From IMG/VR virus record IMGVR_UViG_3300034120_003123: 49,048 nt of DNA, one strand, 5' to 3'. A program made the translations under genes and the position numbers. Origin of the DNA: an uncultured virus (IMG/VR IMGVR_UViG_3300034120_003123) (lineage: Duplodnaviria > Heunggongvirae > Uroviricota > Caudoviricetes). Below are positions 1 to 49,048 of this stretch, one piece after another; positions within the stretch are counted from its first letter, which is position 1, and each line of letters begins with the position of its first letter. The notes below the pieces were generated by a model that did no database searches, had not been told where the DNA came from, and was given only the letters and a program-made list of their open reading frames with translations.

Positions 1-3000
1 TATATTATTTCGAGTAAAACGATGCACGCCTAATTCGGTCGTATTGCCATCATTATCAACTGCATTTGTGAGCATGTATAGAGAATGAGACTTGATTGAC
101 TCTATACCAGCATTAACTAGCTCTAAATTTGCAACTTTGTCATTTAAAGAATGAGATATATCAGCATAATACGCTATTTGATTAAATGGCTTATGAGCCC
201 TACTGCCTTCATTAAGATCAGAATTATTTTTATATAATATACAAGTAGATGCAAAGTCTCTTCTTGCCCAGCCACCTGATGGTAATTTAAATGAAGAATA
301 CTGTCTAATTACTTTTACTTCTGCATCCTGATCTATATATTTATCAAAAAATATACAATCATTTTTTAAACCATCTGAAGCATACTGGAAATATACGTGA
401 ATGTTCTCTAATTTACCGTTTACCTGTACAGTGGGAAAATCATCATGACCAAAAATAGTAATTGTTGAAGAAAAATCTACATGATCAGAATATCTGTCTA
501 GATTATATATAATTTTTGTTTTACCCTCAAGACATGCGACTAAGTATGGACCAAAGTTAGAAAGTGAATATATCAATTTTCTAGTTCCACTTTCTGCAGT
601 TTCTATGTCAATAGGTTTTATATTAATACTGTCATTATATTTACAGTTGACTATACTATCAGTAACATAAACTCCATCGTTGGTAGTAATTAAGAGTCTA
701 CCATATTTTGCAGTCACACGCTTAAAAGACATACTTGTACTATAAAAAATTCTTTTAAATTCTTTTTCATTAGATCTTTTTCTATAAATACCATTTTCTC
801 CAACTGCAAACAATACATTCTGATGGCTTATAATGTGATAAAAGACAGGGGTCTTCCTCAAGTCTTGATCTCTAATAAAAGAATCTCCGCTATCTAATGA
901 ATAAAATATACCAAATTCAGTACTTACATAAAATATACTTTGATCATCGTTTGTCCACATCCCGTAAACCTCAGTGCTAGATCCAGAGAAAAATCCTATC
1001 TGATCTATCTTGATATTTGAAACGTCACCAAAAAAAGATTCATTATTATTTTGATAGTTAGCAGCACTTGCAGTTTTTACTCTAAAAATCCCAATATCTG
1101 AACTGATCATTACGGTCCCATCTTTCAGTTCAACTGCATCTCTGAAAACATGAGCATTAAAGTTTAAAGCCTGCTGAGCGTATGCAAGTCCGATTCCGCC
1201 ATTAGAAGATACTTTTAGTATATCAAAACTTCTAAAGTTTAAACAATATATTGATTTAGATATGGGCATATATACAATTTTATGACAAGGACCAGAGTCC
1301 TGTGGTGGCTCAGAAGCAATCAACAAGCTCATAGAAAAAGAATCGCCGTTTTGCCAATAATAATACACTCCACGACTAGTAGAAAATATAAAGTTTTCTG
1401 TTCCAGGTATGTTAAAAGAATCATAAACTAAATAATGCCTTGTTTTGTTAAGAGGGAATCCAACTTTAGACAAAAAACCATCAGATAATTCTAGATCATT
1501 AAATTCAAAATCAGACATTTCTGATAAAGTATTGTTTTGCTGGTTATATAATAAATAGTTTCTTTTTTCATTTCTAGTGACTAAAAATTTGAACCCGTCT
1601 ACGGATTCAGCAATACAATCAAGAGCAGACATTTTCTCTCCATATATCCCAGAATGTCCTAGATCAGGTATACTATCTATCTTGATTTTACCAGAACCTA
1701 ATTGCTGTGCAAATACAGAACTTAGTCTTTCTTTAGGCAAATTATTATCAAATTCTCCATCACAATATATAACTAATTTTATTTCTGGTAATGAATCATA
1801 TATCTGCGTGGTTTTTTCTTGGCCAGACAAGGGGGCAAGCTGTGACGAAAATTTAATTAGCTTTCTTTCTGGTAAAAATTCATAATTAATAGGAGAAACT
1901 TCTCCATTTAACAATATAACAACTTCGAAATTTGAAGGAAGCTTCGGGATACGATCAACAACAAAAAATCGCTGATAGTTGTCAGAATTAAATGATGTGA
2001 ATACGTATTCTTCACTTAAAGATACTCTCATATCTACATCATCAGAATAAGCTAAATGTCTATGATTTTCAATCTTATCTGACAATTCAGGCATCACAGA
2101 TGAAGAGCCAAGTAAAACTGATTTTCTTTTATCAATGACATCCATAGAATCTATGCCCACAACAACTTCAGCAAGAAGCACTCCATCATTTATAGTTTCA
2201 TCATTTGTTATAATTACTGCAGACTGGGTAGTTACAGGTATAGCTAAGTATCTATAAGATCCACTTTTTATAAGCACACTTTTATCAATGAATTCATATT
2301 CTCCAGTAGACAGCGAGCCAACTAATTTGAATTCTTCCATATCAAAACTTCTATAAATCTTAAATCCATCAAAATCACCACTCTGTTTATTTATTTTTAC
2401 AATGACATCATTATTACTTTGATCTACGGATATGTCTGGAACAAACTCATTATTATATAATTTATTGACTTTTTTTACTGCAGTAGTTACATCATTTTCC
2501 ATTAATCCAAAAAATACAGGAGAAGTTTGCTTCAACAATCCAACAGTAGTAACTCTGTAAATATAGTAATTTCCAGGAGTGACAGAGTAATCAACAAACT
2601 CATGATTGTTTGCATCTACATAACCTACATAAGTCCATTGAGCATTTCTTTCATTTTGAAAGCTTATTACATCGCTTGTCCCAATGTCAATTCTATATAC
2701 TTGATATCTAGAAACATATTCTGAAGGAGATGGTATCCAAGAAACTTTTAAAAAGTTTTCTTGGGCAGATAATATCTGCATCATAGGAGCTTTTTCTGGA
2801 TTAACTTGCCATGTACTTGGAGTGTCAAAATAATATTCCGATACAGCACTTTGGTTGCCAGTAAAATCATATAAATAAACAGATATACTGTATCTTCTGT
2901 CAGGAAGCACATAGGCATCTTCAAGCGTATATGAAGTTGTATTCCCAATCTCGTCAGAAATATCTAACTGATAATCTCCAACTATTATGCTCTTTTGAAT

Positions 3001-5016
3001 ATCAGAGAAAGAAAATCCATTATTTAAAGTTAGAAGCTCCACCGTATATGAAATATTTTCTCCAAAAGATTCAGTGATCCCAGGTTTAAAATCAACAGGC
3101 TCTGCACTTATTGCTCTATCAAATAAATTTTCTTTATCATTGTAATAGGATATATTTTGTATATTAAAAAATTGAGATAATCCTATAGAAATAGATTTAG
3201 CAAATCCAGACCCAGGCACAAAGGTTAACTTTATCACCGCAGGAGTGCTATTGAAAGCGTCTACTACATCTGAAAATGATTTATTTTCTGTAGATATTAA
3301 AATTTCTTTTGAAGATGATAAAACTTCAATCTTGACTCCTGAAAACCCGTCTAAAGATAAATTGTTGTTTAAATATTCTATTCTATCTTCATCTATTTTA
3401 CATATTATATAAGACCCTGTAAATCCAATTTTAAAAGGCGGAATATCTTCAAAAATAGCAGAGATTATTCCATTTGAATTTGACCCACTACTTGTTATTG
3501 ATTCAAATCTTATCGCAGGAGATGCGATATTAGTGTAATTATACTGAGTACTTATTATAGGTGCACTTTTAACAACAACTTTTTGTTTTAAAATTTCAGA
3601 TATTTTATCTACAGACCATGTAAATAGTATGGTACTGTCATTTTGTAAAGAACCAGAAATATTAAAAGCTTTAGATGGAGGCGTCACATCTCCAGTTGCT
3701 ACAGTAATATATCTGCCAACGCTTTCCATTCCATTAACTACTCTGGTAAGTCTTATTAAGTATGTTGTATTATCTTTTAATGGCTCATTAACTAATTGAT
3801 TTTGTGAATTCTTTCTTAAATAACTAGAAAATTTTATGTGATTTGGGATAAATGAATCTGTTGGCTCACCCTGTATTGAAAAAGTACCATTAACCCTTAA
3901 TTCCCATACCTGATAACGAACACTAACAACAAAGCCCTCCAGTTCCTTTAGCTCACCTGCAGATAAATCTGGCAAACCTGGATCTATATTTGGATCGGAC
4001 CATGTAATATCTATAAAAGAGCGCATGGTATTTTCAATATAGGCTGGCGAAAATACGCCATAAATTGAATCTGAATCTCTGGCTCCTGGATGAAAGCTTG
4101 GAACAGCAGTTATTGTTGAATCTGAAGACTCTACTCCAAATGAACTGACGGCTCTTATAGATATTGAGCATACAACACCATTTTTTAAATTTGAAAAAAC
4201 AGTATGATTTATGTTGTTTGCAACAACTCTTTCTTGTAAAACTCCAGCCTGATTTAAAGTTACCAAGTAATAATCAACATTTTTACTAAAAGAATGTTTC
4301 CAATTCACACATACACTTCTATGAGCAGGAAAGCATTTTAAAGATGATGGCATATCTGGCACGGAAAAATCTCCCTGGCTTACGTAAATAAAAGAATCAG
4401 AAACATCTGACATAAAACCATTGACATCTTCTATTGTTAACCAGTAATAATAAGTGACGCCAGCAGTGATACCATCATCAGTGAATTTAATATTTGGATA
4501 ATCTATAACGGACACTGGCTCTGCAGTGTTAAACAGATCACTTGTTGATCTATATATTCTTATTTTTTTAGCATCTGCTGGCAATGGACTATCAATTTCA
4601 ATATCCACACTGTAAGGACTAATAGTCTCAAATTTAACATTTTCTATCATCCTGTCAACACCAGTATCAGTATAATTAATTGTTTCAATATTACTTGATC
4701 TTCCAAATATCAAAGTTCCAGAAGAACCATTGTTAATTCTAACATAACTAGTGCCAATATAGCCAACTTCAAAAACTTGGTCTACTGCATTCTCAAACAT
4801 TTTTCCATCTATACAAAATACTCCACTTTCAATTTTAATTGAATTACCAGAAATCTTTGATACCCTTAATCCATTAACTACTCCAGAACCAATCAAAGAA
4901 GAAAGATATGACAATTCTTCGTCAATGATTTCAAACCTTTTTTTGTCTTTGGAGGCAGAATAAATTTCGCCTCTAGAAAAAAATGGAAGATTAAATTTTT
5001 CAGTATAAAATGTCAT
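1..5016 (-). CDS. Large tail fibre/adhesin-like protein (>1672 aa, 3' end outside window); N-terminal attachment domain, fibronectin type III array, C-terminal beta-propeller-like region
   Basis: Not in the ORF track. The ATG at 5016-5014 overlaps the upstream TAA (TAATG). My translation begins MTFYTEKFNLPFFSRGEIYSASKDKKRFEIIDEELSYLSSLIGSGVVNGLRVSK, and the frame was open in every segment I checked down to base 1 (...VDNDGNTTELGVHRFTRNNI). FN3-like motifs: IRIYRS...FTDDGITAGVTYYYWLTIEDVNG, VLPDRRYSISVYLYDFTGNQS, FDGFKIYRS. Later GVYY/GIFRV/GIFYSLDSG propeller-like motifs. Confidence 0.85.
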   Translation of the reverse strand, partial: MTFYTEKFNLPFFSRGEIYSASKDKKRFEIIDEELSYLSSLIGSGVVNGLRVSKISGNSIKIESGVFCIDGKMFENAVDQVFEVGYIGTSYVRINNGSSGTLIFGRSSNIETINYTDTGVDRMIENVKFETISPYSVDIEIDSPLPADAKKIRIYRSTSDLFNTAEPVSVIDYPNIKFTDDGITAGVTYYYWLTIEDVNGFMSDVSDSFIYVSQGDFSVPDMPSSLKCFPAHRSVCVNWKHSFSKNVDYYLVTLNQAGVLQERVVANNINHTVFSNLKNGVVCSISIRAVSSFGVESSDSTITAVPSFHPGARDSDSIYGVFSPAYIENTMRSFIDITWSDPNIDPGLPDLSAGELKELEGFVVSVRYQVWELRVNGTFSIQGEPTDSFIPNHIKFSSYLRKNSQNQLVNEPLKDNTTYLIRLTRVVNGMESVGRYITVATGDVTPPSKAFNISGSLQNDSTILFTWSVDKISEILKQKVVVKSAPIISTQYNYTNIASPAIRFESITSSGSNSNGIISAIFEDIPPFKIGFTGSYIICKIDEDRIEYLNNNLSLDGFSGVKIEVLSSSKEILISTENKSFSDVVDAFNSTPAVIKLTFVPGSGFAKSISIGLSQFFNIQNISYYNDKENLFDRAISAEPVDFKPGITESFGENISYTVELLTLNNGFSFSDIQKSIIVGDYQLDISDEIGNTTSYTLEDAYVLPDRRYSISVYLYDFTGNQSAVSEYYFDTPSTWQVNPEKAPMMQILSAQENFLKVSWIPSPSEYVSRYQVYRIDIGTSDVISFQNERNAQWTYVGYVDANNHEFVDYSVTPGNYYIYRVTTVGLLKQTSPVFFGLMENDVTTAVKKVNKLYNNEFVPDISVDQSNNDVIVKINKQSGDFDGFKIYRSFDMEEFKLVGSLSTGEYEFIDKSVLIKSGSYRYLAIPVTTQSAVIITNDETINDGVLLAEVVVGIDSMDVIDKRKSVLLGSSSVMPELSDKIENHRHLAYSDDVDMRVSLSEEYVFTSFNSDNYQRFFVVDRIPKLPSNFEVVILLNGEVSPINYEFLPERKLIKFSSQLAPLSGQEKTTQIYDSLPEIKLVIYCDGEFDNNLPKERLSSVFAQQLGSGKIKIDSIPDLGHSGIYGEKMSALDCIAESVDGFKFLVTRNEKRNYLLYNQQNNTLSEMSDFEFNDLELSDGFLSKVGFPLNKTRHYLVYDSFNIPGTENFIFSTSRGVYYYWQNGDSFSMSLLIASEPPQDSGPCHKIVYMPISKSIYCLNFRSFDILKVSSNGGIGLAYAQQALNFNAHVFRDAVELKDGTVMISSDIGIFRVKTASAANYQNNNESFFGDVSNIKIDQIGFFSGSSTEVYGMWTNDDQSIFYVSTEFGIFYSLDSGDSFIRDQDLRKTPVFYHIISHQNVLFAVGENGIYRKRSNEKEFKRIFYSTSMSFKRVTAKYGRLLITTNDGVYVTDSIVNCKYNDSINIKPIDIETAESGTRKLIYSLSNFGPYLVACLEGKTKIIYNLDRYSDHVDFSSTITIFGHDDFPTVQVNGKLENIHVYFQYASDGLKNDCIFFDKYIDQDAEVKVIRQYSSFKLPSGGWARRDFASTCILYKNNSDLNEGSRAHKPFNQIAYYADISHSLNDKVANLELVNAGIESIKSHSLYMLTNAVDNDGNTTELGVHRFTRNNI

Positions 5017-8000
5017 TAGGATAAGTAGTTGAATTTTATTAAACGCCCGTCTTCTAGTTCAAACATAAATGCGAATCCCTTTAGTACAGGCACTCCAGAA
5101 GATGATCCGCAAGCGATATCAGAATTAACGTACACGACACGGAAAGTATAATTCATAGACTCTACACTTCTTGATGTAGCACTTTGGTTCAAGTCAAAAT
5201 AACTTATAGTAACATAATAAGTTTTAGTGGAGTCAAACTTAGATATTTCTTGGTTAATAAAGCTTAAAGAAATAACAGATGACTGATTAGGCTCTAAGAT
5301 CAGACCTCCAAGAGGATAGTCGAAAAAGTCTGCTAAATATTTGAAATTAGTAGCTGGATATAAACTAGAATAAGATTTGACAATATTTTGTCTTAATTCG
5401 TCTTCATAGAATGCAACTTCAAAATGAAGATTTTGCACAGTATCTTGTTGATTAATATATGTGAAATTTATATCATTTACAAAATTAACGCCACATACTT
5501 TTCTAAATGGTATCAAATTCCCATACTGACTCACATTTGCGCCTTCTATAACTGAAACTTTAACAAAATAATTTGAGTCACAAGCGAGCTCTGCGCCAAA
5601 TGGGATGAAGTGGAACCTATATCCAAACCCAGAAGGAATATTCACTCCTCCACCTCCTGGGAATGGGTTTCCATTTACTCTAAAAAGCTGAGGAGAAGAT
5701 AAAGAATCAAAAGAAGAATTAAGAACTTGCATATTTTGATCTTCAAAAATATCTATTTTAAAATCAACAAGTCTTGAATTTCCTGTAGTATTTTCAAAAT
5801 CAAAATAGATAGAATTAGAAAGTATACTACCAAGACCTTGTAAACTTCCTAAATCACTTCCCGCAGGTACATCTGAAACATTTTGTGGCGACACAAATCT
5901 AAATCCCACGCGCAATTTCTGTCCTTGATTGCTATTATCAAAACTAAATATTCTATTTTCTGGGATAATTTGATATTGAGAAAAATCTGTTGCATCTCTT
6001 CCAGACACACCAACAATTATATCAGAACCTACTGGCAAATCTTTCTCTAAAGTAATAATGCCCCTCTTGATATTTGCAGGCAATGGGAAGGTGTTTGTGA
6101 AGAAATGACTTGCAGACCCTGCGTTGTTTGTTATAACAATTTTAGATACATATGGAGACGTGTTAACAAGTGAACGCATTACTACTTTAATCTGCAAATA
6201 TTGACCATTCAAAAAAGATATATCTACGTTATTAGAGTTTTTATCTATTTCAAAAGTAAATGGCTGACTCAATATACCACTGCGAGAATCAGATACTCTG
6301 ATATAAAATCTTATGTCTGTCCCATCTGGAGAAAAACCTTCCCAAGCAAATTTGCCCCAAGATACATGACCCGTAGTACCATTAAATACTTCACTTAAAT
6401 ACACTCCTGTCTCTTTCATTATTCTTTCAGAAGAATAAAAAGGCGCATCTCCATTTATATAATACACTACATTTCCACTGCCATCTACTTCCAACATTTT
6501 TGATTGCAGATAAGTAGCGGCTAGCTCTTCTGAAGTCAACACAAGAGTCAAATCATCATTATAGCCATCTGGAGGAGCAATTGTGTCTGGAGCAGATTTA
6601 ATATCAGTTTCATTTCCGGCGTTATCTATTAATTTAACGAATACCCTTCTTTCTTGAGAGCCTTCAGGTTGAACAGACTTGACCTGACTGTTAGAGCAGA
6701 ATATTAATCTGTCATTTTCGTCAATAACAAAATCATTAATATCTGAATCTGCAGTTCCCTCTAATGTCCAAGCGTTTTTAAAACTGTAAAGCTTACTGCC
6801 GACTCCAGCATATATTCTAGAAGTATTATCCGAAAGCTGGATAGTCTTCAATACATTGATGTTGGACGGAACTGTTTTAAATGAGTCTATAAAACCTACA
6901 TCATTATCTTTTGCTCTTATAATCACACCTCTTCCTGCAGTACCGCCAAACACTGCAGTTCCTAATGTAGTTAAAGATAGAATGGCATCTGAAGAATCTG
7001 CATGGATTATCTCTACAACTCCAGATGCAATATCTATTCTATAAATATAACCAGAATCATAAGTGCCAGCAAACAAGAACCGTTCAAACCCAGATAATGA
7101 CAAAATGGCCTTGTCAAGTCTATTTTTAAAACTAGACACAGATTCCCCATTGTAAACAACTATAGATCCATTTGGATCAGAAGACAAAGACCCATCCGTG
7201 CCAATATAAAGATTTTGATCAAATGTAGACATAAAAGCAGAAGTAGCCCCAGACCCTGGCAACACTGCGATCTCTGTAAATGTCTGCATATCTGTAGTCT
7301 TAATAACCTTGCCAGAATTAATTCCGCTTATTGATCTTGTTCCTATGATGAGAGATGAGCCAAATTTATGCACAAATCCAATTGCAAAATCATCATTTCC
7401 ATTTTCTAAAATTGCCAATGGAATATCAGAAAAAGAACCTGAAGTTTCTCTTTCATAAATTCTTATTGGTGATGATGTAAACGCATATAGTTTTTGAACT
7501 GAATTGGGTCTAGTAAAAGTGATAAGCTTAGAGAAATTGTCTGTATCACTTTCAAATATACTTGCATTATTGCTTAGAGCAGATATCAGATTATGACCTA
7601 CAGTTGGCCTAAACGGAATGGGATCTATAGGCGTACTACCGTCCGAAGTGAAATTGTCATAATTAGATATAACCATTGAGGCGATACCGCTTACTGCGTC
7701 ATAAGGCGTATTTTGAGATGGAGGGTCTATGCCTAAATATATGGAATCAGGACCAGTTTGCGATATAAATTTAACCTTACCACTAGGCGGAGTTCTATCT
7801 AATATTACTTCATCATAAGGAAGAGATATATTCTCGTCACTCACTGCTATATAGTCAGAGTTGCCATGCACGACGGCATAAGACTGACCATTATCAAAAA
7901 GAATACTTTTTACATTTCTTGTCTCTACGCCAAATGCGGCTTTTTCTGCGCCATTTTGAGAAAAATTGTTTTCTAGAACAATATCTGTTCTCAAATTAAA

Positions 8001-11000
8001 AGTTACTTTATCATTAGGCAGTAACGATGTCAAGAAATTAATCACTTGTTGCTTAGCGCTAAATTCATAACCTCTATTTATTGCATTTCCATTTATAAAA
8101 ACTTGTACCACAAATTTATTTATATTTGGATCATTCAAAACATAACTTGGTAAACTAAACTTCAATTCCTTATTGACAATAGATCTTGCATTTTCAGAAG
8201 AAATAATATCCAGTAATTCTGATCCAAAAAATACACTCTTTGGAAGCTTCCTCATAAGAACGGGATCACTATTAAGGATAACTATCAGTCCATTTTGACT
8301 GGATATCAGTAAATATTTGCCGTACTCTTCCGTGTTAATCAATTTGCCGGAATCAAATCTTTGACTTGTTTGATTAGAGGAAGAAACGCCATTAAAAGTA
8401 GAAATTGGATAATTAGATATTAATGGAATTTCATCAAATGATGCCCCATTCATATATGCAACTTTTCTTTCAAAAGTGCATATTCTGCTATATGCATCTT
8501 TGGCATAGACTGACTTTACTATGCTTCCTGGGAGGCCGTCTTCGATACCGTAATATGTAAGATTGCCAATTTGACCAAAAAATAATCCCAAATTAGTTGA
8601 CACTGAAATGTTATTACTATTATCGATGGTAATATCATTAATATCAAAAATATTAGATAAAGAAGGACTACTAGTAGATGAGGTAAATTCCAACTGTAGC
8701 TTGGGAAGCTGACTATTTTCATTACCTGAACTGTCAGCAAAGCTTGAATTAGGTATTTGATTTCTTATTTCTAAAATATAGTCTTTTATCAAACATGTTT
8801 GACCTATTTTTCCAACAACCATATTGCCAGTACCATTGAAATTAATTTTAATATTTTTATTGACATCAAACGTAAAATCATTAATTGAAACTTCAAACCA
8901 TCTAAAATGGTCTGCTGAAATTAATAACTTGCAACTATTGTCTATATGCATAAAAACAAACATGTTTCCAAAGGGATCAATAAATGCATCTTTTATAACG
9001 TATGAAGCATTGCCAATAATAGATGCTAAATTATTATTGTCCCATAAGCTAGATTCCCAAGAGTTAAACACTTGGTCACTTGCATAGTCGTAATAATATA
9101 TGCCACTTTTTCCTATCATCCATACATCCCCATCATCAGCCACAAAAGACTTTATAATTGGATCTGATGGCATAATGTGCGTTAGATATCCGACTTTTCT
9201 ATAAGATAGTGGGTTTCTTGCACCAGAAACTGAGTAACTCACAGATTTAATAGTCATTCCAGTAGACACATAATTACTAGCGTCTCCGATTAAAAGACTT
9301 TTACGCACAAGTGCATCACTAACAGGATTCAAAGAAAAACTATACGGATCTTGGTTATCAAAACCCAATATATTTGAAGGTAAACTTACGTCAAGCTCAT
9401 ATATATATGCTCTAGTATTTTCATCTGAAAAATCATCATACAACAATGTGCTGATAAAGTTATTAGAAGAAATTAATTTTGGTAAAGCGACGCTAGAAGA
9501 GCCTCCAAGTCTACCTATGTCAAGTCTTGAGTCATACCCGCCCTCAGTAGATCCAGAATCATTTACTATAGAACTACCAGACGATAGCCAAGATCTATAT
9601 ACTCTACTCCATCTGGCAAAATAATACCCATTATCTGCGAGCTTTCCAGTCTCTGTTTGAGTTAATAGATTTGGAGAATATGGATCCGTAAAGTCAAAAG
9701 AAGATGTTGCAAGGTCTTTGGCTATATAATCATTCGATTTTTTCCAGCACAGTATCAAATCGCCAGAAGAATCCACTAAAGATATGGAAGGCTCAACGGA
9801 ATGTGAAATTTCATTTATAGACACAATTGAACTAGGCAAGTCATAAAAATTTAGCTCAGCAGAACATTGTCTATAAAATATTTTATAAGCATTCTCTATA
9901 ATATCTTGATAAACAATATGCACGTTTCCATCTTTATCTGCAATGATATCAGATAAGTCAGCTTTTGATATGCCAGGATTGCTAACAAGCTTTCCTATTT
10001 CTAGGCCACTTTCATTTGTCCAAGAATGTAAGGCTATATTGTATTTAGCTATCTTTATATGACTATTTCCATTTGGATCCAATTCAGTCCAAGTTGCATA
10101 TAAATAATTCATTCTTCCCGATACTGCAGGATTGTATGCAGCATATCCACTGGAACTAATTGCTCTAGCATCATCTCCAACGCCCACCCAATTCCTTGCA
10201 AACGAGTCAAAATATGCATGCATAATTTCGTATACGCCAGTCCTAGAGTCAGACCAAAGTACATGAACCCCATCATTTTCGTCCAGTATCATAGAAGGCC
10301 TGATAGACGAGCCTCTATCATTGCTTATATTAAATTGAGTACTCCAGCCAATGTCGTTTTTACTTATAACTATGATATCAGAATGGTCATATGCAAATGT
10401 TTCATAAGATACATATATATAGCCAGAGGCAGTTACTACAAAATCAAATGACTTGATTGACGACATGTATACAGGTACTGTATAAACTGCAGAAAATTGC
10501 CCACTTTCTAAAGATTCAACATATCGTATACTGTCATAGTCTCCATCATCTTCAATCCACATAACGTATGTTTTAGAATTAACATTGAATATTTTGTGGT
10601 TAGTTATATTCCTAGATATATTAGATATGGGATTTAATGCAAAACTGTCAAGCAACACATAGTCACGGTCTGCAGAAGACTTCTTCCACAATTTTACCCT
10701 ACCATCAATTCCATTAAATCTTAGCTTAGTCATTTCAGACAAATCTATAGGAATATTTTTTCCTATCTTTGCTATTCTAATTGACGAATTACTAAAAGAT
10801 ATTTCTTGATCATACGAGCCATCATTAATGTAAATGCCTAAAAAGTTTTTGTCAGAAAATCCAACTGGCCTTAGACTATCTTCTAATGGATTAACCTTAC
10901 ACTCTATTTCTAGAGAATACCCAGATGCACTATTTGCACTATCAAACCATGGAGATCCTGGGCTGTTATGAGATATGAAAGCTCTTCCACCAGAGAAAGA

Positions 11001-13442
11001 AGTTTGAGAAGCATCAGCATATGGATCGATAGAATCAGCAGTGTTATTTATATAAAAAATATATTCCACTTGCTGTGAGTCAGAGCTATATTCTACCAAA
11101 TCTAATGTTGATAAATTATTTGTTCCATTTAAAATATAAAATGAAAAGAAATCTTTTATATAAGAAGTATTGTCAACAGTGGCAAACAAGTCTTTTAAAT
11201 ATGTTACTAAATTATCTATAGTAGTAAAATTATCTAAATTAACAGAATGCTGACGTAAATTCGTATCTCCGTTATTTAATATAGACAATATGCCATTGTT
11301 AACAGAAAAGCTAAATTCATTCAAAAATAAACTTTTGATTACAAAAGATGGGTATTCTAGTTCATTAGATCTTTTTATTGTAGAAACTCTTCCCACAGAA
11401 GCAAAACTATTAGATATGTAAAGTCCATCAGAAACAATCGAAATTCCAGAACCTCCAGAAGAGGAAACAACACTCCAATTATTATCATACAAATCACTAA
11501 GAGACTGAAACTCTACTGAAGAATCCCAACTTAAAAATGGATCTCCTTTAAATAAAGAAATACCTTTATTGCTAGAAACCGCAAAAGATTCATGAGCTGG
11601 AGAAATGTCTACATGATTTACAACAAATACAGACTCTGACAGACTTTCAACATCAAACTTTAAATTATTTTTAGAATAGTCATACTTATATATTTTAGAA
11701 TACTCATCGGATATATCTTTTGCTGCGACTAAAACACCATTCGGAGTAACCTCTATGTCATTGATAACTAAGTTTGGTAAATCTATAATTTCTGAAAAAC
11801 TTGTCAATGCAGATACCTCACCTGAATCTAAATGATAAGCATTATCAACACTCAATCTAATAGAAGAGATAGTGCACTTTAAATCTCCATTTCCACCACG
11901 TGGTATCAAATTAAAATACTTATCTTTAGAAATTTGCGTAGACTGATTGTACTTTGCAAGCAAAATACCGTCCACATACAAATTAATATCGTTACCCTTT
12001 ACTGATAAAATATACTCTCTAAAAATAGAGTTATCCACATCTGCCTTAACTTTAGTATTGGTGTCAATATTAATTCTTACAAAACTTTTATGAAAATCAA
12101 CAACATAAGACTGTGCACCATCTGCAATATTCAAAGACAAAACATCTAGTGGAGATTCTTCACCAGTGAGTATCTCACATTTTAATTTTATGAATATTGT
12201 GTAGCCATTTGAAGCAGAAATATTGTCATTCCAAGTATTTCCAAACGTTTTAAAATATACAGTTTCATATCGTCCGATATTGTTGTTTTTATCAACCGGA
12301 GCAACGGATACGTAATAATCCATGCCTTTTTCTAAGACATCAGGTGGAATGAAAAAACTATAAACATTAGAATCTACATGCGTGCTTAATAAGTTAGAAC
12401 TTCCTTCTGAATGGCCTAATTTAATATGATACTTATGAACTTTTTCTTTTATATTGTCGCTTACATTCCACAATACGTTAACAGCGTCATAAGAAACAAA
12501 ATTAGAATCAGATACTCCATTAATTACACAATTTTCTAACTGTAAATTGTAGTCTCCTATAGTTACTCGATCTGTTAAGACGCTGTTGCCTGAAAAACCG
12601 CTCCAATTAGAATCTATTCTTGCATGAACAATATCGTTAGGTCTTATATTAAGTCTAGCAAATTTAGAATCAGATGAGCCACTGACTTCAACATCATTTA
12701 CATACCACCTTACTACAGATTCGTCTCCAATATTCTCTAAAACATTATTTTTATATAAACTATATGACACTTCTAAAATGTCATCTGGATTTGGATTAGA
12801 TGGGATTATAGATATGTTACTTACATACACGTTTGGATTAGGGATCAATATTGAGTCTACGTCAAATAATAATCCAGACTCCAATTCATTGTACGGGATA
12901 ACTTGAGCATTCCACACGTCTCCATATTCAATATTTCTTGATGGCACAGAGTATGAGTCATCTAAATAAGATTGCATTTTCCCATTCTGAAACCATCGAG
13001 TTTTTATTAAAGTGTCAGCATTAGGCTTAATAACATTAAGGGTTATTCCAGATTCAATTCCATAATTATTTAAAAAGTAGGCATCTATAATATGAGGAAT
13101 ATCATTTACGTAAACTGTAAAAGTTTTCCAAAAAGACGTATTTCCAAATTGATCAAAAATTCTGATTTGCCCATATAGTTCAAGACTTCTTGGCAAATTA
13201 ACACCAGGGAAAAAAGAGTAGTCCTGCCTAGCCTTATTGCTTCCCACATGCTCATAAACGTTTCCCACAAACAAGTCTGTTCCTAACCCAAAACTATCTG
13301 AACCTATTTTTATATCAAAACCACTTTGCGAAAACTGTGATGGACCAAATTGCCAAGCAATAACAAACCCTTTAGGGAGAACCTTAAGTGGCTCATCTAT
13401 AAATTTCTTACCATTTATACTAATGTCAATATATTCAATCAT
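5016..13442 (-). CDS. Giant multidomain virion/tail-associated protein (2808 aa): FN3/Ig-like domains, two ConA-like domains, several beta-propellers, tandem C-terminal beta-sandwich modules
   Basis: Long ORF coupled to its neighbours. BNR-like blades (PSMILDENDGVHVLWSDSRTGVYEI; IADKDGNVHIVYQD), Reg_prop-like YGIEDGLPGSIVKSV, Ig-like DRTPPSG...DAVSGI...LIDNAGN, duplicated W-x-D-x(3)-AS-(N/S)GY-(T/S) segments. Located in a tail operon. Confidence 0.75.
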   Translation of the reverse strand: MIEYIDISINGKKFIDEPLKVLPKGFVIAWQFGPSQFSQSGFDIKIGSDSFGLGTDLFVGNVYEHVGSNKARQDYSFFPGVNLPRSLELYGQIRIFDQFGNTSFWKTFTVYVNDIPHIIDAYFLNNYGIESGITLNVIKPNADTLIKTRWFQNGKMQSYLDDSYSVPSRNIEYGDVWNAQVIPYNELESGLLFDVDSILIPNPNVYVSNISIIPSNPNPDDILEVSYSLYKNNVLENIGDESVVRWYVNDVEVSGSSDSKFARLNIRPNDIVHARIDSNWSGFSGNSVLTDRVTIGDYNLQLENCVINGVSDSNFVSYDAVNVLWNVSDNIKEKVHKYHIKLGHSEGSSNLLSTHVDSNVYSFFIPPDVLEKGMDYYVSVAPVDKNNNIGRYETVYFKTFGNTWNDNISASNGYTIFIKLKCEILTGEESPLDVLSLNIADGAQSYVVDFHKSFVRINIDTNTKVKADVDNSIFREYILSVKGNDINLYVDGILLAKYNQSTQISKDKYFNLIPRGGNGDLKCTISSIRLSVDNAYHLDSGEVSALTSFSEIIDLPNLVINDIEVTPNGVLVAAKDISDEYSKIYKYDYSKNNLKFDVESLSESVFVVNHVDISPAHESFAVSSNKGISLFKGDPFLSWDSSVEFQSLSDLYDNNWSVVSSSGGSGISIVSDGLYISNSFASVGRVSTIKRSNELEYPSFVIKSLFLNEFSFSVNNGILSILNNGDTNLRQHSVNLDNFTTIDNLVTYLKDLFATVDNTSYIKDFFSFYILNGTNNLSTLDLVEYSSDSQQVEYIFYINNTADSIDPYADASQTSFSGGRAFISHNSPGSPWFDSANSASGYSLEIECKVNPLEDSLRPVGFSDKNFLGIYINDGSYDQEISFSNSSIRIAKIGKNIPIDLSEMTKLRFNGIDGRVKLWKKSSADRDYVLLDSFALNPISNISRNITNHKIFNVNSKTYVMWIEDDGDYDSIRYVESLESGQFSAVYTVPVYMSSIKSFDFVVTASGYIYVSYETFAYDHSDIIVISKNDIGWSTQFNISNDRGSSIRPSMILDENDGVHVLWSDSRTGVYEIMHAYFDSFARNWVGVGDDARAISSSGYAAYNPAVSGRMNYLYATWTELDPNGNSHIKIAKYNIALHSWTNESGLEIGKLVSNPGISKADLSDIIADKDGNVHIVYQDIIENAYKIFYRQCSAELNFYDLPSSIVSINEISHSVEPSISLVDSSGDLILCWKKSNDYIAKDLATSSFDFTDPYSPNLLTQTETGKLADNGYYFARWSRVYRSWLSSGSSIVNDSGSTEGGYDSRLDIGRLGGSSSVALPKLISSNNFISTLLYDDFSDENTRAYIYELDVSLPSNILGFDNQDPYSFSLNPVSDALVRKSLLIGDASNYVSTGMTIKSVSYSVSGARNPLSYRKVGYLTHIMPSDPIIKSFVADDGDVWMIGKSGIYYYDYASDQVFNSWESSLWDNNNLASIIGNASYVIKDAFIDPFGNMFVFMHIDNSCKLLISADHFRWFEVSINDFTFDVNKNIKINFNGTGNMVVGKIGQTCLIKDYILEIRNQIPNSSFADSSGNENSQLPKLQLEFTSSTSSPSLSNIFDINDITIDNSNNISVSTNLGLFFGQIGNLTYYGIEDGLPGSIVKSVYAKDAYSRICTFERKVAYMNGASFDEIPLISNYPISTFNGVSSSNQTSQRFDSGKLINTEEYGKYLLISSQNGLIVILNSDPVLMRKLPKSVFFGSELLDIISSENARSIVNKELKFSLPSYVLNDPNINKFVVQVFINGNAINRGYEFSAKQQVINFLTSLLPNDKVTFNLRTDIVLENNFSQNGAEKAAFGVETRNVKSILFDNGQSYAVVHGNSDYIAVSDENISLPYDEVILDRTPPSGKVKFISQTGPDSIYLGIDPPSQNTPYDAVSGIASMVISNYDNFTSDGSTPIDPIPFRPTVGHNLISALSNNASIFESDTDNFSKLITFTRPNSVQKLYAFTSSPIRIYERETSGSFSDIPLAILENGNDDFAIGFVHKFGSSLIIGTRSISGINSGKVIKTTDMQTFTEIAVLPGSGATSAFMSTFDQNLYIGTDGSLSSDPNGSIVVYNGESVSSFKNRLDKAILSLSGFERFLFAGTYDSGYIYRIDIASGVVEIIHADSSDAILSLTTLGTAVFGGTAGRGVIIRAKDNDVGFIDSFKTVPSNINVLKTIQLSDNTSRIYAGVGSKLYSFKNAWTLEGTADSDINDFVIDENDRLIFCSNSQVKSVQPEGSQERRVFVKLIDNAGNETDIKSAPDTIAPPDGYNDDLTLVLTSEELAATYLQSKMLEVDGSGNVVYYINGDAPFYSSERIMKETGVYLSEVFNGTTGHVSWGKFAWEGFSPDGTDIRFYIRVSDSRSGILSQPFTFEIDKNSNNVDISFLNGQYLQIKVVMRSLVNTSPYVSKIVITNNAGSASHFFTNTFPLPANIKRGIITLEKDLPVGSDIIVGVSGRDATDFSQYQIIPENRIFSFDNSNQGQKLRVGFRFVSPQNVSDVPAGSDLGSLQGLGSILSNSIYFDFENTTGNSRLVDFKIDIFEDQNMQVLNSSFDSLSSPQLFRVNGNPFPGGGGVNIPSGFGYRFHFIPFGAELACDSNYFVKVSVIEGANVSQYGNLIPFRKVCGVNFVNDINFTYINQQDTVQNLHFEVAFYEDELRQNIVKSYSSLYPATNFKYLADFFDYPLGGLILEPNQSSVISLSFINQEISKFDSTKTYYVTISYFDLNQSATSRSVESMNYTFRVVYVNSDIACGSSSGVPVLKGFAFMFELEDGRLIKFNYLS

Positions 13443-13443
13443 T

Positions 13444-14514
13444 TTATTTTATTATAATTCCGTTTTTAATTAGAATTAAACCTTGTCCAGAAAGTATTTG
13501 TCCGTCACTTGAAGATTCTTGATTAGAACCAGACTCATCCTGTGACAAATAAACTACCGTTAAATCACTTAATGCATTTTCTGAAGTCAAACTATACTTT
13601 TTATTCCAATAGCCAGAGTCTCCCTTTAAAATGACCCCGTCTTGAGTGCCAGCTATAATATCTCCACTGGATATATCAACTGCTGAAACAGGGGGAGATA
13701 TAGAAGCGTCTTGAAAAAAGCTTATTTTTGCATCAAACACTCTTTCTGATATATTCCCAGAAATTTCATTAATATAAGTAGAAAATCCGTCTGCTATAAT
13801 TTTGGATATTTTGTAATTTTCATTAATTGCATCAGCGATAATAAATAAATCATCTAATACCCCTTTATTCTTTTCTAAACTTCTAATATCACCTTCTATA
13901 TTTTTGTTTATGTACAATTCTGGAAGAGATGGAAGCCCAAAAAATGGAGGCAACATGGCAGCGCTTGATGACAAAATGCTCTCTACACCATTGATGTATA
14001 ATTTCACTTCTCCTATTTCTGGATTGACTGAAAACATAAAATGGTTAAATAAGCCTGTCTCATATATCTCACTATCAAATTCGACCCTCTCTCCACCAGC
14101 AGTCATAAGAACCAGATACATTTTATTGTATTTAGAAAATACGCACTTTTCATATATTAAAAATAAGCCATCATTTAGAACATAAGACTGGTTAATTACA
14201 CTAGAGTTTCCTACAGACACTATTGGCATGGAGGGACTAATAGCAACATCCCCAAAGATCTTGTCAGACAAAGATATAGAATTCAACCAAAATCCTACAG
14301 AAAACTCCGACTTTATATTTTGATATCTTGTATAAGAAATTGGCAGCGAAAAGTACCCAGAATCTGACATTAAAACACCTTTGCCAAACACTGCAGGGAC
14401 TAAGTCCGTAACTCCTGATCCATTAAAATTTACAATTTCAAAACTTCCTGTTTCGATGACAGGAAATTGATCAAAACTAAAATGTATATATTTTTCTATA
14501 CTTAATGTACTCAT
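13444..14514 (-). CDS. LamG/concanavalin A-like jelly-roll domain protein (356 aa), probable tail-associated
   Basis: LamG-like pattern: VFGKGV...EFSVGFWLN...FNHFMFSV...VKLYINGVE...KGVLDDLFI. ATGA overlap with the upstream gene. Confidence 0.75.
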   Translation of the reverse strand: MSTLSIEKYIHFSFDQFPVIETGSFEIVNFNGSGVTDLVPAVFGKGVLMSDSGYFSLPISYTRYQNIKSEFSVGFWLNSISLSDKIFGDVAISPSMPIVSVGNSSVINQSYVLNDGLFLIYEKCVFSKYNKMYLVLMTAGGERVEFDSEIYETGLFNHFMFSVNPEIGEVKLYINGVESILSSSAAMLPPFFGLPSLPELYINKNIEGDIRSLEKNKGVLDDLFIIADAINENYKISKIIADGFSTYINEISGNISERVFDAKISFFQDASISPPVSAVDISSGDIIAGTQDGVILKGDSGYWNKKYSLTSENALSDLTVVYLSQDESGSNQESSSDGQILSGQGLILIKNGIIIK

Positions 14515-17500
14515 TTAATTGTAAACTTAAATTTTATTGGCAAGGTATTTGTAAACTTAATTCTTACATCTTTGGGAATTTCTCTTTTTATCCATAAATA
14601 TATTATATTATTATAAGAAATAGACCTAGTCAAATTATTATCAACTTGCGGTATTGATAAATCATCTAAATTGTTAATATCATAGAACTGAGTTAGTCTA
14701 TTTGATATTACAGGAGCTATTTTACCTTGAAAACTATTAGATGCAGGACCAGGTATAATTTCTATTTTTTCAAATTGGTTAGCTGGCATAGGTAGATCAT
14801 TATCGAGTTCAATATAACTTTGATTGATAGAAGAAATTTTGCGATAGTAAGAGTCTCCAGAAACCATAGAAAATCTCATGAGAGAATCTACGTATTGACT
14901 TATATTGCGATTTATAACATAATTTTGTAAATTTTCTGTTTCAATATTTATACTTCTAGTTCCAGAGCCAACCGAACTACTTAGAACAACATATTTGTGT
15001 GCTGGCAATTCAACAGCAAAGCTAAGCTTCACGAGACCAGGTTTAAAATTATTATCTAATAAAATTTTTGGATCAATAATAGATATATTTGGATATATAT
15101 TTCTAATACTTAAACATCTGTATTGATAAATATATTTTGAATTTACATCTAAATAAAAGTTATTATCAAATACTTCATTTTTTCCAACCCCAAATACGTT
15201 TGCTCCACTAGCGTGGAATCTCCTAGGAGTATTGCCAACGCCTCTTTCAAGTATTTCAGCTGTACTGTTATTCCAATTTCCAATCTTTATAATTTCTCCG
15301 TCCACAGAAACATGGTCAAAACTTGACAGCATATCAGACTGGGCATCATTAATCGACAAGAAGCCAGAAGAACCTCCAATTATACTGGTTAAGCTTGCGT
15401 GTGGGCAAACTGACTTAAAAGAACAATATCTACCAAAATTTTGCTTAACCTGAGATCCTATTAAAGAATGATCATTTAGAGTACCCTCTAAAGACATAAT
15501 AACAAAAGGATTGTCAAACCCAGTAAAATTAACAGATGGATTGGCCAATAAGCCTGTAGCAAAATCAACTTCTGTATAAACTTTTTGTGGATCAAAATAA
15601 AGTCCGTCACTCAAAGACAGATCAGAATTATTCAAAACTTCAGCATGAAAGCCAGGAATCGAATCTATTTCTGAAACTATATCTCCAATAAATTTGTTTT
15701 TAATAGAAATATCAAAAAGAATATTTGAAGAAGATCCATTATCATTAAGCAAAATTGCTTGTAAGAAATTTTCTCCGCCTCTTTGACCAACTAAGATTTT
15801 CCATGAAAAGTTGTTTAAATCTAGTCCGGTGATATTTTTGATTCCATTTTCATTAATTCTTACCGCCATAACTCCAGTATATGCGGATACGTCCACTGAA
15901 GAGCTTGAAGAACTGCTAGAGGAAATAGGAGAAACTGACCAGCTGCCAAGCAATGCACCCAAATCATTTGCGCCAACAACTCCATCTCCATCAAAGTCAA
16001 AGACTCTTAAACATTCAGGAGATGGATTTGGACCCCAGCATCCAAGCAATGCGCCAAGATCGACGGCATCAATAACTCCATTATCGTCCCAGTCGCCCTT
16101 CATGAAAGAAGAGCTAGAAGATCCAGGCACGACAGTCCACATTCCAAGCAATGCACCCAAATCATTTGCGCCAACAGCTCCATCTCCATCAAAGTCAAAA
16201 TATCTTCTGCATCTATCTGACGGGTTTGAACCCCAGCATCCAAGCAATGCGCCAAGATCGACGGCATCAATAACTCCATTATCGTCCCAGTCGCCCTTCA
16301 TGAAAGAAGAGCTAGAAGATGAAGATACGACAGTCCATATTCCAAGCAATGCACCCAAATCATTTGCGCCAACAGCTCCATCTCCATCAAAGTCAAAGAC
16401 TCTTAAACATTCAGAAGATGAGTTTGAACCCCAGCATCCAAGCAATGCGCCAAGATCGACGGCATCAATAACTCCATCCCCATTCCAGTCACCCTTCATG
16501 AAAGAAGAGCTAGAAGATGAAGAACTACTTGAACTCCCACCTCCATCATAATTAAGTGCATTCTCTATGCCTAAAGAAAAGTCTTGCCAATCGGCTACAG
16601 TCTGCTCTTTGTGTTTATGTATAAAGATAAAATTATCAAATAATTTTTCTTTAGAAATTTTTTGTAAAATATCATACCAAGAAGACACAAATGCTCGGAT
16701 ATCGAAAGAATATCCATCTTGAAAATCTATATCAAAAATATTGCTAATACCATTGGTAATAGTACCATTTTGAAAATTTCCCAAAGATAATGTGTTTGCT
16801 GCCAAAGAAACATGCGAGGTATTATTGTTTATGCCATGAGTAAATATAACTTTTGTTTTTTCCTTAAAAGAAGAAGAAGAATTGAGTGCGTATATAGTAT
16901 TTAATAAATATTGAGCATACCTAGTATGATTTTTTTGTAAAAGCATCTGTATATTTGATCTATGTATGTCTCCATATACTATATCGCTTTCTGGATCTCC
17001 AGTAGGTCCTGCACCATAAGAGAACGTACCTCTTCCATCAGGAGCGTTTTCATAAGAAGGCCTCCATCCAAAATTCATTTCAACTTGATTGTTATTACTA
17101 TAACTATTAAAATATTCTAGACTTTCAAACCTAACTTTACGATTATCAAAATTAGGTTCCCAATCAAATAAGGCATTATTAACTCCATCATCTATTGCGA
17201 TTGAAGTTGGGCAAACATGATTAATATGAAAACTAGAAGTTTTTGGTAAATTAAAATCATGCTTACCATTGTAATAATGCCACCTATTAACAAAATAATA
17301 AAATGGAGCCTGTACATTGCAATAAGAAAGATTGTTATTAATACCGCAAGCGAAACCTCTTTGAGCATACCTGCCATTTGTAAAAGCATTTTCTACATGA
17401 ATGCCCAAACTTTCATAAATGCGTCTACTAGCAACTTCGTCAATTAAAACTTGCAACCATTTTTCCATAGCAGCATTGTCTTGAACTGAATATGCATACG

Positions 17501-19841
17501 ATTTATCCTGCCTACTGTAATCTTTAACACTAATTTGACCAATAATATTGTTTGAATTCTCAGACATGCGATTTACACTAAATTCGCTAGACTGACATGC
17601 GTAATCGTAAGCGTCTTTTAATGTTAAATAATTTCTCCAAACAAAACCCTGTGATACATCCCTAAATCTTTCATCACTGAAATGATGATGCCATGAACCA
17701 AAATAGCTTCCAATTTCTAAACACTCAGAATCACTTGCTGATTCTACACCTATATAATTTATAAAATCATGTGGAGCTAACACGGATTGTTCATCAATGT
17801 ATACTATGCGAGGATTAGGAACTATACTGAGCCCCCCATATGCCCTCCTGTTATGCTGCCTATATTTAAATCTTTCAATAAATCTTTTTGTCCACACTGA
17901 ACACTCAAAAACACCATTTTTGGCATACAGATTTTTAAGTCTGTCAATCGGCTTTCTTTCTGCATCTAAGTCTTCATCAAAATAGCTAAAAATCTGATCT
18001 AATGAATTAGTAAAAAGTCTACACCAGCCTTGAGATAAGGTTTCATCTAAATTTTCCTGAGTACATTGATGGTCAAAAAGATCTCCCCAATTTTCTAGCT
18101 TAATGGCTACGTTATTAGGATTTTCAAAATCTATATTAGCCCTGTCCACTCCATTATATGAACTCTGATATTGCAATATCATATCAAAAGCTGCATCAGC
18201 ACATTTTTCTGGACCATAAGTTCCATAAGGACTAGAGTTATTTACTTTTAAAATATCGTCAGAATTTTGAATTGTCCAACTACTTACAACTTCATCCACC
18301 ATAGATGTGTCAATGCAATTTTCTGGACGATTAGAAAACCACCAGGATGGGACATATGTTCTAGATATGCTTTCATCAATATTTTTGTAATTTTTAGAGC
18401 AGTTTACTTTAATTACTGGCACTATACGCTCGTCAAATTTTACAGAAGATCTTAAATAAGAATTACTTACACTGGTTGCACCATTTGAATCTTTTGCTTC
18501 CCCTGCAGACTCACTAAAAAAGAAAAGAGATTTACCGAATAATCTTTCATTCGATTTCTTTTCTGCATATTCCACCGATGCTGATATTTTATTGAATTGA
18601 GAAACTATGTTGTCAAAACTTAGTGAATTTATATTAATAGAATACGGGATTTGAATTCCAGGAATAAACCCGCAATCATCCACCATCTCATCTAGTTCCT
18701 CCTGGGAATAAGATGAGATATCATTGAGACTGAATGAACTGTGTATTTCAGCTCCTTTATCAAACATTCTTAAACCACCGAAAAGACGTGTCATATTCTG
18801 ACTAGTAAATCCAAAAGGATTATCAAAATTAGATATTATTCTAAAATTAGAATACTCATTACTGTTTAAAAGTTCTCCATTTATATTAGGTATGTTAACG
18901 TGCATAAAATATGCACCATACAATTTCCAAACAGCATCATTAATGTTATTAAAGTTTAATATATTTTGCAATAGAGACAATTTACAATTACTTAAACCTA
19001 CTCCAGAAATACCATTAGCAAAAAATTCATTTAAATTATATTCAAGCCATATTCTATGAGCAGGTAAATTAATATTAAAATCCGATTCTATATTTATAAA
19101 ATCATCCTGTGGTAAACTTAAAACGTCAAGATTTACTTCACTATTTGAAAATATGACCTTAGACCCCATCTCTACATTCACTTCAACAAACTCGTGTTGA
19201 CTTCTTGTCCAATAAGATAAATGGCCAATAAAAGAATCATAAAAACTTGCATATATTTTGTCGTCTAAGCGAAGATTGCTTACGTCAAATGGCAAAGAAT
19301 CCTCAGAACAAGCGCCAGACTCTTCTAATAATGTAGTGAAATAATAAGATTGCAAATTATCAAATGTATTTCTAATATTACTGGATAAATTGTGAGTTTC
19401 TGTATTAAGATGACATCCAGAAGGGCATTGCAAAGAAAATCTTCTAAAACCAGCGTCATATAATCTGCTTAAATAATTATTAAAGAAATTCTTAAAGCCA
19501 TTAGGCCCATAGAAGGCAGGACCCAATCCCCTTGTTTTAACTATGTTGCACAAATCTTCAACATTAGGGACACATCTAGCAGGTCCGAAATTGGTAATTA
19601 CAATGCCCACATCTAGCCCATCAACTTCTCCATTACGGTCAAGATCTGCCGGATGACCAGGGTTATTTCCCCAATTCTCTTGCACTATAGCCAAGTCTAG
19701 GTCGTCCACGACGCCATCCCTATTCAAATCTGGACATGGAGTGTATGCAAGAGAGGGTACAGTTGCAAAGGACATAGGATCGCATATGATGCGAGCAATT
19801 GGACGACGGTCTACCCTAAATTGTGATTTTGGAATTTGCAT
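14511..19841 (-). CDS. Dockerin-like (EF-hand) repeat-bearing virion protein (1776 aa) with poly-Ser linkers and a C-terminal phage structural module
   Basis: N-terminal CPDLNRDGVVDDLDLAIVQENWG...ADLDRNGEVDGLDVGIVITNFG; three tandem GDW(N/D)xxGVIDAVDLGALLGCWG...DFDGDGxVGANDLGALLGxW units; Ser runs; C-terminal VDGEIIKI...LERGVGNTPRRFHASGA...YQYRCLSIRN...IYLWIKREIP resembles phage tail proteins. Confidence 0.8.
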   Translation of the reverse strand: MQIPKSQFRVDRRPIARIICDPMSFATVPSLAYTPCPDLNRDGVVDDLDLAIVQENWGNNPGHPADLDRNGEVDGLDVGIVITNFGPARCVPNVEDLCNIVKTRGLGPAFYGPNGFKNFFNNYLSRLYDAGFRRFSLQCPSGCHLNTETHNLSSNIRNTFDNLQSYYFTTLLEESGACSEDSLPFDVSNLRLDDKIYASFYDSFIGHLSYWTRSQHEFVEVNVEMGSKVIFSNSEVNLDVLSLPQDDFINIESDFNINLPAHRIWLEYNLNEFFANGISGVGLSNCKLSLLQNILNFNNINDAVWKLYGAYFMHVNIPNINGELLNSNEYSNFRIISNFDNPFGFTSQNMTRLFGGLRMFDKGAEIHSSFSLNDISSYSQEELDEMVDDCGFIPGIQIPYSININSLSFDNIVSQFNKISASVEYAEKKSNERLFGKSLFFFSESAGEAKDSNGATSVSNSYLRSSVKFDERIVPVIKVNCSKNYKNIDESISRTYVPSWWFSNRPENCIDTSMVDEVVSSWTIQNSDDILKVNNSSPYGTYGPEKCADAAFDMILQYQSSYNGVDRANIDFENPNNVAIKLENWGDLFDHQCTQENLDETLSQGWCRLFTNSLDQIFSYFDEDLDAERKPIDRLKNLYAKNGVFECSVWTKRFIERFKYRQHNRRAYGGLSIVPNPRIVYIDEQSVLAPHDFINYIGVESASDSECLEIGSYFGSWHHHFSDERFRDVSQGFVWRNYLTLKDAYDYACQSSEFSVNRMSENSNNIIGQISVKDYSRQDKSYAYSVQDNAAMEKWLQVLIDEVASRRIYESLGIHVENAFTNGRYAQRGFACGINNNLSYCNVQAPFYYFVNRWHYYNGKHDFNLPKTSSFHINHVCPTSIAIDDGVNNALFDWEPNFDNRKVRFESLEYFNSYSNNNQVEMNFGWRPSYENAPDGRGTFSYGAGPTGDPESDIVYGDIHRSNIQMLLQKNHTRYAQYLLNTIYALNSSSSFKEKTKVIFTHGINNNTSHVSLAANTLSLGNFQNGTITNGISNIFDIDFQDGYSFDIRAFVSSWYDILQKISKEKLFDNFIFIHKHKEQTVADWQDFSLGIENALNYDGGGSSSSSSSSSSSFMKGDWNGDGVIDAVDLGALLGCWGSNSSSECLRVFDFDGDGAVGANDLGALLGIWTVVSSSSSSSFMKGDWDDNGVIDAVDLGALLGCWGSNPSDRCRRYFDFDGDGAVGANDLGALLGMWTVVPGSSSSSFMKGDWDDNGVIDAVDLGALLGCWGPNPSPECLRVFDFDGDGVVGANDLGALLGSWSVSPISSSSSSSSSVDVSAYTGVMAVRINENGIKNITGLDLNNFSWKILVGQRGGENFLQAILLNDNGSSSNILFDISIKNKFIGDIVSEIDSIPGFHAEVLNNSDLSLSDGLYFDPQKVYTEVDFATGLLANPSVNFTGFDNPFVIMSLEGTLNDHSLIGSQVKQNFGRYCSFKSVCPHASLTSIIGGSSGFLSINDAQSDMLSSFDHVSVDGEIIKIGNWNNSTAEILERGVGNTPRRFHASGANVFGVGKNEVFDNNFYLDVNSKYIYQYRCLSIRNIYPNISIIDPKILLDNNFKPGLVKLSFAVELPAHKYVVLSSSVGSGTRSINIETENLQNYVINRNISQYVDSLMRFSMVSGDSYYRKISSINQSYIELDNDLPMPANQFEKIEIIPGPASNSFQGKIAPVISNRLTQFYDINNLDDLSIPQVDNNLTRSISYNNIIYLWIKREIPKDVRIKFTNTLPIKFKFTIK
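15946..16520. repeat. Three near-identical 198-bp tandem repeats (66-aa dockerin-like units)
   Basis: CCAAGCAATGCACCCAAATC starts at 15946, 16144 and 16342; CATGAAAGAAGAGCTAGAAGAT starts at 16101, 16299 and 16497. The period is exactly 198 bp. Confidence 0.97.
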
Positions 19842-19844
19842 AAA

Positions 19845-21350
19845 TTAAATCGTTATTTCTACCAAATTGACATTTTGATCTTTGTATATAAATACTTTTT
19901 CGGAACTATTTGTTAATATAAAAACAGAATTAAATTGACCTTTTGAAAAACCTAAAATTCCAATTTGAACATCGAATATAAATTGCAGTGAATCATTAAA
20001 TAGCCTATATATTTCACCATTTATACAACCTACCAGTACACCTCCATCTCCCGAATCTGCAATTGCCACTATTTCAGTATCTGGTGTTAAAAGAGAAGCA
20101 ACAGGCACTATGCCATTTGCCTCTATAGAAACAAGATCTAATAGTCTATTTCCATTAAATCTACTTCCGTACAATTTTCCGCCAATATAAGCTAGAGATG
20201 ATATAAGACCACTAAACGAACTTATGGGCGTAATAAGCCCGTCAGATATTTTTAAAACTTGAGTAAAATTACCATCATATATACATATATATAGTGAATC
20301 TTCCGTTTTAGACCAAGAAGTGATCTTAAATCCATTTCTGTTATAAAATTTTCTAAATTTATTTCCGATCTTAATTAAACTTGCATCTTCTTGATTAGCT
20401 CTATTTCCGGCAATGTCTTGAACAAGACCTGTGATTACAAATCTGGCATCTTTATCAGAAAGTTGTAAGAAATTATTTTTTTGATAAAAACGAGGTTCAC
20501 TTTGAGAATTTTCCGTAGTAGAACCATCAGCATTTCTTTCATTTTCTATGAGCTTAAAGCCATGTATGCCAGACATGTCGTCATAAGCGAATAGTTCAAT
20601 GCCGACAGTTCTATCTCTTATATATCCATTGTTAGAACTTATTTTTAAAGCTACATCTGGGCCGTCAGTGTCAATAATTACGTATCCTTGATTCTCTACT
20701 GTGAAAGGTCCTATTGAAGACTGAGGGCCCTTTCTACCAAAATCATCGCTATAAAAACCGTATATAAAATAGTCTTGACCAGGATTCAACTGAGAAGTAT
20801 TCCATATAATTTGAGAGGTAGAGCCAGAAACCCTTTCCACTATTGGAGCATAAGATATATCATTTGACTGGCTAGAATAATATAGATTTATTCTGTACCT
20901 ATTCAGCTTGTAAGTATCTTCAGATATGATAGAATTTTGCAACTGTATATTTATTTGAGAACCATATGTTTTACCAGAAATAGGGTTAGATATTGATATC
21001 TTAGGCAATGGTTTTGACAATATTGACAATATTCCGCTTGATGAATAATCAGAAAACTGACCACTTTGATTAATACTTCTTACCCCAATAAATATATCTG
21101 AACCAAATAAATACTCTGGTATTACCCAATTGTATTTATTAACAGAAGATGGCACTCTAGATATTCTTTTCCATTCTTGTGAAGAATAAGAAATAACATT
21201 TCCTATCCTATAATAAATTTCATAAAAATAAACTGGATCAAACTGACCAAATGTAACATTTGGAGATTTCCATTTAATTTCTATTATTTTTGTAGAAATT
21301 TTTTCAGCACCAAGCGGATATTCTATAACCGGTATGCCAGGAAGTGCCAT
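19845..21350 (-). CDS. FN3/Ig-like plus C-terminal beta-propeller protein (501 aa), probable tail-associated
   Basis: FN3-like IKWKSP...YEIYY...GVRSINQSGQFSDYS; Ig-like DTDGPD...AYDDMSGI...VQDIAGN; propeller-like ISSLAYIGGKLYG, VLVGCINGEIYRL. TAATG coupling. Confidence 0.7.
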   Translation of the reverse strand: MALPGIPVIEYPLGAEKISTKIIEIKWKSPNVTFGQFDPVYFYEIYYRIGNVISYSSQEWKRISRVPSSVNKYNWVIPEYLFGSDIFIGVRSINQSGQFSDYSSSGILSILSKPLPKISISNPISGKTYGSQINIQLQNSIISEDTYKLNRYRINLYYSSQSNDISYAPIVERVSGSTSQIIWNTSQLNPGQDYFIYGFYSDDFGRKGPQSSIGPFTVENQGYVIIDTDGPDVALKISSNNGYIRDRTVGIELFAYDDMSGIHGFKLIENERNADGSTTENSQSEPRFYQKNNFLQLSDKDARFVITGLVQDIAGNRANQEDASLIKIGNKFRKFYNRNGFKITSWSKTEDSLYICIYDGNFTQVLKISDGLITPISSFSGLISSLAYIGGKLYGSRFNGNRLLDLVSIEANGIVPVASLLTPDTEIVAIADSGDGGVLVGCINGEIYRLFNDSLQFIFDVQIGILGFSKGQFNSVFILTNSSEKVFIYKDQNVNLVEITI

Positions 21351-24300
21351 TAGAATAATCTCCTAGTTCCAAAAGCGTTTCTCTTATCATTGTTAATATA
21401 TTTTTCTATAAAAGCATTGTTGTTAATAGGCTCTGCGTAAGAAAGATCCAAATTTGGGTCACTAAGTAGTCTTAATGTATTGACAAACGACTTCACAAAA
21501 GGGTTAAGACATTCTGAAGGGACATCTATAAATATGAAGCCCAATCCGTCCTTATCTGTCACTCCATTATTTTTATTTATTTTAAATATTGCAAAATACA
21601 CACCATCGCTATTTGCGACAGCAGATAAAGAAGATTCGTGGACTCTACTTCCTTGCTGGTACAAATAAGCTTTCATCATTCCTGAGTCTTTGCGTCTTGA
21701 GGAATATGAAGAAATTTGGTTGAGCGCATTAAGTCTTGCTATTCTTTGTGGGTCTTCAAAAGTAACTTGAACATATAAATCTACTTCTGTAGATTCATCT
21801 AAATTAATTGAACGCAAATCTTCTAATGACAATGTTACTGCAGTTTGATTATTTTCTGATGCCTTATACCATGTTTTCCTATTCACTACTGGAACACCTT
21901 TATAACGAATAGGCTTAAACAACTTGTCAGTTTCACCAGACTCTGCATAATAAACTTCTACTATATACGATATAGACGCGTACTCTGCAATGATGTCTAA
22001 ACAAAATTGTTGAGTTTTTCCGAATTGAGTCAAAACTTCTATGCAAACTCGCTTTACGCCATCTCCTTTACTCAAAACCCATGGAGCAACAAATATATCA
22101 TTAGCTATCCACTTTCCTTTAAATGCATCTCTGAACTTAGCGACATCTTCACTTATTATCTTGCCCATACTGTCAAGTGGCTGAATGGGGAGTCCTATAG
22201 GTATCCAATCTGTAAATTCAGACTCGGATTCATTCTTAATTCTAAATGCCATAGCACCTGGTATCCCAATAATTTCCAAATCCACAAAACAATCATTTAC
22301 GACTGGGGCAGGACTAGATGCAGCAATAGTTCTGTAAGACTTTACAAAACGCTCAGATACTCTTGCTTGCATAAACTCTCCGCCATCAAAGGCAGTAGCA
22401 TAACTTGATATGTCAGTCAGTGTGAATGAACATGCTTTAGTAACAGCAGATTCTTCTACAATAGTTGGTGTAATTTTTTGACCTACACTAAAATATCTTT
22501 TAATTATTTTGTTGTAACCAATATTTGCAAATAAAGAAAAATTACCAAAATGATCTGCAACAATTGCAGGCATTCTGTGGTCAGTGATGGCGGTATCTGA
22601 AGAACTAGATGTGTTAATCAGCAACCTATCTACACCTCCATGATATGAAGATTCTATCACATCTTTATTTAAATCAAAAAATCCACAATAAATATCTGAC
22701 TTTTGTATATTGCGGTTTATAACTCCATAAGTGCTTTCAGAATTTCTGCTATCCTCCCACACTATGGCAAATAAACCATCTTTCCCGCCATAAATATAAG
22801 GGTGACCGATGTAGTATGGAGAAAGTGCAATTCTAGTATTTTTAGATCCGTTCAATGGACTTCTCCAATCAAAAGAATCTTCTTTATAAGCCAATTCATT
22901 TTGACATTGACACAATATTGACCCTCTTGATATTTCAGAATAATTTCCATCAACAATAGCCTCTAATATTACATAATACTTCACTCCACATATAAGAGAG
23001 GATCTCGATAAATTATAATAATTGCCATACCCGGCAATTCTTGTTTGCTCATTTACCGAACTTCTATCTACTGGCACTTGGAAATTTTCTACATCTATAA
23101 TAGGTGGTGTAAAATTAACAGATACACTTGCATTAGGAGCTGCACCAATACCTGCAGATGGGTATACGTCATTACCACTTGACCACATTCTTGGATCAGA
23201 CGACGAACTAAAAACAAGCAATGAATCTTTATAATCGGCATCAGCAAACACAGAAACTTTAAAGTGGACATTTTTAACTTCTGTTGACTGATTAGTATAA
23301 GACATGTTTATCTTGCATGAATTAAATATTGGTTGTGCGCAAAAATAAGTTGTTGATATTTGACCAACAGCACTTCCACTATTAGAAACTACTATTCTTA
23401 AACTACCAAAAGGCCTCTCGCTTGCTCCCAAAGCAGAAGCAAGAGGGCTAACAGTTCCGAATGCGTCTGCATCCGACAATACTAACGATCCAGAATCTGA
23501 AACCAAAGAAGCGGGAAGTTCTTTTGCTGAAACTATTACGTCGCTCACAATTGTTTCAACATTTGCAATAACAGCACCTGGCTTTTTAGATGAACTAGAT
23601 CCTGGGACAGAAGGCCAAGACGCTCTGCGTGGCTGCCTAAATCTTACTGTTAAAGATTTTCTGTCCTCACTAAGTTTTATATATTCTCCTTGATAAAATT
23701 GAAAGTTTGATACTATATTTTTTCTCTGCACATTAATTGGTCTTGACGAATCATTAAAATATATATCCGTAGATTTCAAGTTACTTGAATCTATAATTAC
23801 TGCAACGATGGGAGAGCTAAAAGTAAGAGTTCCTTCTACTACGTTATTGCTCGTCAATCCATCATCTCCAAGAACAAGCAAAAAGCTTTTTACGTACTCT
23901 CCTGCACTAAAACCAGGCAAACTGGAAACTCCAGTTGGAAAGATAAAATTAACGTCTTTAGCAGAGCCAATTGATTCAAAGTACGACGATCTTTGCTCAG
24001 ATAAAGCAATAGGAGAATTTCCTGAAAATTCGTCAAAAATTAAAAATTCATTCAAAAAATCTATTGGGGGAGGCGATTTAATTTCTATGGGATATGGCCT
24101 TGAAGGAGCATCCCACCAACCGATTCCTCTACCATCAGTTATACTATTTGCTTTATAAGTAATAAATATTTCTTCTTGCTCATTTTCTATACTGTAGTCT
24201 ATTTCAACTTTTAAAACTTTGTTAAAAACATCATCATTTGCATCTGGAACATAAGATAATACAACAGTTTCTCCCTGAGCTATTACCTGTCCATTATACG

Positions 24301-27300
24301 GTATATTTAGACCGTTAATAAACCATTTGCCAGACTCTGATCTTGAAGACGCCATTTTATAAATAATGTTATCATTATTATAATCTTTAAATTTAACTGT
24401 AAAAAAATAATTTCCAAATTCTGGTGCTGTAAATGAAACCTCAACCTTACAAGACATTAAAGATTTTTCAACGTTATATGGATCGTATGGATCTATATCT
24501 ACACCCAGAGAACGACTTGAAACTACTATTTTGTCAACATCACATTCTGAGACATAGTCAGGATGCAGTATGTGAGACGCACATTCTATTAAATGATTGT
24601 CATCTTTTACAGATTCCCAAACAACAACACGCTTACCAGAGGAGTCAGTAGATATAGATGGATTAATCCCAGAATAAGACCTGTCTGAAAGATAAACTTT
24701 ATCTGTGCAGAAACGATTTAGCCAAATATTGGAAGTTAAGGATATGCCCCAAGGACCTCTTCCATTATCTTCCCAAACAACACTGAATTTATCAAATTTA
24801 TCTACTATGCAAAACGGAGATTTTTGTAAATCATTATTTTTCCAAACCAAAGGGACACCACTTAAAGATGTAAGATATGGCAATCCATATGATGCCAAAA
24901 ATTCATTATTAGAAGTCATTCCGTATAGTCTAAAATTATCTACATCTACGTCTTCTTCTACTAAATTAGCAATTGGATAAATGTCAATATTACTAACAAA
25001 AACGCCTCCTGATATAAAATCTATATCTGTTTTATAAATTGAAGAAACGTTTGATGGTGCATCTGCAATTGAAGGGTCAGAAGGGGTGTAGGAAATGCCA
25101 TAAGAATATATTTTACCGTCTACGCCCAAGCAAAGTGCGTTTTTTATACCACGCTTTACAGCCACACAAGGCACTGTAGGCACTGCATGCGAACCCTCTC
25201 TGCCTGTAGGAGTAAATGCAGTAGAATATGGCCCCCATGCAACAATATTTCCATCTACATCAATACCAACATTAAATGGATTAGTAGAAGTCAATACAGA
25301 AGCACCTGGAGAACTTGAAGAATAAGTATCCAAATTATACACATCACCTCCACATGCAGCAATATCAATAAACTTAGTTTGAGGATCGGTAATTCTTACA
25401 GAAACACTATACATTGACCCAACGTTTTTTCCCCAAGATACCGGATACCCATCAAAGCCAATTGCAACTGCATGGTCGGCGCTAGTATCAATTTTGACAA
25501 ACTTACCTGATGGTTTATTAGAAATTTGTCCGTGGTTGTCACGTCCCCAAACAGAAATTTCTCCATTTTCTTTAAGACCAACTGTAAAGTACTTGCCTGC
25601 TTTAACTTGTACAAATTTTGTGTTGGCAGGCTGGCCGCTAACTTGACCATAAGTATCATCTCCCCAGCAAGTAACGCTACCATCTTTCTTAATTGCGCAT
25701 CCATGAGTCCATCCAACTGAGACATTAACATAATTATTGTCTGATGGCAAATTTGATTGATACATAAACGATGGAATGTCCGTTTCTGAACCATCTGAAG
25801 TAAACGTTGTCAAATATCCATCATGAGTTACAGCAATTGCAGAATCATTTTGATTTGTAGATGTATCAAAATGCAAAGAAGAATCTACAGCAATAACCTG
25901 TAAAGGATCGTCTGGATTTAACACAATATCTTCTGAACTAACATTTCCAGATAAATTATAGCCTCTATACAAATTAAGTGTTCCATCTTGATTAATATAA
26001 AATATTGAATCTCCATATGTAGAGCCATTAGTATGGTTAAGTGGCCCAGTAAACCCAGATATCCAACTTGTACTATTATAACTAATATAAAAATGAGAAA
26101 AACAAGAGCTAAGACTATCGGAAACATTTCTTATATTAATGTCAAAGTTTGAGCTATTAGGAATAAACTCTGATCTAAAAGTTTTATAATTTAAAGAAGA
26201 TAAACTATTGTTAAAACTTCCAGAAATAACATCATGCCTATGAGTGAAAACTTCAGAATCACATTGAACAAATAAAGACTTTGTGATTTTTGGAAGATTT
26301 TCTGGGACTTGCCTTACACCCGTTGTCATATATATTTTATGGCTATCATTTGGGTATAAAGTACCTGCTGTTTGAGAAACCCCACCACCTTGCCCAGTAG
26401 AAACACGGCCTCTTCTTGTTTTTATTTGAGGATAAAGTCTATAAGATAAATTTACAATATTTTGTGAATACACCACAGATGATTCTAGCAATACAGACTT
26501 AAATCCATTTGCAGATTTAGCATATGTGCCAACATATACGCATCCTCCATTTTCTGCAGACCATTGATCTATTAAAAGACTACTATCTTCTAAACATACC
26601 CAGTCTCCTGGATCAATAAGAGATTCTGAAAAAATTTCATTTTTTGTACTTGAGTCAGAGTTAGGTACTGGCTTAGATATTGCAGGTAAAGAATAAACAT
26701 AAGAAGATATTTCAGAAATTGAATTATTAATAGAAACCTTTGGATTTCCTATTCTTATATGATCATAGTTTAATTCCCATTTGGTAGATGATATAAAATC
26801 TAGGAAACTAGAGTCTCCGTTCCTACAAACAGGGTAAAGACCGAAAGGTGTTCCAAAACAAACTTCCCATTGTCTATTTTTATCACTTAAATCTATCTGA
26901 GCATTATGAGAAATAACAGGCTTATTGTTTATAAAAACATTGCACATTAAATGATAGTTTAATTTATATTCTGAGGATTGGTAAAATGCTTCACTTGAGA
27001 CATGAGACCATTTATTGATTAAATCTTTATCATTTTTCCCTAATCTTAAATAGCTCACATCTAACTGTAAAGCAAAATTATTTGATATATCTATATTGGC
27101 ATAGTCAGAAATTGCAAATACAGTTCCTTTTGCAAAGGAAGTATTTTTACCAGCAGAAGATGCGCCATTTATAATAATACAAACTTTTGCGACACCAGTA
27201 TATATATCTGATATTATTGCTTCTCTGTATCCAGAAACAGAACCACGCCTAGAAGAATATTCGTCAAGTGTTTCATTGTTTTTAGCAATAAAAGACACTC

Positions 27301-30300
27301 TCTCAGGTATTATCCCAACATAACAGTGCCCAATATGGCTATTGCTTCCATCAATATTAAACTGATCGACTAATTCGTATGTGCCTATAGAAACGATGTC
27401 AGAACAAGAAAAAGTATCTACATCCTCTATAGAAGACTGTATAGTAGACAGATTAGTAAAATTAGCAGATACTGCATTGGGATTAATATTTAAGTCATCA
27501 AATCTTAAAGTTCCAAGCATAGGAATAAGACTATCATATCTTTTGTCTGTTTTAGCAATAGAGAATCTATTGCCATCAAATGAATAAGAAGAGTCGTTTT
27601 GTTTAACAAATTGATCAACGAACTTCACAAATAATGAATCAACCTCTTTCGCGTCTTTAATAATAAATGGATTTGAGAAATCTTGAGAAGCAACTACTAC
27701 GCGCACAGTAAAATCTACAAAAGAATTAGACGGAATTTGAAATACTAATTTATTGCGCGCACTATTTACAACTACCTTTACTGCACCGTCTTCCATCAAA
27801 TTTGCTCTATTAGCAGATCCTTTTCCAAGTGTTGTGTCTGTATTCTCTAAATCATTTCTACTAATATAAAAAGCCAAAATTTCTTTACCAAAAGCTATTT
27901 CTTTAGTCAAGTTAATGTCCGATGATTGCAAGTAAAAAGATAAGGTAAAAGATGTTACATGATCGTTATTTGTAAATCCATTAAAATAACGATTAGATTG
28001 GTTTTCAAAGGAAACTATCAAATTATTATTTGTGTCTCTATAATTTGAAGCGAATTGTTTGCCTTGTGAAAAACCAGGTTCTCCAGAAAATTCTTTTAAC
28101 CATATAATCGAATCATTAAAAACATTAAATGGATTTGATAGTCTTTCAATCAATGAAAGATAATTATCAAAAATAGCTTCAGATGCATTCCCAATTGGTT
28201 CTACATATTCATTTTCAGGAGGACCTATACTACAATCAGCGTGAATCGATAAATTTATTTCTTTTTCTTGACCATCAAAAGAAACTCCAGCTTCGTTTTC
28301 ATATACGGATAATGCGGCAACTGCACAATCATACTTAGGAGAAGCCTCTATGCACACTTGAGAATTTTCAACAATACTTATTTTACCGTTGTTAGAAAAA
28401 ATTCTATTCCAATTTGACTGGTCAACAGAACTTTGAGATTTAACTCCTTCAACTAAAACTCTTAATTGCATAGGGCCAATATTTAAAGCGTCTTTATAAT
28501 TAATAGAAAAAATTAAAGTTTTTCCATCACCAGAAATTTCTACAGATCCAGATACGATATTTAAATTTTCAATAAAGCTTGGAGATTGATCACCAGAGAC
28601 AACAGGATATATTATTTCATCAGAAGCAAAAACTTTATTTGACCTTGTCATCTGACTAGGACCTAAAAATACTCTTAATATTTTACCATTAAATCTTGCA
28701 GAAAAATTATTTGTTACAGTTTCTCCAGATCCAGTGCCATTTTGCTGAAAATGCACAATATAACTTGTGCAATAAGTCCCATTATTAAATATAGGTGGAA
28801 TACCATCAGCCCATCGAATAGAGCCAAATTTATTAAAAGATAAAGGAACTAGGATGAGCTGATTAAATTGATCTTCATCTAATCGAATATTGCCAGTAAA
28901 CTCCCTAATAATTTTAAATGAGCCACCACCAATTTCTGCTCCAGATCTTAAGCTTCTTAATTGTAATTCTGGTAACAAATTAATATTTACAGATTCTGAT
29001 TCTACAAAGTTTAAACTGTCACCAAGTGGACTGACATTGAATATTTTTGACACCAATTCATCTGATAACTGCTTGGATATCAAACCGGATAAGGCAAGCC
29101 TATTAATCAACTTGGCCGAAGGACCGATGCAACCGTACTGAATACTTGTATAGCCAAGTCTATCAGTTTCCCACGCTAGATGAATATTCCCTTCGGAATC
29201 AGAAGCTGCACTAGGATTTCTGTTTTCCCCATTATTTGTTAGTTGAATCCATGAAGAGTCTGTGAGGCCAGGAAAATATCCAAATATTTGCCATTTTCCG
29301 CTCACTAAGCCCTGGCAAAATACATGCCCATTAGAGGTAATGCATGGGTGAGAAGACGGTACAACTTCATTAAATTCATTTTTTAAAAATGGTAACGCAG
29401 TTATTGCTGTAGAATCTGACTCTTGAATAAGTCCGTCTTTGCTAATGAAAGCTACATGTACGCAATATGTGTCTTCTGCAACAATAAATGAACCAAGTCC
29501 TCTTCTTTCTTTACTGACACGTGGGCAAGTATCTAAAGTTATAACTCCACTCTGAGAAGTCTTATTAACAGAAACGACAAGACCTTTAAATTGACCGTCC
29601 AAAAAGACCATATGAGTTCCGCCAGAATTTAAAACATTTAAAATGTCATCATAATCTGATGGATTAGTTATTTCAAAATCAAATGTATATTTAGAATCTC
29701 TTATAACCAAAATCTTATCATTCTTTTTATAGTCTCCAGTGTTTGGATCAATAAAGTTTACCTGACCAGCAAAGATAATAAATTTTGTATTTGAGGTAAA
29801 ATCTATTCTCTTTAAATTTGGATATTGACGTACAGAAATATCAGCATCAACTATATTAGAGTCTGAAGATATCTCTGACGACAAAGCCTCTACAAAAGCC
29901 TCTATACTACCATGATTCGATTCACTATATTCTAGCGACTTTGATATCCTAGAACCATTAGACAAATCAAAAACTATGTTTACTACATCTCCGTCTTGCA
30001 ATTCAATATCGTCTTCCCCCTGCTTCCCAATAAGTACACTGTGAAAATAAGCGGGAGGAGCTTTTATTACTCCACGAGCAAGACTATGAACTTTTATCTT
30101 ATTTGAACCAGTAGTACATCCTAAAAATATTCTTGGTATTTTTTTTATTTCTTGTGAAGCAAAAGAGCATGGGTCTATCGGATTGTTTATATCAGATGCA
30201 TTTTCATCACAAGAACTATAAACAAAGCCTATGTTTCTATGAATAAAAACAGAATTAGGCAACTGTGATTCACCAGAAGAATACAGACTATCTATTCTGC

Positions 30301-31210
30301 TTTTGGCAAGCTCATCAAATGTATTCAAAACAGCAAACTTGGGTTTATTGTAAATTTTACATGCAGAGTTAACAACAGAAATGGCGGAAGAAACATAGCC
30401 ATCATTACAGTTTTTATAAGCCGGTTCAAGCCTAGTAGATTCACTATACAAAGAACCATCAGAAGTAAACAGAGAACCAACTAAAGGCTGAGAAAAGCAT
30501 GGAGCGTCAAATGGCTCCGTAGATACTGAAAATGCAGCTATAGGGTCTGGATCTAATATTACACAGCTTGGTCTATTAGGATCGTTAGTAGCTGCAAGTG
30601 CATACATATTTTCAGGCACAAACTCAAAGTATGATTTTTCTATTGTTTGCTTTGTTTCATTATCAATTAAACTACAAGAATACTTACGAACAAATTTTTG
30701 AGAAAAAGTTTTGTAATCTACTACATTGATAGCATTAACGTGCAAAGACCCAACTCCACGAGAATTAGTAGTAATAGTAAAACTATTTTTGCCAATAATT
30801 ACATCATATTTATGATTAGGTAGTCCATTTATACGAGCATTAATTTTATCTTCGTGACTAACATATAATGGGTCAATAATAAGATGTTTGTTTTCTAAAA
30901 CTTCATCTTCTTTTACAACAGCAGTAGCAACATGAGAAGCGTTCCAGCCATCAAGATCCCACTCATATATTTGACAGTATAAGAATTTGTCTTCATCTCT
31001 TAATATTTTATAAGAAAAAGATATTTCAGACAAATTTTCTATTTGAGATACACTATGTGAAGATAGAAAAATTGAATCATTTATATTATCAAAATTTAAA
31101 TTAGAAAAATCAAGTCTATATTTTTTGCTAGAATCTAGATTCAAAAGAACAGCATTTATAGTCTTAGACTTAGAATCAAATTTGTTTATTTTTATTACTG
31201 GTGATAACAT
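21350..31210 (-). CDS. Giant mosaic virion/adhesin protein (3286 aa) with BNR-like blades, three FecR/PEP-CTERM-associated beta domains, a choice-of-anchor-C-like domain and RCC1-like repeats
   Basis: RCC1/BLIP-II repeats VSVGWTHGCAIKKDGSVTCWGDDTYGQ and VKAGKYFTVGLKENGEISVWGRDNHGQ; BNR-like NPSAASDSEGNIHLAWETDR and NPSISTDSSGKRVVVWES; C-terminal Ig-like WVLSKGDGVKRVCIEV. Confidence 0.8.
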   Translation of the reverse strand: MLSPVIKINKFDSKSKTINAVLLNLDSSKKYRLDFSNLNFDNINDSIFLSSHSVSQIENLSEISFSYKILRDEDKFLYCQIYEWDLDGWNASHVATAVVKEDEVLENKHLIIDPLYVSHEDKINARINGLPNHKYDVIIGKNSFTITTNSRGVGSLHVNAINVVDYKTFSQKFVRKYSCSLIDNETKQTIEKSYFEFVPENMYALAATNDPNRPSCVILDPDPIAAFSVSTEPFDAPCFSQPLVGSLFTSDGSLYSESTRLEPAYKNCNDGYVSSAISVVNSACKIYNKPKFAVLNTFDELAKSRIDSLYSSGESQLPNSVFIHRNIGFVYSSCDENASDINNPIDPCSFASQEIKKIPRIFLGCTTGSNKIKVHSLARGVIKAPPAYFHSVLIGKQGEDDIELQDGDVVNIVFDLSNGSRISKSLEYSESNHGSIEAFVEALSSEISSDSNIVDADISVRQYPNLKRIDFTSNTKFIIFAGQVNFIDPNTGDYKKNDKILVIRDSKYTFDFEITNPSDYDDILNVLNSGGTHMVFLDGQFKGLVVSVNKTSQSGVITLDTCPRVSKERRGLGSFIVAEDTYCVHVAFISKDGLIQESDSTAITALPFLKNEFNEVVPSSHPCITSNGHVFCQGLVSGKWQIFGYFPGLTDSSWIQLTNNGENRNPSAASDSEGNIHLAWETDRLGYTSIQYGCIGPSAKLINRLALSGLISKQLSDELVSKIFNVSPLGDSLNFVESESVNINLLPELQLRSLRSGAEIGGGSFKIIREFTGNIRLDEDQFNQLILVPLSFNKFGSIRWADGIPPIFNNGTYCTSYIVHFQQNGTGSGETVTNNFSARFNGKILRVFLGPSQMTRSNKVFASDEIIYPVVSGDQSPSFIENLNIVSGSVEISGDGKTLIFSINYKDALNIGPMQLRVLVEGVKSQSSVDQSNWNRIFSNNGKISIVENSQVCIEASPKYDCAVAALSVYENEAGVSFDGQEKEINLSIHADCSIGPPENEYVEPIGNASEAIFDNYLSLIERLSNPFNVFNDSIIWLKEFSGEPGFSQGKQFASNYRDTNNNLIVSFENQSNRYFNGFTNNDHVTSFTLSFYLQSSDINLTKEIAFGKEILAFYISRNDLENTDTTLGKGSANRANLMEDGAVKVVVNSARNKLVFQIPSNSFVDFTVRVVVASQDFSNPFIIKDAKEVDSLFVKFVDQFVKQNDSSYSFDGNRFSIAKTDKRYDSLIPMLGTLRFDDLNINPNAVSANFTNLSTIQSSIEDVDTFSCSDIVSIGTYELVDQFNIDGSNSHIGHCYVGIIPERVSFIAKNNETLDEYSSRRGSVSGYREAIISDIYTGVAKVCIIINGASSAGKNTSFAKGTVFAISDYANIDISNNFALQLDVSYLRLGKNDKDLINKWSHVSSEAFYQSSEYKLNYHLMCNVFINNKPVISHNAQIDLSDKNRQWEVCFGTPFGLYPVCRNGDSSFLDFISSTKWELNYDHIRIGNPKVSINNSISEISSYVYSLPAISKPVPNSDSSTKNEIFSESLIDPGDWVCLEDSSLLIDQWSAENGGCVYVGTYAKSANGFKSVLLESSVVYSQNIVNLSYRLYPQIKTRRGRVSTGQGGGVSQTAGTLYPNDSHKIYMTTGVRQVPENLPKITKSLFVQCDSEVFTHRHDVISGSFNNSLSSLNYKTFRSEFIPNSSNFDINIRNVSDSLSSCFSHFYISYNSTSWISGFTGPLNHTNGSTYGDSIFYINQDGTLNLYRGYNLSGNVSSEDIVLNPDDPLQVIAVDSSLHFDTSTNQNDSAIAVTHDGYLTTFTSDGSETDIPSFMYQSNLPSDNNYVNVSVGWTHGCAIKKDGSVTCWGDDTYGQVSGQPANTKFVQVKAGKYFTVGLKENGEISVWGRDNHGQISNKPSGKFVKIDTSADHAVAIGFDGYPVSWGKNVGSMYSVSVRITDPQTKFIDIAACGGDVYNLDTYSSSSPGASVLTSTNPFNVGIDVDGNIVAWGPYSTAFTPTGREGSHAVPTVPCVAVKRGIKNALCLGVDGKIYSYGISYTPSDPSIADAPSNVSSIYKTDIDFISGGVFVSNIDIYPIANLVEEDVDVDNFRLYGMTSNNEFLASYGLPYLTSLSGVPLVWKNNDLQKSPFCIVDKFDKFSVVWEDNGRGPWGISLTSNIWLNRFCTDKVYLSDRSYSGINPSISTDSSGKRVVVWESVKDDNHLIECASHILHPDYVSECDVDKIVVSSRSLGVDIDPYDPYNVEKSLMSCKVEVSFTAPEFGNYFFTVKFKDYNNDNIIYKMASSRSESGKWFINGLNIPYNGQVIAQGETVVLSYVPDANDDVFNKVLKVEIDYSIENEQEEIFITYKANSITDGRGIGWWDAPSRPYPIEIKSPPPIDFLNEFLIFDEFSGNSPIALSEQRSSYFESIGSAKDVNFIFPTGVSSLPGFSAGEYVKSFLLVLGDDGLTSNNVVEGTLTFSSPIVAVIIDSSNLKSTDIYFNDSSRPINVQRKNIVSNFQFYQGEYIKLSEDRKSLTVRFRQPRRASWPSVPGSSSSKKPGAVIANVETIVSDVIVSAKELPASLVSDSGSLVLSDADAFGTVSPLASALGASERPFGSLRIVVSNSGSAVGQISTTYFCAQPIFNSCKINMSYTNQSTEVKNVHFKVSVFADADYKDSLLVFSSSSDPRMWSSGNDVYPSAGIGAAPNASVSVNFTPPIIDVENFQVPVDRSSVNEQTRIAGYGNYYNLSRSSLICGVKYYVILEAIVDGNYSEISRGSILCQCQNELAYKEDSFDWRSPLNGSKNTRIALSPYYIGHPYIYGGKDGLFAIVWEDSRNSESTYGVINRNIQKSDIYCGFFDLNKDVIESSYHGGVDRLLINTSSSSDTAITDHRMPAIVADHFGNFSLFANIGYNKIIKRYFSVGQKITPTIVEESAVTKACSFTLTDISSYATAFDGGEFMQARVSERFVKSYRTIAASSPAPVVNDCFVDLEIIGIPGAMAFRIKNESESEFTDWIPIGLPIQPLDSMGKIISEDVAKFRDAFKGKWIANDIFVAPWVLSKGDGVKRVCIEVLTQFGKTQQFCLDIIAEYASISYIVEVYYAESGETDKLFKPIRYKGVPVVNRKTWYKASENNQTAVTLSLEDLRSINLDESTEVDLYVQVTFEDPQRIARLNALNQISSYSSRRKDSGMMKAYLYQQGSRVHESSLSAVANSDGVYFAIFKINKNNGVTDKDGLGFIFIDVPSECLNPFVKSFVNTLRLLSDPNLDLSYAEPINNNAFIEKYINNDKRNAFGTRRLF

Positions 31211-31211
31211 C

Positions 31212-32363
31212 TTACATTTTCAATACATTTAAAAAAGATTTACCAATATTCTTATGATTAAATTTTATAGAATATTCATTAGATATTTTACGAGCAGATT
31301 CCTTAATGTTAGGCAAATTACCTATACATAAATACAAGGCATCAAGTACGGAATCCTTGTCATATACGGGCCATACTAAATTATCAAATTGAGGCAACCC
31401 ATCCATTTTACCAAGCCGTTTTGCAAAACCTTTAGATTTAACTTCTACATAACAGTTTTTATTAAAAAATTCACAATAACCTCCATAATTCGGACAAACT
31501 ACAGCCAAACCTGCCATGCAAGCCTGTAAAGCTGGCAAACCAAAACCTTCACCATAAGAAGCACTTAATAGGATGTCGTGACCACACACTAGTCTTGCCA
31601 TACTGTACTCGTCTAGTATTCTACCATCAACAATTATGTTTTTGCCAAATAAGCTTATTTTACCATATTCATTAAGCCATTTTTTGACATCGGAAATTGC
31701 GTTTCCACTTTTATCCACTTTTAAAGTCCAAGAAACATGAGGATGAGATTGGATTAATGACAAAATAGCCATAAACATATTTTTCCAATTTTTCCTCTCC
31801 CTCCATGTACCTATCGTAATTATCTTAATACACTCTGCAGAATCAGATCTTGGAGTGACGGTTTCATAGTTCCATATGCTAGTATCAACTGCGTGATGCA
31901 CTAGATGAACATTATTGAGGCCGCATGAGACAAGAGAATCATAATTAAATTTAGAAGGTACAACTACAGATTTACATTTTTTAAGATCTTCAAGCCATAA
32001 AGAAGGTATGGATGGATTTTCAAATACAAATAAAGCAACCTTGTCTTTTTTAAGTTTTATGTTTTTCCATCTAGGAGGAATCGCATGTAAAATTTGGATA
32101 CTGTTTGACAAACTATTTTTATTAAGAAGATTAGTAAGCCAAAAAATTTCTTCTTTAGAAAAACCAGTTCCAATCATTCTTCCGTGAACGCATTTCAAAA
32201 ATACATTGATTCCAGCAGACTCTAAAGACTTAATATTGTCAATAGCAGCTTGAGTATAGCCGGTCGGAGCCAAAAAACAATGATAGTCAACACCATTATG
32301 TACTAATGATGATACTGTCTTCTCCAGACTCTCTTGCGTGATTGATGATGCTAAATTGTCCAT
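31212..32363 (-). CDS. GT-B fold family 4 glycosyltransferase (start uncertain: ATG 32363 or TTG 32399)
   Basis: GT4 signatures: N-terminal TGYTQAA, VVVPSKFN, HHAVDTS, IGTWRERKNW, SYGEGFGLPALQACMAGLAVVCPNYGGYCEF. Confidence 0.9.
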   Translation of the reverse strand: MDNLASSITQESLEKTVSSLVHNGVDYHCFLAPTGYTQAAIDNIKSLESAGINVFLKCVHGRMIGTGFSKEEIFWLTNLLNKNSLSNSIQILHAIPPRWKNIKLKKDKVALFVFENPSIPSLWLEDLKKCKSVVVPSKFNYDSLVSCGLNNVHLVHHAVDTSIWNYETVTPRSDSAECIKIITIGTWRERKNWKNMFMAILSLIQSHPHVSWTLKVDKSGNAISDVKKWLNEYGKISLFGKNIIVDGRILDEYSMARLVCGHDILLSASYGEGFGLPALQACMAGLAVVCPNYGGYCEFFNKNCYVEVKSKGFAKRLGKMDGLPQFDNLVWPVYDKDSVLDALYLCIGNLPNIKESARKISNEYSIKFNHKNIGKSFLNVLKM

Positions 32364-35300
32364 TCGATAGATTAAAGCTAATATTGCCGAACCCGTCAAT
32401 TTTTATCGTCCTACCAGAATTTTGTATAATAGAAGATTCTGCAACTAATATTTCATTATTAGATGTCATAGAACAATCACTTACATAAAGCCCATCTGGG
32501 CTTTCATAATTGAAAGATACAGCACTATCATCAGGATTTATTTTTATAACCTGACCTCTATAAGATTTTAACAAATTAAATGCCTGTGCACGGAAGCCGT
32601 CGTCATTTGGAGGATTGGTGTCAAACTGTAAATCTGCTGGCAACTTCTTGATACCTCCCATTAATATATTACCATCATCTAATTTGTATACACTTCCCAA
32701 AGTAAAATCGCTAAAAGTAAATGAATCAACTTTGCCAAATGAAAAATCTACTTGACCATCTAGAGTATTCATCCTAATAACCGAAGGCAGATCTGGAGCC
32801 TGTTCAGAACCTTCTGCGGTAGCCTGATTGATAACATGTATTCTTTTTTCTATCCTGTATGGAGAACCCTCCACAGGAATGTATGTGTTTGTAATGGTAT
32901 CCAAAACTCTTACAGATACTCTAAATATAAAATTAAAATCCAAACCAGCCATGGTACTATTAGGTCTTACCTTAACCTTAGCACTTAAGTTACTTTGAGT
33001 AACAACTTCAATTGTACCGTCAAAATCAACATTATCTCCATTTAGTATTATAACTGGTTCGTAAGTTTCATTGTTACTGGAAGAAGCAGCCTGATCGTTT
33101 AAAAATGTTACACGAACATTTGAACCAAGATCATTTGGAACTTCAGCAATTATAAAAAATTCTTCTTCAACACTAACCGGAATAAAAAATTCATCTATAT
33201 CTTCTCTCAAACCTGCTCTTATTCTGTCAAAACTAATAAGGCTATTAGCAATAATCCAATTAGTATCATCATATGCGATGGCCGAAATAGGATGAAAAAC
33301 TTGTTTTGTGTAAGTAAATTTTTGTTTTGTTAAACGAAGACCACTTATGCCATAAGAAATAGAAAAGATTTCAGAATCAGAGTTAAACTTTTCTTTTTTG
33401 ATTACTGCAGGAGTAAGCTTAATGAATATAGGAGTGTTTGTATCTTTAAGAATTTGAGTCTTCTGCAAAGACAATCGCACTTGTATGCAATTTTTGGGAG
33501 CATTATCATCAACATTGACATCTACATCTCCTAATGTTATCTGAGTTTGACCTATTACTATAGTTATATATTGAATACTAATGTCTGATCTATTCTCTAT
33601 ATCTTTATCAAAAACAATTTGCAACAATCTATTGTCAGAGTTGAAGTTGGCACAAAGAGGTATAAAATCCCCTTGCAATCCGTTTTCTGTTATATAAGCA
33701 CCGCCGTAGCCTTTAACAAGCTGTCCTTCTCTATTTATTTCCATAACTCTATTGTTGTAAGTGTCACAAATAAGATAGTTACGATTTTCCATTCTGAAAA
33801 CGCTACTAGCCTGATCGAGACCAACGGCAGGATTACCAGCAGTAGAAGACATGATTTGTTGAGGACTTTGAAGCAAATTGGCTCCATTAAATCCGAATAC
33901 GCTTATATTTGATTCTGCTGGTGAAACATTTGGCAATGCATTCTTTATCTGCTGTATATAATTATTTGAAGAGTATATAATATGTTTAGTCTCTAATGGA
34001 CTTCTAATTCTAATCCCGTAATCTGCATCCCCAGACTCTGAGAATATTTCAACATTTGCACGAGTACCTTGTTGCCATTCAGAAAGCGCATTTACCTCTA
34101 TTCTTCTCTCTCCACCCTGTATCAGAAGAATTAAAGACAAATTGTTTAGTTTCGGAGATGCACTTTTTTCTGTATTTGTACGTAGAATAAATTCAACTTC
34201 TACAGCGTTGCATGGTACCGAAATTTGATCATTAGAAGATATAGGAGAAGAAAAAGTTGCATTCAATAATTCCACTATATTACTTCCAGTTCTAAATCTG
34301 CATTGAACAGATGTACTATCAAGCTCTTCAACATCAAAAGAAATAGCTTCTAATATTACTTGAGTTGGAGCTAAATATCTATATCTAACAGATCCAGAAT
34401 CAACATATGAAACATCTGTGGTAGATACAGAAGAAGTCTTAATATCATCAACATAAAAAGCAAACTCTGTTGTGGCATCAGCAACTTCAAAAACTAAGTC
34501 AGTTATATTATTCTTAGTATAGTCTGTAATATCAATTTCTATTATTTTAAAATTAGATAATGCTGCGTTAGAAGTAACTTCATCTTCTGCCAAAAGCTGT
34601 ATCTTTTCACTTTCAGTAACAGTATTGTCTGCATTAGCATTTACTAAATAAAAGAAAACAGGCGGATGTGGAGACTGAGAGCATTTAACTGACAAGAACA
34701 GTCTATTGAATCCAGTCCAATTTTTTTGATTTGTAACCTGTCTTTTATATACAGATTTATCTTTTTTGCCAGATGTAAATCTTGCGGAAAAAAGACCGCT
34801 GACTACATTATAAACATCACTTCGTACAGCTATTTTACTATCCACAGATACAGCTTGAGCAGTTGTCCCAGGAAATGGCCTATCTGCTCCGTTAGCATTT
34901 TCAAAACTATCTTTGAACTGCACAGTTGAAGAAGATATCGTACTGTTTAAATACACAAAAGTATCAGCAATAGAGCAGTTATTTATAAATGAATAAGATT
35001 CCAATGCTTCCATATTATTATAATATATAGAAACCTGTCTGCCACCACCACTTCTTCTGCCAGATATACAGCCCTCATTGAGATTGATATTTACGCTACT
35101 ATTAGAAAAATCTATTGCAGAATTAGAAGCAAGTCCTGGTATAAATGTAATCATATTGACAGATCCATCCAGTTCAGACGGATACTTTCTTTTAAACATT
35201 AAAGAATGCTTCATCATGTTAACTGATGATATTTCTCCAAGTAATTGCCTATTTACGTTCTGTAGACTTCTAGCCAAAGTCTCTAAGCCAGCGTGACTTA

Positions 35301-35961
35301 CTATACCTTTATTCTTCAGATTATTATGGTTAAGTTGAGGAATTCTTTCTCTTTTAAAAGTTCCGTATTGAACTTTACTAGCGTCTAAAGAATCAATTCT
35401 TGCGCCAGGAAGAGTATTCTTTACTTCTCTTAGTAAATCAATCTTTGAAACAGTTCCGTTATGTCTGTGTTTACTAACTTCATTTTCAATAATTCTTCTG
35501 AAAGAAATTTCATGTCTATAAGAATAATCTATTTTTGATATATCACCATTAAACATCTCTATTCTTGCCAATCTAATTCCATTTGTATCAGTCCCAGACC
35601 TATTATAATAAATTACTAAATCTTTATCTCCAGATGCAGTTGCAAATATATCAGCAAATATATAACATTCGCCGTTAGCAGGCAAATTCTCTAAAGCTCT
35701 TGTCTCTATGCTTTCAAAACTTTTATTTCTACAAAATATTATTCCAGGTTCTATAGACAAAGATTTAATGCCAGAAGTATTTTGAGAACGGGATACTCTG
35801 AAACCTTTAACGATACCATTTCCAAATACACTATAAAGGCCAAACAGCTGGTCATCTATAGTTAAAAAACGATCACGTTCTAACTTAACGGAAACAGACG
35901 TATCAAGCCTGTCCTTAAAGTCAAAATAGCCTAACCCAAAATGTCTTGTTTTTCCAGCCAT
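32296..35961 (-). CDS. Tail fibre-like protein (1221 aa): N-terminal attachment domain with HRH motif, CBM-like jelly roll, NHL-like propeller
   Basis: N-terminus MAGKTRHFGLGYF...GNGIVKGFRV...IRLARIEM...KHRH, paralogous to the <1..5016 gene; CBM-like NWTGFNRLFLSVK...FYVDDIK; NHL-like RNYLICDTYNNRVMEINREGQLV. Confidence 0.75.
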   Translation of the reverse strand: MAGKTRHFGLGYFDFKDRLDTSVSVKLERDRFLTIDDQLFGLYSVFGNGIVKGFRVSRSQNTSGIKSLSIEPGIIFCRNKSFESIETRALENLPANGECYIFADIFATASGDKDLVIYYNRSGTDTNGIRLARIEMFNGDISKIDYSYRHEISFRRIIENEVSKHRHNGTVSKIDLLREVKNTLPGARIDSLDASKVQYGTFKRERIPQLNHNNLKNKGIVSHAGLETLARSLQNVNRQLLGEISSVNMMKHSLMFKRKYPSELDGSVNMITFIPGLASNSAIDFSNSSVNINLNEGCISGRRSGGGRQVSIYYNNMEALESYSFINNCSIADTFVYLNSTISSSTVQFKDSFENANGADRPFPGTTAQAVSVDSKIAVRSDVYNVVSGLFSARFTSGKKDKSVYKRQVTNQKNWTGFNRLFLSVKCSQSPHPPVFFYLVNANADNTVTESEKIQLLAEDEVTSNAALSNFKIIEIDITDYTKNNITDLVFEVADATTEFAFYVDDIKTSSVSTTDVSYVDSGSVRYRYLAPTQVILEAISFDVEELDSTSVQCRFRTGSNIVELLNATFSSPISSNDQISVPCNAVEVEFILRTNTEKSASPKLNNLSLILLIQGGERRIEVNALSEWQQGTRANVEIFSESGDADYGIRIRSPLETKHIIYSSNNYIQQIKNALPNVSPAESNISVFGFNGANLLQSPQQIMSSTAGNPAVGLDQASSVFRMENRNYLICDTYNNRVMEINREGQLVKGYGGAYITENGLQGDFIPLCANFNSDNRLLQIVFDKDIENRSDISIQYITIVIGQTQITLGDVDVNVDDNAPKNCIQVRLSLQKTQILKDTNTPIFIKLTPAVIKKEKFNSDSEIFSISYGISGLRLTKQKFTYTKQVFHPISAIAYDDTNWIIANSLISFDRIRAGLREDIDEFFIPVSVEEEFFIIAEVPNDLGSNVRVTFLNDQAASSSNNETYEPVIILNGDNVDFDGTIEVVTQSNLSAKVKVRPNSTMAGLDFNFIFRVSVRVLDTITNTYIPVEGSPYRIEKRIHVINQATAEGSEQAPDLPSVIRMNTLDGQVDFSFGKVDSFTFSDFTLGSVYKLDDGNILMGGIKKLPADLQFDTNPPNDDGFRAQAFNLLKSYRGQVIKINPDDSAVSFNYESPDGLYVSDCSMTSNNEILVAESSIIQNSGRTIKIDGFGNISFNLSNGQFSIINHARESGEDSIIIST

Positions 35962-36176
35962 TATGCCCCTACAATCCCGCTTTTAATTCCAACTCTTCCA
36001 TAAGACTGCTCTTCGCTTGTAGATACGTCAGTCAAACTTCTAGCTCCGCCATATAAACCGCCTTCAAAAACATTTTGCTGATGGTATAACTTTGTATAAT
36101 TTTCATTTATTTTTTTATCAATTAATGCATTAATATTATCTGCAAGTTGCTTACCAAGAGTAGGTATATTTTCCAT
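35961..36176 (-). CDS. Small hypothetical tail-tip protein (71 aa)
   Basis: Fills the gap between the 1302-aa and 1221-aa genes exactly, with TAATATG and TAATG junctions. Confidence 0.7.
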   Translation of the reverse strand: MENIPTLGKQLADNINALIDKKINENYTKLYHQQNVFEGGLYGGARSLTDVSTSEEQSYGRVGIKSGIVGA

Positions 36177-36177
36177 A

Positions 36178-39100
36178 TTATGTTCCTCCGCCTCCTGTTC
36201 CTAAAGTCAAAGTGGTTCCCGTAAACTTGATCTTTTCTCCTGGCAAGAAATATCTGCCAGAAACGCTTGAAACCCAAGAATTATCTCTAGGAGATATTGT
36301 ATTACTCACATTTGTTAATAAAAGCCTGTAAGCTCCAGAAATACCAGGACCATCTATTAATATTATTTGACCAGCTTGCAAGCCAACCCTTCCTAAAATT
36401 GAAAAATTAGCTACTACAGGAGCATTAAACATAGTGGTATATCTTTCAACTTGCTTGCGAACAGCTTCTCCAGACCCAAAATAACCACTTTTTTGCAAAA
36501 ACATTTTTCTAAATCCTATAAATCCAGGAAGCCCTATGTCAGACAAAGATGCTCTATTCATATGAGCTGCTGTCACCAATGAGCCGTTAGGAGTAGAAGA
36601 TACAACTCTTATTTCGTTAACTATATCTTCTACTTTTCTTTGAAAATTATACGTATCCGTAATAACGTTCCACCATGGCACAAGATCCTGGTCTGGACTA
36701 CTGTAAGTATGAGAAAATATATGAGACGGAGGCGCTTGATATATTTCTCGTGATGGATCTGTGCTAGTTATCTGCATTATTTCCATTTCGTCTGATGGAA
36801 TATCAAAATGCATAACTCCACGACGATCAAAATATAAAAATTTACCAGATATTGTAGCAAATTTTTTCAATATATCAGCATAATAATCTCCAGTATTTGG
36901 CTTCAATATTGGCTGATCCATTGTGCCATAACTGCCAGGCAATACATAATCATTAGCTAAACAAACGTCTCCATCATAAGGAATTTCATAATAGTCACTA
37001 TCAGAAGGAGTAGAAACATATTTATGTATCAAATACGCCGGATCTCTACTACTACGCTCATAAAAGAATCCTGCCCTTTGCATTACATCAAAGACAGCGT
37101 CATAATCTCTCATTGCATCGTAAAATGGAGCATTTAACCATGTCATGCTAGAAAGTATACTCCAGTAATCTTCAAGCTTACAGCTCATCTCTATATGAGT
37201 ATCTTTAATTGAATAAGAGCTACTTCTACAAAACCCAGTAAATAATAAAGTATTATCTTCATCCGGTATTCCATTTTCATGAGTAGCATAGAATGCATTT
37301 TCTACTACAGAAGGACCATTATTTGTATTTTGCGCATTTAAGCCAGCTCCAAAAGTATTTACTTTGTAAGGATCTCTCCATGCGCGCACTTCAACATAAA
37401 AATATTTATCTTGAAGACTAGCCAACAGGGGTGTCTGATCCCCCTGAAACTCTCCAAACCTAGATATGCCATCAACATCTATTCTATCAGCTTTTCTTGC
37501 CCCGTCTAATAAAGAGCCTTTTTCTGTTTGCACAGAAGTAATGTTTTCTATCAAAGGCAAAGCATCTGCCTTATTCAAATAAAACTTTATGTTTCCACTA
37601 TGTTGCATAAAAGATCTATCTGATCTGTCCCAAGAATCACTAAACTCCATGACGTTAACTGTTACGTCTGCTGCCACGCCCTTCCACTGAGGCTTTATAC
37701 CTTCAGGCACAAATACACTAAACCCATCGCAGATAGGACGAGTAGCTCCCTCAAGCAACCATAAAGATCCATTACTCCCTTTAAAGGTAATAGATCCAGA
37801 TTTTAAAGTTATTGAAGGGTGCACTCTATTAACAAATTCTTTTTTGTCTGTAAGTCTATAAGATGCGGCAATAGAGCTTGGATCTGAATATTCCCCTAAA
37901 TAAAATGGCCAATTTTTATCATTGTATAAAGAAGGACCAGTAATGCACATTTTTTGATTGGCTGAAAATAAATCTGAATTAATATTTACCAGAGATCCAC
38001 CAATTACCTCAGAAATCTGACTACTGCAATGTGTATAGTAAGGCTTTGACTGACCAGGGACAATTTTACCGTTTTCATTTTTAATGAAATATTTATTCAT
38101 AAGATCAGAAAAAGAATTTCTACCGCTCCCCTCTTCATATCCCCCAGAAGAACGAAGCAGTATATTGACAGCAGAATCATTACCTTCCAAATTAGATATA
38201 CCGACTGGATATGATATATTCAAACTTGTAGTACTAGGATAAGTGATAGGAGAAAAGTTAAATGCGGCTCTTATGTGACCCATATGAACAATAAGATTGC
38301 CTGATAATTTAATTGGAAATTTTTCACTGCTTAACTTATCTTTTAGTGCTGGATGATCTAAGAAAGTACCATTATTTTTAAATGGGTTTTTGTCATCAAG
38401 AAAGTTGTAAAGCAATATATTTTCTTTTAATCCATAAATGTCTTTAGTAAAACGCTGTCTAGAAACTGTAAAAGATTGCGTTGTTCCAGATTCAAATGTT
38501 ACCCTAAGTAAACCACGAAAATGTTGAAAATGTATTGAAAAATTTTCTTGATTCAATAAACTTGAGCCACTTATTCCAAAATCAAACAACAATCGAGAAT
38601 GACGCATGCCAGAAAAATCTAAAAATTTAGCTAAATTCTGGTCATTATCAACTACATCACATATTTCTGCATCTGCAGTAATTTCAATCATTATTACAGT
38701 ACCACGTTCTGGTATAATTAAAAAATATCTATTCTCCACACCGCCATCAATCTCTATCGCAACATAGCTTTGATCTGCTAAGTAGTAATCTTTTGCATTT
38801 TTACTAACTATTCTATTGACATTAAACTTGCCATTTTTGTTTTGAATAAATGTAGGTCTGCAAACTCCAAAATTAGGAGTCAAAGTTCCGTTGTCCTCAT
38901 TGTCAGCAGATGTACAACCCGAATCAATATATTTATAACTCTCCTGCATTGCATATCTAACCTCATCATTTGGAGATTCAATAATTGCTTTTGAGTGACT
39001 TTGTGCAGTCTTATGAAATCGAAAAGTAAAATCTTCACCTGGGAATATAGGGTTTGCTTTATAAAAACTAGCATGCACCCCAGGAGGCAAGCCTACATAT

Positions 39101-40086
39101 GCAGGAACCCTTTCTGTATCTAATGAAGCATTATTTTTGTTTAGCTTAATACCCCTTAGAGGAGAGCGTTCAAAAACAATGTCTGCTTTTTTCATCTCCT
39201 CCACGATATTAGAACTAATCACTTGCTCAATGCCAACATATCCCAATAGCTGCTGAACAGTCTGATCAACTTCTTCAAATTTGGCATCGCTAATATCTAA
39301 AGCAGAATTAACGGATGAAAGACCTTGGTCGTTAGAAAAATTACTCGCTTGAGAATAATTATGAAAATCTGCACCATTTGGATCTCCATTAATCATTTCA
39401 GAATCTGCTATAGACATCCAATATTCGTTGGGATTTTTGTTTTTTAATTTTTTTACCGTTGTGGTAATTGATTCTGATTTCATCCAAGTTCTTGCTTGTG
39501 GGACTAACGATGCAAAAAACTTACCTTTAGCAGTTAAGAACAGACTACTTGTATCACTATCACTAAAAGTATTATACTTTTTGAATACATTTAATACTGT
39601 GCTATAATCTGCGCTAAATAAAGAGCCAGATAATATAAATATCTGATTTTCCATCTTTACTAAATCAGCAGCAGTAGGATAGCAGCTGTCAGCGCCATCA
39701 TCTGAATACCAGCGCCCATTAGATAACCTTGGAACGTAAGAAGGATCTCGTGTTACACTGCCACTTGAAGATTCAATTACATCAGAACTTACCCCAGCAA
39801 CTTCATTGCTAAACAAAAATCCACATACGGTATGAAAATAATTAACATTCTTTTTAAAAGTAATTCCTATAGATGCATTGCCATCATCGACTGTTTCTAA
39901 AAATTTAATATCGTTTGTTTGAACCTGGCTTAAAGTAAAAGAGTTGAATTGATATGCATAGTGCTGCCTTATCCTACTTCTAATTGGAACAGTGTTTGGA
40001 AAAATAGTAACTTCCATACGAACAACACCAGCGCTGTGCGGCACTACATAACCAGAATTGTCCCAACCACTGGTGGCATCAACCAT
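36178..40086 (-). CDS. Putative tail-tip/baseplate hub protein (gp27/Tal-like C-terminal half; 1302 aa)
   Basis: Second gene after the tape measure. Hub-like motifs: LLFTGF...MSCKLEDYWSIL, YADILKKFATISGKFLYFDRRGVMHF, IVNEIRVVS, ANFSILGRVGLQAGQIILID...LTNVSNTIS. Confidence 0.65.
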   Translation of the reverse strand: MVDATSGWDNSGYVVPHSAGVVRMEVTIFPNTVPIRSRIRQHYAYQFNSFTLSQVQTNDIKFLETVDDGNASIGITFKKNVNYFHTVCGFLFSNEVAGVSSDVIESSSGSVTRDPSYVPRLSNGRWYSDDGADSCYPTAADLVKMENQIFILSGSLFSADYSTVLNVFKKYNTFSDSDTSSLFLTAKGKFFASLVPQARTWMKSESITTTVKKLKNKNPNEYWMSIADSEMINGDPNGADFHNYSQASNFSNDQGLSSVNSALDISDAKFEEVDQTVQQLLGYVGIEQVISSNIVEEMKKADIVFERSPLRGIKLNKNNASLDTERVPAYVGLPPGVHASFYKANPIFPGEDFTFRFHKTAQSHSKAIIESPNDEVRYAMQESYKYIDSGCTSADNEDNGTLTPNFGVCRPTFIQNKNGKFNVNRIVSKNAKDYYLADQSYVAIEIDGGVENRYFLIIPERGTVIMIEITADAEICDVVDNDQNLAKFLDFSGMRHSRLLFDFGISGSSLLNQENFSIHFQHFRGLLRVTFESGTTQSFTVSRQRFTKDIYGLKENILLYNFLDDKNPFKNNGTFLDHPALKDKLSSEKFPIKLSGNLIVHMGHIRAAFNFSPITYPSTTSLNISYPVGISNLEGNDSAVNILLRSSGGYEEGSGRNSFSDLMNKYFIKNENGKIVPGQSKPYYTHCSSQISEVIGGSLVNINSDLFSANQKMCITGPSLYNDKNWPFYLGEYSDPSSIAASYRLTDKKEFVNRVHPSITLKSGSITFKGSNGSLWLLEGATRPICDGFSVFVPEGIKPQWKGVAADVTVNVMEFSDSWDRSDRSFMQHSGNIKFYLNKADALPLIENITSVQTEKGSLLDGARKADRIDVDGISRFGEFQGDQTPLLASLQDKYFYVEVRAWRDPYKVNTFGAGLNAQNTNNGPSVVENAFYATHENGIPDEDNTLLFTGFCRSSSYSIKDTHIEMSCKLEDYWSILSSMTWLNAPFYDAMRDYDAVFDVMQRAGFFYERSSRDPAYLIHKYVSTPSDSDYYEIPYDGDVCLANDYVLPGSYGTMDQPILKPNTGDYYADILKKFATISGKFLYFDRRGVMHFDIPSDEMEIMQITSTDPSREIYQAPPSHIFSHTYSSPDQDLVPWWNVITDTYNFQRKVEDIVNEIRVVSSTPNGSLVTAAHMNRASLSDIGLPGFIGFRKMFLQKSGYFGSGEAVRKQVERYTTMFNAPVVANFSILGRVGLQAGQIILIDGPGISGAYRLLLTNVSNTISPRDNSWVSSVSGRYFLPGEKIKFTGTTLTLGTGGGGT

Positions 40087-43000
40087 TAAATAAGCTCCGA
40101 AAAAACAGAATCACTTACCGTTAAAAGATCAGGCTTTACAATACCATTATTGATTGTAACTCCTCTTATTATATTACTATCATCTTCATAATACAACCTT
40201 ATTATGTCGTTACCTACATAACAAGCACCAGGAGCTTTACCGTTAGTTTTTAAATTAGAATATGAATTTATTATAGAATCATTACTGCCAAGCTGTTTTT
40301 CCACATTAGATAAACTTGATAAGTTAGCGTTATTTACATCTGAAAATATCCCAAAATTAACAAAACTAGTTCCGTTTTTTATTGCCTCAAACATACCAGA
40401 TGGCATTTCTCCTATTACATAATAAGGATGATAAGATGAATGTTTAGGGTTGTTTTTAGTCTGCAAATATTTAACTATACTTGTACTACTACTGAGCCCT
40501 TGAAAAGAAGAAAGATCAAAATTTTGACCAAATATAGCGTTTTCTACTACGTAAAATAAAGTTAATCTATTAGATTGAAAATCATAACAACTAGAAATAT
40601 TATCTATAGAAACAGCAGAACCAGCAACAAATTGATTATTTACTAAATCAATAAAGCTATCTTGATCATTGGCTCCCCACTTAATAGGCCTGAAACCAAA
40701 CAGCTTACTCATATTAAATATGTTATTCCAATCTTTGCCATTTTGACTCCACTTAATATGAATAAAGCCGTCCTTTAATAAAAATGCTACCACAGACCCA
40801 TTGCCTAAAACTTCAAAAGTATACGGCTGGTTAACTGCCCAATCATCATCTATGTTGCTTTCATCAATTATTGGTAAAGCATTAACTTGTATTCTTGGAT
40901 AAAAAATCTTAGACAAACCTAAGGAAGAAGATGGAACATTGATAGAATACTCGCCAATATTAACAATTGAATTAATATTACTAAATGAACGAGATGGTGC
41001 ACTTGCTTTTAATTCTTCTGCCTTTATCTTTATCCCATTACATACGACAGTGTTAATATTTTCTTTTACCAAAAACTCATTATCCGTATATCTGGCTTGA
41101 ACAATATAAGCTGGCTGCAACCTTGCAATATGATCAAATTCTTTTGGACTTTCTTCATATGCATCTAAATTCTGGATAATATGATATATAATTGGAGACA
41201 ATCCTATGACAGCATTGTTTGAATTAGCACTTATATTAAAAGTATTGCTACTCACAACTTCTTGATCATAATATTTAATTTTTGAAAGCATCCAACTATC
41301 AATTGGCTTACATAATAAATTTCCATTTAAAGAAAACATAAAATACAACTTGTTTCCTCTTGGATCAGATTTGAGGACGCATTGAAAAATATTTTCATTA
41401 ACAAAAGATTGAAAAATATTTCTGATTAGTTTCCACCTCCTGTTGTGATCTCCAGTCATATATACATCCAATGAAGGAGATGCATCTTTAAGATTAAGCA
41501 AACCTACATATCCTTGAGAATAGCCGTCTATAGCTGGAAAACAATCATTGGCAGTAAATGTGAATTTATTGTAATTCTCTACTTCAAATACTCTTACTTT
41601 AATATAAAATGGTTTTATATTCTTAAAACGATCAAAAAAAGGACCTGAAAAATACATTTTACTACATTCACAGTTATATATATTTATCTCAGATAGCAGT
41701 CCATCACTTTTGTTGCCTCCAACTCCCATCATGTAGGCATAAGAAATGGCTTCTTTCTTTATTAAAGCATTACCCTGAGGTTCGTCAAAACTGATATTAT
41801 AATAATAATTTTCATTTGAAATATTATCATCAAAGCCCTCAAATGGGGTAAAGCTTATAGAAATGTAACTGACTCTATAAGTAGCGTCGAAAGATAATGT
41901 AGCAAATTCACTTCCAGTTTCAGCAGGGGACTCATACCTTATTCCTATGCTTTCTGCAGATGACCACACTAAATCTTTATAATTAATAATGCTATCTTTA
42001 TTTTCCTGATAAAAACCTGAATCCTCACTAGAGACTAATTCTCCTCCATATTGATGAAATGGCATTTTGTCTACGGGAAGACCAAACCATTTTCTATCTT
42101 GATATTTATAAGAAGACACAGATTTATTTGCGTCAATTACTTCTTGCTTTTGCTCATAGCCTAAAACTGGGTTGGAGTTATTAAAAATAAAACATGGCAT
42201 ATCTGCAGAAAATATTCTAACCTTACCACTATAAGATTGTGCATACAAGCCAATATATTTTTTAATATCAGCAGCAAACCCAAGCTTAACATCATATGCA
42301 TTACTCCTTATCCACAATTGCTCATAAGGCTGCACTCCCATAGCTGCTCCTACTCCACCAACTCCCTCCCAAAAGACTCTGCCCTTACGACTTAAATCTA
42401 CCGGGGAAACATCAAAACAGAAATTTTCTGCAGTTATGGTTGCTCTTCCAACTTCTTGACCAGTTGCGCTTAAAGTAGGAGGCAAAATTTGAATAATGTT
42501 TAAATTCCAAGTTGGGTTTACTATATTATCAAAAAAAGAATCAGACAAGTCGTAATACAAAGACGCATCTTCTGTAGATGCAAGATCAGAAGAATATTTT
42601 TTAAAAGTAGAAACTTCATCTTTTAATTGAAAATTTTGAACATTTAAAAAATCAAGAGGACATATTCCTACTCCTGCTCCTCCAGAGCTTCTTTTTTTTA
42701 TTGTCATTAAAGCGTCAGCTAAAAAGGAATCATATCCTATTTTTTCATCATCTGTGAAAAGACTATTAACAATTACTGACCTGTCGTATTTTACCACAAT
42801 GATAGAAGGGCCATCATCCAAATAACTATTCACAGAAATAGAATTATTGGATGCTTCAAAATTTGTTCTCCACCAATCTTGGTCAAGTATTTGACTTTTA
42901 TTTATTAACAACGTAAAATTTCCTATACCATCTATGTAACCTATACCCCCACCTATATTTACACTATTTTGTATAAAATTATTAGCAGCTACAAATATGC

Positions 43001-44762
43001 CTTCTGGCAACATAAACTTGTCGCTTCTTTCTTGAACACTTCTTGCTGCAAGCCTATATGTTCCAACGGTAGCCCTTGGAATGTCTCCGTCAGGATCTAA
43101 TCCATTAAAAACATTTTGACTAATTTTAAAATCTTGTATAGGCGTAGAAAAATCATACAAAGCTGGCAAACCACGAACGTTAGACAATACACCAAAATCA
43201 AAACTGTTTGAAACTGTTGGAAATCTATTTGCTATTGAAGAAAAATCATATTTTGCATTTGGATTAACATAGAACTTTTCATATACAAAAGCGTGATTTT
43301 GATAAAAAGATTTAGAATCAACGTTAGAAACACCAGAAGATGCGGTTGAAAAAAGTCTGTAAGAATTAGTCTGTCTAATTTGTGGACCTTTTACGATTTC
43401 ATATGTTACATAAAGCTTAATAGGTTGAAATGAACTTGTATTTGTTGAAATTTTAGATTTTGGTATAAAAATTTGAATTTGCGCAGAACCACCAGGAATA
43501 TGCTCCTCTGGAATAGAAGTGGTAGGTCCAGTGAATCTTTTAACCTGTCTCATAAACGATCCAGTTATTGCTCTATCTTTAACTATTGCAAATCCACATG
43601 GATCTTTAGACAAAAATTTTGTTTGAGAAACTCCGTTTCTTGGGTCAGATGAATCGGTAAGACCTTTACCAATATATCTTTTTTCCTGATCTTCAAATTC
43701 AAAAGGTTGAAAAAATACCCCAAACACACTAGATATAAAATCAAAACTTCCACCTAAAGATTTGTTTATTATAATATAATTTTCGCCTTGAATAAACTTA
43801 TTTTTATAACCTACATTTTCTCCTGTCTGTCTTTCAAACAAGTCATTAAAACTAATTGTAATTTCTTCATCAAATATTGTTTCTGAAGAATTAACAACAG
43901 AATAACCATTTTTTATAGTATATGGCTTATATATGGCTGGGGCAGTAATTCTCAAAAGATTTGCTGTTACACCAGCAAGCAGATCCAGTATGCCAGCACC
44001 CAACACCAATCCTGCAAAACCCTCAACCCCAGCACCTGGATCAAATGTTCTTTGCAAATCTATTCCACCACCAAAGCCTAGCCATAAACTCAAAGCTCTA
44101 GAAGGCAAAAGAGCAACCTTAGCAGCTCCAAATCTTGGCTCTTCAAAAAATGGCTCTTTAATTTTACCAATATATTTTGATTTATCAGCCAAAAAATACG
44201 GCACTATATCTACGCTCACACCACGTTGTGCTATCTGACCTGCAGTAGATGTGCCACTACCAGTAGGGATAACGTACAAATCGTCTCCAGATACAGCTTG
44301 ATTGTTAGGAATGAATTTTCTATCGTTAACTACATGTACTCTTTTTGTTATTACTCTTCCACTGTTTGGAATACCAAAACCACCCTCTACGTATTGACCT
44401 TGAGAGTCTTCAACTAAAGTGTTGCTAAGCCAGACATACTCTAAGTAAATTTGATACACTTTTTCAATTTTACCATTTTCGTCTGGAGACAAAGGCTGAC
44501 CATCAGGCCCTTTTAAATCATCTTCGCTAGACACAAAATCAAATATATATCGTGGCGTAACTGGGTCTGAATTAGGAATATTAGACCCAGAACGACGAAG
44601 TTGATATGAATTAGGCAAAGGTTCCTGAGATGCGCTAAGATTTAAAACCTCAAATGGCTTAATAAAACCTAGCGGTATTAAATCACCGAGATAATAAGCT
44701 GAGAAGCCTCTTAATCTTCTTCTTAAGTCTGGATTAAGTATACTAGAATATGTGTCACCCAT
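40086..44762 (-). CDS. Large tail-tip protein immediately after the tape measure (1558 aa), function unknown
   Basis: Long coupled ORF in the position usually held by distal tail proteins. BNR-like YMTGDHNRRW and WSQNGKDW motifs in the C-terminal part. Confidence 0.6.
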   Translation of the reverse strand: MGDTYSSILNPDLRRRLRGFSAYYLGDLIPLGFIKPFEVLNLSASQEPLPNSYQLRRSGSNIPNSDPVTPRYIFDFVSSEDDLKGPDGQPLSPDENGKIEKVYQIYLEYVWLSNTLVEDSQGQYVEGGFGIPNSGRVITKRVHVVNDRKFIPNNQAVSGDDLYVIPTGSGTSTAGQIAQRGVSVDIVPYFLADKSKYIGKIKEPFFEEPRFGAAKVALLPSRALSLWLGFGGGIDLQRTFDPGAGVEGFAGLVLGAGILDLLAGVTANLLRITAPAIYKPYTIKNGYSVVNSSETIFDEEITISFNDLFERQTGENVGYKNKFIQGENYIIINKSLGGSFDFISSVFGVFFQPFEFEDQEKRYIGKGLTDSSDPRNGVSQTKFLSKDPCGFAIVKDRAITGSFMRQVKRFTGPTTSIPEEHIPGGSAQIQIFIPKSKISTNTSSFQPIKLYVTYEIVKGPQIRQTNSYRLFSTASSGVSNVDSKSFYQNHAFVYEKFYVNPNAKYDFSSIANRFPTVSNSFDFGVLSNVRGLPALYDFSTPIQDFKISQNVFNGLDPDGDIPRATVGTYRLAARSVQERSDKFMLPEGIFVAANNFIQNSVNIGGGIGYIDGIGNFTLLINKSQILDQDWWRTNFEASNNSISVNSYLDDGPSIIVVKYDRSVIVNSLFTDDEKIGYDSFLADALMTIKKRSSGGAGVGICPLDFLNVQNFQLKDEVSTFKKYSSDLASTEDASLYYDLSDSFFDNIVNPTWNLNIIQILPPTLSATGQEVGRATITAENFCFDVSPVDLSRKGRVFWEGVGGVGAAMGVQPYEQLWIRSNAYDVKLGFAADIKKYIGLYAQSYSGKVRIFSADMPCFIFNNSNPVLGYEQKQEVIDANKSVSSYKYQDRKWFGLPVDKMPFHQYGGELVSSEDSGFYQENKDSIINYKDLVWSSAESIGIRYESPAETGSEFATLSFDATYRVSYISISFTPFEGFDDNISNENYYYNISFDEPQGNALIKKEAISYAYMMGVGGNKSDGLLSEINIYNCECSKMYFSGPFFDRFKNIKPFYIKVRVFEVENYNKFTFTANDCFPAIDGYSQGYVGLLNLKDASPSLDVYMTGDHNRRWKLIRNIFQSFVNENIFQCVLKSDPRGNKLYFMFSLNGNLLCKPIDSWMLSKIKYYDQEVVSSNTFNISANSNNAVIGLSPIIYHIIQNLDAYEESPKEFDHIARLQPAYIVQARYTDNEFLVKENINTVVCNGIKIKAEELKASAPSRSFSNINSIVNIGEYSINVPSSSLGLSKIFYPRIQVNALPIIDESNIDDDWAVNQPYTFEVLGNGSVVAFLLKDGFIHIKWSQNGKDWNNIFNMSKLFGFRPIKWGANDQDSFIDLVNNQFVAGSAVSIDNISSCYDFQSNRLTLFYVVENAIFGQNFDLSSFQGLSSSTSIVKYLQTKNNPKHSSYHPYYVIGEMPSGMFEAIKNGTSFVNFGIFSDVNNANLSSLSNVEKQLGSNDSIINSYSNLKTNGKAPGACYVGNDIIRLYYEDDSNIIRGVTINNGIVKPDLLTVSDSVFSELI

Positions 44763-44764
44763 TT

Positions 44765-47359
44765 TTACTCAGGAGATGTTTGCTTTGTTAATTCACTAAC
44801 AGCTGCAGACATCCCTTTCTTGACTGCTTCTACAACTCCCCTTTGTATAGTAGTCGATATTTCTTTTATCATATCAGACGTATCTATCTTTGTTGAAGCA
44901 ACTCCTGCTGCAGCTCCTGAAGCAGCCGCAGCTTCTACTGCAGCAGCAACACCTTTTGCATTTTGAGGAGCTCCTAGAGCCTTTATCGTTCCAGCTTGGC
45001 CTGAAGCTGCAGTTTCAGCAATCACTCCAGTGTATTCAGGACGAGCACCTGCCGCTATTGCTAGTCTTTCTCCAACATGTTGACCTATCTGCTCTGGTAA
45101 ACTAGTTACGAGCTTCTGTATGTCATCCATACTAGTCATAACATGTTGACTGTACTCTTCGCTCTTTGGACCAAATCCTCCAGTTAAGCCACCAGGACCG
45201 AACTGAGTTGCTTGAGTAATTCCCCCACTGCCAGCACCAGTTCTTAATACTCTAGGAACTGACTCTGTAGTTCTAATCAAAGCTCCTAAATTTTTATTTT
45301 GATCAGCCACTATTTCTGTAAACATGCCAGCACCGATTTCCATGGAGTTAATTGCATCAAGGTAACCTTCACGAAGTTGCTTCAATTGGTCTAAAGCCTG
45401 CTTATTTAAATTATTCCTAGTAGCTATATGCTTTTGCATTTCAATTTCAAGCTTTGTAGCCTGTTCTGCAGCGACCAGTCTTTGTAAATCAGTCTTTGTA
45501 GCATCATTAGAATCTGATATAGCTTTTTGTCTGGCGTTGGATATATCTTTTATAATTGATTCTTCTTGTTTAGCTTGCTCCATAAGATTTTTTGCAGCTT
45601 TTTCTCTCGCAGCAGCATTAGCTCCAATACCAACAGCCAGACTATCCATTAAAGATATTTCACTTTGCAATAATTCATTTTGAGCCTGCAATTTTTCTAT
45701 AGCAACTTGTTCTTGCCTTATCATGGCCTGAACATCCGCCTCTCTAGCAGCCCTCTCTTGCTGAACTGAGTCAGCGCGAGCCTTATTAACTTCAGCTTTC
45801 ATTCTATTGATATCATTTTCCTGTTCTTGCCTACTAGTGAGAAATTTTAATTCATCAGCATTTCCTGTTTCTTGAAATTTTTGTAACTGGATCTCTCTTT
45901 GTGCTATTTGTTCATTAAGTTTTGCAGCAGCTTCAGTATTTCCAAGCTGTGCAGTTTGAATAGCAGCTGATTTTTGTCTACTTATTTGTTTAGCAGCTTC
46001 TGCAGCAAGCTCATCCTTATTAAGAGTATTGCTTTTTTTTGCAAACTCTTCCATTTCAGCAATGCCTGCATCTAAATTTGCTATTCTTTCACTTGCAACT
46101 TGAGCCATTTGATTTCTTTGTTTTGCTACATTTTCTGGAGAAATACCCATAGATGCTACATCAATGCCCCTTCCAGAATAAGCTGAAAGTTCGGCCATAG
46201 CTTTTAAGGCGTCTACACTTGCTAATAAAGTATTTTTCATAACGTCATAGTTTTGCTGTAAAGTCTTATTTCTTTGAGCAATTTGATCTGTAATAAGAGC
46301 TCTTTTTTCATCAGACGTTAACATATTGTTTTGAATACGATTAATATTTATAGCTGTTTTTTCTTCCTCTTGTCTTCTTTTAGCTATTAATTCAGAATTT
46401 TGTGCAATGAGATTTTTGGCTTCTGCTTCTGAAAAACCAGCCTCTACAAGTTTTGCTTGAGCCTCTTTTACGTCTGAATAATTACCAATAAGAGATTTTA
46501 AGGCTTCCTGTGAAGATGCGCCTATTTCTTTTGATCCAGTGTCTGCTCGTGCCTTGTTAAAAGCTTTTAAACTACTTACAGTAGCATCTATCCCTGTCGC
46601 AATTACAGCTGAGCCTATATTATTTAATACACCCAAAGTGTTCGCCAAAGCAGTACTATCTCCACCCTGCACTAAAGCAGCCTCCATTGCAGAAGTTGCT
46701 TGGCGGCTTTGCTGCACTTTTTCTGTCATTTGCAATAATTTTGTTTCTGCTTCATTTTTTCCATTTATATACTTCATATAACTGAAAAATTGATCTCTGT
46801 CTATTTCTCCAAGCTTATACTTCATCTCAATCTGAGATTTTGTTAAATCTCTAAGAGCAGCTCCTCTTTCTAGCTCCTCTTGAGAACCCATTTTTAGACC
46901 ATCAGTTTTACCCATGATCATCATGAGTTTTGTAAAATTATCTCTTAAGCCAACAGAGCTTTTGTCAAGCTCTGCAAGTTGCTGTATAAATCTTTTAGCA
47001 GCAGCTTCATTATTACCAAATATCTGCTTTGATCTTTCTAGTAGAGTTTGAAAGCTTTCTATATCATCTATTGGCTCACGGAAGCCAGTAGTCAAAGTTC
47101 TTTGCATTTCAATCGCTGACTCAGCAGTAAAATTGAACTGTCGCATGACAGTGGTAATCTGGTCTTTCACAGTACCAAAGTCTCTGCCAAGCGCACTACT
47201 AGAAACGGATAAATTATAAAGCTGTTGATTGAGTCCCTGAATCTTGTTCATCAACTCCGGGACACTCATCTTTACACCGGTGAGCTTCTCTCCAAGCTCA
47301 GCAGCTTTTGCTATATTAGTATCTAATAATTTTGCAAATTCATTGAGTTCACCAGCCAT
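44765..47359 (-). CDS. Tail tape measure protein (864 aa)
   Basis: Ala/Gln/Glu/Lys-rich, helical/coiled-coil composition with a Gly-rich C-terminal part, unlike its beta-rich neighbours. Lies directly downstream of the chaperones and tail tube. Confidence 0.8.
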   Translation of the reverse strand: MAGELNEFAKLLDTNIAKAAELGEKLTGVKMSVPELMNKIQGLNQQLYNLSVSSSALGRDFGTVKDQITTVMRQFNFTAESAIEMQRTLTTGFREPIDDIESFQTLLERSKQIFGNNEAAAKRFIQQLAELDKSSVGLRDNFTKLMMIMGKTDGLKMGSQEELERGAALRDLTKSQIEMKYKLGEIDRDQFFSYMKYINGKNEAETKLLQMTEKVQQSRQATSAMEAALVQGGDSTALANTLGVLNNIGSAVIATGIDATVSSLKAFNKARADTGSKEIGASSQEALKSLIGNYSDVKEAQAKLVEAGFSEAEAKNLIAQNSELIAKRRQEEEKTAININRIQNNMLTSDEKRALITDQIAQRNKTLQQNYDVMKNTLLASVDALKAMAELSAYSGRGIDVASMGISPENVAKQRNQMAQVASERIANLDAGIAEMEEFAKKSNTLNKDELAAEAAKQISRQKSAAIQTAQLGNTEAAAKLNEQIAQREIQLQKFQETGNADELKFLTSRQEQENDINRMKAEVNKARADSVQQERAAREADVQAMIRQEQVAIEKLQAQNELLQSEISLMDSLAVGIGANAAAREKAAKNLMEQAKQEESIIKDISNARQKAISDSNDATKTDLQRLVAAEQATKLEIEMQKHIATRNNLNKQALDQLKQLREGYLDAINSMEIGAGMFTEIVADQNKNLGALIRTTESVPRVLRTGAGSGGITQATQFGPGGLTGGFGPKSEEYSQHVMTSMDDIQKLVTSLPEQIGQHVGERLAIAAGARPEYTGVIAETAASGQAGTIKALGAPQNAKGVAAAVEAAAASGAAAGVASTKIDTSDMIKEISTTIQRGVVEAVKKGMSAAVSELTKQTSPE

Positions 47360-47368
47360 ATATAATTA

Positions 47369-47752
47369 TCACACTTTCTTATCAAACTCGTCCATTAAAT
47401 AAAAGGCAATAGAACTTGACAAACTATCCAATGCTTGCACGGTTACAGGAACAGGATTCCCAGATGCATCTTTAAACGACCATTTCTTAATAGATTGAGC
47501 AAATCTTTCTGACCTAAATTTCATTGGATTAAAGACAAATTTTCCATCTGAATCCTGCATGCAAGCAGCTTGAACCTTTTTCAACATACCATAATTCATT
47601 TTTTTAAAAGAAACAATATGTTTTTCAAAAGCATTATTAGTAAATTTTTCTTTTGCCTCTATCTCTGAGCCAACGCAGCTCATTTCGCCGTTTAATTCAC
47701 CACAAAAAAAAGTAATGTCAAAACCGTCATTATCTGTTATAAAAATTCCCAT
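47369..47752 (-). CDS. Second tail assembly chaperone-like protein (127 aa)
   Basis: Chaperone-like SIKKWSFKDASGNPVPVTVQALDSLS; similar to the 135-aa gene; own AGGAG ribosome-binding site. Confidence 0.7.
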   Translation of the reverse strand: MGIFITDNDGFDITFFCGELNGEMSCVGSEIEAKEKFTNNAFEKHIVSFKKMNYGMLKKVQAACMQDSDGKFVFNPMKFRSERFAQSIKKWSFKDASGNPVPVTVQALDSLSSSIAFYLMDEFDKKV

Positions 47753-47757
47753 ATTTT

Positions 47758-47762
47758 CTCCT
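47758..47762 (-). promoter_or_regulatory. Shine-Dalgarno site AGGAG for the 127-aa gene
   Basis: Minus strand reads TAA-AGGAG-AAAAT-ATG (5-nt spacer). Confidence 0.75.
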
Positions 47763-48397
47763 TTATATTAAAGATTTTCCTGTTGCGCTCATGTACATCA
47801 TATTTACTATGTCAAAATTTCTGTAATTTAATTTTACTAAAGCCATAAGGTAAAAAAATTCTTTTTCATTATCATCCATTGATTTGATGTATTCTAGTGT
47901 CCATCCAGTGTCTTGAACTATTATGTACTCTTTACAAGATTCTGGCACTTCTGAATTTTGTTCACCAGTCAAAATATTCCGAAGCGCCTCTATACTTTTC
48001 CCAATTCATCTTCTGCCTTTTTTGTGAGATTGTAGATCTTGTCATACATGATATCTACAAAATCACATGGTAAAGAATCTATAGAAGAATCTTCATTTGA
48101 TATAGAAACATCTGGACCACGTATTCTCCAAGATTTTAAAAATGTCTCTATGAATACATTCTTATAAGCAATATAATCATACGCTACTTCTATTTTAATT
48201 GGATCAAATATCTCAACTTGCTTTAAGAGCTTATTTCTAGTACTAGATGTAGGAAAAGTCCATTCAGAATCTATTTCAAATACTTGAATATTATCTGGAA
48301 TTGGATCTTCAATAGGCGATGCTAACTCTTTAGCGTATATGAATGCGCCGTTTTCAACAAAAACTTTTGCTTTTTGGTGTAGAGTTACATTCTTCAC
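47763..48397 (-). CDS. Tail assembly chaperone GT (-1 frameshift fusion, about 211 aa); includes the ORF-track 69-aa ORF 47763..47972
   Basis: After a -1 slip at G GGA AAA the frame reads GK-SIEALRNIL-TGEQNSEVP with no stop, entering the 69-aa ORF. That ORF has a gpT-like GWTLEYIKSM motif and no obvious RBS of its own. Confidence 0.85.
47990..48397 (-). CDS. Tail assembly chaperone G (135 aa)
   Basis: Small acidic protein between tail tube and tape measure, with FLKSWRI...IDSLP. Ends ELGKV* with a slippery heptamer two codons before the stop. GTG start. Confidence 0.85.
   Translation of the reverse strand: MKNVTLHQKAKVFVENGAFIYAKELASPIEDPIPDNIQVFEIDSEWTFPTSSTRNKLLKQVEIFDPIKIEVAYDYIAYKNVFIETFLKSWRIRGPDVSISNEDSSIDSLPCDFVDIMYDKIYNLTKKAEDELGKV
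47996..48002 (-). promoter_or_regulatory. Programmed -1 ribosomal frameshift slippery heptamer G GGA AAA
   Basis: Minus strand GAA TTG GGA AAA GTA TAG fits X XXY YYZ in the correct phase; compare lambda G/GT G GGA AAG. Confidence 0.85.
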
Positions 48398-48404
48398 AAG
48401 TCTT

Positions 48405-48424
48405 ATATAGCCTCAAGGCTATAT
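48405..48424 (-). promoter_or_regulatory. Perfect inverted repeat (hairpin) between tail tube and chaperone genes
   Basis: ATATAGCCT-CA-AGGCTATAT: 9-bp arms, no following U-tract. Overlaps a GAGG upstream of the GTG start. Confidence 0.6.
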
Positions 48425-48432
48425 CGACATTA

Positions 48433-49048
48433 TTAAATGAATGGATATGGGTGCTGAGCGCCGTTAGCATTTGTTCCAGGAGTCTCTAAAGCAGAGATAG
48501 CCTCATAGTTAAATGCTTGATCACCAAGAGCCATGAAGTCCATAGAAGAATTAAGAACATCATTTGTTAAATCCATTGACTCTAGCTTAAATACCACTCC
48601 ACGCAATTTAAACAGGGTCTTTGTAACATTTCCAAATCTTACATTAAATAGCAAATTAGCGCGAGATGTCTGCCCAATTTCATTATACATGGCATAGTCT
48701 GCTATATCTCTATTTCTACCCAAGAAATCTATACGACCAGTAATCATTCTCTTCTTTGCAACAAGATCGTATGCAGCAAGAGTTCCACTTAAAGTGTGGA
48801 CTGCTTCTACTTGATTATCTATAGTGACAGAAAAGCTCTTGACAAGCGGAAGTCTAGAAATATTTGGAGGAGTATTAACAACAACTCCAGTTGATATGGG
48901 AGACTGCTCAATATCAATTGTTACGTCATTATAAGTCACTACGCGCACAGGAGCGACATTAACTTTACCACCTACGGAAGAACCAAGGCCATCACCCATA
49001 ATCGCACTAGTGCCGTCAAATGGACCTTCACGACCTCTGCCCATAAAT
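48433..49048 (-). CDS. Phage tail tube (major tail) protein, probably 5'-truncated by the window edge
   Basis: Tube-like motif LVKSFSVTIDNQVEAVHTLSG...KRMITGRIDF...FKLRGVVF...MDFMALG. The frame stays open upstream of ATG 49044 to the edge. Synteny tube-chaperones-tape measure. Confidence 0.8.
   Translation of the reverse strand, partial: FMGRGREGPFDGTSAIMGDGLGSSVGGKVNVAPVRVVTYNDVTIDIEQSPISTGVVVNTPPNISRLPLVKSFSVTIDNQVEAVHTLSGTLAAYDLVAKKRMITGRIDFLGRNRDIADYAMYNEIGQTSRANLLFNVRFGNVTKTLFKLRGVVFKLESMDLTNDVLNSSMDFMALGDQAFNYEAISALETPGTNANGAQHPYPFI

Follow-up and report, generated by a model that had tools for sequence, protein, structure and literature searches.

Dockerin modules on a tail-module protein with tandem TIM-barrel, glycoside hydrolase-like domains in an uncultured lake-water phage

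The uninterrupted open reading frame at positions 14511–19841 (minus strand; 1776 amino acids plus stop) of the 49,048-nucleotide stretch of DNA analyzed here (the window) encodes a protein with four modules that were confirmed, at the level of sequence, as genuine dockerins, and we tentatively favor the reading that these serve as accessory calcium-dependent tethers for a tail appendage that processes glycans, their ligand probably being on the host surface or in the matrix. Dockerin modules are best known from bacterial cellulosomes, and in the literature we found no description of them in phage tails. The source is an uncultured phage from lake water with a genome of about 400 kb and a GC content of 32%. 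A 100% identical copy of the target is present in virus record G001 (223.6 kb; 55% complete by CheckV), and G002 (94.3 kb) derives from a relative of the source phage, the two together amounting to about 300 kb. Almost exact copies of the target gene were also present in 24 lake-water runs with dates from 2020 to 2024. The analysis adds the graft sites of the dockerins and a series of zero to four copies, as well as three features that an earlier note on this DNA had overlooked: the double TIM-barrel cargo, the dispensability of the modules, as seen in dockerin-free orthologues, and the dockerins on three further giant proteins.

Identification of the dockerin modules

The earlier note had proposed that one N-terminal and three internal paired calcium-binding-loop units are dockerins and had suggested an HMM search as a check; the Pfam Dockerin_1 model matched the target in four stretches at 87.1 bits (cut-off 22.9; E = 8.6e-25), and among solved structures the family profile matched dockerins only (e.g., 2y3n_B, E = 1.6e-5, and 6kg9_A, E = 5e-5). 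The paired loops are at residues 38/66 in the N-terminal module and at residues 1118/1150, 1184/1216 and 1250/1282 in the three internal units, and the 18 phage units that were compared show no variation at any of the six canonical Asp/Gly positions of the loops. In the N-terminal dockerin, each calcium loop is followed by a predicted helix (residues 47–55 and 75–83). The internal array was detected by Tandem Repeats Finder as 2.9 copies of a 198-nucleotide period with 89% matches at 15946–16523, and its units (u1, 16305–16502; u2, 16107–16304; u3, 15909–16106; all minus strand) have identical loops and helices, including the putative recognition helices VDLGALLG and NDLGALLG, but the inter-loop linkers are variable. 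The modules are joined by poly-Ser linkers, as had been claimed, with runs at residues 1103–1113, 1173–1179, 1241–1245 and 1307–1315 flanking the internal units.

The modules resemble type I cellulosomal dockerins (PF00404; 2y3n_B, 6kg9_A, 1daq_A and 1ohz_B) in having two calcium-binding loop-helix segments, each about 22 residues long, and a Ser-rich linker to a TIM-barrel, glycoside hydrolase-like cargo, and they score well above the Pfam cut-off. Conversely, the phage protein lacks a signal peptide, neither G001 nor G002 yielded a cohesin, and the phage modules are located in a barrel loop and an internal hinge rather than at the C-terminus. They are also Cys-bracketed, number at most four per protein and are carried by a phage tail-module protein.

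Domain organization of the target protein

The conserved chassis of the target was shown to consist of two tandem TIM-barrel, glycoside hydrolase-like domains, followed by a Ser-rich hinge and then a C-terminal module rich in beta structure. The same architecture was found again in relatives from other metagenomes, and the pattern is therefore not due to chance. The N-terminal peptide (residues 1–35; 19737..19841, minus strand, as for all the domains that follow) contains the motif F.(V/I)D(K/R)RP, which is kept in all 14 of the full or partial family members, the dockerin-free ones included. Its polar N-terminus and a strand modelled at residues 15–19, inside the stretch that aligns with the first barrel, bear out the earlier statement that a signal peptide is absent. 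The N-terminal dockerin, of a 'CPD...C' subtype (residues 36–90; 19572..19736), is inserted after this first strand and is followed by the remainder of the first predicted (beta/alpha)8 TIM barrel (residues 91–435; 18537..19571). The second TIM-barrel-like domain (residues 436–1100; 16542..18536) shows the highest conservation in the protein and leads into the poly-Ser hinge with its three tandem 66-residue dockerin units (residues 1101–1315; 15897..16541), beyond which is the conserved beta-rich C-terminal module (residues 1316–1776; 14514..15896). Our best reading of this layout is that dockerins were grafted at two permissive sites, the loop that follows the first strand in barrel 1, and the hinge, which holds a variable tandem array.

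Structural modelling shows the cargo to be two tandem TIM-barrel, glycoside hydrolase-like domains that are enzyme-like. The model of the first barrel (pLDDT 71.2, pTM 0.79) aligned in VIA-align with 1mwo_A (Z 13.1, rmsd 4.0, 263 residues aligned) and 5oq2_A (Z 12.3), and Foldseek again matched it to TIM-barrel enzymes. The second barrel aligned with 2yih_A of family GH44 (Z 11.7, 288 aligned) and 6gp5_A of family GH53 (Z 11.3, 260 aligned). Its motifs include KVNCS, GPEKCADAAFD, LENWGD and D-S-R, and its core is common to the distant relatives P0008–P0016. Distant relatives retain polar residues at a predicted strand (residues 579–583) and at other places, and some of them have another residue instead of the Glu of LENWGD. 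Neither barrel had a family match in Pfam, NCBIfam or PHROG.

The C-terminal module is probably what anchors the protein at the tail tip, although its model was mediocre (pLDDT 66.5, pTM 0.38). In line with the earlier description of this part as phage structural-like, a small barrel within it (residues ~1478–1558; nucleotides 15168–15410) resembles a domain of tail-tip or hub proteins in VIA-align (8vjh_A, Z 8.8; 8rk3_o, Z 8.6; 8iyk_J, Z 6.9), the best of these values being close to those of unrelated models. The BFVD matches of the module were tail or virion proteins with TM scores below 0.25. Among tail-tip and central-fiber proteins of the lambda gpJ type (8iyk_J and 9e7m_Ja; Chi, 8vjh_A; JBD30, 8rk3_o; T1, 9l9p_S), the likeness comprises this small barrel (about 76 residues aligned, Z 5.6–8.8) and a place downstream of a tape-measure-like gene; the target differs in having no sequence-family match and in having TIM barrels and dockerins for which gpJ offers no counterpart.

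Genomic context of the target gene

Gene order supports the assignment of the target as a tail-module component encoded downstream of a tape-measure-like gene, and as a putative virion protein. Upstream on the same strand are a tail-tube-like ORF (48433..49044), which had weak matches to Pfam Phage_tube_2 (E = 3.9e-5) and phrog_290 (E = 3.2e-4), two small ORFs and an 864-residue coiled-coil-like ORF rich in Ala, Glu, Lys and Gln (44765..47359), which resembles a tape-measure protein solely in its composition and position. The order in G002 is terminase, portal, major head protein, a tube-like ORF (phrog_290, E = 2.2e-10), a 934-residue ORF, giant ORFs and the target, so that both the window and G002 uphold the earlier placement of the target inside a tail module; the 934-residue ORF, at the tape-measure position, had no PHROG match. 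The same module of the window includes giant ORFs of 3286 residues with RCC1-like repeats (21350..31210) and of 2808 residues (5016..13442). Immediately next to the target are a 501-residue ORF upstream (19845..21350), with a counterpart in eight of nine related loci (L041 begins at the target gene), and a 356-residue ORF downstream (13444..14514), whose start overlaps the target stop and whose homologue in L036 had a weak LamG-like match; all of these ORFs are on the minus strand. The order giant, ~500 residues, target, ~340–360 residues, giant was kept in all four loci that span the five positions (L036–L039), and the other five, cut or starting at the target, agree with it as far as their sequence reaches.

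These observations bear on the idea that the target is a soluble enzyme released at lysis rather than part of the virion, with dockerins that tether the enzyme to debris or matrix. Its enzyme-plus-dockerin layout is indeed that of secreted cellulosomal enzymes, but the gene lies within a structural module, on the same strand and with its stop overlapping the next start, its synteny with the giant ORFs of the tail module has been kept, the C-terminal barrel is tail-tip-like and a signal peptide is lacking. We regard this explanation as very improbable.

Variation in dockerin number among orthologues

Comparison of the orthologues showed the dockerins to be dispensable, accessory modules that vary from zero to four copies. 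The orthologues in L039, L040 and L041 (26–29% identity to the target) had zero Dockerin_1 matches, P0002 has kept the N-terminal dockerin alone, and the remaining orthologues had one to four Dockerin_1 stretches. A 98%-identical variant of the target, P0001, has one 66-residue unit fewer. Units inside one protein are 82–88% identical, save for the divergent third unit of L036 (20–22%), while units from different phages are 45–58% identical (the third L036 unit left out). Judged by these identities, the internal units are recent, lineage-specific tandem duplicates.

Variation of this kind could also be that of partnerless, calcium-stiffened spacers, in which the dockerins, folding only with Ca2+, would do no more than determine how long and how rigid the Ser-rich hinges of the tail appendages are. 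To our knowledge, partners are not known for many of the non-cellulosomal dockerins, and a purely structural calcium-stiffened spacer therefore fits the same data: the modules are always between poly-Ser runs, the number of units varies as in a length-setting repeat, and the search for a cohesin partner in G001 and G002 was negative. However, the N-terminal module is inserted in a barrel loop and therefore cannot work as a spacer, and the putative recognition helices are identical in the three internal units while the linkers vary, a pattern that points to selection acting on a surface and not only on length. A spacer role is thus doubtful.

Dockerins on other giant proteins and the search for cohesins

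Three other ORFs of G001, of 5596, 2587 and 2671 residues, bear five more dockerins, bringing the total for the phage to nine. Each of the five adjoins poly-Ser runs, the longest of which has 41 residues, and two of the three giants also have a SASA-esterase-like or pectate-lyase-like domain. One module of the 5596-residue ORF is 89% identical to one of the 2671-residue ORF. As in cellulosomal enzymes, four different giants thus have dockerins in common, and the 89% identity would suit one common socket. Such features favor a cellulosome-like self-assembly of the virion, in which the dockerins of the giants plug into cohesin-like sockets of other virion proteins and clip enzyme-bearing fibers onto the tail. 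The earlier note had raised recruitment onto the tail of this kind, and the socket was not found: the Pfam Cohesin model, which would miss divergent cohesin-like folds, matched nothing in either G001 or G002 at E ≤ 1, and nothing at E ≤ 0.01 in the window ORFs of at least 120 residues upstream of G001. Moreover, an assembly joint should not be dispensable, yet the orthologues without dockerins keep the same neighbors and copies range from zero to four. We therefore consider self-assembly unlikely.

Relationship to Planctomycetota

The earlier note had also linked the modules to Planctomycetota, and this resemblance stood in so far as all four confirmed genome matches of the array were metagenome-assembled genomes (MAGs) of that phylum (35–37% identity), while no other gene tied the phage to it. 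These MAGs (2.3–2.7 Mb) each contained 34–51 matches to one 66-residue unit, at 34–65% identity. Among the Atlas rows listed, the commonest phylum was Bacteroidota for the first and Planctomycetota for the next two. The non-cellulosomal dockerin proteins of Planctomycetota are the closest cellular relatives of the unit and have the LLxxWG ending in common with it, and both come from water, the phage from a lake and the MAGs from various water sites that include a pond and an offshore 120-m sample. The planctomycete dockerins differ in being at the C-termini of secreted bacterial proteins and in the 66–70% GC of the MAG stretches examined.

If the phage infected dockerin-rich lake Planctomycetota, its modules could be host mimics that dock on host cohesin anchors as a receptor. 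Besides the cellular matches and the recovery of the phage gene from lake-water runs, cohesins were found in six of 21 genomes of that family, and the cohesin of G003 is secreted. Among the genes of the phage are those for NeuB, a CMP-sugar transferase and a SASA-esterase-like domain, which may be set beside the proposed cohesin/dockerin 'planctosome' and sialic-acid-decorated surfaces described for freshwater Phycisphaerae (PMC6461901). Nevertheless, mimicry or recent capture has so far found no support. Identity is modest across a motif-dominated 66 residues, the GC3 of the dockerins is 0.34–0.41 in a phage of 32% GC as against the GC-rich MAG stretches (in jumbo phages, GC carries little weight as an argument), the IF3 proteins of phage and MAGs share only 40–41% identity, and the phage peptidase had no match in the four genomes. 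Dockerins are also so numerous in Planctomycetota that this phylum would come first in any search of the kind. Host mimicry is accordingly, in our estimation, quite unlikely.

Proposed role of the dockerins

Under the tethering reading that we tentatively prefer, the dockerins would stay unfolded in the low-calcium cytoplasm and would be folded by external Ca2+ once lysis has occurred. Flexible Ser tethers would make them multivalent, low-commitment tethers that may keep the appendage attached to a ligand in the host envelope or its matrix, which could be a protein of the cohesin type, and adsorption could be raised while the enzyme-like barrels act on surface polysaccharide. A cellular parallel is the 'dockerin-type' giant proteins of Omnitrophota (bioRxiv 10.1101/2023.11.21.568195), which the authors of that preprint proposed to attach to the surface of another cell. 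Both sets are very large, extracellular (by prediction for the phage proteins) and combine dockerin or EF-hand repeats with glycan-binding or -processing domains; those of Omnitrophota are cellular, membrane-anchored, Sec-linked and at least 30,000 residues long, whereas the phage proteins are viral, of 1.8–5.6 thousand residues, and encoded in or beside the tail module.

Dockerin modules of the tail-module protein

The minus-strand reading frame at 14511-19841 runs uninterrupted for 1776 aa, and its product matched the type I dockerin family Dockerin_1 (PF00404) in four stretches at 87.1 bits (E 8.6e-25), well above the Pfam gathering cut-off of 22.9. A dockerin is defined by a duplicated segment of ~22 residues, in which a 12-residue calcium loop (D1, D/N3, D/N5, D12) precedes a helix, and a motif scan identified eight loops that form four pairs, at aa 38/66, 1118/1150, 1184/1216 and 1250/1282. 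The three internal units correspond to a 198-nt tandem repeat at 15946-16523 (2.9 copies, 89% matches) and are set in a hinge with poly-Ser runs at aa 1103-1113, 1173-1179, 1241-1245 and 1307-1315. Their loops and helices are identical, with variation confined to the inter-loop linker and the tail, and all 18 phage units share D5, G10, D16, D37, G42 and D48 (unit numbering) without exception. Solved structures matched by the family profile were dockerins only, followed by calmodulin-type EF-hands (best 2y3n_B, E 1.6e-5, and 6kg9_A, E 5e-5). In the AlphaFold2 model of the N-terminal module, the sole module folded, helices at residues 47-55 and 75-83 follow the loops (pLDDT 60-85). The dockerins in this protein are real and well supported: the earlier note had described dockerin-like modules from the sequence and proposed an HMM search, and the Dockerin_1 score, the four loop pairs and the profile matches to solved dockerins bear it out.

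Other candidates in this region were set aside. The NCBIfam family XopAW scored 37 bits against a cut-off of 120, a match that reflects the calcium loops alone, and a 246-aa antisense ORF at 15811-16551 on the plus strand, which has repeats of its own, mirrors the dockerin and poly-Ser repeats and is not a gene candidate.

Genomic context

Read in reverse complement, bases 1-31580 of the window are identical to the opening 31,580 bases of G001, a linear virus record of 223,646 bp that represents the same phage (CheckV completeness 55%), and the remaining 17.5 kb of the window extend past the end of that record. The phage has a GC content of ~32%, and G001 encodes a split DnaE, DnaB, DnaG, RecA, UvrD and the N-terminal domain of IF3, together with an extensive set of sugar-metabolism genes, including NeuB, a CMP-sugar transferase, many glycosyltransferases, a sulfotransferase and a GDP-mannose dehydratase, and some twelve giant ORFs, which range from 1.2 to 5.6 kaa. 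The upstream gene order was derived from a relative, G002 (94,349 bp, CheckV 23%), in which the genes for terminase and portal come first, then a protease fusion, the gene for the major head protein (phrog_2522, E 7.6e-63) and a weak adaptor match. Next are a tube-like gene, two small ORFs and, at the position of the tape measure, a 934-aa ORF that matched no family; three ORFs (1.2-1.5 kaa), a glycosyltransferase gene, one giant ORF and an ORF of 501 aa then lead to the homologue of the 1776-aa protein. The window has the same gene order, and its 864-aa ORF is rich in Ala, Glu, Lys and Gln and coiled-coil-like. Based on these gene orders, we assigned the 1776-aa protein to the tail module of a tailed phage of ~400 kb; no sheath gene was recognised.

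Neither the 1776-aa protein nor the 864-aa ORF had a match in 50,697 phage records by tblastn, and the DnaE piece matched distant phages only, at <35% identity, so that homology indicated neither a cultured relative nor a host. The gene itself was present, almost letter-perfect, in 24 lake-water metagenome runs dated 2020-2024, with no RNA dataset listed among them. In runs X1, X3, X17 and X24 (dated 2020, 2023 and 2024) the flanks of the gene were also near letter-perfect, with one A>G in one X3 contig.

Nine dockerins in four proteins

Scanning of the giant ORFs of G001 by Pfam and motif identified five further dockerins, bringing the total in the phage to nine modules in four proteins. These included the following: two in a 5596-aa ORF (L017, G001 46880-63670) that also has a SASA-esterase-like domain, one in a 2587-aa ORF (L018, G001 63734-71497) with RCC1-like beta-propeller repeats and a pectate-lyase-like stretch, and two in a 2671-aa ORF (L022, G001 144884-152899). 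Each of the five adjoins poly-Ser runs, the longest of which has 41 residues. The nine modules fall into two subtypes, the first comprising the five giant-ORF modules and the N-terminal module of the 1776-aa protein, which start with CPD and have a Cys near the end (CxxCPN in the giant ORFs, one Cys in the 1776-aa protein), and the second comprising the three internal units, with the pattern FMKGDW...CWG.

Within one protein the units are 82-88% identical, except for the divergent third unit of locus L036 (20-22%), while between phages, with that unit left out, the internal units are 45-58% identical, which indicates recent tandem duplication, separate in each lineage, as the origin of the internal arrays. 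Among orthologues, the N-terminal modules share 38-51% identity, similar to the value for the whole proteins. One module of the 5596-aa ORF is 89% identical to one of the 2671-aa ORF, and this degree of sequence identity suggests that modules move between genes of one genome, such that dockerins appear to have been exchanged between its giant genes.

The protein family and its dockerin copy number

A word-indexed search of 5.8 billion proteins retrieved five relatives of the 1776-aa protein, and a profile of its central domain had 13 matches at E<=1e-3 among 1.84 billion representatives, four of them full-length; the double-barrel cargo described below thus belongs to a very rare protein family. 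No usable match was obtained with the central domain in the ESM Atlas. Metagenome and viral scans added up to nine loci with homologues, and in all four that span the five positions (L036-L039) the order was giant, ~500 aa, the homologue, ~340-360 aa, giant; the other five loci, which are cut or start at the homologue, agree with this order as far as they reach. Alignments revealed a conserved chassis that consists of an N-terminal peptide, F.(V/I)D(K/R)RP, a centre of ~1000 aa in which numerous Cys and Trp residues are invariant, the hinge and a C-terminal domain of ~460 aa. The dockerins are optional on the chassis: the proteins of L039, L040 and L041 (26-29% identical to the window protein) have none, the relative P0002 retains the N-terminal dockerin alone, and the remaining members have one to four Dockerin_1 stretches. 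The relative P0001 (98% identity to the window protein) is missing precisely one unit of 66 aa. The short-read contigs of four runs all end within the 198-nt repeat array, where the number of units is not readable. One X24 contig has a joint that goes back 198 nt, which hints at a different unit count.

These observations bear on what the dockerins could be doing. An obligatory assembly joint is unlikely, since the dockerins are dispensable with the same neighbours in place, variable in number and recently duplicated, and their helices are constant. An accessory, multivalent device fits better, which favours a calcium-dependent tether whose ligand is external to the virion, on the envelope or matrix of the host, a reading to which we give slightly less than an even chance. 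On their flexible tethers, the dockerins would then provide a glycan-processing appendage with multivalent, accessory binding. Dockerins need Ca2+ for folding, and this dependence would keep them inert in the cytoplasm.

Barrel domains and C-terminal module

Residues 1-1102 were folded by AlphaFold2 from a 21-row alignment (pLDDT 71.2, pTM 0.79) and the model was searched against 48,161 chains with VIA-align. Barrel 1 (residues ~10-435) matched 1mwo_A with a Z of 13.1 (rmsd 4.0, 263 aligned) and 5oq2_A (Cwp19) with a Z of 12.3, its matches to GH13, GH84, GH20, GH27, GH29 and Cwp19 enzymes spanning Z 10.7-13.1 (10.7-12.4 for GH84, GH20, GH27 and GH29). Barrel 2 (residues ~434-1102) matched GH44 2yih_A (Z 11.7, 288 aligned) and GH53 6gp5_A (Z 11.3, 260 aligned), and Foldseek returned TIM-barrel enzymes for the barrels at E 2e-4 to 1e-3. 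As 548 chains reached Z>=8 with the barrel model, the match holds at the level of the fold, the (beta/alpha)8 barrel of glycoside hydrolases, and at that level the model predicts two tandem TIM-barrel, GH-like domains. The barrels had zero matches in Pfam, NCBIfam and PHROG, and were not placed in any described GH family.

A conserved N-terminal strand at aa 15-19 (pLDDT ~89) appears to be part of barrel 1, since the range aligned to barrels starts at about residue 10. It follows that the N-terminal dockerin would be an insertion after that strand, and this would explain why the N-terminal peptide is kept in dockerin-free orthologues. Polar residues C481, E545, K546, D549, E583, H612, D615, N642, D723, R725, N789 and D1084 are kept into distant relatives, with position 583 mostly E or D and, in some distant relatives, S or R; candidate catalytic residues conserved in close relatives are E545, D549, E583, D615, D723 and D1084. 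This pattern of conservation suits a candidate binding or active site, without a nameable catalytic pair.

The C-terminal domain gave a weaker model (pLDDT 66.5, pTM 0.38), in which a small barrel at model residues 163-243 (protein aa ~1478-1558) matched the phage Chi tail tip 8vjh_A (Z 8.8, rmsd 1.8, 76 aligned, although this Z is close to the level that unrelated models reach), the JBD30 baseplate 8rk3_o (Z 8.6), lambda J 8iyk_J (Z 6.9) and others. The likeness to tail-tip proteins of the lambda gpJ type is thus one of a single small barrel (Z 6.9-8.8), with no Pfam or PHROG match accompanying it; the domain and six orthologues had no Pfam match even at E<=10. A Foldseek search of BFVD with the model returned many tail and virion proteins, at TM <0.25 and rmsd >13, which we take as a hint only. 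We count the small-barrel match as moderate support for a predicted tail-structural module. That the protein is instead a non-virion enzyme would suit its enzyme-like barrels, but given the tail-module gene order and the candidate tail domain we regard this as very improbable.

Search for a cohesin partner

In the multi-enzyme complexes on bacterial surfaces, the dockerin is the classic plug. A six-frame search of G001 and G002 for Cohesin (PF00963) gave no match at E<=1, and the window ORFs of >=120 aa upstream of G001 gave none at E<=0.01; a 71-aa ORF lay outside the Pfam scan. In all, roughly 300 kb of the ~400-kb genome were covered (the G001 record being ~55% complete), and divergent cohesin-like folds in giant ORFs can escape Pfam. 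Within those ~300 kb, then, Pfam recognised no cohesin scaffold or anchor of the kind that a cellulosome-type system has in the same genome. The export of dockerin-bearing enzymes by a signal peptide, another mark of such systems, is also not seen in the 1776-aa protein, whose N-terminus is polar and has its strand at aa 15-19 within the barrel-aligned range. When one dockerin unit and a planctomycete cohesin were co-folded with two Ca, from alignments of 18 and 7 rows, respectively, the scores were 0.05 and 0.03 and the mark 0.32, which is evidence neither way.

Self-assembly, in which the dockerins plug onto viral cohesin-like sockets, could draw on sockets of the divergent kind, but orthologues without dockerins retain the same neighbours and the unit number varies, and we consider it unlikely. 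Much the same low probability applies to the dockerins acting as calcium-stiffened spacers with no partner, a role with which the blank Pfam search for a socket would be compatible and the identical helices of the three internal units, beside their varying inter-loop linkers, less so. Calcium-dependent tethering outside the virion remains our preferred reading.

Resemblance to Planctomycetota

When the three-unit array was compared with genomes, four of at least 605 pattern matches were confirmed, and all four were in Planctomycetota MAGs (35-37% identity). The MAG stretches examined have 66-70% GC, with dockerins at the C-termini of proteins of ~630-660 aa, and each of the four genomes (2.3-2.7 Mb) has 34-51 matches to one unit (34-65% identity, best E 1.7e-10). 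The best three Atlas rows were dockerin clusters with few members each, in which the commonest phyla were Bacteroidota, Planctomycetota and Planctomycetota. The affinity to planctomycete dockerins claimed in the earlier note is partly supported, at the level of the phylum, by the four confirmed matches and two of the best three Atlas rows, subject to a base-rate bias in that these MAGs carry dozens of dockerins each. The host mimicry that it built on this affinity, with the phage docking on the anchoring partner of its own host, is possible and goes no further than sequence resemblance.

Several findings speak against a planctomycete host: the identities are modest for a motif-rich module of 66 aa; the GC3 of the dockerins (0.34-0.41, compared to 0.20-0.23 in the rest of the gene) is set against MAG stretches that are far higher in GC; and in the four planctomycete genomes, the only ones compared and so of little help in placing the host, the phage IF3 is 40-41% identical and the M43/reprolysin-like peptidase had no match. 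GC alone cannot exclude such a host, since some jumbo phages differ from their hosts by ~30 GC points. Cohesin was found in six of 21 genomes of the MAG family, including a secreted protein in the MAG G003, so that most dockerins of these Planctomycetota also have no obvious socket. The 21 genomes are G003-G006, in which the dockerins were counted, and 17 further members of the family.

Genome-reduced freshwater Phycisphaerae are described as having cohesin and dockerin modules (a 'planctosome') and sialic-acid surfaces (PMC6461901), and the latter are echoed by the NeuB, CMP-sugar transferase and SASA-esterase-like genes of the phage. Specific docking on planctomycete cohesins, a special case of the tethering that we favour, seems to us quite unlikely in light of the findings on both sides. 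No more probable is a virion-borne, cellulosome-like enzyme array, in which the nine dockerins of the four proteins would plug into surface cohesin anchors of the host, of the 'planctosome' kind. Its cargo would be the double TIM barrel, the pectate-lyase-like helix and the sialate-esterase-like domain on three giants, with propeller-like repeats on a fourth; its receptor would be a protein-display socket of the host, and tandem duplication would adjust how many plugs are displayed.

Relation to published work

Literature searches, supplements aside, found passing mentions only, and none described a phage tail protein with dockerin modules. In the papers concerned, a dockerin gene is listed in a jumbo phage (10.1101/2024.01.25.577265), dockerin domains are noted on a putative ANME virus contig (PMC13452462), a carbohydrate-binding module and not a dockerin is reported (PMC5967307), and a BLAST match in a non-tail gene is reported (PMC3558961). 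A cellular analogue is provided by 'dockerin-type' giant proteins of Omnitrophota, for which attachment to the surface of another cell is proposed (10.1101/2023.11.21.568195). The novel elements of the present analysis are the double-barrel cargo, the two sites of grafting, a copy series from zero to four that includes orthologues free of dockerins, the distribution of nine modules over four proteins, and a cohesin search that was negative.

Nine dockerins on the giant tail-module proteins of one phage, with enzyme-like cargo and in a number that differs among close relatives, point to a way in which adsorption organelles may be built and aimed, and no dockerin-based organelle of this kind was found described in the literature. 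If the partner is a host cohesin, the surface-display sockets of the host would be a new class of phage receptor, and labelled dockerin arrays could fish the host out of lake water. If it is viral, the modules would constitute a natural plug-and-socket system for virion assembly.

Other features of the phage genome

The G001 DnaE is divided into a PHP/N-terminal piece of 450 aa and a finger piece of 650 aa, and the region that includes IF3 lies at 92.8-100.5 kb (L008, L023). In G002, a 1933-aa ORF with an N-terminal prohead-protease-like domain (L045:740-6538; G002 34740-40541) is located between the portal and major head protein genes. RCC1-like beta-propeller repeats are also present in a 3286-aa giant ORF of the window (21350-31210, minus strand). 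A tRNA-Val (cac) of 84 nt called by ARAGORN at 21134-21217 on the minus strand is probably spurious, being wholly within the 501-aa ORF at 19845-21350. G001 has >15 glycosyltransferases, several of them GT10 and one GT11 fucosyltransferase-like (84.9-87.5, 110-114 and 171-204 kb), and the tail module itself contains a GT4-type glycosyltransferase at 31212-32399 on the minus strand of the window, which is conserved in G002. Given these glycosyltransferases and the poly-Ser runs of the giant proteins, O-glycosylation of the virion is a possibility.
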